DNA of 64,000 nt, taken from assembly GCA_032718475.1 (NCBI GenBank), contig JAUCBJ010008095.1, forward strand, positions 19,421 to 83,420, in the 5' to 3' direction. The DNA is from Nemertoderma westbladi (Eukaryota; Animalia; Xenacoelomorpha). The notes beneath the pieces were generated by a model. The model was given only the letters and a program-made list of their open reading frames with translations. It ran no database searches and was not told the origin of the DNA. The translations under genes were made by a program, and so were the position numbers. How positions within the stretch are numbered: position 1 is the stretch's first letter; each line of letters starts with the position of its first letter. Shown piece after piece: positions 1-64,000 of this stretch.

Positions 1-36
1 GAGACTATCTGACAGTGTTTGTTTTGTGTCAGCCAT
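1..36 (-). CDS. First 12 codons of gag-pol of element A (partial, runs off window)
   Basis: ATGGCTGACACAAAACAAACACTGTCAGATAGTCTC is homologous to the B ORF start at 20277. Confidence 0.75.
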   Translation of the reverse strand, partial: MADTKQTLSDSL

Positions 37-1586
37 GATTTATATTGCAGTTGAATGCCTACCACCATAACGACAGTTAAAGTAAGTCTAGTAATTCAGT
101 ATCAACTGTAAGCCTAGTAATTAATTACCGATACCGTTACTCAGTGTAACGTGATATATATAATATATTAAAATACCGGTATACACTTATAGTATATATA
201 AGTATTATTACAGACTAGGTTTAGTCACAGAATACCGGTATATAATTTCAGCCTAAATTTATATAAATATATATAATAAGCCTGCCTTAAATACCGGTAA
301 TGTCAATAATTTTATAATAACTGAATTTCTGAATTTTAGGGTGACTTCCCTTTACTTGTTACTGTTATTAAGCAGTAGTCCAACTGATATTAAGACCTAA
401 TTGATGTATAACAGGCCTACTATTTTATAAATCGGTTTGAGTTGATTTATAAGATATATATACCCGTACAATGGGTTTTGACAATGTTTGAAATAAATGT
501 TATTATTTCTGAGTAAGGAGTCACTACACAGAAGCTGAATACTCTCAGTGGAGTGCTACTTGTTGGACACTAATACGAATTATTCTACTTTACTAAGTTA
601 CTTATCACTACAAATTACTTACAATTACTGTGGGAGATTACAATCTCTAAACAAACAATAACAAGTTACACGTACAAATTTTAGGGTAATTTCACAAGAA
701 ATCTACAAACCAGAATAACAAGGAGTTAGAATTTCTGATTATTACAAACGGACAGGATACTACGGTATTTGAAAATAATAAAGCAGTAGTAAGTAAATTG
801 CGTTGTCCAGATAAGAAAATACCACCGTCTGACGACTTATAGCCGTAGCGCTATAAGTACTACGTTATGTACCCGGAGTGTCCTTACCTAGAAGTTAATT
901 ACCGCAGCCAACCAGAGCTAATGTGCCTATTAACCACTTTACAACACAAATATACTGCCTACACACAAAATTACTTTTGGAAAGCACTGTACTCTAAACC
1001 CTAAATTAGGTACAAGTACTTATACAACAAATAACCAGCAGTTAAATATACTTGTACAGCCAAAAGAACCACGGTATCTGATGGAGTGACCGGAGCACAA
1101 AATCACCAGTCTTTACCTAAGCCTAGCAGCCCTGATGTAGTACCGGGGTTAATTTAACTACAACGCTATGTATAACAAGCACAATTACTGTAGGAATGAA
1201 CTTGGGGAGTTTGTAGGTTGCAAATACTCGCATAAACTCTGAATAATAAATATTACGCTACCCGTGCAGATTATACAAACAAAATACAGACCAAATGCTG
1301 GCAGACTACTGTCAAGCCTAAATAAACTACAGTATATGCAGACTCCGAAATGGTTAGTTAGTAGGCGTTCTAACCGAGTAGTACGATTCGAGTAGTACGT
1401 ACGAGTAGGACGCAGTCCCTGATTAAATATCAATACCTACCGGTATACAATTATCAAAAATCGAATAATACTGTTGTACCTGTAAGTACCGGTTCGGGTA
1501 GTTAGGCAGTTAAGCCTACAGCTTACCGTTCGACCGGCACCTTCGACTTTATTGCCTACTGTGCAATAAAGAACAAAATCTATTAT

Positions 1587-4500
1587 TGTTTGAGCTTTCA
1601 GACCTTTAGCAGTTTAACCTGCCAAATTTAGGTGTCCTCTTGTTTATAAATCGACTTTAGCCTATAACAATTATTTTTAGTGCACATGAAGTTACATTAG
1701 CCGAAGCCAGTCTATGCGCGATCATTCACCCACTGTTAAGGGAGACTGGATTCGGGTGCTTTGAAAGTTATTGCGTTGCAGACCTACTGTATTATTCGAT
1801 TGATCATTACTATATAATCTCTGACAATATATTTACTTTTGGGGAAATATTAACAGTTCCTTTAGGACGTGGCGCTTTAAGTATATAAAACAGAGTTATG
1901 ACTTATACTAAACACAACGAGATGGCCACTGAGTTTCGTAAATAGGCATTCTTTAGGAGATGCTTTATTATCTGTCACACTACTTCACACGACTTCACAC
2001 TGATCTGCCGACCATCACTGAATTTGATCATATATAAGGAGGATAGCAACTGACACATGTAGGGATTATGAAATAGCATTTAATTCACATAAAAACCACT
2101 ATAATGTAAGTCGCAATTGCTACAGGTAACCGGTCCCTCTTACCTTCAGTAATCAAGAAGATTGGGGGTTTTATGATTATTTATCGTTATTCTCCAAATA
2201 TAACAACATATCCATCCATATACAACAATTAATAACAGACAGTAAACAAAAGTAAAATAATGCGGTGAACAGTCAGTATGTGTTGCTTATGCAGTGTTGT
2301 GCAGTACTTCAGTGCTCCAGGTTTGATAATAGATTTACGTTCTTGTAATCAAAGCCATCTAACCTAGTAAAACAAACTACCTAGTAAAACAAACAAATTG
2401 CGGCACTCTACCAGTACTACCTAGTAAAACAAACAAAGTGCGGCACTCTACCGGTACTACCTAGTGAAACTCAAAGTTCGGCACTCTACCAGTACTACCT
2501 AGTAAAACAAACAAAGTGCGGGACTCTACCGGTACTACCTAGTGAAACTCAAAGTTCGGCACTCTACTGGTACTACCTAGTAAAACAAACAAAGTGCGGC
2601 ACTCTACCAGTACTACCTAGTGAAACTCAAAGTCCGGCACTCTACCAGTACTACCTAGTAAAACAAACAAAGTGCGGCACTCCACCGCTACTACCTAGTA
2701 AAACAAACAAATTGCGGCACTCTACCAGTACTACCTAGTAAAACTCAAAGTCCGGCACTCTACCAGTACTACCTAGTAAAACTCAAAGGTCGGCACTCTA
2801 CCAGTACTACCTAGTAAAACTCAAAGTCCGGCACTCTACCGGTACTACCTAGTAAAACAAACAAAGTGCGGCACTCTACCAGTACTACCTAGTGAAACTC
2901 AAAGTCCGGCACTCTACCAGTACTACCTAGTAAAACAAACAAAGTGCGGCACTCTACCGGTACTACCTAGTGAAACTCAAAGTTCGGCACTCTACCAGTA
3001 CTACCTAGTAAAACAAACAAAGTGCGGCACTCTACCAGTACTACCTAGTGAAACTCAAAGTCCGGCACTCTACCAGTACTACCTAGTAAAACAAACAAAG
3101 TGCGGCACTCTACCGGTACTACCTAGTAAAACAAACAAAGTGCGGCACTCTACCAGTACTACCTAGTAAAACAAACAAAGTTCGGCACTCTACCGGTACT
3201 ACCTAGTAAAACAAACAAAGTGCGGCACTCTACCGGTACTACCTAGTGAAACTCAAAGTTCGGCACTCTACCAGTACTACCTAGTAAAACAAACAAAGTG
3301 CGGCACTCTACCGGTACTACCTAGTGAAACTCAAAGTTCGGCACTCTACTGGTACTACCTAGTAAAACAAACAAAGTGCGGAACTCTACCGGTACTACCT
3401 AGTGAAACTCAAAGTCCGGCACTCTACCAGTACTACCTAGTAAAACAAACAAAGTGCGGCACTCTACCGGTACTACCTAGTGAAACTCAAAGTTCGGCAC
3501 TCTATCAGTACTACCTAGTAAAACAAACAAAGTGCGGCACTCTACCGGTACTACCTAGTAAAACTCAAAGTTCGGCACTCTACCGGTACTACCTAGTAAA
3601 ACAAACAAAGTGCGGCACTCTACCGGTACTACCTAGTGAAACTCAAAGTTCGGCACTCTACCGGTAATACCTAGTAAAACAAACAAAGTGCGGCACTCTA
3701 CCAGTACTACCTAGTAAAACAAACAAAGTGCAGCACTCTACCGGTACTACCTAGTGAAACTCAAAGTTCGGCAATCTACTGGTACTACCTAGTAAAACAA
3801 ACAAAGTGCGGAACTCTACCGGTACTACCTAGTGAAACTCAAAGTCCGGCACTCTACCAGTACTACCTAGTAAAACAAACAAAGTGCGGCACTCTACCGG
3901 TACTACCTAGTGAAACTCAAAGTTCGGCACTCTATCAGTACTACCTAGTAAAACAAACAAAGTGCGGCACTCTACCGGTACTACCTAGTAAAACTCAAAG
4001 TTCGGCACTCTACCGGTACTACCTAGTAAAACAAACAAAGTGCGGCACTCTACCGGTACTACCTAGTGAAACTCAAAGTTCGGCACTCTACCGGTAATAC
4101 CTAGTAAAACAAACAAAGTGCGGCACTCTACCAGTACTACCTAGTAAAACAAACAAAGTGCGGCACTCTACCGGTACTACCTAGTGAAACTCAAAGTTCG
4201 GCACTCTACTGGTACTACCTAGTAAAACAAACAAAGTGCGGCACTCTACCGGTACTACCTAGTGAAACTCAAAGTTCGGCACTCTACCGGTAATACCTAG
4301 TAAAACAAACAAAGTGCGGCACTCTACCGGTACTACCTAGTGAAACAAACAAAGTTCGGCACTCTACCAGTACTACCTAGTAATACAAACAAAGTCCTAT
4401 ATCCGCAATATCCTACTGTAAAGTTTGTGAATCAAGGCATAATCCAACCTTCTCACCAAAACAGTAAACTCTAAGTAAGCAAATCTATTGCAGTATTGGT

Positions 4501-4820
4501 CTCTTATAACCGGTGAGGCAGAAGACAGTCTACTTCGATAAAACAAAATCCCGCGCAGCGAATCCTAATAATCGTGCTGACTCACTGACGGACTAAAGGC
4601 GCTCGTATACTTTGCCGCAGTGTGATTTATATGGGGTGGGTGAGAGAGAGATGCTAGCTAAATATCTAACTAGCGAGGACAAACCGCGGTATGGACAAAA
4701 TTATTTTATATATTTCGAGGTGTAAATAATTCCTAACGCGTGTGTGTTTTGATTCTGGGTCAAATTGATTTTGTAATCCTTCATATAATATCATTTACTG
4801 GGTCCGGTGTACATTTTACA
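1587..4820 (-). repeat. 5' LTR of element A (TGTAAAA...CAAACA), inflated by a 2-kb tandem array in U3
   Basis: The 3' end matches the B LTR end (GCTAAAGGTC...AACA). The proposed start TGTAAAA matches the B LTR start. Length minus the array is ~1.2 kb, equal to the B LTR. The boundary at 4820 is inferred. Confidence 0.6.
2363..4395. repeat. Minisatellite of ~52 units, 40 bp (CTACCTAGTAAAACAAACAAAGTGCGGCACTCTACCGGTA) and 38 bp (CTACCTAGTGAAACTCAAAGTTCGGCACTCTACCAGTA), with a 430-bp higher-order duplication
   Basis: Read directly. Rare variants recur at +430 (3381/3811, 3501/3931, 3663/4093). Confidence 0.95.
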
Positions 4821-5690
4821 AATATTCTAATTTTGTAGTTTGTAGGTCTAATACTTACGAATGATAAGGCTCCTTCCCCTTTTGTGTATTTCCAGGACTC
4901 AAATTCAGGCATAAGGTTAATACTACACCCAGAATTCGGCAATTTTAATTTACCAGGTCCCTAATACTAAGAAGAAATGTGTTAGTTTACTACAGTAAGC
5001 GTACAGTTGCAAATAGCTAGCCTGGTTCTTATCTAGAATTTTGGTTACCTAGGTGGGCTTGGTAACTTCTTATCAGGATGTCGGCAGGGACACGGTAGGT
5101 GTTAGTATCCCTAATAGCCTTAATTTATGTGCGCCTAGCAATAAACTGCCCGACGGTATAACCTTAATTCAGGCAAAACACAGTAACCCTCTCCTGGCCT
5201 ACAAACTCCAACGCAAACGATGAACACTGTTGTACTACTGATAAACCACCAGCGCACCTATACCTGGCAAATGAGTTAGGCGTACAGTTTTGCTGTACCC
5301 TACCAATGTACATGCCTTGGAATAGTGTACCTGTGTCTTATCTGAGTACTGGTATCTCTCTCTGCCTATCTCTCCTCTCCTCTCCCATAGGAATATGAAG
5401 GGTTTCCGCGGGTTTTTCCTGAATCAAAACAATACAGTTCCTAAATTTAAAATTTTGGCGCACAGCGTGTCACTACTTCTACCTTCGATCTCAGGTCTTA
5501 TACTTAGGTAGCAAGGCATCGAACGCTGTCTAAACTTTCAGGCGATGGGCGAAGAACTATGAATCGGTATTGTGGGTGGTCTCCTGTCTACATTTCGCCG
5601 ATGTTCCCGCTTATTGCTGCGGCCCGCTGTCTAGCCTGCCATCTGTCTCTTAGTTGGGTTCACAGTGGTGAAACATGTAAAAAGGGCAGA

Positions 5691-6244
5691 TGTAGCAATA
5701 ATTCTGACTTTATTACAGATAACCAACAAATTATACTAATACAAACAATTTATAAGTAATAAAGGTCTGCAACTGTGTAATCTATATAGGAACTAATGAA
5801 CAAAACCGCACCTTTTATAGCAAATTTGTGCCGCTAACAATCGAGATAAATCTAGATTGTTCTATGAGTTCCATTAGGTTTTTAAATATAATCATTGGTC
5901 CAGCAAACATATAACTTGCACAACATTGGTTACTGTCAAATAACTACAATCGCATTGGTTAATCTATCTTGAGCAGATGCAATTAAATCGTAGCGGTCAA
6001 TTCAAATGAGTTGAAATTTAGCACAAAAATAATTCGAACCTGCTAGGATTTGAACTCGATACCTACTAAACGATTTTCTAACGCATAACCGACTGAGCTA
6101 CTGAACCACTTGAACAATATTGTATAAATAGCTATATTAAATGCAAATGAGGACTTAATGTAATCTTTATAACACTAATGCAAGTTAATTCCAACAAAAT
6201 AAAATTTTGAAAATCCACGGCTTTTATGAGGATATAATTCTATA
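5691..6244 (-). repeat. Putative 3' LTR of element C (~554 bp)
   Basis: It follows the PPT-like TTTTCATGGAGCGG (compare B TTTTCTGGGAGCGG). It starts TATAG, probably a TG>TA change, contains CTATAAAAG and AATAAA, and ends GCTACA. No second copy is present to confirm it. Confidence 0.6.
6035..6107 (-). pseudogene. tRNA-derived cassette (Pol III A and B boxes), not a functional tRNA
   Basis: GGTTCAG-TAGCTCAGTCGG (A box) ... GAGTTCAAATCC (B box) over 73 nt. Acceptor and T stems pair poorly. Confidence 0.6.
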
Positions 6245-6399
6245 CCGCTCCATGAAAACAGGATATTATGGTACATAAAATATACGGTTTTCACCAATCA
6301 AATTATGGAATACTTGGGGCATACCTACATATTTACAAATTAAATTTCAAACAATAATACTTCCTTTCTACGTAATAATTTGGTACAAAATAATTACAA

Positions 6400-6880
6400 A
6401 TTCAAACTTTACATATTTAAGGCTTTATTAAGTAGGTACAATATAAATCTAAATTAAATTCACCAATATAAATCTATTGCATCTCAAATATTGCATAAAT
6501 TCAAAATAATCACAAATACTAATACTGCTTCTTATATAAAATATAGATTGCATAAGTTCGGAATAATTACAAATATGAAATCACAAGAAAGGCTCGCAAG
6601 TCTTCTGTCTACTCTCTTGCAAATACAAATACTGCTTCTATATAAAATATAAATTGCATAAATTCAAACAATTACGAATACAAATACTTTCGTACCTAAA
6701 TATAAATTGCATAAGTTTGGAATAATCACAAATATAAAATATAAATCTTTCAAAATATAAATTCCTTCTAAATATAAATCTTACTAAATATAAATTCCTT
6801 CTAAATATAAATCTTACTAAATATAAAATATATGAATCAAATAAATCACAAGAAAGGCTCACGAGTCTTCCGTCCACCCT
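6400..6880. repeat. AT-rich degenerate tandem repeats in the 3' UTR of element C
   Basis: Recurring AAATATAAAT(T/C) units, and a 33-bp duplication at ~6752-6830. Confidence 0.6.
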
Positions 6881-7653
6881 TTGCCTTACATTTTATTGCC
6901 TTTCAGAACGGGCCCTGCCGCGTCCTCGAAAACTACGTATAGGCGATTTATTTAGCTTGTGATACGGGACTTATGGGGCGAGTCACTAGTTTACCTTGGA
7001 CATTGGGAGATGGTGCGACCATTTCTTCACAAGCTCGTATTTTCGTAAACCCAAATCCTCGTCCGACTCCTCGTGACCGATTGGTTGTATCCACCGTTGG
7101 CAAAACATCTGGGAACGCGCGGGAAGCGGACGACGCAGACCCAAGAGAAACTTGCGCCCCCTTTTGATCAGCTGGTATGTGTCCCAGTCCTCCTTGCGGT
7201 TCTCTGGGAAGTGACACCGTATCCCGAGTAACTCGAATAGTCGGTTCAAATCCCTTTCGTTCTTCAATATTTATAGTTTTCTTTAGTTGTTGGCTCCTTT
7301 TGAACCCTTATGATCCTGTTCTGTCCGTCCTCCCGAGGGTGACGTGCAGACGGCGCAACCGGAGTAGCTGGTATGTTGGTCGCCTCTAGGATCTCCTCTT
7401 CCTCGAATACGCTTGCTCGTATGCGTTTGTGGTAGAATGCGGCTCAGTACGCCCATGCGACGGTTAACCAAGCTCCCTTGTTTCGCTTTTCTGTTCGGAA
7501 ACGATCAAATTCACCATATGTGATACGATTGACGACTTTCTGGAAGTTCCATGTATTCTTATTATCGGAATGAATCTGTAGCAAATATTCGCGCACAACT
7601 CTAAATCCACTATCATGAGGTAAAATATCAACTACCTCGATTAGTTCGTCATA

Positions 7654-10092
7654 TTGTGGAATAGTGTTAACCGAAATTCTGTCCATCTTCAGGATTTTAT
7701 CTCTGGAAATGGATTGTTTTCGGCTGGAACCCAGTTCAAGAAGCGAACTGGAAAGCTATGGACTCATAGTGGACCCAGTGGTCACAAGTCCCAGATAGAC
7801 CATATTCTGTTTCGTAGGAAATACAGGAGCTCTATACAAGACTGTAATGCATTTACACTTCGACCCTTCTCCAGTGATCACCGCCTTATTGTGGCCAAGG
7901 TAAGACTTAGTCTGCGTGCTAGCAGAACAACGAAATCTGCCTTGCCACGGCATGACTGGTCCTCTCTGTTGCAACAGCCAAGTGTGAGATCCAGCTTCAC
8001 ACTACAGCTGAGCAACAGGTATGAGGCTCTTGCCTCTGAGGCGGCAGATCACTGTGAGGGCTATACTGCCTTTACAGAAGCAGTTAAGTTAGCAGCTGCA
8101 GAAACAGTTCCTGTATACCCTCGAAACAGGAAAAGGGCCCCCTGGACTGACAACAAAATTCAGAAGTGCCGAAATGACCTTCATAAGGCGCAGAAAGAGT
8201 CCCGACTCAAACAGACTACAGCGGCCAAGAATGCAGTTAAAGCTGCATCTAGGTCCCTGAACAGGCAGTACTCTGTTAATCTACAGGAGCTAATAAACCA
8301 ACAGGTTGATGCCATCAATGATGCTGACGACAGCAGGCAATCATCCCAGGCATGGAAATCGATCAATCTGCTTACTGGGCGGAAAAGCCAACCAACCACC
8401 AAGGTTAAGGCTGAATCACCAGCCGATCGCCTCAATGGTTGGAAAGCCCACTTTGAAAAGCTCCTCAATAATGACAGGGTATTGCCTGATAACTTTATAG
8501 AAGTAAAAGTGTCTGAGTCTGTACTCCCAGATATTCCCATTGGCGATATCTCCTTTGCAGAAGTGAAGGCTGCTGCAAAGAGCATTAAGACCAATCGTGC
8601 CAGTGGAGTAGATGGTGTTCCCCCTGAGGTCTTTAAAATACCTGAGTGTTTAAAGCTCATCTATCCCATCATAGTAGACATGTACCGTACAACAAGAGTC
8701 CCACAAGAAATGAAAACAAATAAGTTGGTGCCAGTTCCCAAGAAGGGCAACCTAACACTCTATGGTTCTTTTCGGGGAATCTCATTGATCTCGATTGCTG
8801 CAAAACTATACAATAGAATTCTATTAAATCGCATCAGGGATCCCATTGAGAGACTGCTACGTGGAAATCAGAATGGGTTCCGTAAAGGTCGTGGGACCAT
8901 GGAGCCCATTTTGGCACTTAGAAGGATAATTGAAGAGTTATCAAAAAAGAAAGACAGGCATCTGGCTGTTATCTTTGTTGACTTCTTCAAGGCCTTTGAT
9001 TCAGTCTCTCGCTCACGTATGTTCAGCATACTTTCATTGTATGGGATTCCTGATGAAATTATTGCAGCAATCAGATCAGTATACGATGGTTCGACAACAT
9101 TTGTGTCTACTGTTGACGGTGACACAGAACCATTTGAAGTGTTATGGGGCGTCCTCCAAGGAGACACACTTGCACCATTCTTGTTCATTATTGTGGTTGA
9201 CTATGTTCTACGCATGTCCTTAGATCATCATAATGATGATGGGGTGATGATAACTCCACCTACTGGCTCCAGAAGTCGAGGAAATCCTGCCAAGTACCTA
9301 ACTGATCTAGACTTTGCTGATGACTTAGGAGTACTCTCAGAATCATTAGAGGGAGCCCAGCGGCTCCTCAGCTCATTAGAACATGCTGCTTCTAGTGTTG
9401 GTCTTTTTATTAACTCCAGAAAGACCAAAATTCTGACAGTTAACTTTGAAAGTCCTCAGCAAGTCTCTGATCGGATGAGCATAAGCTCAAAGGATGGTAT
9501 GCTTGAGCATGTGGACGACTTCTGTTACCTGGGATCATGGATCCGGAAGTCAGGTGAGGACCTTCGAATACGTAAGGGAAAGGCATGGGCAGCCTTGAAT
9601 AGGCTTTCCAGGATTTGGAAGTCACCTAGAATTAATCGGAAACTTAAGGTCCGATTATTTAGAGCAGCAGTAGTTCCAGTACTCCTCTACGGGAGTCCAT
9701 GCTGGGCTCTAACTGCTGAGGACACCAAATCTCTGGATGGCACATTCACAAGAATGCTACGCCGGGTACATTGTGTCAAGTACAATGCACACATCTCCAA
9801 CCAGACACTATATAACATTGGAGGTGTCTCATTGGTTCCCCCAAGCTTGACACTAGAACAAAATCGCCTCCGCTTTGCAGGACATTGCTTTCGCCGTGAG
9901 GACCAGCCAGTGCACAATCTTGTACTTTGGCAGCCTCATGGAGTGAATAAGCATGGTGGACAGCCCATGACTTTCTTGAGACGCATCTTAAAGGACACTG
10001 GCCTTAAAGATGCGGATGATCTAGCAAATGTCATGGGTGATAGGGAGTTGTGGCGGTGCAATTTTGTTGACAAGCCGGCACAGCATTCTTAA
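7654..10092 (+). CDS. RTE endonuclease (partial)/reverse transcriptase, open for ~810 codons, N-terminally truncated
   Basis: ORF track and the motifs above. The first codons come from flanking DNA. Confidence 0.85.
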   Translation: MWNSVNRNSVHLQDFISGNGLFSAGTQFKKRTGKLWTHSGPSGHKSQIDHILFRRKYRSSIQDCNAFTLRPFSSDHRLIVAKVRLSLRASRTTKSALPRHDWSSLLQQPSVRSSFTLQLSNRYEALASEAADHCEGYTAFTEAVKLAAAETVPVYPRNRKRAPWTDNKIQKCRNDLHKAQKESRLKQTTAAKNAVKAASRSLNRQYSVNLQELINQQVDAINDADDSRQSSQAWKSINLLTGRKSQPTTKVKAESPADRLNGWKAHFEKLLNNDRVLPDNFIEVKVSESVLPDIPIGDISFAEVKAAAKSIKTNRASGVDGVPPEVFKIPECLKLIYPIIVDMYRTTRVPQEMKTNKLVPVPKKGNLTLYGSFRGISLISIAAKLYNRILLNRIRDPIERLLRGNQNGFRKGRGTMEPILALRRIIEELSKKKDRHLAVIFVDFFKAFDSVSRSRMFSILSLYGIPDEIIAAIRSVYDGSTTFVSTVDGDTEPFEVLWGVLQGDTLAPFLFIIVVDYVLRMSLDHHNDDGVMITPPTGSRSRGNPAKYLTDLDFADDLGVLSESLEGAQRLLSSLEHAASSVGLFINSRKTKILTVNFESPQQVSDRMSISSKDGMLEHVDDFCYLGSWIRKSGEDLRIRKGKAWAALNRLSRIWKSPRINRKLKVRLFRAAVVPVLLYGSPCWALTAEDTKSLDGTFTRMLRRVHCVKYNAHISNQTLYNIGGVSLVPPSLTLEQNRLRFAGHCFRREDQPVHNLVLWQPHGVNKHGGQPMTFLRRILKDTGLKDADDLANVMGDRELWRCNFVDKPAQHS

Positions 10093-10128
10093 AAATGCAG
10101 CTGCAATGCAGCATGCCGATCCTAGTAG
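7660..10128 (+). mobile_element. RTE-clade non-LTR retrotransposon, 5'-truncated, with short 3' UTR and TAG tail; 100-bp target site duplication (7560-7659 = 10129-10228)
   Basis: APE C-terminal motifs (SQIDHIL, SDHRL), RT motifs (QNGFR, DFFKAFDSV, GVLQGDTLAP, FADD), no C-terminal CCHC, and identical flanking direct repeats. Confidence 0.93.
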
Positions 10129-13100
10129 TATTATCGGAATGAATCTGTAGCAAATATTCGCGCACAACTCTAAATCCACTATCATGAGGTAAAATATCAA
10201 CTACCTCGATTAGTTCGTCATATTGTGGCATAGCGGAGATATATCCTTCCGACATCATAGTTTGAGGGTTTACCGCCCAAAATCCAAGATGTGCTCTCAT
10301 TGGGAATCATCTTCTTTGCGCCGATACATGTTCGTCAGCTAAATCTTCCCAATCATCAAACAGTTTTCTCACTAGTTTTACAGATTCGTGTTTGTATGGT
10401 ATGTCTCGCAGTTGACATTCAGATGCTCGATGTCCCTTTATATTGCAATATGAGCATTGAGCCATAAATCTCCAGCAAGTATAAAACGTATGGGACCCTT
10501 GATCTCCACACCATCCACAAATCAGTTGAGTCGTAGTAATGTGTTTTCCACTGCATTTCGTCGAATGATGTCCAGCGACGCCACATTTACCACACATCGT
10601 ATTGGCAGGGTACCACACTCGCTCATATATAAGATCTCCAATTGGTCGAGCGCTTCCTCCCACACTATAGTCATAATCGTCTGGATCGATAGGTTGGTAT
10701 GTTTCAGAAGGTTGTATGCAAACTACAGCATCTGTTGCTTCAAGTTGACGAATCTCCGTCTGAGATTTCTTCGGGAAGTTCCTTTCAATCTCAAGAAGTT
10801 CTTCTAGAGGATCATCGATGATCGTCGTTACGTCGGAATCATCACCTAAGTGACCGATAGGCACGCGCGTGATTCGTCTATAACCTCCACGATACGTTCT
10901 CCTTCATAAGGTAACATTGTAAACATAGATGGTCTTTCGATAAGAGATCCCGCACAGCGAAGATACACGTCTCGAAATATACTAAATCCTGCTCGAGTAA
11001 AGGCATTGCACTGAGCGTCGGAATTGTAGAAGGGTTCGAGGAACTGTCTAAACACGTCGGTATGAATTCTCCCTTCCGCGTAGAACGTATGATCTTCTCT
11101 GAGACAAAGTGGATGTTGTTTAAGAGTCCGAGACACAATGTCGGCGATCAAGCAAACATTCACTGATGACTCTATCGCTAAATAATATTGTAGTACTGCT
11201 CTTGGAGGTGAAGTAATAGCCCAATGCACGCATCCTCTCCATTTGAGCTGTGATTCAAACTCGTTTATATCTGGAGTATCACCTTCTCCATACGTTTTAA
11301 TATACTTTGTTCTTTTACTTTCCTTGTAATCCCAATTAAACATCAGGTAGGAAATGTATCCAGTTCCGGTCTTCTGAGTATCATACTCCCGGAAAAGTCC
11401 TTGTTCTATAGACCACAGTATAAGAGGTCGAGTGTCGACGTAAGGTGTCGGTAATTGGTTGTCACTGTCCGACATGCCGGCAAAGTCGCTAATTAAATCC
11501 TCTCTAACTCCTGATCCAATCTTTACAACGGTTTTATCTAAAATAATATTTCTTACCATCTTCGGTAACATCCTAGCATCGATGTTGCAGGCTTGGTCCA
11601 TCTTCTTTACTATGTTAGTGAGGAGATGGTGCCGCTTAGTATTTCCTGGAGGTATCGGCATTTGCTTGTCGCTCCTTTGTCTACTGAAAACGTGCAAGAC
11701 TCCGTCTGCCGCTCTAATTTGTAAAGTCTTGGAAGTCAGACTCTGTTGATGGCTGCCGCCCTCGTTGTCATAAAACATGTAACCATTTTCCTGGAATGAT
11801 CTAATCGTCCTGTTCCATTTGTCCATTAATTCTTCCGAAGGTTGCCAAATCTTCTCTATGTCCTTCTCGTCCTCGAAACGAATGATTTTACCTTGCCAGT
11901 TCGTGGCGATGTCTGTATCCGATTCAAAGGTTCCTGTTCCGATCCACAAACGAATTGTTCTGGTCAGATATCCACTTTAGTTACTCGGAGCTATATCAGC
12001 GCCAGCTCTATCCAGTTCCCTAAAGTCTTGAATATGAGGCGGAACATTATGCACGACCTTTTGCGTAATATGTCTACGTAAATCATATATCTTAACCATA
12101 TCGCTTAGAACAACTGCAGGAAGAAACTCTAAGTTTGAAATGATTTCCGGATGATCCACAATAGGTATTTCGTACGTCGTATCTTCTCGGACTGGTATAC
12201 TAATAGGGAAATTGAGTGTCGTACTCAATGGTTTTGTAGTCGAAGTACTATGCGGTTGCATTTCTCTTGTCCTTTTCGGTGATGCAATTTGTAGTCTCTA
12301 AATAACGTTTTGAGCAAAGTTTATACTTTCGAAAATTTCCGGTGTCACATCCTTAGCTGAAGTTTGATCGTGTGACGTCCAATGGTAAGGTAGGCTCGCG
12401 AGTCTTCCGCCCCATTCTTCCATCTCACCTTCCTCGAAAGCCTTATAGGCTCTGTATAGGCTAAGAGCTTCTTTCTTTTCGCGGGTTGACTGAGTCACCT
12501 CTTCCAGCGTAAGTTCAAATGCATCGGGTTCAACAATCTTAGGTGGACAAACGACAATTTCTCCCGCCTTTGGTCCACACATAGCAAATGAATGATACGG
12601 ATTCGATAAAGGATACTCCTTCCTGGTAACGTAGTTGTTGATGGTTCGAACACCTTGCCAATATCGGTTCGGGATTTTCCTTATTCAAATGCATCGGAAT
12701 CGCCTTTTGTTGTTTGCGCATACAGGCACCACATTGATAATAAAGTTTATAAACTGAAAAGGCTTCCTTCGTTTCTCTATTGTCTCCTCGAGTTCGTCTG
12801 TAAAGATGCATTCCATCAAATTCATCGCGTACCGCAGGCATAGGTTCATGTGCCTTCAGGTATTGCATGGTATGATACAAACGACTAATTTCGGTATCGG
12901 GGTCTTCACTGATATCTCCCGTATCACATAACGCATCGTACAGATAAAGTTCATTGAAGGTTTTTCGCAAACTTTCGATTCTTTCGTTTAGAGCGTTCTG
13001 CCTCCTCTTTAATACCGTCGAGTCGTATTTAGTTTTAGCAAGTTTTGCTGTACTTTCTGATAAATCCTTTATTCCGAATATAGTGTAATCCTTTGCACCG

Positions 13101-13817
13101 AATCTTTCAAATGGAGCTGCCGCTTCCTCTTGAATATCGTATCCTCATCTCGGCTCTCCAGATATCCCCTTTGCCATTATTAGAAGTATGGTTACATAAT
13201 CATTACTACTAGAGGGAATACAACAGAGTTTATGTTAGTTGTGAGGAGCTTTGAGAGTTTTCGTCTGCCCTTTTGGCTCGACAATGCTCTAACCTCCTAC
13301 CCATAGCCTAAGATCTAGGGTTTCTTTAATGACACACTGTTTCTTATCTAAAATTTTGCCGAAATAAAAACGATTTGGGCTAAACTGGCTGTGAGTCTAA
13401 AATACTCACCTTTTGATCCCAAACTATTATCAGAAAATAAGCAATCAAGAATTAGTAATAAATATAGGGAAGACTTATTGAAACACGACCGTGTAAAATT
13501 TAATATTAAAAAAGAAAGGCTCGTGAGTCTTCCGTTCTCTTGTTTCTCTAATTTTAAGTTCCACCCGACTGTACCCTGAAATCCATTCACTGGAGAAAAT
13601 TTTAAAATTTTTCAAATCCAAATGGATTGTCTAAAATTTCGAAAATGTCTCATATTGTGAGTTCCAAGTAGAATTCCATTTCTTATACCTACAAATCCCG
13701 CTCCTATGTGACACATAAGGGTACTACCCTCAATGTTCACATATAAAGACAATGGAAATCTACCGCAGTCTTTACTACAGTGTACAGGTACGCGGAAATC
13801 TATTTGTAAACTCCTTA

Positions 13818-16800
13818 TTATTTACTAACATTAGTTGGAGACTTGTAATCTCCAGACTCGTTACGAGTCTCTTCAAGAAGTACTAGACGTTGAGTCGGTC
13901 TGTCTACTGTACGACCGTCAATTGTCCGTACCGTCACGGTTCTTATCACTCCATCCATAGATGGATGTGTGTCTAAAATAACACCTGTTATCCAGAAGCG
14001 TCTTTTTAAATTCACTTCTGCCAACAGCACGTGATCTCCCGGCTTTAAAGCACGGGTATTGTTGTACCAAGTAGTTCTGGCAGAAATAGAGGGCAAATAA
14101 TGGTTTTGCCATATTTCCCAGAATTTGTTAGCCAGTTGTTGCGTGATTTTCCACGCTTTTCTACCATAGCTATCGCCTTCTATTGGAATAGAAATAGGCA
14201 TCAATGAAGTCGGTGCCTGCATTAGCAGGTGTGCAGGTGTTAAAGCAAACTGGGATTGTTTGTCATCGGGTACTAATACTATTGGTCTAGTATTTAGTAT
14301 TGCCTCGATTTCAACAAACAATGTGGTCAGTTGGTTGTCTGTCAAGATGTGGTGTACTGGAATGACTTTTGCCATGGCTGTTTTAATAGATCGTATCAGT
14401 CTCTCCCAGACCCCGCCTCTCCATGGACTATCTGGAGGATTAAACTTCCAAACAATCTTGTAAGGACGTAGTTCGTTTGAGATTTGATCATGATCTAATT
14501 TCTTAAAGGCTCTAGCAATTTCATTTCGAGCACCAACAAAGTTTGTACCTTGGTCTGAGTACAAGCATTTTACTAGTCCGCGTCTAGCGATAAATCACCG
14601 CAATGCTAGTATAAAAGCGTTGGTGGAAAGATCCATCACACGTTCAATATGAACTGCCCTACTGGACATGCATGTGAAAATCAGTCCCCAGCGTTTTACT
14701 AGTATACATCCACGTTTCGTATGTATGGGACTAAAGCAGTCAATTCCAGTCTCTGTGAAAGGTGGTCTGAATGCTTGTAGTCGTGCTTGTGGAAGTTCAC
14801 TCATTTCTTGGGTACTTATTCTAGAATGTACCTTTTTACAAATAATACACATGCGCATCACCGAACTTAGTGCTTTACTGGGTCTAATTAATACAAATCT
14901 TGTACGTAAGTAGGAAAGACAGTGGTGTCTTCAAGCGTGTTTCAGATGTAAATGTGCGTCCAGTATCATTGCACGTTGTAATTCGTGATGTTGCGGTATT
15001 ATTATTGGTTACCTAAAATCAGTATTAAAGTCAATGTTTTGAAGCCGAGATTTATGACAAATTAGGCCATTATAAATTATTGGACTCCAACTCAATATTG
15101 GTGACGACTTGATTGGTTGACCTTGACTTATGGATGTGAATTCGCGTGCGAAATATCGCAATTGGTAATGGCGAATTAATTTAATTTCACATCTGTCAAT
15201 CTCAGTCAATGTAAGTCGACGTGTAAAGTTGCATTTGCCTTTAACGTATTGTACAAAACGTACAATCCACGCTAATTTTCGGCACGCATTTGTCCAAGAA
15301 TCTGTCAGGTTTACAATACGGTCGACGTAAGTATTTATGACGTCATCAGGTAAGTCAATGGTGAATTTTGAAGGTTTTGTTTTACTAGATGGGCCCACGG
15401 GTCCGCCGGTAGGTATTCCCTTGTTGACTGTTGATCCGTCCGGGTCTATGAGTAATTTGTCCTTCTTCGCCTTCTTACCTTGATTGTCAGTACTTTGTGA
15501 GTCGATCCCTAATGGAGGTTTTAACTCTATGGGATCACTGGGTTTCGGTAAACTTATTTTTCTGCCGATATTTATCCCAGGTCTCACCGTAGGTTGTAAG
15601 GTTGGTATGTCTCTTGAGCGCAAAGTAACACCTGTATTTACATTTGTATAGGTACTACCCACATCTGTAATACATGAGGTTTCACTGTACTTATGGTTAC
15701 TCAAGAGTGTCAAATTTGGTAGTTTGTCGATAGAAGGCCGCTCCAAAAGGGAAACTGCGGCTTTACTATGTGTCAGTATGTTACTAATGTCTGGTTGAAC
15801 ATCTTGTGATATGTCTGGTAAAATGTTTCGCGGAACGTCCGGCGAAACGTCTAGTGACATGTCTGGCAAAATGTCTGGTTGACCGTCTAGTAACGTGTCT
15901 GGTTGACCGTCTGGCGATACATCTGGTGAAGAAAGGCTCGCAAGTCTTCCATTCTTAACTTTGTAAGTTATATTTTTCTTTTTCGCCTTTGGTTTCTTCT
16001 TAAGTTTCGCCGTCGTTTTTTTCTTTGCTTTCCCTTTCTTTGGTTTTTTAATTTCGGCGTCCTTAGGGATAGTGTTAGACTTGTTATCGTACAGTGGCGG
16101 CCAATGTTGTGCTGCTCTTTGTACGAATTGTGGTCCCTGTTGCCAAAATTCCTTGTTCTCCGGTTTACAAAACTCCTCAGGCATCATTCCTCGCGACGCA
16201 ATATCAGCTGGGTTTTGTGGTCCGGGACAATGTCGCCAATCTTCTTTTATTGAATGGTCTAAAATTTCTGCACGACGGTTAGCTACAAATGTCTTAAATT
16301 CAAGTGTGTCGTTGTTTATATAAAATAAAACTAACGTCGCGTCAGTCCAATAAAATATCTGTAAGCTTGATTGTAATTCCGTCTGTATAAGGTTCACAAT
16401 GGTGGTTGACAAGGTTGCTGCTTGTAGTTCAGCGCGTGGTGTCGTCATATACTTAGTAGGCATGGTCTTAGCCTTAGAAGTAATGAGCGATACATCAAAC
16501 TCGTCTGAATCTACTTGCCTACGCAGATACGCTGTCACTCCAAAGCCGTTGTCACTGGCGTCAGAAAAACAATGTAATTCTAAGTCGTCAGGAAATGTCG
16601 TCTGTAATGGAAAGTACACCCGGGGTATGGAATAATCTTCTAGTGAAGACAATTGCGCCTCCCAAGTTTTCCATAAGTCCACTTGTTCGGATGAGATCGG
16701 TTCGTCCCATGTCAGTCCATCTTTCCAGATACTGCGCATGTATATTCTTGCTTGCAGTATTATTGGGCTGATAAAACCTAATGGATCGAACAATCGACTC

Positions 16801-16908
16801 AGCTTTGACAAGCAAGACCTCTTTGTCAGAGAATCTCCTTGAGCGTCCAGTCTTACTTTCACTCGAAAGTTGTCTGTGTTTGGGTCCCAAAATAGTCCCA
16901 ACACCTTG
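13818..16908 (-). pseudogene. pol 3' part of element C (RT connection, RNase H, low-complexity spacer, integrase) with a frameshift near 15010 and stops near 14932 and 14596
   Basis: ORFs 15009-16908, 14595-14861 and 13818-14564 are colinear with B pol. Confidence 0.9.
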
Positions 16909-18104
16909 TGTAAAAGCTTTTGTGGGATAACTGGTTCGTTTGCCTTGCTGGCCAGTTCCCCCCGGTCGCTAGAATACTCTAAAAGGGATCTATAGCTAAA
17001 ATAGTGCAAGCTACCAGCTTATTGGCTGATTTGCTGTACGAAGGTATCTGGGCTCCGTTTAATCGGCCAACCAGCCTAGGAAAGTTGCGTCATAGCCCTG
17101 TTTCTGTATCTGCCAATAGAATTTGAGTTGGCGTTGATTTTGACCTATCCCAGAGCTACTGAACTGAATTTCCTATCTGTATGCTCATCCTCTGTGTTGG
17201 ACGGGAGCTTCGTGGAATAAGGGTAGTTGGTATCCTCGTATAGGGTAGTAGTCATATGATTCTGTTGTTGTGTTCCCATTTTTTCGCCATAACACCGGCT
17301 TTTGGAACAACTCTAGCAAAAACTGCTTAGATTATAGAAAAGTATAACTGTTACCGGCGGTGTTACCTCACTTGATTTAACGGCACGGCACGGACTTTAA
17401 TTACTAATCATATTGTTTGTACTGCTATTTACCGTCAGTTATTAATTGTATCGATTTGTTGATGAAATATTGTCATTTGGAGAATATTGATAAATCACCC
17501 AAATTTCCCAATTTTCTTGATACACTACAGGTTAGAGAGACAGGCTATATATAACAATTGCGATTTATATCAATGTGGTGTGTATTGAATCTAATGTTAT
17601 TTAGTAGACACTACCTGAGTCAATTGCTGTTCTCTTTATGTGTGATCAAATATACTGACGGTCGGCAGAATAGTGTGCATGATTGTGAGTGTGACTGGTA
17701 ACAAAGCATTTCCTAAAGAATGCGCCTTATACTTTAATCATAAGCCTTATCGTTGCGTTTAGTATAAGTCCTAGCTCTGTTTAAATAGATAGAGCGCCAC
17801 ATCCTAAAGGAACTGTTAATATTTCCCGAAAGTTAATAATATCTGTCAGGAATTACATATTAGCGATCAATCGAATAATACAGTAGGCTTACACTGCAAC
17901 CTTACACTGCAATAATAAAATCTAAGCATCCGAATTCAGCCTCCCGGGTGTATCCATCGGGTGAATGATCGCGCATGGGCTGGCTTCGGCTAATGTTTGT
18001 TTATTAGCATAAAATATTGTCGTATGCTAAAGGTGTGTTAATTAACTAAAAGACATATAAATTTTGGCAGGTTAAACTGCTAAAGGTCTTCAAAAGCGCG
18101 AACA
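16909..18104 (+). repeat. 5' LTR of element B (1196 bp)
   Basis: About 99% identical to 36977-38174 (I counted ~7 substitutions and 2 single-base indels by eye). Confidence 0.95.
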
Positions 18105-18116
18105 GTAACAGTTATA
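18105..18116 (+). promoter_or_regulatory. Non-tRNA primer binding site of B (GTAACAGTTATA), complementary to LTR 17343-17354
   Basis: Exact 12-nt reverse complement, directly abutting the LTR end, with no TGG start. An equivalent covarying pair exists in A (1576-1586 / 2326-2336). Confidence 0.75.
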
Positions 18117-18443
18117 AGTCTTATTGCAGTAAGCAATAAGGTTGCAAAATACCGTAGTGACCGGTAAACCTGAACCGGTACTTCTGTAGGTCAGTAGGCC
18201 TAACTGTCATCACCGGTACCGGTACTGCTGTACAAGTACATTTAGTATTATTCGATTTTGATTATTGTATACCGGTAGGCTGTTTAAGAGATTAGGGACT
18301 GTACACCCCTTGTTTCTTTTGGAGCTTACTTATTTCTGTCAGTTTTATTTATTTGTAGGCCAGTATTGAGCAGAAGGCGTGTAAGCTTGTTCAGTCTATA
18401 CAGACAATTGGTAGGTCAGACTGTTGTCGGATTGTTGTTGAGT

Positions 18444-18975
18444 CTGGAGAGATTGCGGCGTGTGTAGAGTTTGTCTGATAAAGTGCCGTTAGTAAGTTGG
18501 GGCAGCCATATGCTGTAAGGTCAATCCCCTCTTAAAGAATAAGTCGTACTACCGTGTTAGAACGCATACTAACTAACAGTTTCAGAATCTGCATATACTG
18601 TAGTTTATTTAGGCTTGATCGTGGTCTGCCAGCATTTTGGCCTGTGTTTGTTTGTGTAGTCTGTTCAGGTACCGTAATAGTTATTACTCAAATATTTTGT
18701 AGGCTGGATTGTTGTCTAGCTATTCTTAGGTCTGAAGGGATTGCTGCGTGTGTAGAGTAAGTCTGATAAAGTGCCAGTTAGTAAGTTGGGGCAGCCATAT
18801 GCTGTAAGGTCAATCCCCTCTTAAAGAATAAGTCGTACTACCGTGTTAGAACGCATACTAACTAACAGTTTCAGAATCTGCACATACTGTAGTTTGTTTA
18901 GGCTTGATAGTAGTCTGCCAGCGTTTGGTTTGTATTTTTGCTTGAGTATTCTGTACGGGTAGCGTAATATTTATT
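18444..18975 (+). repeat. Direct duplication (period ~290 bp) in the leader of B
   Basis: GATTGC.GCGTGTGTAGAGT...GGCTTGAT occurs at ~18451 and ~18740. Confidence 0.8.
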
Positions 18976-20276
18976 ATTCAGAGTTTATGCGATTATTCGC
19001 AACATTCATGTCCCCAAGTTTATTCCTACAGTAATTGTGCTTGTTACACATACCGTTATAGTTAAATTAACCCCGGTACTACACGGGCTGCTTGGCGTAG
19101 GTAAAGACTGGTGACTTTGTGCTTCGGTCACTCCAGCAGATGCCGTGGTTCTTTTAACTGTTCAAGTATATTTAACTGCTAGTTATCTGTTTTAAATAAG
19201 TACTTGTACCTAATTTAGGGTTTAGTGTACAGTGCTTTCCGAAAGTAATTAGTGTGTAGGCAGTATATTTGTGTTGTAAAGTGGTTAATAGGCACGCTGG
19301 ATCTGGTAGTCCGCGGTAATTAACTTCTAGGTAGGAACACTCCGTGATACATAACGTAGTACCTATAGCGATACGGCTATAGGTCGTCAGGCGGTGGTAT
19401 TTTCCTATCTGGACAACGCAGTATATTTACTACTACTTATTATTTTAAATACCGTAGTACCCTGTCAGTTGTAATAACCAGAATTCTAACCCTTTGTTAG
19501 GCTGGTTTGTAGACTTCCTGTAAAATTACCCTAAAAATTTCGTACGTAATATTTTGTTGTGTTTAATTAGAGAATTAATCTCACCCGTATCGTAAGTAAT
19601 TAGTAGGAATAAGTAACTTAGGTAAATTAGAATTATCTGTTTTAGTGTCTCAATAAGTAGCACTTCACTGAGAGCGCACAGCTTCTGTGTAGTGACTCCC
19701 CCAGAAATAATAACATTTATTTCAAATATTGACAAAACCCCTTTTAAACGGGTATATATCTATTATAAATCAACTCAAACGATTTATAAATAGTAGGCCT
19801 GTCATACAACAACTAGGTCTCAATATCAGTTGGACTACTGCTTAAATAACGGTAATAAAGTAAGTTAAAGTAACCAAGTAACCCTAAAAATATTCAGAAA
19901 TTCAATTATTTAAAATAATTGACATACCGGTATTTACCATAGGCTTATTATATTTATTTCTATAAATTTGAGCTGAAATCATACCGGTACTCTGTAATTA
20001 ATTCTAGTCCATAATTATACTTATATATACTATAAGTGTAAGCTGTATACTGGTATTCACGATAGGCCTATTATATATTTATATATATTTGTGCTAAAAT
20101 TATATACCGGTACTCTGTGACAAACCTAGTTTACAATACTTATATATACTATAAGTGTATACCGGTATTCTAATATACTGTAATCAATTAACGGTACTAG
20201 GCCAACGGTTATACTGAATTACTAGACTTGCTTTAACTGAAACTATAGCAGTAGACATTCAACTGTATAGCTAAAC

Positions 20277-23200
20277 ATGTCTGACACTCAGCAAAACCTG
20301 TCAGACAGTCTGATCGATACAACCATCTGTGACACAGATAGGAGTGTGGAGCGATTAAGAAAGGAGTTCAGCTCACCTCCTACTGCAAGAAAGGTCATCC
20401 CTCCAGTAGTATCAGACCCTAGGCTAATCCACCATAGGTCCATCATAGGCACTCGGGCACAGGTCAAACGGAACCAAGAGGCAGTTGTCCTATCGCAGCA
20501 ACATCTTGGTCAAGAACCTACTTCCCAGCGACCCGATAGCTCCAGTAGTTCGGATACTGTAGAGCTGACCCCCGAACGCGGAGTGCAGATGGCTGCTACA
20601 GTCTACTCGGACCCCCTTCTCACCCTTCCTGCTGCAGTGCTAACTACTATATTCATTGCGGTGGAGGAACATCAAGCCGACTGGGCGAGAAATAAGCGAG
20701 CGACCCAAGATAATTATGCGGGATACGCCAGGGAAGAATTGATGTCTATTGTCGAGTCACAATGGAACTTTCCCGAACTCGGACTCCCGTTGGATCTGTC
20801 CGAGGCTACTTGGGAAGATATACACAGGATGGGAGTGGCTAAAGATACAATGGATCCAGCTGTTTGGAAGAGGTCGGCAGCAGGATATGTGCAGGGATTC
20901 TTCGGCTCCTTGGAGCGATTGGAAGAACAACTGTTTCGACAACCCCAAGGACCTCAAGAGCAGGAAGAGCTGCTATACCAAGTACGCGAAAGAACCCTAC
21001 GTATTCGACTAATCCTATCAGCCTTTGAGGAAACTTCCAAAAGAAGACAGGACACGTCACTGCAGGTTGCTGTCAAAACTTGGTTCCATCGGGTAGGTCT
21101 CAAAGTACAGGAAACGGCCCAGTGGAAATCCCAGCTGGGTGAGAGATCAACCTATGAAGAACAAACTGATGCCACCCTTTCTCAAGCGGAAAGCGAAGAG
21201 ACCGCCGAGAAACCGCGAACTAGAGACGCTATCGACATTTATCTGTCCGACTATCAGCGATTCCTAGGAGACGAAGAGTTGAGGAGACGGCTGTCTGGAC
21301 TTTCCCCTAATAGTGAAGGAACCAAGCTTGTGTTGGACTCAATCGATGCCGAAATGTTAGCTGCAAACCAAGCTGAATTTGATGAAAAACTCCGCCTCAC
21401 TAGAGTCCGAGAAGAACAAGTAAAGAAAGAACGGATAGAGAAAAGAAAGGTGGCAGCAGCAGCGGCGGCAGAAGCAGAAGCCGAAAGAAAAGCGGCAGAA
21501 GCAGAAGCCGAAAGAAAGGCGGCAGAAGCAGAAGCCGAAAGAAAGGCGGCAGAAGCAGAAGCCGAAAGAAAGGCGGCAGAAGCAGAAGCCGAAAGAAAGG
21601 CGGCAGAAGCAGAAGCCGAAAGAAAGGCGGCAAAAGCAGAAGCCGAAAGAAAGGCGGCAGAAGCAGAAGCAGAAAGAAAAGCAGCAGTGGCAGAAGCAGA
21701 ACGGAGAGCTTCTGAGGAGACTATCCAACTGGAGTTGGAAAATCTGCAAGAGACGCAAGACAGTATAAATAAACAGTTTACTGCTAATCAAATGCAGATG
21801 ATGAGAAAATCTACTCCCAAGCGCCAGGGATACACATCCTCGGAGGAAGGCGAGACCACCGATCCTGAAGGCAGAGGAAATAGATCTCATCTAAGTAGGC
21901 GTAGAAAAACATCTTACCGTCGCAAATTGCCTGATTTGCCCCCAGCTGTTAGAAGACAGCTAGCTAGCACAGACTTGAGTAGTATAGAACCTACAGCCCA
22001 AAGTATTAAGGTCAAAAGACTCCCTACAATAGTTGATGAGCCTGAAATAATTAGGCCTGTCGTTCCCAAAGTCACTTCTGTGTTAGAGACCCCTGTACTT
22101 CCAGAGCTTAACTCTAAATTCCCTTTACATAGTACTACACTGCCTGTACCCGGTAGAACAGTCCAAGAGAATATCCCTGTCCGGATAGCAGAGAGAGAAA
22201 TCAAAGATTTGTCTCCCGTCGTCCCGCGTCAGCCCGCTACTATGTTGGCGACTCCCGCTTCGGCGGTCGAGTGGGTAGAAGAGGGACGGCGGGGGATGAA
22301 TCTCCTGCTAGGACAGATGCAGGAGACTGTCCACCAACTTAAGGGAACAGTGAGGGAAGGTAGAGCAGAGTTGCAAGAAGTGCAGCAAAGTATCGCACTA
22401 GAACGCGACAAATTAGTCAATATCCAAAAGGGCATACCAATACCCCCTGTAACATTGTGTCAACCTGTTAGGTCTGAAGTACTACATGCGCAAGGTGTGG
22501 AGCCTACACGCATCTATACTGCTAGTAAAGTAGAAACTCCTATAGCAAACCCTATTGAGGGTGATTATACGCCTGTTGCTAATGATATTCCCTATAGACC
22601 TGATAATAATCCGAGAAATTTATATACCGATAATTCGATATTAAATAATACGATGGCCCAAGAAAGCTTTACACGTCAGATGGCCAGAACAGAAGCCCGC
22701 CAGGCTGTTAAAGTGGGAGAAATCGTCAAATTCAATGGAGATGAGATGAAATGGTTACCGTTTAATGAATATTACGAAGATAGCATACAGAACTCTGTAC
22801 TATCTAGCGGAGAGAAATTGAGATTCCTCATCAAATGTTTGGAAGGACCTCCCAAGTTAATGGCGTTGAAGTTTATTGGACATCCAAATGGATTAAGACA
22901 AGTTTGGGATACATTAAACACCAGGTATGGTAATAAGGATAACATCGCTAAGTATTTGTATGCAAAACTAGTAGCCCCCCGCAAGTTCCTCAGTAACGAG
23001 ATTATAGAGTTTTCCGATGAGATTCAAGAGATCTGCCGACAATTGCATTGGTTAGGTAAGTCTCATGAATATCAGAGTTCTATGGTTATTGGAGCCATAG
23101 TCTCTACTTTGCCAAAGGGTGGAGTATGTACTCGCTGGGATAAGAAGGTATTGTATATGAATGAGCAGCAACGACGAAGCCCTACCATGGCTGATCTCAT

Positions 23201-26200
23201 GTCCTTCTTAGATGGTGAAGTAAAACTACAACTCATCAAGCAGTCCAGAGAGAAAACATCGGAAAATAAGGTGAGTGAGAAACCCATTTCTAGGAGAAGA
23301 GTAACACCTGTGTGTTATACTGATGACTGCGAAAGCCAAGCTTCTCAAGAGGAAGACAGCGGGAAAGACACCGAGAAATTTTACTATATTAACAAGACCT
23401 CAAAGGACGTAAGTAAACCTAAAGCTCGAACCCATGACAGAAGAGAACAGGTTAGTAAGACTCCTCCTCAGTCTCCTAGCAGAGTACACGGAAGAAAGCC
23501 CGAAGAAAGAACGAGAGTGCATAACGTTACCCAAGGTAAAGTGAGTAACATTAAACCAAACTGTGTGCTGTGCGACGGGCCCCACCGTTTGAGTGCGTGT
23601 GCTGAGTTCCTTAAGAAATCCCTAGTAGCCAGACGAGAGGTTGTGTGGGATAAGCGGTTATGCTATAATTGCCTCAGACCAGGACACCAACGGCGAACCT
23701 GTTACTCCGACATAAAGTGTGCAAAGTGCGGTACGCAACATCACGTCTTGTTACATAGCGAATTCGAACGAAACCACCTGAGTCAGGTAAGTGAGCCCGA
23801 ATTACATGTCCAGTTCAGTGATGTGAACGACACTGACCAAGGTTCTGAGTGGGAAGGATTCTATACAGACGAATTCTCCGATGCCAACGAATCCTGTTAT
23901 CTAATAAATACCACAGTGTATCGAGCACTTACGTATGAAAAGGACACTGACGAGTTTACTCCAACTCCTTTTGACAAACAACCATCTTGGAAAGTTCCAA
24001 CTTCCAACATAGGAATAAGAGAATTTCCTGTAGTGCAAGTGAGAGTTCATGGTCTCAACAAGAGTTACATAGTGAACGCCCTACTTGACTCCGGCAGCAC
24101 AGGAACATTCATCGATCAAGAACTAGCCGAAGATATCTTTGCTGGACAACCCAAGTTCCGGACTGAATTGAATATGTCAGGAATTATGCAGGTTTGGAAA
24201 TCTACCCTAACGGCAGATTACTATGTAGGTGTGTTGTCCACCCCCCAGGATAAGTTAGGAACACAAGGTATAAGGTCAGTAAAAATGGTGGCTATAAAGA
24301 ACTTTGCTACTACTCAAGCAGACCTTTATAATTGGGACGAGGATGAGAGCATCCAACATCTTAAGATACCTCGATTCCAGACAGATTATCCTGGAGTGCA
24401 AATACTCATCGGCCAAAACGCGCACGAGGCGCTCGAAACATTAGAGAAACGGCCTGCTCAACCACAGCCACTGCAAACCTATGCGGTAAGAACTAGAGTA
24501 GGTTGGTACTTTACTGGCCCTTCCCGTAGAACTCTCGAAGAGAGAATGCCACACGAACAAATATATCAAGTAAACGATTGGGAAGTGGAAAGCAGTGAGG
24601 TGGACGAACTAACTGAAGGAACACCATACTCCTCAGATAATGACGACATCTACCAACTCTTCGATGAAGAGAACACAATGGACCTACTTACCGAAAACCA
24701 AACTTGGAAAAATCAGGTGAATCTATGTCAACTGATTCGCCCATTGGAACCCATTGCTTACAATGACGAACTAAACGATGAGATAGAGCGCTACAACGCT
24801 AGAACTCGGGACGAACTAGCCGTACGATTCTTTACCCAAGAATTGGTAGAACCCAATTCATACGACAAAGCCCTGTCGATAGAAGAAGAAAGAGCCAAGC
24901 AAATCCAGGAAACAACCACACGTTTTTTAAAAGATCAAGGTAGATATGAAATCGGACTACCCTTCCGAAAACGGGAACCTAGATTTATAAATAACAGACC
25001 CTTGGCTGAGAAAAGAATCAATCAATTACATCGACGTCTTACGGCAAATGCTTCAGCTAAGGAAATGTACCAAACTCAGTTGAAGAAATTTATCACAAAG
25101 GGATATGCGGAGCGAGTACCGGAAGGAACTCCAATAACTGAAAGAACTTATTATCTAATACATCATTACGTTCCCAAACCCGGTAAACCCCATGAAGTAC
25201 GGGTCGTATTTGATGGCTCCGCCCTATATATGGGCCAATCCCTCAATTCCGAGTTGTTACCAGGACCCAACTTGCTCCAATCTTTGTTGGGAATACTTTT
25301 AAGATTAAGACAATATTCCATCGCGTTCGCCTCCGATATAGAAGGAATGTTCTTACAAGTCAAGGCGTTGGATCGTGATAGAGACAGCCTAAGATTCCTG
25401 TGGTGGCCTGAAGGAGATCTCAACCAGAAACCGGTAGAGTACTGGATGACCATCCAGGCTTTTGGGATTATATCAAGCCCTTCAAACGCCTGCTCAGTGG
25501 TTCGTACCACTGCGGATGACAACCGGGATGCCTTCTCCAAAGAGGTGATAGATAACATCAAACGAGACATATACATGGACGACAATTTAAAGTCCCTTCC
25601 ATCAGTAAAAGAAGCCATTGATGTCGCGAAAGGAACGGTTGAGTGTTTGAAAAGAGGTGGATTTCGATTGACGAAGTTCACCAGCAACTCCCATGAGTTT
25701 CTGGAAGCAATATCTGTAGAAGACCGGGGATCAAAAGACCTCGACTTAATACATGACGATCTTCCGGAAACCAAGACGCTTGGCTTGAAGTGGGACACAG
25801 AAAGAGATATCCTGTTTTTTCAGCTAAAACAGCGAGATAATCCAGTTCGGACCAAACGGATTTGTTTAAGTATTCTGAGCACTTATTTCGATCCCTTGGG
25901 ATTTATTAGCCCAGTTATATTGATTGCTCGGAGTTTAGTACAACAAATGTGGCTTGAAAACCACTCGTGGGACGATCCACTCAAGGGAGAACTATTAAAG
26001 AAATGGATGAAATGGGAGGACTCGCTACCTGCCATCAAGAACTTTATAATTTCCCGTTCATATTTTGGTCATGTTCTCCCTACGTATTCCTATCAACTCC
26101 ATGTATTTGGAGATGCCAGCGATATGGGAATCGGTATAGTAGCATACCTGCGAGTCGAAACTCCGGATGGAATCAAAGTTGCCTTGGTTACCTCTAAGGC

Positions 26201-28457
26201 ATTGATTAACAACAAGCTTAAGGTTCCTCGGGCGGAGTTAAAAGCAGCTTTATACGCTACAGCTATCGGCCGGAATGTAACAGAACAGATCGATTATCCA
26301 CTGGAGAAAACTGTTTATTGGACCGACGCTTTACTTGTGTTGGAATATATAACGAATGAAGTCTGTCAGTTCAGCGTCTTTGTTACTAACAGAGTGGCCA
26401 TTATTCTTAGTCGCACAACGATAGATTAATGGAGACACTGCCCTGGTACGATTAATCCAGCTGACATCGCCTCCAGAGGAGCCACTCCACAGGAACTGAT
26501 AGATACTCCAGACTGGTTGGGTGGACCCGACTTCCTGAGCAAGGAAGAAGATGAATGGCCTCCTCACCTTACTACGGCAGAGATCAGACAAGCCAAGGGA
26601 GCGGAAAAGGTCAAACCTAAAACCCGAGCGAGCAAGTCGAAGTTATTTAAACCGATGATCGATCTATCTGTATTACATGCTTCCGGAAATGATGCTTCAG
26701 ATCCACAATCCCTCGTCACGAACAAGTCTGTTGTGGAAATTAAGGATAGAGATTGGAAATCTGGAATACCAGACGTCTCGCAAGGAATCTCACCCCTGCT
26801 GCAGCAAGCAATACATCATTACAGTTCCTGGAATCGGCTCTGTAAGGCCGTCGCATATTTAAAGCGATGTTTTCATCATCGTTATTCCAGGACGAAGACC
26901 ACTAATGATACTGCTCCATTAACATCGGTCCAAGTTCATGCTATTAAAGATTTACCTAAATATAAAATACCCGATCGGTTTCTAAAAGAAAAGATCAGTT
27001 ACCAGGAGCATGAAGAAGCCAATAAACAGATACTGCGACTCCTGCAATGCTACGAGGATTCCGATAAGTATTTCCTGTTGTTAAGAAATCCACAGATGCG
27101 CTTAAGGGATCGCTTCTCTAGCACAATGATAGATGGGTTAATACGTGTTGGAGGAAGGCTAACTAATGCGCCATTATCTTTTGACACTAAATTCCCCATA
27201 CTCATTAGGAATTTTGAAGTACAAGTCAAGATGATTGTAGATGTTCACAGTAAACTTTATCATGCTGGTAGAGAACGAGTTCTTAGCGAAATTCGAACTC
27301 GCTATTATTTCTATAAACCACGTAGAGCTCTGAACCAAGTTCTTAGGAACTGCATACCCTGTAGGAAAGCATTCAGTAGGCCTTTAACACAGCGAGAGGC
27401 AGAATTACCTAGGGAACGAGTAAGCTTTTATGAACCACCCTTCACTAATACTGGTGTAGATTTATTTGGCCCTATTGAAGTATATCGCGCTAGGACTATA
27501 GTCAAGAGATGGTGTGTCATCTTCGTATGTATGACTTGCAGAGCCATCCATCTTGATATGGTGAACGATCTATCTACTAACAGCTTCGTCTTAAGTTTAC
27601 GACGACAGATCGCTCGCTTCGGAACTAGTAATACCATGCGATCGGACAAGGGAACGAACTTCATTGGTGCCAACAACGAAATTCAGGCTTACGTAAAGGA
27701 CTGGAATCAAAGACAGGTGGACGACCAGCTACGGATAACAGCGTCTAGCTGGACCTTTAACGCCGCCGACGCCCCTTGGTGGGGAGGAAGTTGGGAGAGA
27801 TTAATTCGAAGTGTCAAAACCGCATTTCACTTTATAGTGCCGTGCCGCGCATATCTCACTGACGAACTTCTGCGGACGTTAATGGAGGAAATCGCTGCCT
27901 ATCTTAACGAGAGACCGCTTATGCCAGTCTCATCGAGTCCCGACTCCCTGGAAGCGCTAACACCCGCTCACTTCCTACTTAAGAAACCTGTAGCCATGCT
28001 CCCACAATCCGAGATTGCCGACGGAGATGAATACTGCCGTCGAACTTGGCAGCTTATGCAGTTGCTATCCCGTCGTTTCGCTGACCATTTTGAGAAACAT
28101 TATCTGCCCACGCTACAACTTCGAACTAAGTGGTTTGCGCAGCAGGAAAATGTCAGCGCCGGAGACATGGTGCTTATTGTAGATCCGGACCTTCCACGCA
28201 GACGGTGGCAGACAGGTCGTATCATTGAGACGCACATCTCGGAGGATGGTTTAGTGCGCTCAGTAGAACTCGTCATCATGCGGCGTAACTTCAAGAAACC
28301 TGGCATAATCTTTGAGACGCAACAACTCAATCGCCCAGTTGGTCGTTTATGTTTGCTGGAAAGAGACCGGGAACTCTCTGGAAACTATGGAAGGCAAGAA
28401 ACTCTTCCCACGACCACCTCCCTAATCCCTCAAACATCTAGGGGCTCCTCAACGTAG
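20277..28457 (+). CDS. BEL/Pao Gag-Pol polyprotein (2726 codons) with one in-frame TAA at 26427-26429
   Basis: Gag (FNGD...W..F, CVLC..H..C, CYNC..H..C, CAKC..HH..LH), protease LLDSGS, RT YMDD, RNase H HVFGDAS, integrase HHCC and GVDLFGP/SDKGTNF/WER. The frame continues ID*WRHCPG. Confidence 0.93.
21462..21710 (+). repeat. 27-bp coding tandem repeat, ~9 x AEAERKAAE
   Basis: Read directly. Confidence 0.95.
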
Positions 28458-29161
28458 TACGTCTGGAGTGGGTGTATGTCTATATTATTTTATTTATTTT
28501 ATTACATTTTATATGTAAATATTATTATGTACGTTATTATAATCGTTTTATTTAATTTTATTTAGTAGAATGTTATTTAGATTATTTAGTAGATTAGTGC
28601 AATATATTAGTGTGTATTACGTAATTACATAATATATCTAGTGTGACGGCGAGAAATAATTATTTTCTCTTTCCTTACTGTCCGTATTATATTATAAATG
28701 CGAGACTATAGTAAGATGACATGTCAGTACTTATTAAAGTACAATAAAGCCACTACTATATTTAAGTATTATTGGTAGGCAGAGTATTAGGAATGCAAAG
28801 TTCAGATCCTCGTGTCTCGGCTAAACCAAGCTCTGGGTAGACCTTGGAAACGACTTGCCTCTTCACACTGACATTGCTTCGTGCGATATTGCTCTTCTAC
28901 CTTATAACAAATAATACATATAGTAGCGTGATATCCCTCTAACAGTAGCGTAAATCGCAAATAAATCTGTTAAACTTTTTGACCATCTGTAATTCTAGTC
29001 GATTAAGATATCGTGGCACCCACCGATATACTTGAAAGACAAATTCTAGAATCAGTGGTTAACGTCCCCAGACAAGTTCTGGAATAAATCGGTGCCCATC
29101 TTAAATATTAATTTAATATTTATTAAAATCTGTAAAATTCCGATCCTTTAAAATTTCTAGT

Positions 29162-32100
29162 TGATGTGATTTCATATATTCAATATTTACATGTACTTAT
29201 ATCTTATATCTAGTTAGGTCGTCCCTGATATTGTAACTGTCAATCATATACAATACCGGTACTCCAGTATTGTACTTGTGTCGTACTTCAGTACTTGTCA
29301 TATCTGCATGTCAATACATTCTGCTTGTGTCTTTCTTATCATACTACAGTGTTGTATAATCCAGCCTAATATATAGAACCTGCATACCTAAACTGCATTT
29401 CATATATCATAACATGGCGCTAGTGTGTATTTCTGGATTACTGTAGTCAGTTAACCAGCAAACATTCAATTTTGTAATTGCTGAATTAACACTACAAATG
29501 CTGAAATGGCTGAATATAACACGCCACCAAGCCAGCGTATTCAGTTGACACTCGACTCTGCAGATATAAACGGGTTAGTTACTGGCCAATCCCCTCCGTT
29601 TTTCGGCTTTAGTGAAGCCACTACACCTTCGCACGATGCCATTGGATTTGGCCCATTGGTTGACCTCAATGGTCCCCCCACGACACCGGTACCTGTACCT
29701 AGACCGGATTATAAACCGGCCCCCATCAACATTGCTGGATTAGTGCAAGGTTTCGCTGACGTTTTGGCTACGCAGCAAAACCAACTCGAGGATCAACGTC
29801 GGAAGGATGAAACATTCCGCCGAACCGAGGAATTACGATTACGCAGGGAAGATTTTGCGTATTTCGAACAGGCTAGGCAGCGGGACAACGAACGACTGCA
29901 AGAGTTCCTGTCAACCGCACTGCGTCAACCGCGGGGTGACGCTCCAAGCGATCCAGATCCTGGTATACATCGACGAAACCTCACTCATCAACCATCCCGA
30001 TCATCCAACAACAACTTGGCCCGTTCTTCACTGGCCAAAGTCCCACCCCCCCTTTCTAACGAAGCCTCGATGGCGGATTTTGCACGGTGGCGCCGTTTAT
30101 GGGATGGATTCGTCGTTATACAACGACTAGATCAAGTTGAACGCGAAGAACAAAAGGCCGCCCTCAACCAGGCACTGAGCCCAGAGCTTCAGGACCTGTT
30201 ACATCACGGTTTAAATATTTCGAGTTCAGGTGACGATGTTGATGTAGATGACATTCTATCTGCAATTGAATCTTACCTTCGCCAAAAACGCAATATCGCA
30301 TTGGACCGAATTGCCTTTGATGAGCGCAAACAGACTGCTGGAGAATCCTTCGACAGCTTTTATGTTGACCTACAGCGTTTGGGGAAAGATGCTGATTTAT
30401 GCTCTCATTGCTTCGATGATCGATTGGTCGATCGCATCATAACAGGTGGCGGCGACCCTGAAATCCGTCGGCGGTTATTGGCTAAACGCCCCCGCCCCTC
30501 ACTACAGGATACTGTAGATTTCTGTCGCGCTGAGGAAGCAGCTCAACGCAATGAATCGAGCCTTTCCACATCAAAGATTCTTAATATTTCCGCCAAATCA
30601 TCACATAAGGGTCAACAGCGAAGTTTCTCCCAATACCGGCCCCAACATAGATCCAAATCAAGGGATAAAGTCAAAGACAGGACGCCGGTACCTCAGTCCC
30701 AACCATGCCCATATTGCGGAAAACAGAAGCACAAACAAGGTCAGTATTGCCCAGCTAGCAATTCAACATGTAGATTTTGTAAAGTAAAGGGCCACTGGGA
30801 CACAGTGTGTTTCAAGAAAAAAGGAACACATAAATCGAAAATGAATTCAAATCACAGTATTTCTAATGTCGAATCCGATGAAAAGTTACAAACTGGCACT
30901 ATAAAACTCTCTATTAGTTCTGTGGACCTTACAAATAATAAAAATACCCCAATGGTATTTGTCCACCTCCAGACAAGCAATCGTATGACCTCTGTCGGAT
31001 TCTATGCCACTCCAGACACTGGTGCTGCAGTGACACTGTTTCCCCAAACCAATCTGAAGGATTTGTCTTTATCTGAATCTGAGTTACAGTCTACATCTGT
31101 AAAATTATCTAATGCAGATGGTGGGGATATCGACTGTATTGGAACATTTTTATGTAAAATAACCCTTGGTAACCGCCACTCAACAGTGCGGGCTTATGTT
31201 TGTAATTCAGCCAAACATATTCTCCTGGACTGGACTGTTTGTCAAGAACTAGGAATTATCTCAGCAGACTTTCCCTCTCAGGAGTCAACCTTGTATGTCT
31301 CTCATATCCCAGAACTTAATTCATTGAAAGGTTTACCTAACACTCCCACAGATTCCGAGACTAATGCAATCAAAGAATCCATTATGAAAGAATATTCCGA
31401 TGTTTTTTCCACTGAGGGAGCCTTGAAACCAATGAATGGGGAGCCTATGCAGATTCATCTCAAAGATGATGCACAACCTTTCGCCATTTCGACTGCCCGA
31501 CCTGTTAGTCTGGCCATCAGAGATCGAGTCAAAGCAGAGATTAATCGCATGGTCGAACAAGGTATCATTGCTCCAATTGGAGATGTTGTCACACAGTGGT
31601 GTCACCCACTTGTTGCTGTTATACACCAAAGTGGTAAACTAAGAATATGTACTGACTTCACTAAGTTAAATAAATACTGCATCCGACCTTATCATCCAAT
31701 GGTCACACCAAAGGCTGCCATAGATGGTATCTCTTCTGGAGATAAATATTTTTCCACGGTTGATGCAGTTAAAGGTTATTGGCAGATAGAGTTAGCTGAA
31801 GAATGCCAGCATCTCACTACCTTCATATGCTCAGAAGGCAGATTCAAATATCTACGAGCCCCCATGGGACTCTCATCCACGGGTGATGAATATAACCACC
31901 GTGGTGACTTGGCGTTTTCTGGATTGTCCAATTATGAAAAAGTAGTGGATGACATCCTCATCCACACAACAGACTTCCATGAACATGTCAACTCAGTCCT
32001 TCAAGTTCTGCAGCGTTGTCGGCAGAATGGAATTACCTTAAATCCGACCAAATTTCAATTTGCCAGGTCTGAAGTTAAGTTTGTAGGCTACAAAGTTGGT

Positions 32101-34528
32101 CGTGACGGAATTAAAGCCGATCCAAGTAAACTCTCTGCTATTCGTGAATTTCCTGAACCACATGGTATCCGCGATCTCAGATCCTTCTTCGGTATCGTAA
32201 ATCAATTGGGGATGTTTTCACGAGACATAAGTGCTGCAGCTGAACCCCTTCGCCCTCTTTTAAAGAAGTCTAACCAATTTTCATGGAATTCCAATCATGC
32301 AGAAGCATTTACAAAGGTCAAGGAGGCCCTGTGCACTCCAGCTGTGCTCCAGCCATTTGACCCCAACCTTCCAACTGTCCTGCAAACTGACGCCTCCCGA
32401 ACCAAGGGACTTGGGTTTGCTCTCTTACAGAGACACTGTAATGGATTGCATCTCGTTCAGTGTGGATCTAGATTCATTTCAGATACGGAATCGCGATATG
32501 CGATGGTTGAATTGGAAATGTTGGCCATCGTGTATGCCGTACAGAAATGTCGGTTATACCTACTGGGAATAAACTTCAATTTACTCACAGATCACAAACC
32601 ATTGATACCAATATTGAACGATAAATCATTATCATCAATTGACAACCCACGATTGCTTAGAATGAAGGAGAAACTTATACCTTACACATTTGTTACCGAA
32701 TGGCAGAGTGGAGCTAACCATCATATTCCTGATGCATTATCTCGCGCCCCTGTTCAAGGGCCCAGTGAGGAAGACAAATTAGCTGAAGATGAACTACAAC
32801 ATCTTATCTGTGCTCATATATTCGCAATAGGGCAACAGATTGATGAGGATGAAGACCCACCAGGAATGACCTCACTCACGGATCCAATATTAACTAAACT
32901 CCGCAATTCAGCTGCCAGTGATTCAGACTATTGCGAGCTGGTACAATCTATAGAACGCGGTTTCCCTGAAAAGAAAGATGCACCAGCATACCTCCTTCCT
33001 TATTACAGCTTAACTGACAATCTATCAACAGATAACGGTCTAGCCCTCTTTGATTCCCGAATTATTATTCCAAAATGTCAAAGAAAGGAAGTATTAAGAC
33101 GCCTGCATGCATCTCATCAGGGTACTGAGCGTACCAAACGGCGTGCTCGGCTTACAGTATATTGGCCCGGTCTGTCCGCAGACATCATTAATGTAGTTGG
33201 CATGTGTCAACCATGCCAAGAACGGCGGGCATCCTTACCAGCCGAGCCGCTTCTTAGGGACCCACCCCCTTCTCGACCTTTTGAACAAACCGCTGCCGAT
33301 ATAGGTCACCATGGTGGGAAAGCATATCTCATATATGTAGACCGTTATTCAGGTTGGCCAGAGGTAGCAGAATTTTTGCATGAACCGGACTCCGCTAAAG
33401 TTGTTAATGTTTTAAAGCGTTTTTTTACTGCCACAGGCATTCCTGTTAAATTTAGGTCAGATGGAGGACCCCAATTTACATCATCAACATTCAAAGCCTT
33501 TGCCAGCAATTGGGAATTTGACCATGTGCAATCCATGCCTCATTTCCCATCCAGCAATGGTCTGGCCGAATCAGCTGTAAAATCCATGAAACACCTGATT
33601 GCCACCACAGGTGGTGACATTCATAGTGATAACTTCCGTCTTGGATTACTAGAATTTCGCAATACTCCGCGTACTTCCGGATACTCACCAGCACAATTAA
33701 TTTTCGGCCGCCCTTTACGTTCCATTGTGCCTTGTCATATATCAGCCTTTGCCTCTAAATGGCTTGATGACACTCATGAATCACAGTCCGAATCTACAAA
33801 CACCGCTACAAAGAACGAATTACGCCGACCTTTGACACCCTTAACCATTGGCCAAAGTGTATGGTTTCAAAATCATTCTACAAAACGATGGTCACAACAT
33901 GGTACAGTAATAGAAAGACAAGGAAGAAACTACCTTGTGAAACTGTTGTCTGGTAGATCACTGTGGCGCAACCGCCGTCATATACGCGCCCGTATCGATC
34001 CTACCAATCAAGATTCTGGAGGGAAGGTGCCCAATGATGATTCTCGTACACTGAATCCTCCGTCCACCCCGCGAGTTAAATTTCATGACAACCTCACCGA
34101 GCATGAATATGACAGTAACTCGCCACCTACTCGCCAAAGTTCCCGATTAAGGAAAGCTCCAAACTATTTCGGATTTAATTAACAGCTTTACGATTCTAAA
34201 CCGAAAGTAAATAACTGGAACAATGAACTGAAGGTAATTAACTGAAAAGAATCATTTCATCTCGATAGGGGAGTTGATGTGATTTCATATATTCAATATT
34301 TACATGTACTTATATCTTATATCTAGTTAGGTCGTCCCTGATATTGTAACTGTCAATCATATACAATACCGGTACTCCAGTATTGTACTTGTGTCGTACT
34401 TCAGTACTTGTCATATCTGCATGTCAATACATTCTGCTTGTGTCTTTCTTATCATACTACAGTGTTGTATAATCCAGCCTAATATATAGAACCTGCATAC
34501 CTAAACTGCATTTTCATATATCATAACA
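29162..34528 (+). mobile_element. Intact Ty3/Gypsy (Mag-like) LTR retrotransposon nested in B; LTRs 29162-29414 and 34275-34528; TSD CTAGT
   Basis: The LTRs differ by one T. PBS TGGCGC at 29415, PPT AGGGGAG before the 3' LTR, and CTAGT at 29157-29161 and 34529-34533. Confidence 0.97.
29506..34182 (+). CDS. Gypsy Gag-Pol polyprotein, 1558 aa, uninterrupted
   Basis: Two zinc knuckles, protease DTGA, RT (DAVKGYWQ, PMGL, VVDD), RNase H (TDAS, ELE, TDHKPL), integrase (HHCC, D-D-E, SNGLAE). Confidence 0.96.
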   Translation: MAEYNTPPSQRIQLTLDSADINGLVTGQSPPFFGFSEATTPSHDAIGFGPLVDLNGPPTTPVPVPRPDYKPAPINIAGLVQGFADVLATQQNQLEDQRRKDETFRRTEELRLRREDFAYFEQARQRDNERLQEFLSTALRQPRGDAPSDPDPGIHRRNLTHQPSRSSNNNLARSSLAKVPPPLSNEASMADFARWRRLWDGFVVIQRLDQVEREEQKAALNQALSPELQDLLHHGLNISSSGDDVDVDDILSAIESYLRQKRNIALDRIAFDERKQTAGESFDSFYVDLQRLGKDADLCSHCFDDRLVDRIITGGGDPEIRRRLLAKRPRPSLQDTVDFCRAEEAAQRNESSLSTSKILNISAKSSHKGQQRSFSQYRPQHRSKSRDKVKDRTPVPQSQPCPYCGKQKHKQGQYCPASNSTCRFCKVKGHWDTVCFKKKGTHKSKMNSNHSISNVESDEKLQTGTIKLSISSVDLTNNKNTPMVFVHLQTSNRMTSVGFYATPDTGAAVTLFPQTNLKDLSLSESELQSTSVKLSNADGGDIDCIGTFLCKITLGNRHSTVRAYVCNSAKHILLDWTVCQELGIISADFPSQESTLYVSHIPELNSLKGLPNTPTDSETNAIKESIMKEYSDVFSTEGALKPMNGEPMQIHLKDDAQPFAISTARPVSLAIRDRVKAEINRMVEQGIIAPIGDVVTQWCHPLVAVIHQSGKLRICTDFTKLNKYCIRPYHPMVTPKAAIDGISSGDKYFSTVDAVKGYWQIELAEECQHLTTFICSEGRFKYLRAPMGLSSTGDEYNHRGDLAFSGLSNYEKVVDDILIHTTDFHEHVNSVLQVLQRCRQNGITLNPTKFQFARSEVKFVGYKVGRDGIKADPSKLSAIREFPEPHGIRDLRSFFGIVNQLGMFSRDISAAAEPLRPLLKKSNQFSWNSNHAEAFTKVKEALCTPAVLQPFDPNLPTVLQTDASRTKGLGFALLQRHCNGLHLVQCGSRFISDTESRYAMVELEMLAIVYAVQKCRLYLLGINFNLLTDHKPLIPILNDKSLSSIDNPRLLRMKEKLIPYTFVTEWQSGANHHIPDALSRAPVQGPSEEDKLAEDELQHLICAHIFAIGQQIDEDEDPPGMTSLTDPILTKLRNSAASDSDYCELVQSIERGFPEKKDAPAYLLPYYSLTDNLSTDNGLALFDSRIIIPKCQRKEVLRRLHASHQGTERTKRRARLTVYWPGLSADIINVVGMCQPCQERRASLPAEPLLRDPPPSRPFEQTAADIGHHGGKAYLIYVDRYSGWPEVAEFLHEPDSAKVVNVLKRFFTATGIPVKFRSDGGPQFTSSTFKAFASNWEFDHVQSMPHFPSSNGLAESAVKSMKHLIATTGGDIHSDNFRLGLLEFRNTPRTSGYSPAQLIFGRPLRSIVPCHISAFASKWLDDTHESQSESTNTATKNELRRPLTPLTIGQSVWFQNHSTKRWSQHGTVIERQGRNYLVKLLSGRSLWRNRRHIRARIDPTNQDSGGKVPNDDSRTLNPPSTPRVKFHDNLTEHEYDSNSPPTRQSSRLRKAPNYFGFN

Positions 34529-35437
34529 CTAGTCAATTAAAATATCGCAGTATTTACCGATATTCTTAAAAGGACGATTTTATAGAATTAAGGATCCTGA
34601 GTTCCCAGACATGCTCTGGAATAAAATTTGTGTCAATTTAACATCAAATAATAAAATTCACGGGAATAAATTTAAATTCATATTCAAATGAATTTCATAA
34701 ATTGTCATTTTTTGCAATTTATAACATTCCCAAAATTCTAGTAATTAATAGATCATGGGAGCGGAGATTCATATTGAGTGTATTAAAGTGCGAGAATCTC
34801 CAACATATAGTCAATAGCCGATAAAATTTATAAAATCATGCATAAAGAGGATATTGACAACTAAAGAATTACTATTAAATAACATCCCAGATCTGTATGC
34901 ATGAGAATTACCCTAATTCTACCGCTAGTTTTCCATAATGTCACCATGGCAACACCCACGCTAGAATTAGAAGCAAGTTAAAGGAACAATAAAAGGCTTG
35001 CCCCATTGCGTAGCCTAAGAGGATACATAGCGCACTATTAGTATCCAAGGATACATAGTAATAACGTGACATTCTGGAAGACACTGACTAACGGACAAAT
35101 GGCCTGCATGTGTGCAGTAAGTAATGATTGTATGGAATTTGTGCGTTTATAGGTGAATGTTACTACTAAAGTGTGTTTACAGTAGCTAATCGCAATTGTA
35201 AAGTAGCCCTAACTCTACCGAGATAACCTCAAGTGGATTCAAGCCTTTGGGATGGACAGTGGTGGGACTTGTGCCGGTTATCGTTGTCGTGCTGTTGCTA
35301 CATGTTGGCGTAAACACCGCGACAACGGTACATCGGCGCTGAGAAACCCACTGTCCGGGGGCAAAGACTAGTAGGCAGCGACGCCCACTTGCCTAAATAT
35401 TGACTCATACTAATATTAATAAACTCAGATAGCAGAT

Positions 35438-36898
35438 ATGACGGAATTAATAGAAGATGATCTTGGTATCAGGGAACGATATACTCTACCTTTACAAGCA
35501 TTTGTGGATAGCTTGATACGCGGTGAAGCCGATCCAACCATTACGGAGGACGATGGTCGTTATATCGAACCGCCGATGTCCCAAGAGCAACTTACGCGTG
35601 AATTGGACTATCGAAAATTAACCGCTCGCTATACGCATCGTAATGGTACGTATATGGACTTCCTAACTACTGGCCATCCTATCGATTTACATGATACGGA
35701 CGATGTATACACCGAAAGGGAAATGGTTCTATTTAAATATCATACCCAGCGGAGTCGTAACGATAAACCGAGAATAGATCACGAAAATTATATTCGTAAC
35801 AGACTGGGAAGACGAACCAATATGCCTAGAATCTGAGGAGATTCAGCCTATCGCGCCCGGAACAACGACAACGATTACCTCCTAGAATGGTATCAAGGTC
35901 CACAGTGTCTCACTGCGTACGATTATCGCCATGCCAACTATGTTTCTCGGCAACGTTGTCGGTTATGCGCATCGAGAGACCATGTTACGCCCATGGACAC
36001 AAACGTCCGCTGTTCCTATTTCCACGAACAACCGACGATGGAAATTTATTGCGCGTATTACAGACTCAATAACTTGCACATTTTTGCGGTTTGCCCTCAA
36101 TTTATGACTCAATGTCACCATTGTCAACTAAAGGGACGCGCCAGTTTCGATTGCCCTTTTTAGTCACGATTTGGAAAGCGTAGATGAAATGATCACACTA
36201 CGTTACATCAGAGCTTGGGAAGCGAACGCTGATTTACATTGTGATTCGCGCCATCGTTATTATCCTGGACGCGCTTATGAAGGAGTTTATGCGTTCCATC
36301 CTTATTCCATCCTTATCTATTCGCTTCTGTCGAACAGAAATCACGCATATCGAGTTACGAACTACTGAAGCGCGTCGGAGAATGTATTTCAACCAAGTTC
36401 GTACGCAAATTTCTCAGGAGGGTTAATCCTAGCAACCTTCATTCCTATAACTTAATCAGTTATATCCGTCAGGACCCGGACTATGGAGACTTATTTGTTA
36501 ACTCATACCCCGAGTTACAGGAAGTATATCGACGGCCTTACGAATACCGAGCCCGCGAACGCGAGTTGGAAAGAACCATTAAACCCAGGAAGTTTCTAAC
36601 TGCCTATGGTCCACCTACGGCTCTCGTTCAGACCACTCGTAAAGGACCCGTAAGAGCGGCTGTCCTAAAACGCGCTCTAAAGGCCGCTAGACCCCTCTCC
36701 CCCGACGTTGATGTCAATCAACTCGGCACTTCGACTGGCGGATACACCGACCATAATCCTATACCCTCTGATGCAATCATATTGCACCCTTCACCCAGGA
36801 GTTATAGCCCTCCTTGTAAAGTGGCTCGCCCCAAAGAGAAAAAGACTCTGGCTAGCTTTAAAAAACTGCGTAAACGCCGTCCGCGTAAGAAAGATTAA
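35438..36898 (+). pseudogene. Disrupted accessory ORF of element B (triple zinc-knuckle region homologous to that of C)
   Basis: Reading through TGA at 35834 gives CRLCASRDH...C, YCAYYRLNNLHIFAVCPQFMTQCHHCQLKGRASFDC, then after a shift WEANADLH...R..P.RA..G. This matches C (ICGWC...HTFYTCWRFMAQCSYCNIKGHRASEC...WEDLADEH...R*FPMRAHLG). Confidence 0.7.
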
Positions 36899-36976
36899 CT
36901 GTTTAGAGTATTTACGTATATTAGAAACTGTGATTTTGTATATTTTATAGACTTAAATCCCATTTTCTGGGAGCGG

Positions 36977-38174
36977 TGTAAAAGCTTTTGTGGGATAACT
37001 GGTTCGTTTGCCTTGCTGGCCAGTTCCCCCCGGTCGCTAGAATACTCTAAAAAGGGATCTATAGCTAAAATAGTGCAAGCTACCAGCTTATTGGCTGATT
37101 TGCTGTACGAAGGTATCTGGGCTCCGTTTAATCGGCCAACCAGCCTAGGAAAGTTGCGTCATAGCCCTGTTTCTGTATCTGCCAATAGAATTTGAGTTGG
37201 CGTTGATTTTGACCTATCCCAGAGCTACTGAACTGAATTTCCTATCTGTATGCTCATCCTCTGTGTTGGACGGGAGCTTCGTGGAATAAGGGTAGTTGGT
37301 ATCCTCGTATAGAGTAGTAGTCATATGATTCTGTTGTTGTGTTCCCATTTTTTCGCCATAACACCGGCTTTTGGAACAACTCTAGCAAAAACTGCTTAGA
37401 TTATAGAAAAGTATAACTGTTACCGGCGGTGTTACCTCACTTAATTTAACGGCACGGCACGGACTTTAATTACTAATCATATTGTTTGTACTGTTATTTA
37501 CCGTCAGTTATTAATTGTATCGATTTGTTGATGAAATATTGTCATTTGGAGAATATTGATAAATCACCCAAATTTCCCAATTTTCTTGATACACTACAGG
37601 TTAGAGAGACAGGCTATATATAACAATTGCGATTTATATCAATGTGGTGTGTATTGAATCTAATGTTATTTAGTAGACACTACCTGAGTCAATTGCTGTT
37701 CTCTTTATGTGTGATCAAATATACTGACGGTCGGCAGAATAGTGTGCATGATTGTGAGTGTGACTGGTAACAAAGCATTTCCTAAAGAATGCGCCTTATA
37801 CTTTAATCATAAGCCTTATCGTTGCGTTTAGTATAAGTCCTAGCTCTGTTTAAATAGATAGAGCACCTCGTCCTAAAGGAACTGTTAATATTTCCCGAAA
37901 GTTAATAATATCTGTCAGAAATTACATATTAGCGATCAATCGAATAATACAGTAGGCTTACACTGCAACCTTACACTGCAATAATAAAATCTAAGCATCC
38001 GAATTCAGCCTCCCGGGTGTATCCATCGGGTGAATGATCGCGCATGGGCTGGCTTCGGCTAATGTTTTGTTTATTAGCATAAAATATTGTCGTATGCTAA
38101 AGGTGTGTTAATTAACTAAAAGACATATAAATTTTGGCAGGTTAAACTGCTAAAGGTCTTCAAAAGCGCGAACA
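36977..38174 (+). repeat. 3' LTR of element B (1198 bp)
   Basis: Direct repeat of 16909-18104, preceded by the PPT. Confidence 0.95.
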
Positions 38175-38799
38175 GATATTATTACTTTATAGGGCTATTA
38201 TTACTAGGTACTTTATATTATTATTAGGTTCTTACATTATATTACTAGTAGGTACTTTATGTTATTACTTTATTATTTATTACGATTGCCGACCCAATAT
38301 TCCCCACCCCTGGGGAAACTAGGCGAATCAATATCCCGCCTCAATGTTAAATTCTCAATTTAGGGAAAGGAGCAGGTTACAGTGGCACGTTATTTTAAAC
38401 AAAACAATAAACTAAACATAACATAACAGGTTACAGTTTTATTTTTGAGAGTAATCAGCTGTTATTTGCGTCGAATTTCACCTGGAGATGGATGAATTTT
38501 TATTGCGTCCAGTTTCCCCCCCCCCCCCCCCCTTATTTTGTCCCCTTCCCGTTATTCGGAGGAATTTAGTTTGTGCTGCCTTATCACCAGAATGTGAGTC
38601 GCGCCGTTTCTGCCTTTCCATAGATCGCCTTTGTACTCCATTAAGAAGGGTGTTTGCTAGGGTACAGCAATCAGCTATTGGTGGCAGTTGGGATATACCG
38701 TAATAGACCGCAATAATGTGTATTACTTGAGTTAGTTGTTTGTAGTACCGTATAGGTATAGTTCCATCATGTACAGCATCCACCCATGCAGCAGACGCC

Positions 38800-39903
38800 A
38801 TGGTCCTGGTCCACCATACCAGGTGATGCGGAGTAAGTTGTAATCCACCACGAGTTAGGGCTTGGGTAAATATATTATCCTCCTCTTAAATATCACCACT
38901 GATGTCTAACTCTGGGATTACCTTTACCAGGAATCCTGCGACGTATCCAGCTGCCTGAAACTCATCATAACTGACTTCAATATCCACTAGCTGTTAAATT
39001 TTTCTCAGCATTTCCGTTGTTATTAGGACATACTTTCGGATGTTCAGGTGCTTTCAAAGTGCATGGGATATCGTCTAATAGAACAAAGTCTAAAGTATAA
39101 ACTCAAGCTGAGACTTATATTTGGATGACTCAAGATCAATCGCGGCATTAACGTACTCCTTAGCTTTCGTAAGTAGCGATGTCGTAGTACCAACATTACG
39201 TTTCACGACTGCAATGACTTCTTCCAACTGAGACCAACGTATAAGTTGGCTATTACGAGCGAGGCAATGCGAAAACCCCAAGCTGCAACCCAGCTGATCA
39301 ACCGCCGATCGGCTGATACAAACATGTCCGAGGAAAGTTGACTCTTTGATGAAAGTGAAACCTGTCCAATATACTGTATACTTCGTTATGGAAAAAGAAG
39401 AGCAATACTTGGAACTGCGATAGTTTCACAAAAATGTCAGTACGCGACCGTATCCTGCAATTCCCTTTAGCCACGTAGAAACAACAGGCAGGCAGGTTCA
39501 GTCAGCTGCAAAAAGCCCCCAATTAAATCTCACTCCATGCACTCATTGAGTAACTGAAGTTGGCGTTCCTCAATGTGAGGGATGTCTCGTGGAGTGGGGG
39601 GTCGCGGCGGAACTCACGATAAGGGAAGTCCAGGGAAGTATATCGGAATATTGTTGGTCGCAAGGAACCGCCAGGGACTTTCTTGTGCGGAATTCCCTTG
39701 GAAAACTCTGGCCACTGTTGAGTACAAATGACGGCAGTGCTTCCATACTTAAACAGAGAGCCGTCATCTGCACTGCATCGTGGTAGGCCTAGTGCGGCGA
39801 TCCACTGATCTCGTTCGGCATCGACAGGAGGAAGTTTCACTACACGAACGGGATTTCCTGCGTAATTGCCGTCGCAGCCAAATACGCAACAATAATTAGG
39901 CAT
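38800..39903 (-). pseudogene. THAP-domain / P-element-like transposase remnant, internally deleted
   Basis: MPNYCCVFGC...KLP....R.QW...VIC..QW...PTIF is a THAP domain with the His replaced. Downstream fragments AAGYVAG and LTRGGL..TP resemble the P transposase C-terminus. Termini not resolved. Confidence 0.65.
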
Positions 39904-40399
39904 AATAATAATAAATAACTTGTTCTGTTGGTAGTTTAGCCTAATGTTGTAATACGGCACCTTAAATACCTACCTATCAGCCTATAGCAGTATAGTAATT
40001 GATTTAATTACTACCAAATGGTACCACCTACCGGTAGGCCTACCTGTACCGGAACGGTCGCGGTACCGTACCGGTAGCATCATACTGTCATACGAGTACG
40101 GGCTACCACTGTACCAGGGTAGGGCCATACAGCCGTCCAGTTGAATGTACTGTAACTAGACTATCTGACTTTCTAACTGTACTATTCCCATATACCAGAG
40201 GTAGCGGTAGGACTATAATACAGCTATATGCTATAAGGCTATAACTATTCATTCTACGGTAGTACAGTAGTACAGTAGTAGGCTATTCAGGTAGTACAGC
40301 TTACAGCAGTATGAAATTAATGGACTTCGCTAGCGAAGTCGGATCAGGCAGTGTGCCAGTCCTGTAGTATAGTAGTCCTTGGGTACAGTAAATCATAAC

Positions 40400-41412
40400 A
40401 GGTCATGCAGCGCGCGGATTCCTGAAATTAGCGGAGGCCGATCGTTTCCCTATTTATGACACTATTTTCATAATATTTTCTTAGAAACCTCTCTTATGCA
40501 ACTTTGGTTAGGTGGATATGATGACTAGGGTTCATAGAAATGTAATAAAATATCTTTCTGGAATTTTTTATCTTGTAGTTGCCAAGGTAACCGGGTGCAA
40601 AGTTCAAATTTCGAGCGCCTGTAATTCAAGACGACGATGGATTCTGTTCTTGAGATTTGGTATATGAGTAAAGGGAATAAAAGTCTATCAAAATATTTTA
40701 AATTTAAATTTATTTTCAATCCCGTTTCCATGGTGACGGGAATTACGATAATGTCCCATATGACCGCCAGATAGAAATTGGGCTACTATTTACTACTTAT
40801 ATAATTTTAAACAAACATGCCTGGTGGCTGTCCTTTATTTCTAATAATTGCTAACCGAAATTTAATATTCTGGAATGTCAAAATCATGCTATCACAGGTC
40901 TTGCTCTCTGATTGGACAGTTTAGTTTATTGGTAAATATTGACTTTTAAAAATATGATTCACAATTGACGAATTATAAAATAAAATGTTGGCAATTTTAA
41001 CATATTATTTAGACTGACAACCGAAATAAAAAGGGTGTTTTATAGAATTGGTAGACAATTTTTAAAATTTTTCATTATACGTATTTCCATGGCAACGGAA
41101 ATGTAAACAAATTCAAATGTAAAATATTTTGATAGACTTTGATTTCTTTTAATCACCTACCAAATCTCAAGGGAAGAATCCATTGTCGCCTTGAAATACA
41201 GGCAAGTTTTAACTTTGCACCCGGTTACCTTGGCAACTACAAGATAAAAATTCCAGAGACATTTTATTACATTTCTGTGAACCCTGGTCATCATATCCAC
41301 CTAACAAAAGTAGCATAAAAGAAGTTTCTAAGGAAATATTATGAAAATAGTGCCATAAATAGGGAAAAGATCGGCCCACGCTAATTTCAACAATCCGCTC
41401 GCTGCATGACCT
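40400..41412. mobile_element. Foldback/MITE with ~340-bp inverted arms
   Basis: AGGTCATGCAGCG ... CGCTGCATGACCT, with arms alignable throughout. No ORF. Confidence 0.85.
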
Positions 41413-42074
41413 CACCTTGAGTAAATCAGAGCGTTTAAACTAAGATTTTCCCGCGCTTGTGTATAAACCCCTCAATGTCAGCCGGAACTCGATGAATTTA
41501 AAAACGGTTTTTTTTCAAATTCGTGATCAGCACACCTTTTTACATTTTATGATCGTGTTTATATAAATTTTTTTTTGAGTCACCAACCCTACTGTTTGGG
41601 TCCGCTATAGAGCCTTTGCCTTTGTACAGGATTTTTATAAAGTTCTGTTTCCAAATGGCCGGAAGTCTACCTGCATCGAGACAAAGGTTAAATAGTGCAG
41701 TTAAAATGGTGATAATTAGAGGCAGTGCCTGTTTGGCGTGTTCATAATGTAAACGATCTGGGCCACATGCTTTCTTATTGGCGGTAGAGCGTTTTTAACT
41801 GTATTTTTATACTAGCTAGTGTTTAAATTTTTTGTTGTCTTAAATGTTCTAGAACATGTAAGTTATTGATTAAAATATACTGTTAGCTGGTGTTTATAAA
41901 AAATGTACTAGATATATTTAACACTTTCTAACATATTAATTTTCTAAAACATCCCGCTGCAAAAAAATTATTATTTATGGTAGCTAGTGGGGAGGAGTAC
42001 GGAACTTTTTTAGCTTCTATTTTTTGAAATTGTAGACAGCAGATTAGCTAATATTCTAAAAAAATATTTTTAGT

Positions 42075-43160
42075 GGGCGGAACTATAAGTACAAAATGTA
42101 GCCACGGGCGGAAATATAAAAATTTAATGTAGCCACGGGCGGAACTATATGAACAAAATGTAGCCACGGGCGGAACTATAACAACAAAATGTAGCCACGG
42201 GCGGAACTATAACAACAAAATGTAGCCATGGGCGGAACTATAAGAACAAAATATAGCCACGGGCGGAACTATAAGAATAAAATGTAGCTACGGGCGGAAC
42301 CATAAGAACAAAATGTAGCCGTGGGCGGAACTATAACAACAAAATGTAGCCATGGGCGGAACTATAAGAACAAAATATAGCCACGGGCGGAACTATAAGA
42401 ATAAAATGTAGCTACGGGCGGAACCATAAGAACAAAATGTAGCCGTGGGCGGAACTATAAGAACAAAATGTAGCCACGGGCGGAACTATAAGGACAAAAT
42501 GTAGCCATGGGCGGAACTATAAGAACAAAGTGGCCATGGGCGGAACTGTAAGAACTTAATGTAGCCACGGGCGGAACTATAAGAACATAATGTAGCCATG
42601 GGCGGAACTATAAGGACAAAATGTAGCCATGGGCGGAACTATATGAACAAAGTGGCCATGGGCGGAACTGTAAGAACTTAATGTAGCCACGGGCGGAACT
42701 ATAAGGACAAAATGTAGCCATGGGCGGAACTATAAGAACAAAGTGGCCATGGGCGGAACTGTAAGAACTTAATGTAGCCACGGGCGGAACTATAAGGACA
42801 AAATGTAGCCATGGGCGGAACTATAAGAACAAAGTGGCCATGGGCGGAACTGTAAGAACATAATGTAGCCACGGGCGGAACTATAAGAACATAATGTAGC
42901 CATGGGCGGAACTATAAGGACAAAATGTAGCCGTGGGCGGAACTATAAGAACTTAATGTAGCCACGGGCGGAACTATAAGAACTTAATGTAGCCACGGGC
43001 GGAACTATAAGAACAAAGTGGCCATGGGTGGAACTGTAAGAACATAATGTAGCCACGGTCGGAACTATAAGAACAAAATATAGCCACGGTAGGAACTATT
43101 ATGATCAAAATGTAGCCACGGGCGGAACTATAAGTACAAAATGTAGCCACGGGCGGAACT
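42075..43160. repeat. Minisatellite, ~35 units of 31 bp (GGGCGGAACTATAAGAACAAAATGTAGCCAC) with 29-bp variants
   Basis: Read directly. 91-bp and 124-bp higher-order blocks are visible. Confidence 0.95.
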
Positions 43161-43166
43161 CCAGCC

Positions 43167-44044
43167 AATTTTTCTACAAATCTTAATGGGATTGCATGAA
43201 ATTTGAAACAGAGTTAGTTTCATCTCCCTCCTCCTTGCTGGGTGAGCCAGAATTTTTATTTCTGCATTCGTTCTTTAGCTACAAGCGTCTAAAAAAAGTG
43301 TCTTCGTCGATATTGCACCAGTTACACCGCAGTTATTCTTCAAACTTTTTTAGTGATTTGTTGGTACTAGTGGAAAGCTGGCCGTGCAGGGATTCCAAAT
43401 ATGTAACACAATTTGAATTTCGTTGAAAAATAGCGGAGATATGGGCGTTCAAATTTTGCATGGTTATGCACCTACGCGAGGCTATTTATTCTGTTTAATA
43501 AATACATCATAATCTGGAATATTTTGTTTATCCAAAACGTAGCTGGGCAACTAACAGTAGCAACTAACAGGACTAACAGTGCATTACATCTTTAATCATA
43601 CTATTAAGTAGCTATTCCTACATTTAAAAAATGTTCCAGAACATCGTTTATTTATTAAATAGAATAAAATAGCCTCGCGTCGTTGCAAAACCATGCAACA
43701 TTTGAACGCCCATATCTCAGCTATTTTTCAACGAAATTCAAATTGTGTCACATATTTGGAATCCTTGCATGACCAGCTTTTCATTGGTACCAACAAACAG
43801 CTATAAGGTAGAAGAATAACTGCGGTGTAACTGGTGTAATATCGCTGGAGACACTTTTTTAAACGCTTGTAGCTAAAGATTCTAAAAATAAAAATTCTGG
43901 CTCACCCAGTCAGTGGTCGGGAGGTGAAACTATCTCTGTTTCAAATTTCATGCAATCTCATTAAGATTTGTAGAAAAATTAGGGGGAGGGGGGGGGGGGG
44001 GGGGTGTCACTGAATTACGACACTATATTATGGGACATGGTGTA
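43167..44044. mobile_element. Foldback/MITE with ~330-bp inverted arms (43167-43500 / 43660-43980); left terminus lost
   Basis: The arms are reverse complements. The right end TATTATGGGACATGGTG-TA resembles ends at ~56520 and ~61060, and a partial arm copy lies at ~54085-54215. Confidence 0.8.
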
Positions 44045-44118
44045 TATAGATTACAATTGTTCCAGTCATTGATTATTATAATATAAACCAGAAACCTACA
44101 CTAAATTATATATATACA

Positions 44119-46428
44119 ATGATTTACGAGTTGCTAGTAAGCATAATATTAATTTCTGGTCTACGGAAACCAAATGGGGAAAAAATCCAAAATGGTTGCG
44201 AGGAAAAGTTATCAGGAATGGATTGGTATTTTAGTTTGGATGGAACTGATGGAACATCACCTATAATATTCAAGTGTCCAAACGTTACAGATAAAATCAC
44301 ACACAAAGGTCAACCATCTGGACTCACTGGGCAATATCACACCTCAGCAAAGTTCAAAACATACCCTTACGACATAACGACATGTGTAATGCATGTGGGT
44401 GCAGATAAATCCTTTCTTGACCACTTTATTATCGATGAGGGACTTTCCGAATGTGGTGATGAATCCAATCGGTGGAGTGTTCGAGATGAGATCGACAGCT
44501 ACATCAACAACATAAACAACATCATGTTATCAACCAACTACTCTAATTTTAAATACGAAACATCTGCCTTCGGCTTCGCTATAGGGGCTCGCTATTTAGT
44601 TCATGATAGTTGCCTGGACGACGCACTAAACAACGACTCCTATACTTTGGCAGTATTCGGAACTAACGAAACATTCTGCATGAAGATATTGTTCAGGTAC
44701 GACGATAAACTGAACTGGATAACTCGGCAGTTTCATGACCAGGGTGGTAATGAAGGTAAAAGTTCTTCCCCTTGCAACAGCAAGCTGTCCCATAGGAAAA
44801 TTATACCAGATGAGGCATCGTTAACGCAGAGAAGTAATATTCTAGAAATTAACAGGGGTTATAAAGACATAAATGGGGGGGTTATATCGTTTGATGAGTT
44901 TATCAATGAAGTGACGCGGGAACTGGCAGAAATAGTGTACAACGCCCCGTCTAAGGTTGCTGAAAAAAGGAAATCTATTGTTAAAGCATACTACCATTCT
45001 GATAATAAGTGTGTATTCAAAAACCTCACTAGTGATATATCTTATGTAAATTACTTTAATCATTCTCAGCGGACTTCAAAAAGACTAATGAGAACACTAG
45101 ACCCATGCACGATCCAAACAATGAAGCATAGTAGCAATGGTGTGGCCTGTCTCAATTACGTGCCTCAATCCTGGCAACTTAGGTGTATTTGTCCTATAAG
45201 TTACAGCGGAGAAAGTGCTGCGGATAACGTTACAACCTGTATCGTTCCGTACATGAGGGATACTTGGAGGCCGGTGAATTGCTTTTTATACAATTCGGAT
45301 AAAATCCTGCCAAAATTAAATAAAAACGATATAGAAGATGCATTCACCGGAAACACAGACCAAATAGAATTCTCTACAATCAGAAAACATGATGTAAAAA
45401 CACCAGAAGGAAAAGCTTCCCAATTGTATTTCAGTATCCCAAACACTTCCCATAACATCGACTCAATCACCTTGCGAAGGAATTTAACCTTTACTTGTGT
45501 CGCCAAGCATGTTGCTCTCCCACCTCTTCTACCAACTCCACACTGCTCTGTAACCGTTACCGCTGTCTTTCCCCCAAACAACATCAACATAACTGACACA
45601 AAGGGAAACCTCATCTCCGCCATATTTATTCTGATGACACATAATGTTACATATCAATACACCAATGAAACTAAGAAATCTAACATCACAGGAGTTTTCA
45701 CTTTACAATGTAATTACGATAGAGCAAATCCGGAACCAAAAGTTAAATGGTATTACATCAATGACGCAAGGAAATCTGTTAGTAACGAATCTGTATTTAA
45801 CTTAGATACAAGGAAAGAAGTGAAAGGTCAATATGTTTGTGAGATGGAGACGCAATATTTTAAAGTACCGGTAGTAAAAACAAATCTGCTTGTAACTGAG
45901 TTAGAACTGAAACTAATTCAGGATGCCCGCGGTATTCAAACACGATCACTTGATAGTAAATCGAATCAGGTATTCGCAAGCACTACATCAAAAGTCATCA
46001 TCAAGTGGGGTTTCCATGGAAACAGTCTGGATGACGTGATGACTGCCAGTCCGGTGCAATTCTTATGGTACGCGCCCGATGGTGAACTAATTAATTATGG
46101 GAGCAATAATAGAGTATTGGAAAGAAAGCTTACGGTTGAAGGAGTGTACTCAGCAACAATTAAAGGAGACCGAATCGCGAACGTCGATGGAGAGAGACAC
46201 ACAACAATTAAGTTTAACGTATCTATTATTCGGAGTGAAAATAAATATGAACCCCCACGAAGTAAAACTCAATCAGCTCCATCCCTCCATATTCCGCCTT
46301 TGTTCATAATTTGCGGATTGTGTGCAATAACGCTATTCCTTCTCGGTATAGTTGGAATAATCACAGACAGTTGTGATGAGGGAAGAAATAGAAAAATTAA
46401 AGTACATGAAAGTAAATACAGTAATTGA
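44119..46428 (+). CDS. Intronless type I membrane glycoprotein, 769 aa: signal peptide, Cys-containing N-terminal region, EGF-like motif, 2-3 Ig-like domains, TM helix, short tail
   Basis: Hydrophobic N-terminus; DPC...C...CICPISYSG..C; TFTCVAKH...VFPP; LQCNYDRANPEPKVKWY...GQYVCE; TM IPPLFIICGLCAITLFLLGIVGII; many NxS/T sites. Confidence 0.8.
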   Translation: MIYELLVSIILISGLRKPNGEKIQNGCEEKLSGMDWYFSLDGTDGTSPIIFKCPNVTDKITHKGQPSGLTGQYHTSAKFKTYPYDITTCVMHVGADKSFLDHFIIDEGLSECGDESNRWSVRDEIDSYINNINNIMLSTNYSNFKYETSAFGFAIGARYLVHDSCLDDALNNDSYTLAVFGTNETFCMKILFRYDDKLNWITRQFHDQGGNEGKSSSPCNSKLSHRKIIPDEASLTQRSNILEINRGYKDINGGVISFDEFINEVTRELAEIVYNAPSKVAEKRKSIVKAYYHSDNKCVFKNLTSDISYVNYFNHSQRTSKRLMRTLDPCTIQTMKHSSNGVACLNYVPQSWQLRCICPISYSGESAADNVTTCIVPYMRDTWRPVNCFLYNSDKILPKLNKNDIEDAFTGNTDQIEFSTIRKHDVKTPEGKASQLYFSIPNTSHNIDSITLRRNLTFTCVAKHVALPPLLPTPHCSVTVTAVFPPNNINITDTKGNLISAIFILMTHNVTYQYTNETKKSNITGVFTLQCNYDRANPEPKVKWYYINDARKSVSNESVFNLDTRKEVKGQYVCEMETQYFKVPVVKTNLLVTELELKLIQDARGIQTRSLDSKSNQVFASTTSKVIIKWGFHGNSLDDVMTASPVQFLWYAPDGELINYGSNNRVLERKLTVEGVYSATIKGDRIANVDGERHTTIKFNVSIIRSENKYEPPRSKTQSAPSLHIPPLFIICGLCAITLFLLGIVGIITDSCDEGRNRKIKVHESKYSN

Positions 46429-46789
46429 GTAAATTAATTGAGTAATGTATAAGTGTATTGATATCCCATTAATCTACGCCAATAACCGAAACACGTATCG
46501 CATTATTTGAGTTTCAAATATAATATTTCAATCTTTCAATATACATATCAGCATAACGTGCATAAGATTTTAAAGTTAGTGATACTTTTTTAACATAAAA
46601 AATGTGTTGACATTTTCTGCTTTAAGCAGTATGATAAACAAACAAACCAGGCTATCTCTCTAAATTAAAAAAAAACGGATACATAATCAATTAATAACCA
46701 TAAATTTTTACACTGTTTGCCAAACTGCATATAAATTCAAGCACCAATCCAATGTATAGACCTATACAGAATTTCATGGAATCTGGGGG

Positions 46790-47520
46790 CCTATACTACT
46801 ACGTCGAGCAATCTAGTTCAGTGGAAATGAGATCCTTCCAGGCTTCCCGATTCTCCATAGTTGCACTTTCCTTTCTCCCAAGTTCAGTATCCCTTTCAAG
46901 TTGGTCTCATAACCGTTCGCTTCCATGCCTTTGCTTTCCTAACTAAAGTTTTCTTTTTTTATTTATAAAGCAAGGTACTGGAAGTCATAAACTTCACTTA
47001 GTGGATTATTACTGTATTATAAAGTTTGGTGAAATAGTTTCCATGAAACATTAAAAGTCATGTATTCTTTATGCAATCCAACCTCCTTAGCAGCCCTTTC
47101 CACTTTGTTCAGTAGAAGCTGTGCATCTGAACTCGTATTAAAAAGCAGACTGATGGTTCATTCATAACCCTTTACAATTATAAACACTAAATGGTAACGA
47201 AGCCAATGTGTCGCCTTGCAGCAGTTGCAGTAGACCAGCCAGGATTGAGAAGAACCTAGTTTCACCATCTGGTGAAAGTACCTGAGCTTCTGTCTGTATC
47301 ACAATATAATAATCGAATGTCAGCAACGATTGCATCTGATAATTCATAGGGCCTAAGCTCTTAAAATTTCAAGCATTTTGCTGGAAATTCTATGCAGCTA
47401 TGGATGGAGTCAATCTCAGACGAATGCTTTCTTGAAGTTGATAAATGTCTACATTGCAGGAAGGCTCTTTGATTTTATTCCTTCACTCAGTTTCCGTAGC
47501 GTTAATAGGCCAATCTAAGT
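46790..47520 (-). mobile_element. Decayed, internally deleted RTE LINE fragments (same family as 50294-50658)
   Basis: The 3' end matches 50530-50650 in reverse and has a TAG tail. RT remnant FSILAGLLQ..GDTLA. Confidence 0.65.
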
Positions 47521-47814
47521 TATTGTTGTCTACCGGTATAACAGTATAAAGTTCAAAGTAAACATTCACTCACCTTCTTAGACGTCGCGTCAGCGCGTCA
47601 TATCTACCACTACAATTCACGTATTGGTCAATGATGAGACAATGTTTGTGGAATTTCGGACATCGGACATGAACATCAACCCAACCTGCCAACCCACCCC
47701 ACCTCAGCCCAGAGCCCACCCCTGCAGGGCTGCAGTCCTGCGGCTGCGCCTGCACCAATTCTGCAATTGGCTGCACCTCTGTCTGTCTGTAGGTAGGCCT
47801 ACCTACTGACCTAC

Positions 47815-47991
47815 CTTTTGCGGCGGCGTTCCAATCGATACTCCGACATAATAACCCGCGCCAGATAAACCTCCCATATCAACCGAATACAAACTCGATG
47901 AATCATTGGCGACGGCGTTGTTGTTCGACTGACAATTAAATTGGCAATTACTAAACAGTAACAAACATAGAATCCGCAACAAAATCTCCAT
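47815..47991 (-). CDS. BACE: First coding exon of a beta-secretase (BACE)-like A1 aspartic protease
   Basis: Signal peptide, then VDMGGLSGAGYYVGVSIGTPPQK (compare BACE1 [24 protein letters not shown]), ending at a phase-0 donor AAG|GTAGGT. Confidence 0.75.
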
Positions 47992-48414
47992 CTTGCCACT
48001 TGCGGAATTCAGGTATTAGGCTATCGAAGCCAGCCGCACTGTTCAGCTGGTATTTTGTATCGGTATTGTCTTGCTGTCTGACTGCTACATAACAGTCAGA
48101 CAGTAGTGGCACGGTACGGCCAACGGGAACTGGGAATATAAATTAGAGAGTTACGAGCAGACGAGTACCGTATATCCTGTTATCTCTGTATCTGTTATCT
48201 CCAAATTAATTATTTATTATCGCATAGTTCAGCAGTTCAGTCTGTCAGTAGGCCTACTACAGTCAGACAGTACTACTACAGTTGCAGAGTTGTGCAGTTG
48301 CAGTACAGCAGTAGCCAATACTCAGATACTGCACTACTGCAGTAGGTTCTTCTGTTGCTTGTCAGCTGGCAGGTTTGTAGTCCAGTGAGTAGTGTACAGG
48401 TGTATACAGGCTGA

Positions 48415-48770
48415 CAGGGGTTGTTTGAAAAAGGTGGACTGGACACAGAAAACATGGACAACGGACAGACCAATCAGAAACGTATTATGTAAAGCAGTTT
48501 GTAGCAATTGGTCTGTCCACCTTTTTCAAGTTTTCGCTTTCTTAGTTACATAATTGGGAATAAGATGTGTGTTTGAAAAAGGTGAAAGGTGGACTGGACA
48601 CATGCACAAAAAACATAGATAATAGCCTGACCAATCAGAAACGTATTAAAGCAATGCTATTTATTAGTGATTGGACTGTCCACCTTTTTCATGTTTCAAT
48701 TATCTATCTATAATGAACATGCTGGAAGCAGCTGCATTAAGAACGCTGCCGGTGTCCTAGGCGTATCTAC

Positions 48771-48806
<36 letters not shown>

Positions 48807-50161
48807 TATAGGACTTACAGCATAATAATAGTAGGTCTAGCGTACCGTACAGCACTTTAACTTGGATTTATTGGTTTATTTTTGTGGTTGGGTTAGTTGG
48901 TCAGGCCCAAACCCTAATTAAAACTGTCATTAGTAACCCTATAACCTTAAAGTCACATGCTCTAATCTAAGAAATTTTGTGGAATTTAGGATCCAAAATA
49001 TTTAAGGTTGGGGTTACATGACAGTTTTAATTAAGGTTTTGGGCCTCCATTTCCACTTTGAATTATGGTTTCGGACCGCGACTCCCAAAATATGGGGACT
49101 TATTTACCTCCCTCGCTGCGCTCGGTCGTTTAAAAACAGATCTCGGGATGAAGGGTAAATAAAGCATATTCTATTTCCCTCTCAGTGCAATAGGTAGTTA
49201 TTATAATTAACTTTATACTATAATGAGTTAGAATATTGACGTTCCAATATTGATGCTAAGGCTAGGCTCGGCTCACAGACTTCGTGGCTCGGCCCATATT
49301 ATTGAACTAGGCCTATTTCGACAACTTCGGTAGCCTCAGAATCTTTTCAAATATCGCCAATCTCGCACAGAACGTCGTCAAAATTTGTTAGTCCGTCAAA
49401 AAAACGCACTAATTCGTCTAAAATAGTAAATTATTGGTTGCAGAATAATATGATTCAAACTAGAAAAGCCAGTAACAGAGTAAGCTGGCTGGCTATAAGG
49501 AAACCGTCCATAGACAAACGTAGTGTTAGTTGGGTCCCTCATTCATTATCATCAACCTATAAACCATTTGAACGGCCCAGTGCTTACAATGATATTCCTA
49601 TAGGATTCACTGGGAAGAGCTATTCAGCTGGGGGGTACATTATACAAAATAACAGTTGATGTTTGATTACTGTCTGGGTTAGAGTGAGATAGTAATAAAT
49701 TTGGCAAGTAATATACTTCTCTGCAGTTTGGGCTATCCATTCAATAAATAGTAGTAGCTTACTAGGCCCTCATGAGAACCAGCAGCTGGTGTTTCTATCG
49801 TTGAATTGATGGCAATTTTCGTGTTTTCATTTTCACTCACTCAGGGTACTGCGGTACTGGTTTGAGGGACAGGTTCGTTTAAAGCCAGCTTGCTGGCTTT
49901 CTAGTAATAACAATAATAATCCATAAAAATCTTCTGAAGTTTTTTTGAAAAACGTGGACAGAGCTGCTATAATGTGCAAATCAATCTGATTGGTCAATTC
50001 AGCCTGTTCTTTCTCAACCCAGTCCACCTTATTCAAATTTGAAAAAGATGGACAACAAAGCTGAAAATGGTGGACATGCCGTGTGACGCTAATCGCCCGT
50101 GATTGGTCTGTCCATTGTCCATGTTTCCTGTGTCCAGTCCACCTTTTTCGAACACCCGCTG
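48415..50161. mobile_element. Non-autonomous DNA transposon with ~65-bp TIRs (CAG.GG.TGTT.GAAAAAGGTGGACTGGACACAG) and subterminal repeats
   Basis: Inverted match between 48415-48480 and 50100-50161. The TSD is not clean. Confidence 0.7.
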
Positions 50162-50293
50162 ACAGGTACATGTAGTGTGTACGTGATGGATAATACAGTT
50201 TAGGGCAGTAGGGTACAGTACCAGGTATGGATCGACCGAATTTAATTTGCCGAAACGGAACCGAACCGAATTAAGAAAAATTAGGCAAATTTG

Positions 50294-50658
50294 ATTGATG
50301 GATGGTTGCTACACAAGACTACTAAGGGCAGCCCTAAACATCAGCTGGAGACAACACATGACAAATGCCGAGCTTTATGGTACAATACCACCTGTATCAA
50401 CCACCCTCCGTGAACGCAGATTAAGATTCAGTGGGCACTGCTGGCGAAGTAAAGACGAGGTCATACCAGATGCACTTTTCTGGCAACCAACTCATGGAAA
50501 GCGTAGTCGTGGACGACCGGCCATAACATATATAGATCAACGTGAAAGGGATACTGAACTTGGGAGAAACGAAATTGCGACAACTATGGAGAATCGGGAA
50601 GCCTGGAAGGATCTCATTTCCACTATCCGAGTTCGCTCGACTTAGTAGTAGTAGTAGA
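50294..50658 (+). mobile_element. RTE LINE 3' fragment with (TAG)5 tail and probable TSD CAAATTTG
   Basis: DGCYTRLLR..LNISW...RRLRFSGHCWR...RGRP...R..W is the RTE C-terminus. Confidence 0.85.
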
Positions 50659-51049
50659 CAAATTTGGAACCGAATATTGAAAGATTTGACATTAAGATTA
50701 AAGTGCCAAAGCATAAATACATTATTATTATTAAACACCTCGTATAATATTTAGAGAGGGAGAAAAGCACCAAGGTTACGTCAGTACGTAGCAGGTGATA
50801 TGTATGATACGTTCTCGTAGCGAACACTAACAGGAACAGGTGAATGTTTCCTAATTTAAAACACACCAATAAAATACAATAGGGTCTACTAGTGATTCAG
50901 TTTAATATACTGCATTTACAAAGCTCTATTAAATTTACAATACCTCAGTACATTAACATTTTTTACCATCGAATAAAATATATCTTTGTTCGTCGAGTTT
51001 ACGACCTCAACCGGTAAATTATTATATATATTAACTATTTGATTACCAA

Positions 51050-52400
51050 AGGAGAACTTACTAATCTGGAGCCTGGAACGTTGTTGAAACGTCTACAGTT
51101 TGTTAAAACATCTCGACCCTGACCTACTAGAACTTTTGAAAAATATATCATAGTCTAAATCAACAACATTGTTAATTATGTAATAAGTCATCTTTAAATC
51201 GTAAACAATCCTACGTACTGGTACTGTACTTCTAAAGGTTGTGGGGCGAGCCACGAAGTTGGCGGAGCCTTAGCGAATTGACACTGTTAGGGGGTGGGTC
51301 AATTTATGCAAATAGTTGTCGTCGTCGTCGTTGTCGTCGTCGTCGTCGTTGTCGTCGTCGTTACGATTTTGACATGCTAATAACTTTGTCGGATTTAAAG
51401 CTGCCAAGTTGAAAATTTGTAGGTATCAATATGAGCAAAAGTTGAGATTTTTGAGAGACTTTCAGACACCATCAGTGCAATGGTCTCCCGCTAGAGGGCC
51501 ACATGTCTAAACATTAAATGCCCTCCCATTTCTTTGCTTTTAATCCGTTTAAGCTGAAACATGGCAGATATGTATTAGACCATTAGCTGTGACTTTCAAA
51601 GGAGGCGAATCCATCTGCAGTTCTCCAGTCTGCCGCTAGAGGGCCAAAGGTCTGAAAGTGAAAACAACTAACGACGACAACTATTTGCATAAATTGACTC
51701 ACCCCCTAACAGTGTCAATTCGCTAAGGCTTCGCCAACTTCGTGCTGCGCGAAGTCCCCACTTCGTGTAAAGTTAAGTATTGCAAACGTTCCAGATAACT
51801 TCGGCTACTGAGTCCACATCGAGCAAATAGTCTACTGTACGTGTAAAGTAACGTTGCACTCTTTCTATTAAATCTATAGAACTCAGATGGAAAGGGGACC
51901 ACCGGTGTACAATATTCTACAAGCGGTCTCACATAGGATTTGTAAGCCGTTAATAATGCACTCAAGTTACTAGTCTGAACGCACCTGAAAATTAAGTTTG
52001 CAATTTTGAAAGTTTTTGCAGCTTTGCAATTTACAATGCAAATCAAATTTCAAGTTCACAGAAAAAGTAATCCCTTAATCTATACAATAATCCTATTACC
52101 AATAATTACATTCAGAGTATGACTACAGAGAAAAGCTTCAATCCATCATAACAAATCACCGGTTACCCCATAACTGGCCAATTTATGTATCAACCTCCGG
52201 CGAACAACGGAATCGAATGCCTTGGCTAAATCGACATATTCATACAACATCAACTGTATAGCGTTTGTCTAAAACCTTGTACCATTCATTTGACCATTCC
52301 AAAAGTTGACTACATTTCGTTCTACATTTCACAAAACCGTGCTGCGCCTTCGATACAATTTTATTTTTGTTTCAATTTTTCATAATGAACTTTCAAAGAA
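51050..52400 (-). mobile_element. Decayed CR1-like LINE remnant, interrupted by a MITE
   Basis: QHGFVK, YVDLAKAFDSV and AYKSYVRPLVEYC fragments. Boundaries approximate. Confidence 0.7.
51241..51760. mobile_element. MITE with ~90-bp TIRs and a (GTC)n microsatellite; related terminus at 63954-63977
   Basis: GTGGGG...CACGAAGTTGGCG.AGCCTTAGCGAATTGACACTGTTAGGGGGTG is inverted at 51670-51760. Confidence 0.85.
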
Positions 52401-55400
52401 GGTTCCAAAAGTTTTAACCAAAACAACAAACCGAATGCGATAACATTTCATTAACTTATATACGCAATTACTTGAAAATGTATCCAAGGGGAAGGAGAGT
52501 TTGACACCCATTCAGAACCGTAATCTACGATGCTGAACGATACTCTACCGTTAGTTGCCTTAGGATGGTAGCCTTTTAACGGTCTGCTTTAGTTAATCCA
52601 AAGGTCCCGATGCCATCCAAGGTTTGATCCCAACTTCTACGGTGTTTAAACAGTACAGTAGGTATGCTGTTCTACTATGCCGATGAGTATAACATTGCTA
52701 TCGATCCTGAACGCCTCGTGCCGATCAATTGTTCGCCATGGAGGTAAATTTTATCGGTAGAAACCGTTAGCCATCCTAGAATACCGATCAGAAATGCCTG
52801 GTGTACCGTTAACCATGTAGGGTACCGCTCAGAATATATAAGAGTCCTCCCCTACCTACATAATACTCAATGCAAAATAATAAAATAATTTTCCCACCAA
52901 AAATAATAAAAAAAAAAAATTTTGTAACCAGTACTGCCAATCAATTCCCAATGAAAAATAACGCAAAAAATTTATTTTAAATTTGCCTAATTTTTTGGCG
53001 ACTGGTAAATTATTTTCCATCTGCTATATCTCCGGAACGCTTTGTGCAAATTCGATGGGGTTTTTATTTTTCAACTTAATTCGATGTCCTCTTTCAGCCT
53101 ATCCATGTTTCGAAACCCCAAACATCGCCGTTCAAAAATTAATTTTTTCTAGTTCTAAAATTTTACGAATTTGAAAAAAGTTGCAATATTTTATTAACGC
53201 CTTTACGGAATTCGATGGGGTTTTCAATTTTTATATTAAACGCAATATCCTAAATCTCACTATCCTAGTTTCGCGTCACCAATACCCAGACTTCATACTT
53301 TTTGATGACATTTTTGTAGAATAATTTGTATTTAATTACATTTATCACGATTTCTTATTACTGGGTGCACATGAGTTGATAGAGTTTTCAATTTATTAAC
53401 TAAACTCGATATCGCGCATCGGACCAGCGTGGTTTCGAAATTCCAAAACGAGATCTTGATTATTTGCAGGTTGATTTTGTTCTAGAATTAAGCAACTAAT
53501 AATAGATCGAATTTTAATAATTATTGTATGAAATATAATTGTATTTTTACATAATTAGTTCTATACTACTGTATTTATCATTGTCTATTTTATTTGAAAG
53601 AAAAAGTCGGTTCCTTAACGGGGCCTTAAGCTAGGCCCGTTTCTAGTTTTATTTATGAGTAAATAATCAGCTAGTTCGTTTTTTATACAAAGTTCCATAA
53701 GTTTGCACGATACAGAGAAACAGGGCGGTAATTATATGGGTCCGTTGATATCATCGCTGATCTGGCAGAAAAGACAAAGTGTAAAAATGAAATTCTGAAA
53801 TAATCGAGTTTTTATTTATAACTTTTTAAAAAATAAATGAATTACGCTGAATTTTGGAACGTATACTAATTAAATAATTCCCCATACGTGCAAAACATTA
53901 CTTTTTTTGTAAAAAATATATTTAGCTGGTTTCTGGGTCACTTTGACCTTTTGGCACCAATGATTTTCTAAAATATATTACATACATGAATGTCTGGCAA
54001 AAAAGTCAAAGTGATGATTATTGTTAATTATATAGATGATATTGTATACAATGATACATGATTCACTGAGTGACACCACCCACTCTTCCCATTTTTCTAT
54101 AAATCTTCATGAGATTGTATGAAATTTGAAACAGAAATACTTTCACCTTCCAACTGTTTAGCGGTTGAGTCGGAATTTTCGTTTTTAATCTTTTGCTACA
54201 AGCGGTTAAAAAGGGAAATAAATTTACCTTGAAAATCGTGATAATGAATTTTTATGTTAAAGTTCCATTAATAATGGATTTTTTTAAACCGTGAAGTGGA
54301 ACAGAAACATTATATTTATAATTTCTTTTGACAGTATTAGTTTGCAATAAACTGGGTTTGTCCAATGTGGTAGTAGACGATGTTATTAAGAGCGAAAATC
54401 ATTAAAAATACGATTTTGATCATCAAACGTAAAGTCAAGAAACATTTATAACGACAGCCACATTCGACTCGTGTTGGTTACTTACTACAGTATCAATACC
54501 TTTTCTCTCCCTATTACTAGTATAAGAACTAGTACTAGTATGCGGCTATTGCTTTAGTTCTAATTTGACGATTTTCTAGAGATGCACCTTTTGAACCCCT
54601 TTTGGGTTTTGTTACAAACATTTTGTTTTAACATAGTCTCAGCACGTTTCATGTTGGAGACAATCTCCGTAATAGTATCAAATCCTTCGAACACTTCTTC
54701 AGGTAAATAGCCATTGTCAACAATCTCGTTCATTGAGATATTGTCAACTCGCACTGGAGACATCGCAACATTATTGAGATATTAGTTTGTAATAATGGTG
54801 GTTGTGATAACTATATTGTTAATATAGGTCTATCATGCTTGTTGGTTCTAGAATTTCTAGCAACTCATTGGGTAAAAGTCCCCTGTACTCATCGTTTATG
54901 ATATTACAAATAGATTTATTCGTATTTCCTATAGTAATTTGTATTAATTATAGGCCTATAAATAACATTCAGTATTAATTAGTAATATTAATAAAAAGTA
55001 AGGGGGCCAAAATAAAGCCAAATCAGTATTCCTATAACGTACAACCAATCTATGATCCGTTTGAACCCTTAATGATTAATTACTAAAATTAATATGAAAA
55101 TAATAAAATATTGCTAGCAGAAGTTAAATAAATAATATTAAAGTATTGTAACAACAAACTATATTCAGTAACATAACCGATTCCTGAAGTAGTTTATCAT
55201 TGATAATATATACTATACAGTTATGAAGGAAAGTATAATTATTATTGGCCTATGAATTTAAAAGGTTCTAGCAACAATCGTAGAAAGAGCAGAAGAAAAG
55301 CACATACAGTAAACTTTCAGTTTAGCACTACAGCTTAAGTAATAGGGGTAGGCTGAAAAATCACTTTGGCTTTTTTGGCCACATGTATTTAAACTTAAAA

Positions 55401-55687
55401 TGGTTATAATGAGGTTTGGTAGAAGATGCAAAGTGATAATATGGTAAATATTCTGTACTTTGGCCTTTCTGCCAGGTAGGATTTCCAGCCGATCTCACTT
55501 TGAGGTTTCTACACCTCCGCAATGTCCCAAGATTGTATATTCAACAAAAACCCCATTTTTGAAAAATTTACACTTTGGCCTTTCTGCCAGAGCAGCGATG
55601 ATATGGAATTTCGTAAAATATTAATGTTTATTATTATATAATATTTATTTTTTACCAATAGAGTTTAAAATGTTTTTTGCTATTGGT

Positions 55688-55841
55688 CTGGGTGGGTCTA
55701 GGGTCCCTGGGTGGGTCTAGGGTCCCTGGGTGGGTCTAGGGTCCCTGGGTGGGTCTAGGGTCCCTGGGTGGGTCTAGGGTCCCTGGGTGGGTCTAGGGTC
55801 CCTGGGTGGGTCTAGGGTCCCTGGGTGGGTCTAGGGTCCCT
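55688..55841. repeat. 8 x 19-bp perfect tandem repeat (TGGGTGGGTCTAGGGTCCC)
   Basis: Read directly. Confidence 0.95.
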
Positions 55842-56929
55842 AAGGTTTTGACTTCCTGGGGACCGAAAATCCATGACGTAATCCTTCCCTGGAGGGCTGA
55901 AGACGTCCAGACGCAGGTTCACGTATAAAGAAATATAAAATAACTTTCAGTTTCAAACTTGTTAATAGGACCCTGAATAACTCTATTGGTGTAACAGGTG
56001 CTGCAGTAATATAGTAAGTTTTTACTGATAATCTCTCTATTAATGATCTACTATCAGCATGTTAGTCATATGTTACCACCTTCAATGTCTCTAAGAAAAT
56101 AACAAAACCAAACATAATAATGTTATTCTAGAATAATAAATCGAAAATTATAGTTATAGCGATTTACGACTCTAAATTTACACCTTAGTATTTTAATAAT
56201 ATCATTGGCAATTTTTTTTAAGCTGTTTTCAGATTCGGAATCTGCAGATGAAGGTGATTTCTAATGATATCTAGATTATGTTCCAAAGACGAAAAATAAA
56301 GGCAGCGCAAAGATGGTAAAATCTTGTACAATAGACGATTTTTAACGGCTTGTTGAATAGAAATAGCGCATAAATTAAAAAATACGGCTCTGCCAGCAGT
56401 AAGAAAAGTTGTTAAACTATCATCATATCAAATTTCCTTGTATTTTATTGAAATTTGAAAAAAATTAGGGGGGGGGGGGGCTCCGACCCCCTAAAAATGG
56501 TTGTTGTATTAAGGGAGATGGTGTATACAAAGCAACATTTACAAGCATTAAAATTCAAACTTACAAATGACCAGGTGACGACAACTCAAATTCAAAGTAT
56601 AAGTTTAAATAGTTAATCCTAAGCATCATATACTATGACATACACAGATATTATGAGATATTAACATAACAATCAAAGTGTAATCCCTGAATGGAATGCT
56701 AGTGATATAGCATGATCCCATACATTCCATGATCCCTGTCACATATAAAAATGTCCAACCTGAATAGAATACTATTCGGAGAATTTGATATTTTACTTAA
56801 ACTCTCAACTTCATTGATGAAGAAAACAAATCATTTTTACTTTAGTTTTTTGTTGTTGAAACATAAATCAAACATAAATAAAAAACACAAGGTAACGGCC
56901 TGAGTAAATATTGGCGTCATATAATATAG

Positions 56930-58471
56930 TTAAGGTTTCCATAGTTTAAGTAATCCATCCTCAGCGAAAGTAGCTACAATATTCTGATGGGGATGATGAG
57001 AAATTCCTATAACACTTGAGTCGTGAACAGTAAGGGTTCGTTCTAACTTCCCACTAGTTGTACTGAAACAATACATGACGCGATCCTCCCCTACGCAGTA
57101 AATCCACTCGCCGCGGGGGGAAACACAAAAACATATGAAATCCCCGCCCTCACGTTTCCCTGAGTTGAAACTGCGAACGATCTGACCCTGAACGTTCATC
57201 ACGACTACCGTGTTACTCCGGTTACATACGAGGAACTGGTCTGGATGTTTAGGGAGTCCCGCTACCGAATGCACAGTAACATCCACGCCGGAGCCGCCCA
57301 ACGATTTGTGCGTGTTTATACACTCTGAGGTTTTTATACTCCAGACTCGTACCGTTCCGTCGCTTGAAGCCGACACTATGTGGTGTCCGTCTGGGAGGAA
57401 AACGGCCTGGTTAACGAACGAGGAATGTCCTCGCAGTTCCTTTAAGGTTTTGCCGGACTTTAGACCGTGGATTCGGATTGTGGCGTCGAATGATGCGGTT
57501 AGGATCTGTGAGTTATCCCTAGAGAAGGCCACCGAGGTGACCCCCTTGGTATGCGCGCGCTCCAACCTTCGCAAACATTGACCTGTTACGATCTTCCACA
57601 CCTTTACCTTCCCATCCTGCGAACCCGTGGCTAGCATCTCGGAATCGCCACTGAAACCCAGACAGAGAACCGCTGTCTCCATTAACATAAAGTTATCCGC
57701 TCCTTGGTACTTCAAATCGGTACGAATTTTCCCTGTTTGGAAGTTCCAAACTTCTATAAATCCGTCCACCGAGCCGCTAACTAGGTATTGTCCGTCCGGC
57801 GAGAATGCGCAGCACTCGATGTGGGTTTTCGAGCCGAACTTTATGGTTTTGTGAATAATTCCCGGGTATTTCTCGTCCTCTTGGTCGCGTATCGCGGCCT
57901 TACCTCGAAACACGTCGATTTGAACTCCAGGGGGGAGGAGACCTTGATGCTGCTGCCATTTAATCGCCTGTCCTACTAACGCCATCAACCTGCTGGGAGG
58001 GACTACACTCACCTCCCCGGAGAGACTAGACGCTATCGCCTGTCTGCGCCTCTCCTTACTCTGCCCTTCCGGGTAGGCCTCGCGAGGATCGAAGTAGGAG
58101 CGAGCCAGTAGGTTCTCCAGATGAATGTAGCGGTCCGGACTTTGTTGTTTCAGACAGATCATCGGATCTGTTTGTCTCAATAACGATCTTGCAGCTCCTA
58201 ACTCTCGCAGTTCTATTAGTTCTAGAACTACTTGTTCATATAAGTCTATGAGAGTTTTATCAGGAAGTTTTAGGTGCTGTATAGCCTGCAGTACTGTGTC
58301 CCAATGACCCTGTAGGATTTCTTGTATGAAGCTATCGGCTGAATCCACCGTGTTTAGGGAAACTGTACTTTCCTCCTGAAGAATTTGCATGGATCGAGCG
58401 AGATTGTTTTCCTTCATGTATTGTAAAATAAGTCGAATAACGTCGGCTGATTCTATCTCAACGGCCGCCAT
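56930..58471 (-). CDS. SMU1: WD40 repeat-containing spliceosomal protein SMU1, intronless, 513 aa
   Basis: [13 protein letters not shown] (LisH), [35 protein letters not shown]-terminal DGLLKLWKP. Confidence 0.97.
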
Positions 58472-58636
58472 ACCGGTACTAATTTAATAAATATTGGTTA
58501 TACTAAAATGAATACACAAAAAGTAACAAATTTAGCCTAATGAAGAAACTGCAACCCAGTATAGAGTATACCAGTATCAGTATACGGACCAATAAATACG
58601 AAATAGGCCTATACCAAAAACTGCTGCTGATTGCGT

Positions 58637-58707
58637 GCTAGGGACTACTGGGACAGCTGGCTAGGGACTACTGGGACAGCTGGCTAGGGACTACTGGGAC
58701 AGCTGGC
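58637..58707. repeat. 3 x 23-bp repeat (GCTAGGGACTACTGGGACAGCTG) upstream of SMU1
   Basis: Read directly. Confidence 0.85.
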
Positions 58708-58759
58708 TTGGCTACCCATGCGCTCTATCTTTAATCGGCTCGCTACATAGCATGTATGA

Positions 58760-59250
58760 GGCGCCGTTGGGCTCAATAAAATATTGCACATATTTTTTGT
58801 TTTTGTAATTGGTGCCACCACCATGAAATCCACAATTTGCTTGATGTGATGCGGCGTGCAATACTACAGTATGCCTCGGCTTGTCGACAAATTTGCACCG
58901 GAATTCTATCTCAGACAGCCCTGCACTCCACCATTCCTACTCCACAGCTAGCTGCTGCAGCTCAGGCAGGAGTTGTTATTTTACCATTGCTTTTAATTTC
59001 GCGACAAAATAATGTCAAAAAACTAAATATATCGAATACCACACATAGAATCGATCTGATATTTTGTAACGCGATTATGAACCACCAAAGCAATGTACTT
59101 GCAAAATTTTACCAAAATCGCCAGCCAGGAAGTGCCTGAACCTAGATAATTATCAGTCAGTCAGTCAGTGATATATAACCTGAGATTTTTACAGTAAGTA
59201 TCCTGCAGATTTTTACAGTAAGTATCCCGCTGTCGAGCGGGCTCCTAATA
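58760..59250 (+). mobile_element. Possible non-autonomous Helitron/Helentron-like element
   Basis: (TCAG)n microsatellite and a subterminal hairpin CCCGCT-GTCG-AGCGGG near the 3' end. Single copy, so boundaries are a guess. Confidence 0.35.
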
Positions 59251-59887
59251 ATGTATACAGTATTGTACCTCCTACATTGATAAATTCAAATTATCAATTT
59301 AAACTGCAGCATCAGTTGTACCACAAATAATAAGGCGATAATAATTAATAAATTATCAAAACTACAGAAATAACGAGAAACAATATTACCATCTCATAAC
59401 ATGGAGTACATTTATTTAAAAAAAATTGCGCCCAAATTTAAATATATCTAAGTTTAGTCCTGTGTATAACACAGTGAGTGATGAGTGGTGTTACTGTTAA
59501 CCCAACATTTATATAGTACAGTCTATCTAAGAATTCCGTGAAAATGATCCTGACCAATATTATACGCAGACAAGCATTCCTAACCCATTCACCACGCATG
59601 CTTGGAATTCGATGGATAAATCATTCCTGTTAATTAAATTCTTAGTATGCGCCACGCACTCCTGGCGCTTACCTGAAAAATATTCCCAGACAAGAATCAT
59701 TGGCGAATCTATCCCGCACCTCATGAAATGTACCAGAACGTCTGGCGAACATGTCGTTCGCCACACGAGCCTAGCACGCTTGTTGTTTACTGGGTGAGCT
59801 GTTAATGTAACTGTAATTAATGATGTAATATAATAGTTTTGTTCAGAAGTGGAAAAAATGAAAAAGCACATCAACGGGGGTTGAACC

Positions 59888-59933
59888 AGCGCTATACGTA
59901 CGTTTCGGCCTATCAGGCCTTATCAGTAGCGCT
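59888..59933 (-). ncRNA. Minimal type I hammerhead ribozyme-like motif (G8A variant)
   Basis: AGCGCTA-CTGATAA-GGCC(TGATA)GGCC-GAAAC-GTAC-GTA-TAGCGCT, with perfect stems I and II and a palindromic stem III. Confidence 0.65.
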
Positions 59934-59944
59934 AACCAGTGTGA

Positions 59945-60885
59945 CTTCCAAATCCTCATCCCTTTCCCTTACGTATTCGAAGGTCCTCACCTGACTTCCG
60001 GATCCATGATCCCAGGTAACAGAAGTCGTCCACATGCTCAAGCATACCATCCTTTGAACTTACTGTAGGCACCCTATGCTCATCCGATAAGACCTGTCCT
60101 GGGAACTTTCAAAGTTAACTGTCAAAATGTTGGTCTTCTTGGGAGTTAACAAAAAAGACCAACACAAGAAGCATCCTGTTATAATGGGTTGAGGAGCCAA
60201 GCCGTTGGGCTCCATCTAGTGATTCTGAGAGTACTCCTAAGTCATCAGCAAGTCTAGATCAGTTAGGTACTTGGCTGGATTTCCTCGACTTCTGGAGCTA
60301 GTAGGTGGAGTTATCATCACCACATCATCATTATGATGATCTAAGGACATGCGTAGAACATAGTCAACCACAATAATGAACAAGAATGGTGCAAGTGTGT
60401 CCCTGGAGGACGCCCCATAACACTTCAAATGGTTCTGTGTCACCGTCAACAGTAGACACAAATGTAGTCGAACCATCGTATACTTATCTGATTGTTGCAA
60501 TAATTTCATCAGGAATCCCATATAATGAAAGTGTGCTGAACATACATGAGCGAGAGACTGAATCAAAGGCCTTGAAGAAGTCAACAAGGAAAATAGCCTG
60601 TTGTCTGTCTTTCTTTTTTGATAACTCTTCAATTATCTTTCTAATTGCCAAAATGGGCTCCATGGTCCCACGACCTTTGCGGAACCCATTATGATTTCCA
60701 CGGAGCAGTCTCTCAATGGGATCCCTAATGCGATTTAATAGAATTCTTTGCATAGCTTTGCAGCAATCGAGATAAATGAGATTCCCCGAAAAGAACCGTA
60801 GAGTGTTGAGTTGCCCTACTTGGGAACTGGCACCAACTAACAACTTATTCGTTTTCATTTTATTGTTTGACTCTTGTCTGGTACA
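59945..60885 (-). mobile_element. Degenerate internal RT fragment of the same RTE family as 7660-10128
   Basis: High nucleotide similarity to ~8680-9590, with frameshifts. Confidence 0.9.
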
Positions 60886-61759
60886 TGTCGTTTATAATTT
60901 TTTAATCTATGGATAGTCTAATCTATGGATAGCTACTCACTTTTTGTTATGTATATGTCGGGAACTACCAAAGGCATTTAATATAGCGATATTCGTCTCC
61001 AAACTCATGATTAGAACGGGTAAAACGTTACATATTTTTTGAGGAATAATATAATTTTAGTACACCATGACCCATAATATAGTAGTATAAATTTTCTGAT
61101 GACACGGACCCCCCCCCCTCTCCCCATATTTTTCTAAATCTATATCATATTGCAATATATATTGTAATATATATTGCAATATATATTTGAAACACAACTA
61201 CTTAAAATCGCCGTCGATGTTAAATGGAGCATGAAGTTTCGAATTTGCCTTTAATTTGGCCGCTTTAATGAAAGTGTCTTTTGTGAAATTGCACCCTTCG
61301 TATCGTGGCTGAAAACTCGTTTTAGCAATAAGATTTGACATATGATTGCTGACATTTTTATGGTATCTTCAAAACTATTTCCGTACCGTTACTATAAATA
61401 GCCAATATATTTTTAGAAAACTCTATTCAGTTCCGAGCTATATGTAGTATGTACTAAAAAAACTACAATTTTTGCAGGTCAATTTATAGACCGAGGTTAA
61501 GTAAAAAAACTTGTGTGGTAAATGTTACATATTGCTTAGTATATTATAATAATGTAATTAGCAGGCACGAATAAATGAATAATAAATTACTAATAATAAA
61601 TCCATAATCTAATTAAACCGTGTGCTACAACTACCGTAGGCTAAACTGCACCCAATATATTATTTATACAAAATCACTGTCCTCTCAGAAAATATAATAA
61701 ATAAAACAATTAAATAACAACATATTTTATAAATTAATTCATTAAAGCCTTTTAATAAT

Positions 61760-63418
61760 TTACGATGGGAAATCGATATCTGAGTCAGAGAAGGAGGTAT
61801 TTACGTGCCGCCCTGTGTCTACGGACTGCCACACAGGGTCTTCTGATCGGGGTTGACACCCGGATTGTTTACCTTCCTTGTAAACAACCGGACTAAGACA
61901 AACAACGGTGAGAAACAACATGAACATAAAGAAATAGAAGACCCAATGCCAATCGAAATGTAACTGAATGAGGGGCACTAGGTACTGTCCGAAAGCCGCG
62001 CCTACCGAACCAGTGCCGTCCACGATTCCAGTGACGGTCGCTAGAGCGCGATGCGAACCCCGGATCATGGGATTCTGTCCGAGGTCGGCAGAGATCGCCG
62101 CCGAAATCAGGTTGGCCGGGCCGCCGATAAAGAAACCCGCCACGGCGAGAAGGAATGAGTTGATCGCTTTGTTTCGGGGGGAGTTAGTGTAGAGGAATAG
62201 TGAACCGAAACCCAAGGTTAGCATTGGGGCGACCACAATACCGCGTTGGTGTAGCCAATCAGAAAGGAGACCGCCGAGAATGCCGCCAACTATTCCGCCA
62301 ATGTCGTAGAAAGTTGATATATCGTCGGCGACAGAATCGTCCCATTTCAACGCGTTCGAAAGATAGAAAGGCAACCAGAAGAAGAATGCGTAGTTGACTA
62401 GTTTGAGACAAGCGTAAGCGAGGGAGTAAGTGATCACTCCGGGAAGAAGAACTGCTTGAGTAAAGGAGATAGCCTTTAGGTTATTAGGTTCACTTTTACC
62501 GTTGAGACTGGTAGGGTTGGGTAGTAGGGCGTCGGTTAGCAGACCGTCTTCTCTGTCTATCTGCACGTCCCGGTAGACGCTGCTACCGGCAGTAGGGGAA
62601 TCTGGCTCGGTGGCGAAAGGCATCGGGAGGCCTACGTCGGTGGGAGTGACAACTAAGCCGAAGAAAATTACAATAGACATGGCGAATAGTATGGAGGATG
62701 TTACAAGGAAGCCGTATTCGTAACCGTAATCCAGCAGCGCTGCTACTAGTAGGGCACCGAATACGTTACCAACCGAGGCGCAAGAGGACCAAACGCCGAG
62801 AACGAAACCACGGCTACCTTCCCCAAACCAGTTACCCATAACAGCGACTACGGTAGGCCAGCCTAAGGATTGTAACAGACCATTAACGCACCATATAGCT
62901 AAGTAGAAAGGTCGGGAGTAGAAGTGGGTCCATTCGGTTACTGAGCCGAATAAAAGTACTAGTATAGAAGATGCCGACATTCCAAAGGCTAGGATATATC
63001 GTTTATCGAGTCTGTCCGCGAAGAATCCGCTGAAGAATAACCCAAAAGCGTAACTGAAGAGGAATACAGCATCGAGAGTCCCTAGGAAGAGTTTGGAGGA
63101 ATCTTTCGTAGGGTAGAAGTTGTGTCCGTACCAGGTGGAATTTGGCCACACAGGGTGGCTGCCGTTAGCTGGCGAAGGGGTCCACGCATCAGCAACGTCG
63201 TCTTTTACGTTGCTGAAACACTTACGGGTCGCGTGGAAGGAAGCGTAGCAGATGAATGTTAGACAGAATACCGAGGCGTGGTGGTACGTCCAGGTTTGTT
63301 TTGGTTGAATGTCGCGTTCTCTCTTTGTTCGATGAGGTGAACGTACCGGTATACCGGTTGGTTCCATGGCAATTAAATCACAATTGTTTATCCCGGAATT
63401 AGTAAATGGAAAGTCCAT
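61760..63418 (-). CDS. SLC37A3: MFS sugar-phosphate exchanger (SLC37A3-like), intronless, 552 aa
   Basis: HATRK.FSNVK, VMGNWFG..SRG, YSLAYACLKLVNY.FFFWLPFYL, ISAAISADLG, ALATVTGIVDGTGS; about 12 hydrophobic segments. Confidence 0.93.
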   Translation of the reverse strand: MDFPFTNSGINNCDLIAMEPTGIPVRSPHRTKRERDIQPKQTWTYHHASVFCLTFICYASFHATRKCFSNVKDDVADAWTPSPANGSHPVWPNSTWYGHNFYPTKDSSKLFLGTLDAVFLFSYAFGLFFSGFFADRLDKRYILAFGMSASSILVLLFGSVTEWTHFYSRPFYLAIWCVNGLLQSLGWPTVVAVMGNWFGEGSRGFVLGVWSSCASVGNVFGALLVAALLDYGYEYGFLVTSSILFAMSIVIFFGLVVTPTDVGLPMPFATEPDSPTAGSSVYRDVQIDREDGLLTDALLPNPTSLNGKSEPNNLKAISFTQAVLLPGVITYSLAYACLKLVNYAFFFWLPFYLSNALKWDDSVADDISTFYDIGGIVGGILGGLLSDWLHQRGIVVAPMLTLGFGSLFLYTNSPRNKAINSFLLAVAGFFIGGPANLISAAISADLGQNPMIRGSHRALATVTGIVDGTGSVGAAFGQYLVPLIQLHFDWHWVFYFFMFMLFLTVVCLSPVVYKEGKQSGCQPRSEDPVWQSVDTGRHVNTSFSDSDIDFPS

Positions 63419-64000
63419 ATATTCTTATTCCGATTCGGCAAAAGTCTTTACAGTACCGTAGGCTAGGCAGTAGGTACAGGGTACGGTCACCCACGGTGCA
63501 CGGTACGCGGTACCGGACCCGCGGACCGTATTATCAGAATATGGGGGGGGGGGGGGGGGGGGGTTAACAATGTGCAATGAACAACTGAACGGGAACGCCA
63601 GGACAGTAGGATTACATGTAGGCAGGTAGGGTAGGCTAGGTACACCTAGATCTGTAGATGTACCAGTAGCTGGCAGGCTGGCCTATTCATCTGCCCGTTG
63701 ATTCCCAAATAAATACTGAAATAGGCCCTAACTCTCGTTTATCTTTTTAGGTTCCTTTCAAATCCGCCTCTGTAACCTACTTCTTTATATCTTTACTAAC
63801 TCAGTAACCGCTAACCAACCCAGTCAAACAGTTGGGTAGGTAGGCAGTGGGCAGGCTTAGCCTCCAACTGTCCAATTACGAAATGTTAGGAAGGAATTAC
63901 TGTAGTTTAATCAAACGTCGTCATCAGTGATCAGCTGATGCTTAAACACGTTCGTGGGGCCTTCGCGCAGCACGAGGCCCAGTTATTAGATACAAATTAA

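Follow-up and report, generated by a model that had tools for sequence, protein, structure and literature searches.

In two related LTR retrotransposons of Nemertoderma westbladi, elements A and B, the PBS is the exact complement of a segment of the element's own LTR. Judging from the sequence, it is quite likely that RNA of this segment, and not a host tRNA, would prime minus-strand DNA synthesis in BEL/Pao elements of the A/B type. Both elements lie in a stretch of 64,000 nucleotides that was analysed as a whole (the window), and positions are counted from its first letter.

PBS-LTR pairing in elements A and B

The two elements have the following features:
1..1575, minus strand: long leader and gag start of A (ATG at 36), 85% identical to the B leader over 173-1386
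1576..1586, minus strand: PBS of A, 11 nt without TGG, immediately 3' of the LTR's terminal CA (LTR end at 1587)
1587..2361, minus strand: recognisable part of the A 5' LTR, 74% identical to the B LTR over 1587-2261
2326..2336, minus strand: A LTR segment, exact complement of the A PBS and candidate self-primer
2376..4395, minus strand: 78-bp tandem array, about 26 copies, adjoining the A LTR upstream of the candidate primer
16909..18104, plus strand: B 5' LTR, TG...CA, 1196 nt
17344..17354, plus strand: B LTR segment, exact complement of the B PBS (12 bp including 17343)
18105..18115, plus strand: PBS of B, without TGG
20277..26429, plus strand: B gag-pol frame with DUF1759, Cys-His knuckles, protease motif, RT motif YMDD and Peptidase_A17 region
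26430..28457, plus strand: B frame past the stop, with integrase zinc finger and DUF5641
29162..34528, plus strand: Ty3/gypsy-type insertion within B, flanked by a 5-bp target duplication; its TGG-type site is at 29415
36969..36976, plus strand: polypurine-tract-like run adjoining the B 3' LTR
36977..38174, plus strand: B 3' LTR, with 7 substitutions and 2 indels relative to the 5' LTR

By its predicted proteins, B is a BEL/Pao LTR retrotransposon. Its two LTRs are 99.25% identical, its gag-pol frame terminates at an in-frame stop (26427-26429), and Pfam matches were obtained for Peptidase_A17 (E 3e-36), DUF1759, DUF5641 and Integrase_H2C2. The protease and RT motifs follow the BEL/Pao order (protease-RT-RNase H-integrase), acidic motifs typical of RNase H are present, and PF05380 was present in most of the best protein relatives of B. 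No chromodomain match was found in B in the Pfam search, and its Pol is not of the Ty3/gypsy type. According to ICTV, Belpaoviridae have an 18-nt PBS for tRNA-Arg/Gly and a genome of 4-10 kb (PMC8742986). B resembles Belpaoviridae/Semotivirus in Peptidase_A17, DUF1759, DUF5641, the integrase zinc finger, the TG...CA LTRs and the polypurine tract, but it lacks a tRNA site and spans about 16 kb excluding the gypsy insert. The 18-nt tRNA PBS, which neither A nor B has, is a described trait of the family and not its phylogenetic criterion.

Element A is a sister family of B, as judged by the shared LTR, leader and gag start, and its BEL/Pao membership is assigned solely through the homology of these three parts to B; its coding region beyond the gag start falls outside the window. 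The A LTR was untraceable upstream of approximately 2362, where the tandem array begins. The array has no counterpart in the B LTR, and the idea that it is part of A's U3 was set aside because B is devoid of it and contigs of one run diverge from the A sequence at 2362.

On the minus strand, the A PBS (1586-1576) exactly complements 2336-2326, 739 nt from the LTR end, and in B 18105-18115 exactly complements 17344-17354, 750 nt from the LTR end, with one extra base extending the helix to 12 bp. The A coordinates and the distances of 739 and 750 nt, first given in the initial annotation, were confirmed. The pairing ends precisely at the terminal CA of the LTR in both elements, and the TGG tRNA site is absent after the LTR in both. 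The B 3' LTR carries an identical 11-mer (37413-37423), and the segment is thus present in both B LTRs. A 2-nt split extension of the pairing in B was rejected as chance. A donor scan revealed no recognisable intron at the LTR segment of either element.

The A and B PBS differ at positions 1, 5, 8 and 10, and the A/B alignment corroborated the earlier reading that all four changes are mirrored in the LTR segment. In line with the homologous context claimed earlier, the LTR segments of A and B share ungapped alignment columns, as do their post-LTR segments; identity around the LTR segment is weak (40-50% in 40-column windows, A versus B). Duplex energies were -8.0 (A/A) and -11.7 (B/B) kcal/mol for the own pairs, compared to +0.1 and -3.8 kcal/mol for the crossed A/B pairs. 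A fixed external primer, against which the initial annotation had argued, does not account for two different sites, each pairing with its own LTR alone.

Contigs of four runs aligned to A and B contained many diverged copies and were too short to link a PBS with its LTR segment. No variants at 22 key positions were present among the matches listed for the short contigs of these four runs, on B and on A, and one low-depth contig, not linked to a partner segment, had a different first PBS letter. In several contigs the A block from 2325 upward is retained and other sequence takes the place of the stretch immediately 3' of the segment.

A shuffled-sequence null was run, and the exact 11-mer was found in 31 of 20000 (A) and 11 of 20000 (B) dinucleotide-shuffled LTRs. 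Along the actual leaders, an 11-nt complement begins at 5 of 1522 positions in A and at 6 of 2141 in B (approximately 0.3%), counts that include the PBS itself and a second conserved helix. Eleven helices of at least 8 bp are common to A and B over 1054 columns, and the PBS-LTR helix alone has more than one two-sided change (four, without G-U). The chance of four mirrored changes is approximately 1e-5 if they are independent. The earlier argument that four compensated changes are improbable by chance holds under this condition, but the changes are probably not independent compensations, because self-priming re-copies the PBS from the primer. Nor does A count as the independent replicate that it had been taken for; A and B represent a second state of one mechanism and not a statistical replicate.

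Self-complementary sites and predicted introns in distant relatives

Relatives were collected by protein search and alignment (the best 80 of 516 metagenome loci, plus 15 genome-bin loci; 34-44% identity). The latter (L081-L095) are 15 contigs with BEL/Pao sequence in bacterial genome bins, probably misbinned DNA of host animals. The LTR pair set the 5' LTR end in 23 loci, and leaving out L071, which is identical to L072, gave a sample of 22. Of the 22 relatives, 14 passed a strict self-complement test, 5 with an unsplit match and 9 in which a GT-AG intron with strong splice signals divides the match. Among the controls the pass rate was approximately 1.5%: swapped pairs passed 7 times in 552, with 3 of these passes joining close kin, and shifted windows 11 times in 744. 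The five unsplit relatives have an LTR complement of 10-12 nt (threshold at least 10 nt); in unsplit relatives the segment lies 86-175 nt from the LTR end, compared to 739-750 nt in A and B.

The strict test was failed by eight relatives. Two of them, L059 and L075, have a TGG site and neither has a self-complement match. The TGG site of L075 resembles a tRNA-Arg site. That of L059 matches the tRNA-Met site quoted in the accessible part of PMC5445492. The other six were L009, which missed the pyrimidine cut-off; L083, with tied donors; L019, L046 and L094, whose LTR ends were misplaced and which have 11, 10 and 12 nt matches after correction; and L086, with 9 of 10 positions paired and one unpaired position in its 10-nt junction. 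A 13-nt split match in L046/L047 was rejected once the true LTR end was located. A looser scan detected split matches in 30 of 74 loci, compared to 5 and 6 in two controls.

Thirty-six loci, representing 29 families, were curated by hand, with some PBS starts set by hand, and the counts in this set are therefore not unbiased. The 29 families contain 25 distinct 11-mers, each matched by the family's own LTR or own LTR splice junction, which further speaks against a fixed external primer. The match length had its mode at 11 nt (16 of the 29 families), and the helix ended at the LTR end or at most 5 nt away in all cases. Almost all curated loci have a PBS beginning with GT, unlike A. Searching viral and metagenome contigs with a conserved 21-nt LTR-end pattern yielded 0 matches, and a protein profile search of viral contigs retrieved no relative.

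The intron signals were evaluated separately. Requiring a GT donor only, a split match of at least 11 nt was present in 11 of 22 relatives; with seven decoy dinucleotide pairs in place of GT, only 0-3 of the 22 had one. Seven of the eight loci with a single best donor read GTAAG, the background of GTRAG being 48 of 1265 GT sites (3.8%). In L073, the first half of the segment runs up to a GTAAGT donor at 137, and the second half lies beyond a 536-nt intron. The exactly joined form exists as DNA in the 3' LTR of L067, of the same family, whose 5' piece shows the intron end; both loci are short-read contigs and may merge copies. This exact intron loss indicates that spliced RNA would have been reverse-transcribed in the L073/L067 family. 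The other predicted junctions were not detected as DNA (0 of 21 motifs in the 95 loci). In many distant relatives, the primer segment would likely form only after removal of the predicted intron.

We built an RT-RNase H tree of 104 sequences, limited to fetched sequences and with a root that depends on distant insect proteins. Split types were spread throughout the tree and unsplit types appeared in several places, while the two TGG types clustered together (support 0.99). Beside the relatives, B formed a long and weakly supported branch (0.33-0.84), and for this reason the splice evidence of the relatives extends to A and B by analogy only. The order of gain and loss is not fixed by the tree, in which intron loss in A and B is a supposition.

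Proposed priming mechanism and its alternatives

What is directly seen is the pairing and where it lies relative to the LTR end, together with the mirrored changes, its recurrence in relatives and the intron signals; from these we infer the following steps. The LTR segment would be transcribed, probably tens to approximately 100 nt inside the RNA. In families with an intron, host splicing would join the two halves of the segment, while A, B and some relatives would carry it ready-made. The segment would then fold onto the PBS, aided by a second helix enclosing the PBS. Cleavage of the RNA immediately 3' of the segment, for which the RNase H of the element is the probable enzyme as in Tf1, would leave a 3' end beside the LTR's CA. 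For Tf1, an 11-nt primer and RNase H cleavage were reportedly described by Levin in 1996. Plus-strand synthesis would copy the primer back into the PBS, and in this way changes of the segment would pass into the site. For the LTR portion upstream of the cut, the 3' LTR copy in the RNA would serve as the source; the intron would be kept unless this 3' copy was also spliced, in which case intron-less LTRs would result.

Neither B nor any of the 36 curated loci has a TATA box 25-35 nt upstream of the segment, and the Tf1 layout, in which the primer is the 5' end of the RNA, is therefore not supported. L067 has a TATA 124 nt upstream of the segment. Based on both observations, the predicted primer is probably an internal part of the transcript and not its 5' end.

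The additional helices are located as follows:
1461..1471, minus strand: leader arm of the second 11-bp helix of A
1605..1626, minus strand: conserved 8-bp hairpin of A just upstream of the LTR end (B counterpart 18063-18084)
1789..1799, minus strand: LTR arm of the second, invariant 11-bp helix of A, enclosing the PBS
17871..17881, plus strand: LTR arm of the second 11-bp helix of B (partner 18245-18255)

Neither this second LTR-leader helix nor the hairpin shows covariation between A and B. The known self-priming system is that of the Tf1/sushi group (Tf1, Tf2 and Tj1), which, in the accessible part of PMC4600332, has no tRNA site and a PBS complementary to its own LTR-derived RNA. A and B share with it a PBS that is perfectly complementary to the own LTR and ends at the LTR boundary, but they belong to the BEL/Pao superfamily and not to the Ty3/gypsy chromoviruses. 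In Tf1, extra duplexes flank the central one, as far as the available text of PMC4600332 and 10.1101/2022.12.06.519325 goes. The second helix and the hairpin of A and B resemble the extra duplexes in the latter text, but the geometry differs: the Tf1 pretzel described there has two flanking duplexes, while A and B have one enclosing helix and one local hairpin. Approximately half of the Tf1 cDNA has a reverse-transcribed PBS at its 3' end, according to the portion of PMC11042837 at hand, and the mirrored changes in A and B may therefore arise from one mutation each. Such re-copying weakens the statistical reading of the four compensations and leaves the conclusion of self-priming intact.

Three other explanations of the pairing were weighed. 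We consider it unlikely that the pairing has a structural function in the 5' RNA (as a helix for packaging, dimer formation or a translation switch, possibly gated by splicing) while another primer is used. A second long-range helix is likewise conserved in A and B, and in B the segment is 750 nt from the PBS, as would suit a structural role. However, in all cases the pairing ends no more than 5 nt from the LTR end, where a primer must sit; it replaces the TGG site and is missing where TGG exists; and the LTR-PBS and polypurine tract-LTR spacers were concordant for zero or non-zero length in 22 of 24 families, which are related and not independent. Priming by a host RNA (a tRNA fragment or other small RNA), with the LTR segment a mere resemblance, is very improbable. 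The tRNA-Arg or tRNA-Gly site of the family (PMC8742986) and the TGG sites in 2 of 22 relatives would agree with it, but the A and B PBS disagree at 4 of their 11 positions, the curated families hold nearly as many 11-mers as there are families, with every 11-mer finding its match in the LTR or junction of its own family, and neither Rfam matches nor tRNA genes (ARAGORN) were detected in the region. The possibility that the complementarity arose by chance or through misassembly is practically negligible, in spite of the AT-rich 11-mers and DNA, the 0.3% of leader positions and the many short-read assemblies among the relatives, given the shared A/B columns with their four mirrored changes, the presence of the segment in both B LTRs and the pass rate of the relatives compared to the controls.

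Returning to self-priming, the preferred reading, we lean towards a broader scenario, in which a wide animal lineage of BEL/Pao would have swapped tRNA priming for a primer cut from its own RNA and built by host splicing of an LTR intron. Only spliced genomes would be copied, A and B would be intron-less derivatives, and the primer-PBS pair would drift freely as each round rewrites the site.

Until now, self-priming has been known from a single gypsy lineage and predicted for a single copia lineage, while BEL/Pao has been described with tRNA priming. In the accessible part of PMC6317226, self-priming is predicted from complementarity alone for the TAR lineage (Houba, Osr-1; Ty1/copia) and the Tcn1 clade; these are plant copia and gypsy elements, and an intron-split primer is not described in that part. 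For the fungal GalEa copia elements, the available text of PMC5445492 gives a non-tRNA PBS with a conserved palindromic 9-mer hairpin, for which no LTR complement was found. A and B are similar to these GalEa elements in having a non-tRNA sequence with a complementary partner at the PBS position, but their PBS varies freely and the partner is in the LTR. Full-text literature searches yielded no paper that describes self-priming or an intron-split primer in BEL/Pao, although subscription papers, supplements, Repbase, Dfam and GyDB may contain such a description. Term look-ups in the Sinbad and BEL/Pao survey papers (PMC554778, PMC3118150) gave no discussion of PBS or tRNA, and the accessible parts of PMC3601003, PMC12440569 and PMC8220671 have nothing on priming. 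If true, self-priming in a third superfamily would mean that the trick arose repeatedly. A primer assembled by splicing would, if true, tie reverse transcription to host RNA processing and presumably free the elements from silencing by tRNA fragments. Filters that rely on a tRNA-based PBS can miss such elements, and a self-complementary PBS explains why.

Surroundings of the elements in the window

The gypsy-type insert in B has an ordinary TGG site and thus provides an internal contrast to A and B. The B leader is 2.2 kb long (18105-20276) and contains a 288-nt duplication, the B gag has a long N-terminus with a 27-bp coding repeat (21464-21701), and approximately 3 kb of extra 3' sequence lies outside the gypsy insert (28458-36976, plus strand), including a 205-aa frame without a Pfam match.

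A third BEL/Pao element, C (10307-16907, minus strand; 42% protein identity to B), is interrupted by the B 5' LTR. No target-site duplication flanks B (16899-16908 versus 38175-38184) and the upstream pol of C does not resume beyond B, suggesting recombination or a flanking deletion. The 5' LTR of C was not found in the window. Element C has extra 3' frames of 376, 201 and 198 aa without Pfam matches, one of which has weak similarity (27% over 77 aa) to the B 3' region; near 6250 the element has a purine run resembling that of B.

A further RT element (7560-10233, plus strand) is probably Penelope-like; it contains 105-nt direct repeats and matches RVT_1 and, weakly, DUF6451. At approximately 6040-6110 (minus strand), a tRNA-like sequence was recognised by eye, probably a SINE head, that was called by neither ARAGORN nor Rfam. 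Inverted-repeat elements and tandem arrays, unrelated to the PBS pairing, occupy 40400-41412, 42075-43160, 43159-43988, 46794-50650 and 55688-55841. Two uninterrupted host-like frames are present on the minus strand, one with LisH and WD40 (56930-58483, 517 aa) and the other an MFS transporter (61760-63424, 554 aa).

Follow-up and report, generated by a model that had tools for sequence, protein, structure and literature searches.

Third genes that encode a DEDDy-type (DEED) exonuclease are known from the rotifer elements Juno, Vesta and the Terminons, where activity of the product is putative (Rodriguez et al. 2017, PMC5408684, available portion), and reviews repeat this description (PMC5718144, PMC6431247 and PMC6338049, likewise in the portions available). 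In the same text, the ORF3s of Juno1/2, Vesta2/5 and the Terminons are non-env genes located 3' of pol; their products lack a membrane segment and contain a divergent exonuclease of the DEDDy type in which Glu replaces one Asp, and no clear benefit to copy number is attached to these genes. A related domain order is found in Trypanosoma brucei RNase D (TbRND; PDB 7c42/7c45), a cellular mitochondrial DEDD exonuclease in which a 28-residue linker leads to four CCHC fingers, and these C-terminal fingers raise RNA binding and cleavage (PMC7797062, available portion). Among host relatives of such nucleases, MUT-7 and Nibbler have small RNAs as their targets (PMC11347159, available portion). BEL/Pao elements, which are metazoan, have described third genes that are env-like, and the ICTV profile of the Belpaoviridae (Semotivirus) mentions no nuclease gene (PMC8742986). 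The word "exonuclease" does not occur in the available text of PMC3118150, and neither PMC11662393 nor PMC13524379 reports, in the portions available, a BEL/Pao element with a nuclease gene. Literature searches found none either; subscription journals, Repbase annotations and supplements lay outside their scope. An initial annotation of the locus described here had pointed to precedents in rotifer and nematode LTR elements. Juno and Vesta bear out the former, but the string "nematod" is absent from the available text of PMC5408684, and no nematode case appeared in the literature searches.

The Nemertoderma westbladi DNA analyzed here (64,000 nt, referred to as the window) holds a set of nested mobile elements. 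Its minus strand carries element C, a 5'-truncated BEL/Pao LTR retrotransposon (Table 1). The order of its pol domains, Peptidase_A17 followed by integrase/DUF5641, is of the Pao type, and its pol is 41 to 43% (about 42%) identical to that of element B, a complete BEL element. The 5' LTR of element B, which starts at about 16908, truncates the pol remnant of element C at 16907; the two element B LTRs (16909-18104 and 36977-38175) are 99% identical. Element B has no target-site duplication, and element C does not resume beyond element B, so that its 5' half, including gag, protease, the reverse transcriptase core and the 5' LTR, is absent from the window. At the other end, the GGAGCGG tract of the 3' untranslated region resembles the polypurine tract of element B. 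The 3' LTR is inferred to extend from about 6244 to 5000-5400, with predicted limits, and coverage of the element C family falls in the 5000-5403 bin. No tRNA or Rfam matches were found within or near element C.

A third gene (ORF3) occupies the env position, 3' of the integrase; it opens with an ATG at 13177 after a 640-nt spacer and runs to at least 7264, for a length of approximately 1,100 to 1,200 codons. The Peptidase_A17 and DUF5641 matches upstream of it agree with the BEL/Pao host and the env position assigned in the initial annotation. Contrary to what had been supposed, the gene continues past 10129. At that point it is split by a LINE, which we take to belong to the RTE clade. RTE elements generate long target duplications, and this insertion is flanked by a 105-bp duplication (7560-7664 = 10129-10233), past which the ORF3 frame picks up correctly at 7559 and stays open to 7264. 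A basic, proline-rich open frame at 7307-6948 may be the true end of the gene. In all, the window copy of ORF3 is interrupted by seven breaks, namely, five stops (13147, 12300, 11979, 10309 and 7446) and two frameshifts (near 12560-12680 and 10868). The N-terminal part had no Pfam match and no usable ESM Atlas match. Predicted acceptor-type sites number two in 11.9 kb of the sense strand of element C, and one of them lies ahead of the ORF3 ATG; because a branch point, a pyrimidine tract and an AG precede this ATG, ORF3 is likely expressed from a spliced message. An envelope glycoprotein was considered and ruled out: the highest 19-residue hydropathy window of ORF3 is 1.39, with no membrane segment, and no piece contains an RX(K/R)R furin site.

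Table 1. Features of element C and of the element B third gene (positions are those of the window).
Feature	Position	Strand	Details
Remnant of element C pol, comprising the RNase H region (Pao Peptidase_A17) plus a long linker	15009-16907	-	Pfam E=7e-43
Decayed integrase of element C with a DUF5641 tail	13818-14930	-	In-frame stops; DUF5641 E=8e-23 and translation
Element-specific 20-nt motif, five copies	13514-13533	-	Other copies: 15931-15950, 12389-12408, 6852-6871, 6587-6606
Predicted splice acceptor for ORF3	13209-13238	-	AG at 13210-13209 after a branch-like ACTAAC and a pyrimidine tract
ORF3 N-terminal part, ~400 codons, without known family	11977-13177	-	Stops 13147-13145, 12300-12298, 11979-11977; frameshift between 12464 and 12745
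ORF3 predicted WRN/EXD2-like DEDDy exonuclease domain	11122-11904	-	Unbroken in window copy
ORF3 linker, ~175 codons	10595-11121	-	Frameshift at ~10868 that other copies lack
ORF3, three CCHC zinc knuckles	10415-10594	-	10594-10553, 10519-10475, 10456-10415; unbroken over 10612-10394
ORF3 segment between knuckles and LINE insertion	10129-10414	-	Stop 10309-10307
LINE inside ORF3, 5'-truncated, presumed RTE type	7665-10128	+	RVT_1 E=1e-28; DUF6451
ORF3 C-terminal part	6948-7559	-	In frame as far as 7264; other copies lack the stop 7446-7444
Element C 3' untranslated region	6245-6947	-	AT-rich, short repeats; ends in GGAGCGG tract
Element B decayed ORF3, ~500 codons	35438-36900	+	Homologous knuckles at ~35970-36154; no exonuclease domain

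To represent other genomic copies, contigs were drawn from four DNA runs (three studies and no more than three samples) and aligned to element C. These contigs covered positions 5000-17100 in 30 of 30 bins in three of the runs and in 29 of 30 in the fourth, and the 1,191-bp nuclease stretch was overlain by 616, 266, 519 and 18 contigs per run, at 82 to 100% identity. Because so many contigs cover both the bins and the nuclease stretch, the element C family is multi-copy. At the stop ahead of the nuclease (11979-11977), other copies differed from the window copy in all four runs, and they also differed at the stop 7446-7444. Contigs crossing the first frameshift differed in length from the window copy in a way that fits the frame offset, and loose contig ends were found at 10868-10870 in all four runs, with lengths that fit the frame offset of the second frameshift. 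Thus, four of the seven breaks could be checked, and all of these were private to the window copy, among them the frameshift that separates the nuclease from the knuckles; the stops at 13147, 12300 and 10309 lie outside the rows listed for the comparison. One contig spans 11234-13118 and joins the N-terminal part to the nuclease. The fragments are read as one gene, as first proposed, because the checkable breaks are absent from other copies, the lengths match the frame and this contig links the N terminus to the nuclease. The fusion of nuclease and knuckles is likewise restored in the copies that lack the frameshift at 10868, but in the window copy itself the knuckle frame (10903-10307) is the next frame relative to that of the nuclease.

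Selection was evaluated by codon-position counts instead of dN/dS, using the 40 listed of 125 near-fixed differences, from which three beside breaks were dropped. The remaining 37 fell at codon positions 1, 2 and 3 in the numbers 12, 4 and 21 (third-position excess, P = 0.003), and those in the nuclease core fell in the numbers 7, 2 and 18 (P = 0.0004). By this measure the nuclease domain shows purifying selection in the element C family. The codons for the candidate catalytic residues D70, E72, D160, Y265 and E269 were untouched by the 40 listed of the 125 differences.

These residues are counted from 11976, the start of the 376-residue open frame 11976-10846, in which the nuclease motifs are present as initially described, with the knuckle motifs in 10903-10307. 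The candidate ExoI is YDNEG (D70 at 11769-11767; E72 at 11763-11761), the candidate ExoII is LPKMVRNIILDKTVVKIGSGVRED (D160 at 11499-11497), and the candidate ExoIII is YYLAIE (Y265; E269 at 11172-11170), with LQI, YVDT and W252 as further motifs and, as in WRN, an N-terminal "W/F-x-G-x-I" segment and a helix ahead of ExoI. A second candidate, RFEDEK, was the best-scoring ExoI in an ordered-block test. The aligned Asp of ExoII was D160 in every method used, and in an unguided MAFFT alignment the columns occupied by D70, E72 and D160 were invariant across the EXD2-like family. The register of ExoIII depends on the method: the ordered-block test gave Y265-x3-E269, whereas MAFFT placed the motif approximately 13 residues earlier, where there is no acid, and in neither register is an Asp present. 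Therefore, the D>E change noted at the outset stands in the block placement but becomes D>S in the MAFFT register. The predicted domain resembles the WRN exonuclease, EXD2 and MUT-7/Nibbler (PF01612) in the order of its motifs, the KxGxGVRED form of ExoII and the segment before ExoI, and differs from them by inserted segments that follow ExoI, follow the LQ hairpin and precede ExoIII, and by lying below Pfam detection.

Three separate methods led to the same superfamily. In the ESM Atlas, PF01612 clusters accounted for 24 of 30 matches, under the name Werner-like exonuclease and with a score of 0.91, and the 10 best named matches all had the family or its clan in common. The listed cluster carried the family on 38% of its members and shared 163 features; the range over matches was 158 to 168, below the 170 typical of same-family matches, and scores of 0.9 were also reached by 4 to 10 per 100 shuffled proteins. 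A custom HMM was built from a standalone bacterial PF01612 protein (best solved relatives, WRN and EXD2) and its homologues, comprising 120 bacterial EXD2/WRN-like proteins. With this model the nuclease frame ranked first among the 204 open reading frames of the window (E=0.02) and scored above all of 2,000 shuffles, narrowly (7.7 versus 7.3 bits for the best shuffle). In the ordered eight-block test the frame scored 98.3; 300 shuffles gave 54.7 ± 8.0 (z=5.5), and the highest score among 27 real-protein decoys was 81.2. ExoII was the only strongly scoring block, contributing 43.9 of the 98.3. Global identity to the bacterial EXD2-like members was 14 to 22%, hhalign returned a probability of 19% over 25 columns, and the NCBIfam DnaQ epsilon profile matched weakly over ExoI (E=0.14).

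Standard searches were blank. No PF01612 match at E≤10 was found in the Pfam search of ORF3, PHROG profiles gave no match, and PDB sequences held no homologue, the two matches being due to chance. Likewise, a library of 1.84 billion representative proteins gave no match at E≤0.001, none of 1,419 candidates among longer proteins was homologous to ORF3, plasmids and phages yielded one chance match each and no homologue, and viral and metagenome contigs contained no ORF3 homologue. Unguided AlphaFold modeling of the nuclease gave a pLDDT of 32.6 and a model without a match in a fold search. When guided by the EXD2-like alignment, the pLDDT rose to 54, with residues 48-108 lacking resolved structure, and the model matched EXD2/WRN; this match is circular, the model being built on the alignment of the same family, and was not counted as evidence. 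The proposed fold is thus supported by the profile and language-model signals but not by unguided structure prediction or by the Pfam and PDB searches. Since the three methods agree and the motifs occur in the right order, the DEDDy superfamily is favored over chance, and the middle domain of ORF3 is very probably a highly divergent fold of the WRN/EXD2 type fused to zinc knuckles.

Knuckles 1 (10594) and 3 (10456) have the canonical spacing CX2CX4HX4C, and knuckle 2 (10519) is one residue longer (CX2CX5HX4C). The Pfam zf-CCHC profile matched them with E=0.003 and a score of 18.2, under the cut-off of 20.8, and weak nucleocapsid matches were also obtained; a knuckle-pair profile run against longer proteins recovered none of 48 candidates. 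The ORF3 of element B has knuckles homologous to those of element C (pairwise E=1e-7). Outside the knuckles the element B gene has no similarity to element C ORF3 and no nuclease signal, the custom HMM included. The homologous arrays indicate that the knuckle gene is older than the split between the element B and element C families, and the nuclease appears to be an optional add-on to it, because element B keeps the knuckles without the nuclease. The comparison indicates either a gain by the element C line or a loss by the element B line; two elements give no direction. An origin of the ORF3 knuckles by duplication of BEL gag knuckles is not favored because their spacing differs from that in element B gag.

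Compared with the rotifer ORF3s, the element C gene differs in its BEL/Pao host, in its length with a 400-codon N terminus without known family, in having three CCHC knuckles after the nuclease versus a Cys-His-Cys motif in Vesta2/5, and in its acids: the third is Glu in the rotifer proteins (DEED; PMC5408684, available portion) and Asp (D160) in element C, with Glu at the fourth (DEDE, uncertain). TbRND offers the closer domain order, in which its four fingers and short linker contrast with three knuckles after about 175 residues in a mobile-element protein (PMC7797062, available portion). At the sequence level, TbRND and the ORF3 nuclease domain had no similarity at E≤10 among PDB sequences, and the knuckles gave E=2.7; the two architectures are probably convergent.

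We lean toward regarding the putative ORF3 exonuclease as catalytically active, with Glu serving at ExoIII. In the mechanism that we put forward, ORF3 would be made from spliced RNA of the multi-copy BEL/Pao family as a WRN/EXD2-type exoribonuclease that is soluble and acts 3' to 5'. As with TbRND, single-stranded RNA would be bound by the three zinc knuckles, which would pass its 3' end into the active site. The substrates would most likely be host small RNAs or tailed RNAs, whose trimming would weaken silencing of the element by the host. This mechanism as a whole is tentative, with somewhat less than an even chance of being right. In its most specific form, which is unlikely, a BEL/Pao lineage captured a WRN/EXD2-type nuclease, joined it to an older three-knuckle accessory gene to give a TbRND-like RNA trimmer, and turned this against host piRNAs or siRNAs, which would be degraded or wrongly trimmed. 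More generally, an accessory role in host conflict is favored over a core step in replication because the nuclease is missing from the sister family and because the gene is separate from pol.

Replication itself could still supply the substrate, with an active nuclease that, within the particle, trims 3' ends of genomic RNA, of a primer or, in a proofreading-like manner, of mispaired cDNA. Nucleocapsid-like knuckles could place the protein on genomic RNA, the titles of WRN and EXD2 structures list DNA or RNA nucleotides, and 3'-end processing was proposed by Rodriguez et al. (PMC5408684, available portion). Element B, moreover, has a 12-nt primer binding site (PBS) complementary to its own LTR, a self-priming-like signature. 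Such PBS-LTR complementarity is reminiscent of Tf1-type self-priming. However, the element with this signature has no nuclease, an argument against any need for the nuclease in self-priming; the PBS of element C is missing from the window, and ORF3, being separate from pol, has no evident route into particles. We consider it doubtful that the nuclease is directed at nucleic acids of the element itself.

It is similarly unlikely that the fold is weak or dead, with the ExoIII Asp lost, and that the protein is an RNA-binding regulator, such as a Rev/CERV-like export or packaging factor. Such a factor would be in keeping with the ExoIII change in either register, with the knuckle module as the part common to the two ORF3s, with the spliced, cysteine-rich export factor CERV of Cer1 (PMC10309623, available portion) and with the inactive DEDD proteins EXD1 and Maelstrom (PMC5408684, available portion). 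It might act on the 20-nt motif, which has five sense-strand matches along element C versus 0.01 expected. An RNA hairpin was considered for this motif and ruled against, since covariation analysis found no compensatory changes; its predicted energy is -2.9 kcal/mol, and its palindromic core suits a DNA-binding site equally well. Furthermore, three of the acids lie on invariant columns, and a D/E exchange is also present in the rotifer ORF3s considered possibly active (DEED; PMC5408684, available portion). Finally, the product could be an orphan accessory protein with no DEDDy nuclease, in which the ExoII-like stretch arose by chance or convergence. This reading would suit the dominance of ExoII in the block score, the blank standard searches, the low hhalign probability and the Atlas scores of shuffled proteins but is improbable, given that three separate methods reach one superfamily with the motifs in order, including the segment and helix before ExoI.

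Together, these results add to the DEDDy third genes already known from rotifers a candidate nuclease-bearing third gene in BEL/Pao and an architecture in which the nuclease is fused to zinc knuckles, both of which appear to be new within the literature searched. Nuclease-bearing third genes would thereby be extended from rotifer Juno and Vesta to a group whose described third genes are envelopes. With a domain that is unbroken and under selection, and with element B as a natural nuclease-free comparator, the family lends itself to direct tests of activity and substrate. Were host small RNA the substrate, ORF3 would be an enzymatic counter-defense, encoded by an animal transposon, that suppresses small-RNA silencing.

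The 20-nt motif GGAAGACTYRCGAGCCTTTC was found five times in element C (the 5'-truncated, minus-strand BEL/Pao element whose decayed third gene, ORF3, combines a probable nuclease with three CCHC knuckles), compared to an expectation of 0.01, in a pattern search that allowed up to two mismatches. Within the window, the motif was confined to this element and to its sense strand, and two of the five copies fell within coding sequence. The motif core is a palindrome rich in CpG, and its variants look like CpG decay. A hairpin at the motif received no support from covariation. Contigs from three of the four DNA sequencing runs linked position 7530 directly to position 12304, a weak join with sides of only 27 to 30 letters, which weakly suggests a derivative that would lack both the nuclease and the knuckles. 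In the element C pol, RNase H is separated from integrase by a long linker. Neither ARAGORN nor Rfam called anything at the tRNA-like or SINE-like stretch (6030-6110).

Elements, genes and motif copies located in the window
Feature	Position	Strand	Basis
Tract in inferred element C 3' LTR, tRNA-like or SINE-like	6030-6110	minus	by eye
20-nt motif copies	15931-15950, 13514-13533, 12389-12408, 6852-6871, 6587-6606	all minus	pattern match
Lysine-rich run and 12-nt coding repeats, element C pol linker	15786-15930
Young Gypsy element, intact 1,565-codon frame	29159-34528
Decayed THAP-domain element	39523-39969
792-codon frame with Ig domain	44050-46428
LisH-WD40 gene, single-frame	56930-58483
MFS transporter gene	61760-63424

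Element B, a second BEL/Pao element (16909-38175, plus strand), has LTRs of 1.2 kb that are 99% identical to each other, and the Gypsy element sits inside it, between pol and ORF3. No target-site duplication was found at its borders, and no continuation of element C past element B was found within the window; the junction between the two probably arose by recombination or deletion. At 35405-35440, element B, like element C, carries a branch-like CTAAT and a CAG immediately before its third-gene ATG (35438), though a clear pyrimidine tract is absent.

The 12 nt directly after the element B 5' LTR (18105-18116) were complementary to 17343-17354 in its own LTR, with a chance expectation of 0.0002. 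Element A, which is related to element B, has a different sequence at this site, and its partner site falls outside the window. The element B partner site starts with TATAAC and could be promoter DNA. The complementarity in element B is what we take to be a Tf1-like self-priming signature in place of a tRNA site.

Follow-up and report, generated by a model that had tools for sequence, protein, structure and literature searches.

Two related BEL/Pao retrotransposon copies, A and B, probably prime their minus-strand DNA with an 11-nt RNA taken from their own long terminal repeat (LTR) and not with a host tRNA, judging by analogy with the retrotransposon Tf1. Both copies lie in the window, the whole stretch of 64,000 nucleotides of Nemertoderma westbladi DNA that was analysed. 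The sequences exhibit the geometry of a self-primer, with the primer binding site (PBS) placed right after the LTR, base pairs that covary between A and B, and a spread of the arrangement among relatives. In A and B the primer sequence is contiguous, the unsplit form. The initial annotation, which had proposed self-priming for B, missed the larger point that most testable relatives appear to possess the primer sequence only after removal of a predicted intron within the LTR.

Element B was identified as BEL/Pao by the order of its Pfam domains (DUF1759, Peptidase_A17, Integrase_H2C2 and DUF5641), which are shared by its best matches, and it also has the LTRs and the polypurine tract that belong to the traits of this group. 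Its parts in the window are as follows.

16909..18104, forward strand: 5' LTR of element B, 1196 nt, TG...CA, matching 36977-38174 at 99.25%
20271..26429, forward strand: gag-protease-RT-RNase H frame of element B, with DUF1759 and Peptidase_A17 (Pfam)
26430..28457, forward strand: remaining pol (integrase) of element B in the same frame, with Integrase_H2C2 and DUF5641
29161..34528, forward strand: nested Ty3/Gypsy element C, flanked by a CTAG target duplication, its PBS at 29415 being of the TGG type
36969..36976, forward strand: polypurine-tract-like sequence ending before the 3' LTR of element B
36977..38174, forward strand: 3' LTR of element B, with the same primer sequence at 37412-37423

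The translation of frame 20271..26429 contains CCHC knuckles together with DSGS and YMDD motifs, and the frame is terminated by an in-frame stop at 26427-26429. Alignment of the two LTRs revealed 9 differences, none of them within the primer site, and the length of B without the nested element C is ~15.9 kb. The copy in the window is rearranged and damaged, with the in-frame stop, the nested element and no target duplication; a target-site duplication of B was not found and its 5' and 3' flanks differ. A second, distant BEL/Pao element, D (10034-16908, reverse strand, 42% protein identity to B), is truncated at the 5' LTR of B, does not continue beyond the 3' LTR of B and has no 5' LTR in the window. 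The missing target duplication of B and the interruption of D suggest that a deletion took place between two insertions, or that these recombined.

Several further features were noted in and around these elements. A long region 3' of the integrase is common to B and D and includes a homologous Cys/His zinc-knuckle-like frame (35837-36160, forward strand, in B and 10415-10627, reverse strand, in D; 27% identity, E 2e-6), the other frames there giving no Pfam match; B has in addition a frame of 205 aa whose end is basic (36281-36898), and a 27-nt tandem repeat within its gag frame (21410-21760) encodes an Ala/Glu-rich repeat. An insertion in the tail of D (7560-10233) contains an RT frame (7645-10092, RVT_1) flanked on either side by a direct repeat of 105 nt and is possibly Penelope-like; a piece related to it is found at 59957-60889. 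Two host genes, SMU1 and one for an MFS transporter, at 56930-58483 and 61760-63424 (both on the reverse strand), each read through as a single long open frame in which no intron is evident, and the SMU1 protein is at most 78% identical to animal proteins among the matches listed.

The evidence for self-priming begins with the sequence GTAACAGTTATA (18105-18116), the first 12 nt past the 5' LTR of B, which is the exact reverse complement of 17343-17354 inside the LTR.

17344..17354, forward strand: predicted self-primer of B, 11 nt, exact reverse complement of 18105-18115
18105..18115, forward strand: PBS of B, adjoining the LTR, without TGG

The pairing is bounded by mismatches on both sides (17342/18117 and 17355/18104), and C17354, the 3' base of the segment, pairs with G18105, the first base past the LTR (offset 0). 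The absence of a TGG-type PBS and this placement of the 3' base were thereby borne out; of the 12-nt self-match described in the initial annotation, which is exact in B, the part shared with copy A is 11 nt (17344-17354 with 18105-18115), position 17343 being a twelfth pair that is absent from A. One contig of sequencing run X1 tracks B up to 18115 and diverges from 18116 onward, and two others (X4 record 18 and X5 record 26) cross the primer site, inside which no letter change occurs among the differences listed (40 of 248, in 4 of 7 runs).

By composition a match such as that of B is expected ~2e-4 times per LTR. When 20,922 window positions per strand were searched, 0.37% reached a match of at least 12 nt, real inverted repeats being part of this background, and a control on the 3' flank of B produced a match of 13 nt. 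This match begins with the last 3 bases of the LTR and runs on into the AT-rich flank (38175-38290); it is the reverse complement of LTR positions 17834-17846 and was taken as chance. Because of this background and the 13-nt control match, B alone is only suggestive, and a coincidence in AT-rich sequence had to be considered.

Copy A lies on the reverse strand at the start of the window and is 72–85% identical to B. The start of its LTR was not found.

1576..1586, reverse strand: PBS of copy A, directly after the LTR end (1587), differing from the PBS of B at 4 of 11 positions
2326..2336, reverse strand: predicted self-primer of copy A, 11 nt, exact reverse complement of the A PBS, aligning to the site in B
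2276..4400, reverse strand: tandem array of 38/40-nt units just upstream of the A primer site

The array spans ~2.1 kb and B has unrelated U3 sequence in its place. From the primer site to the LTR end the distance is 750 nt in A and 761 nt in B, and at the homologous site 4 of the 11 pairs are altered on both sides. The cross-pairs between A and B fail, with -3.8 and +0.1 kcal/mol compared to -11.7 and -8.0 kcal/mol for the copies' own pairs. Both primers start at an A preceded by a T; at the 3' end the primer reads A-C in B and A-T (A-U in RNA) in A, while the PBS starts with GTAAC in B and with ATAAT in A. A match at this fixed homologous site is expected by chance at 2e-6 (composition), and on the sequence comparison copy A removes the doubt about chance that B alone had left. 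Given this second, different match and the pattern across relatives described below, coincidence has practically no probability left, and we count it as refuted.

The self-primer of Tf1 is 11 nt long and is released by an RNase H cut. If B follows this model, transcription would start at A17344 or a little upstream, the 5' stretch of the RNA would fold onto the PBS across ~750 nt with the help of two flanking hairpins, RNase H would cut past position 11, after the A-C end in B or the A-U end in A, and the RT would extend from the cut self-primer. During plus-strand synthesis the primer, still attached, would serve as template for the next PBS, which would explain a gap-free Watson-Crick match of ~11 nt. 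The transcription start of B, predicted earlier at 17341-17343, is probably better set at A17344, as suggested by the 11-nt duplex and the T-A start in both copies. The AGT proposed as an initiator-like site in front of the primer turned out not to be conserved, since A reads CGT there. A TATA-like stretch at 17332-17348 overlaps the primer site of B, is absent in A, and could place the start of B downstream of the primer site.

The following signals were predicted in the LTR and around the PBS.

17531..17536, forward strand: donor-like site from a motif scan, conserved in A; splicing here might reduce the length of the 750-nt loop
17914..17919, forward strand: AATAAA, the only one in the B LTR downstream of the primer; A lacks it at this place
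18062..18085, forward strand: predicted U5 hairpin just upstream of the B PBS (-10.3 and -11.0 kcal/mol), near-identical in A (1626-1605, reverse strand)
18119..18141, forward strand: predicted hairpin just downstream of the B PBS (-9.2 and -8.8 kcal/mol), kept in A (1571-1547, reverse strand) with a different loop

In folding predictions the probability of the primer-PBS duplex ranged from 0 to 0.99 in both B and A, depending on the ends chosen, and the minimum-energy fold of B does not contain the duplex. The flanking helices of the Tf1 "pretzel" were not seen in the predicted folds of A and B, in which conserved local hairpins flank the PBS instead. When an intron was removed in silico to shorten the loop, the duplex probability was 0.0–0.92 in B and 0.07–0.86 in A. 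A split primer in B was also considered and was rejected, there being no donor upstream of the primer site in the LTR.

Relatives were retrieved with B aligned to 25 homologues out of 120 listed: 79 metagenome loci and 19 loci in genome bins, 98 in all, presumably contigs of host animals. The 19 bin loci (L080-L098) encode BEL/Pao polyproteins in prokaryote genome bins and are probably host-animal contamination; one of them, L094, is part of a record for a Wolbachia chromosome and has both LTRs as well as a PBS of the TGG type, and three of the other loci (L024, L026 and L027) hold head-to-tail copies sharing a single LTR, either tandem elements or an assembled circle. The nearest relatives of B are 42–44% identical to it and none among the loci is closer. 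In quick trees B sits on a long branch whose position is uncertain, and given this and the 42–44% identity, the relatives bear on B by analogy only. A DNA pattern scan with the conserved LTR end gave no match in viral or metagenome contigs, nor did a protein scan of viral contigs.

Among the relatives with both LTR ends readable, L094 is the only one with a TGG-type PBS. In the others, a stretch matching the PBS directly follows a pyrimidine tract and AG, and the remainder precedes an upstream GT donor. Of 16 relatives with both ends, 11 match the predicted splice joint over 11–15 nt, compared to 2 of 332 in a swap control and 0 of 18 in a 3'-flank joint control. A second set of 14 loci, for which the LTR end was not fixed beforehand, gave 11 matches of at least 11 nt and one of 10 nt, each reached in at most 1 of 100 shuffles; the failures were L079 and L090, the latter matching after the fact, once a 1022-nt intron was allowed. 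Extended to all 98 loci, many of them without LTRs, a search anchored at the CA LTR end and scoring Watson-Crick runs only found 29 with a match of at least 11 nt across the predicted exon-exon joint of a GT-AG intron inside the LTR (null 23/585, run on the 39 loci with any match), and 18 of the 29 matches are of exactly 11 nt. An earlier unanchored search over 3-kb regions had returned best matches by chance (L031, L052, L053 and L059) and was replaced by the anchored one. An unsplit match of 11–12 nt as in A and B, with the PBS start required to be GT or AT, was found in 8 of the 98 loci compared to 6 of 490 shuffles, the one in L048 looking like chance.

The matches in L055, L096, L090 and L079 appeared only under changed filters, L085 reached 10/11, and no self-match was found in L069. 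In the two elements of tRNA type that served as controls, C of the window and L094, the self-match is 5 nt only. Clustering of the 35 joint-type loci that have an RT row gave 28 groups at a protein identity of 95% and 24 at 70%, the median pairwise identity being 51%, and proteins from fish, sea urchin, coral and brachiopod nest among these loci; through this nesting, fish elements may share the trait. Between L083 and L084 three exon-1 bases differ and the PBSs differ to match, a covariation across the joint. In 28 representatives the last base of the primer is C or T in all and the next-to-last is A in 25, the ending that A and B have too; for this count L005, L016, L069, L088, L094, L095, L096 and the chance row of L044 were dropped and L044, L045 and L085 were added by hand. 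A TATA or initiator motif at fixed distance was not found in the 28 relatives (TATA-like in 4 of 28). The duplex extends to 13–15 nt in some cases, so that the primer does not have to coincide with the very 5' end.

Priming by a host tRNA half or small RNA, with the LTR match as a by-product, has a parallel in the half-tRNA priming of Copia lineages mentioned in the available text of PMC6317226. It is however very improbable here, as it would require, within one genome, separate host RNAs for A and for B and the copying of each into one and the same position of the LTR, and as the PBSs of 28 related families differ and each is matched by the family's own LTR. Covariation as such shows pairing, not priming, and the pairing could also be a real RNA helix with another task, such as packaging of spliced RNA only, translation control or dimer formation, the priming being done by something else. 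We regard this as decidedly unlikely, given that in all families the helix ends where a primer must end, 0–6 nt past the LTR, that no other PBS is present, and that the matches are gap-free with a peak at 11 nt, even though the searches scored Watson-Crick runs only. From the covariation of A and B, their failed cross-pairing and the dozens of self-matching BEL families without TGG, we infer, as the initial annotation did, self-priming of the Tf1 kind.

A variant of self-priming in which LTR RNA of the element itself would act as primer in trans, derived from a short LTR transcript (a solo LTR, the 3' LTR or early polyadenylation) and not from fold-back, is compatible with the unreliable folding of the 750-nt loop in A and B, with the great abundance of the family in sequencing runs of organism A and with a polyadenylation signal located 8–55 nt past the acceptor in many relatives. 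The predicted leaders of relatives speak against it, as the duplex in cis reaches probabilities of 0.6–1.0 after splicing in four of five relatives and at most 0.21 before splicing in all, and Tf1, the known case, is described as acting in cis in the accessible part of PMC10085805; we consider priming in trans unlikely.

In most testable relatives a predicted GT-AG intron splits the primer, so that the spliceosome would have to assemble it. Taken together, the data suggest that probably a large BEL/Pao branch and not a single family primes with its own 11-nt RNA, that in most of its families the host spliceosome would join two LTR exons into the primer, and that the family in the window and at least 6 other loci would represent an intron-free form with a ready-made primer. 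As the spliceosome would build the primer, splicing would license replication, and the LTR intron would persist, since the spliced 5' end would be consumed as primer while the unspliced 3' copy would serve as template for the new LTR. If this is true, self-priming occurs in all three LTR-retrotransposon superfamilies, a whole BEL/Pao branch is independent of host tRNA, and the spliced form constitutes a new link of pre-mRNA splicing to the start of reverse transcription. It would also explain the failure of PBS finders on these elements and provide an annotation rule.

A literature search revealed no paper on BEL/Pao self-priming or on a spliced primer, though one may exist among older descriptions of elements or in Repbase notes. 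In the accessible portions of three BEL/Pao surveys (PMC554778, PMC3118150 and PMC6238403) terms for tRNA or priming were not found, and those of PMC5445492, PMC3601003, PMC6934838 and PMC12451622 contain nothing on BEL priming. For plants, the available text of PMC6317226 predicts self-priming in Tcn1 (Gypsy) and in TAR, Houba and Osr-1 (Copia), using as criterion a complementarity of 10 bp or more between the LTR and a stretch that starts 0–5 bp past it; B has 12 nt and A 11 nt of such complementarity, both at offset 0. These plant elements belong to other superfamilies, and a split primer is not mentioned in that text. The fungal GalEa Copia elements resemble A and B in having no tRNA PBS and a conserved hairpin adjoining the LTR, but the LTR-complementary stretch present in A and B was not found there, according to the accessible part of PMC5445492.

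The closest parallel in mechanism is offered by Tf1 and the sushi elements, which in the portions available of PMC4600332 and PMC10085805 are described as having no tRNA PBS and a PBS past the 5' LTR that complements an LTR-internal stretch. The PBS of Tf1 begins with ATAAC (PMC11042837, available part) and its primer duplex is flanked by helices in the three-duplex "pretzel" (PMC10085805, available part). Tf1, Tf2 and Tj1 are thus like A and B in the tRNA-less and LTR-complementary PBS and its similar start. They differ in that the loop of A and B is ~750 nt and accompanied by local hairpins rather than a pretzel, and in that the primer of most relatives of B is predicted to be split by an intron. 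Tf1/sushi elements are Ty3/Gypsy chromoviruses whereas B has BEL/Pao domains and no chromodomain match (Pfam), and it is likely that B works like Tf1 without being a member of this group.

According to ICTV, replication of the Belpaoviridae is poorly understood, and the genus Semotivirus is characterised by tRNA priming from an 18-nt PBS for tRNA-Arg or tRNA-Gly and by a length of 4.2–10 kb (PMC8742986). Element B has the domain set and order, the TG...CA LTRs and the polypurine tract of this family, but no PBS for tRNA-Arg or tRNA-Gly, and its ~15.9 kb exceed the given range. By the protein features predicted from its sequence B is filed in Belpaoviridae, as an exception to the tRNA-PBS trait of the ICTV description.
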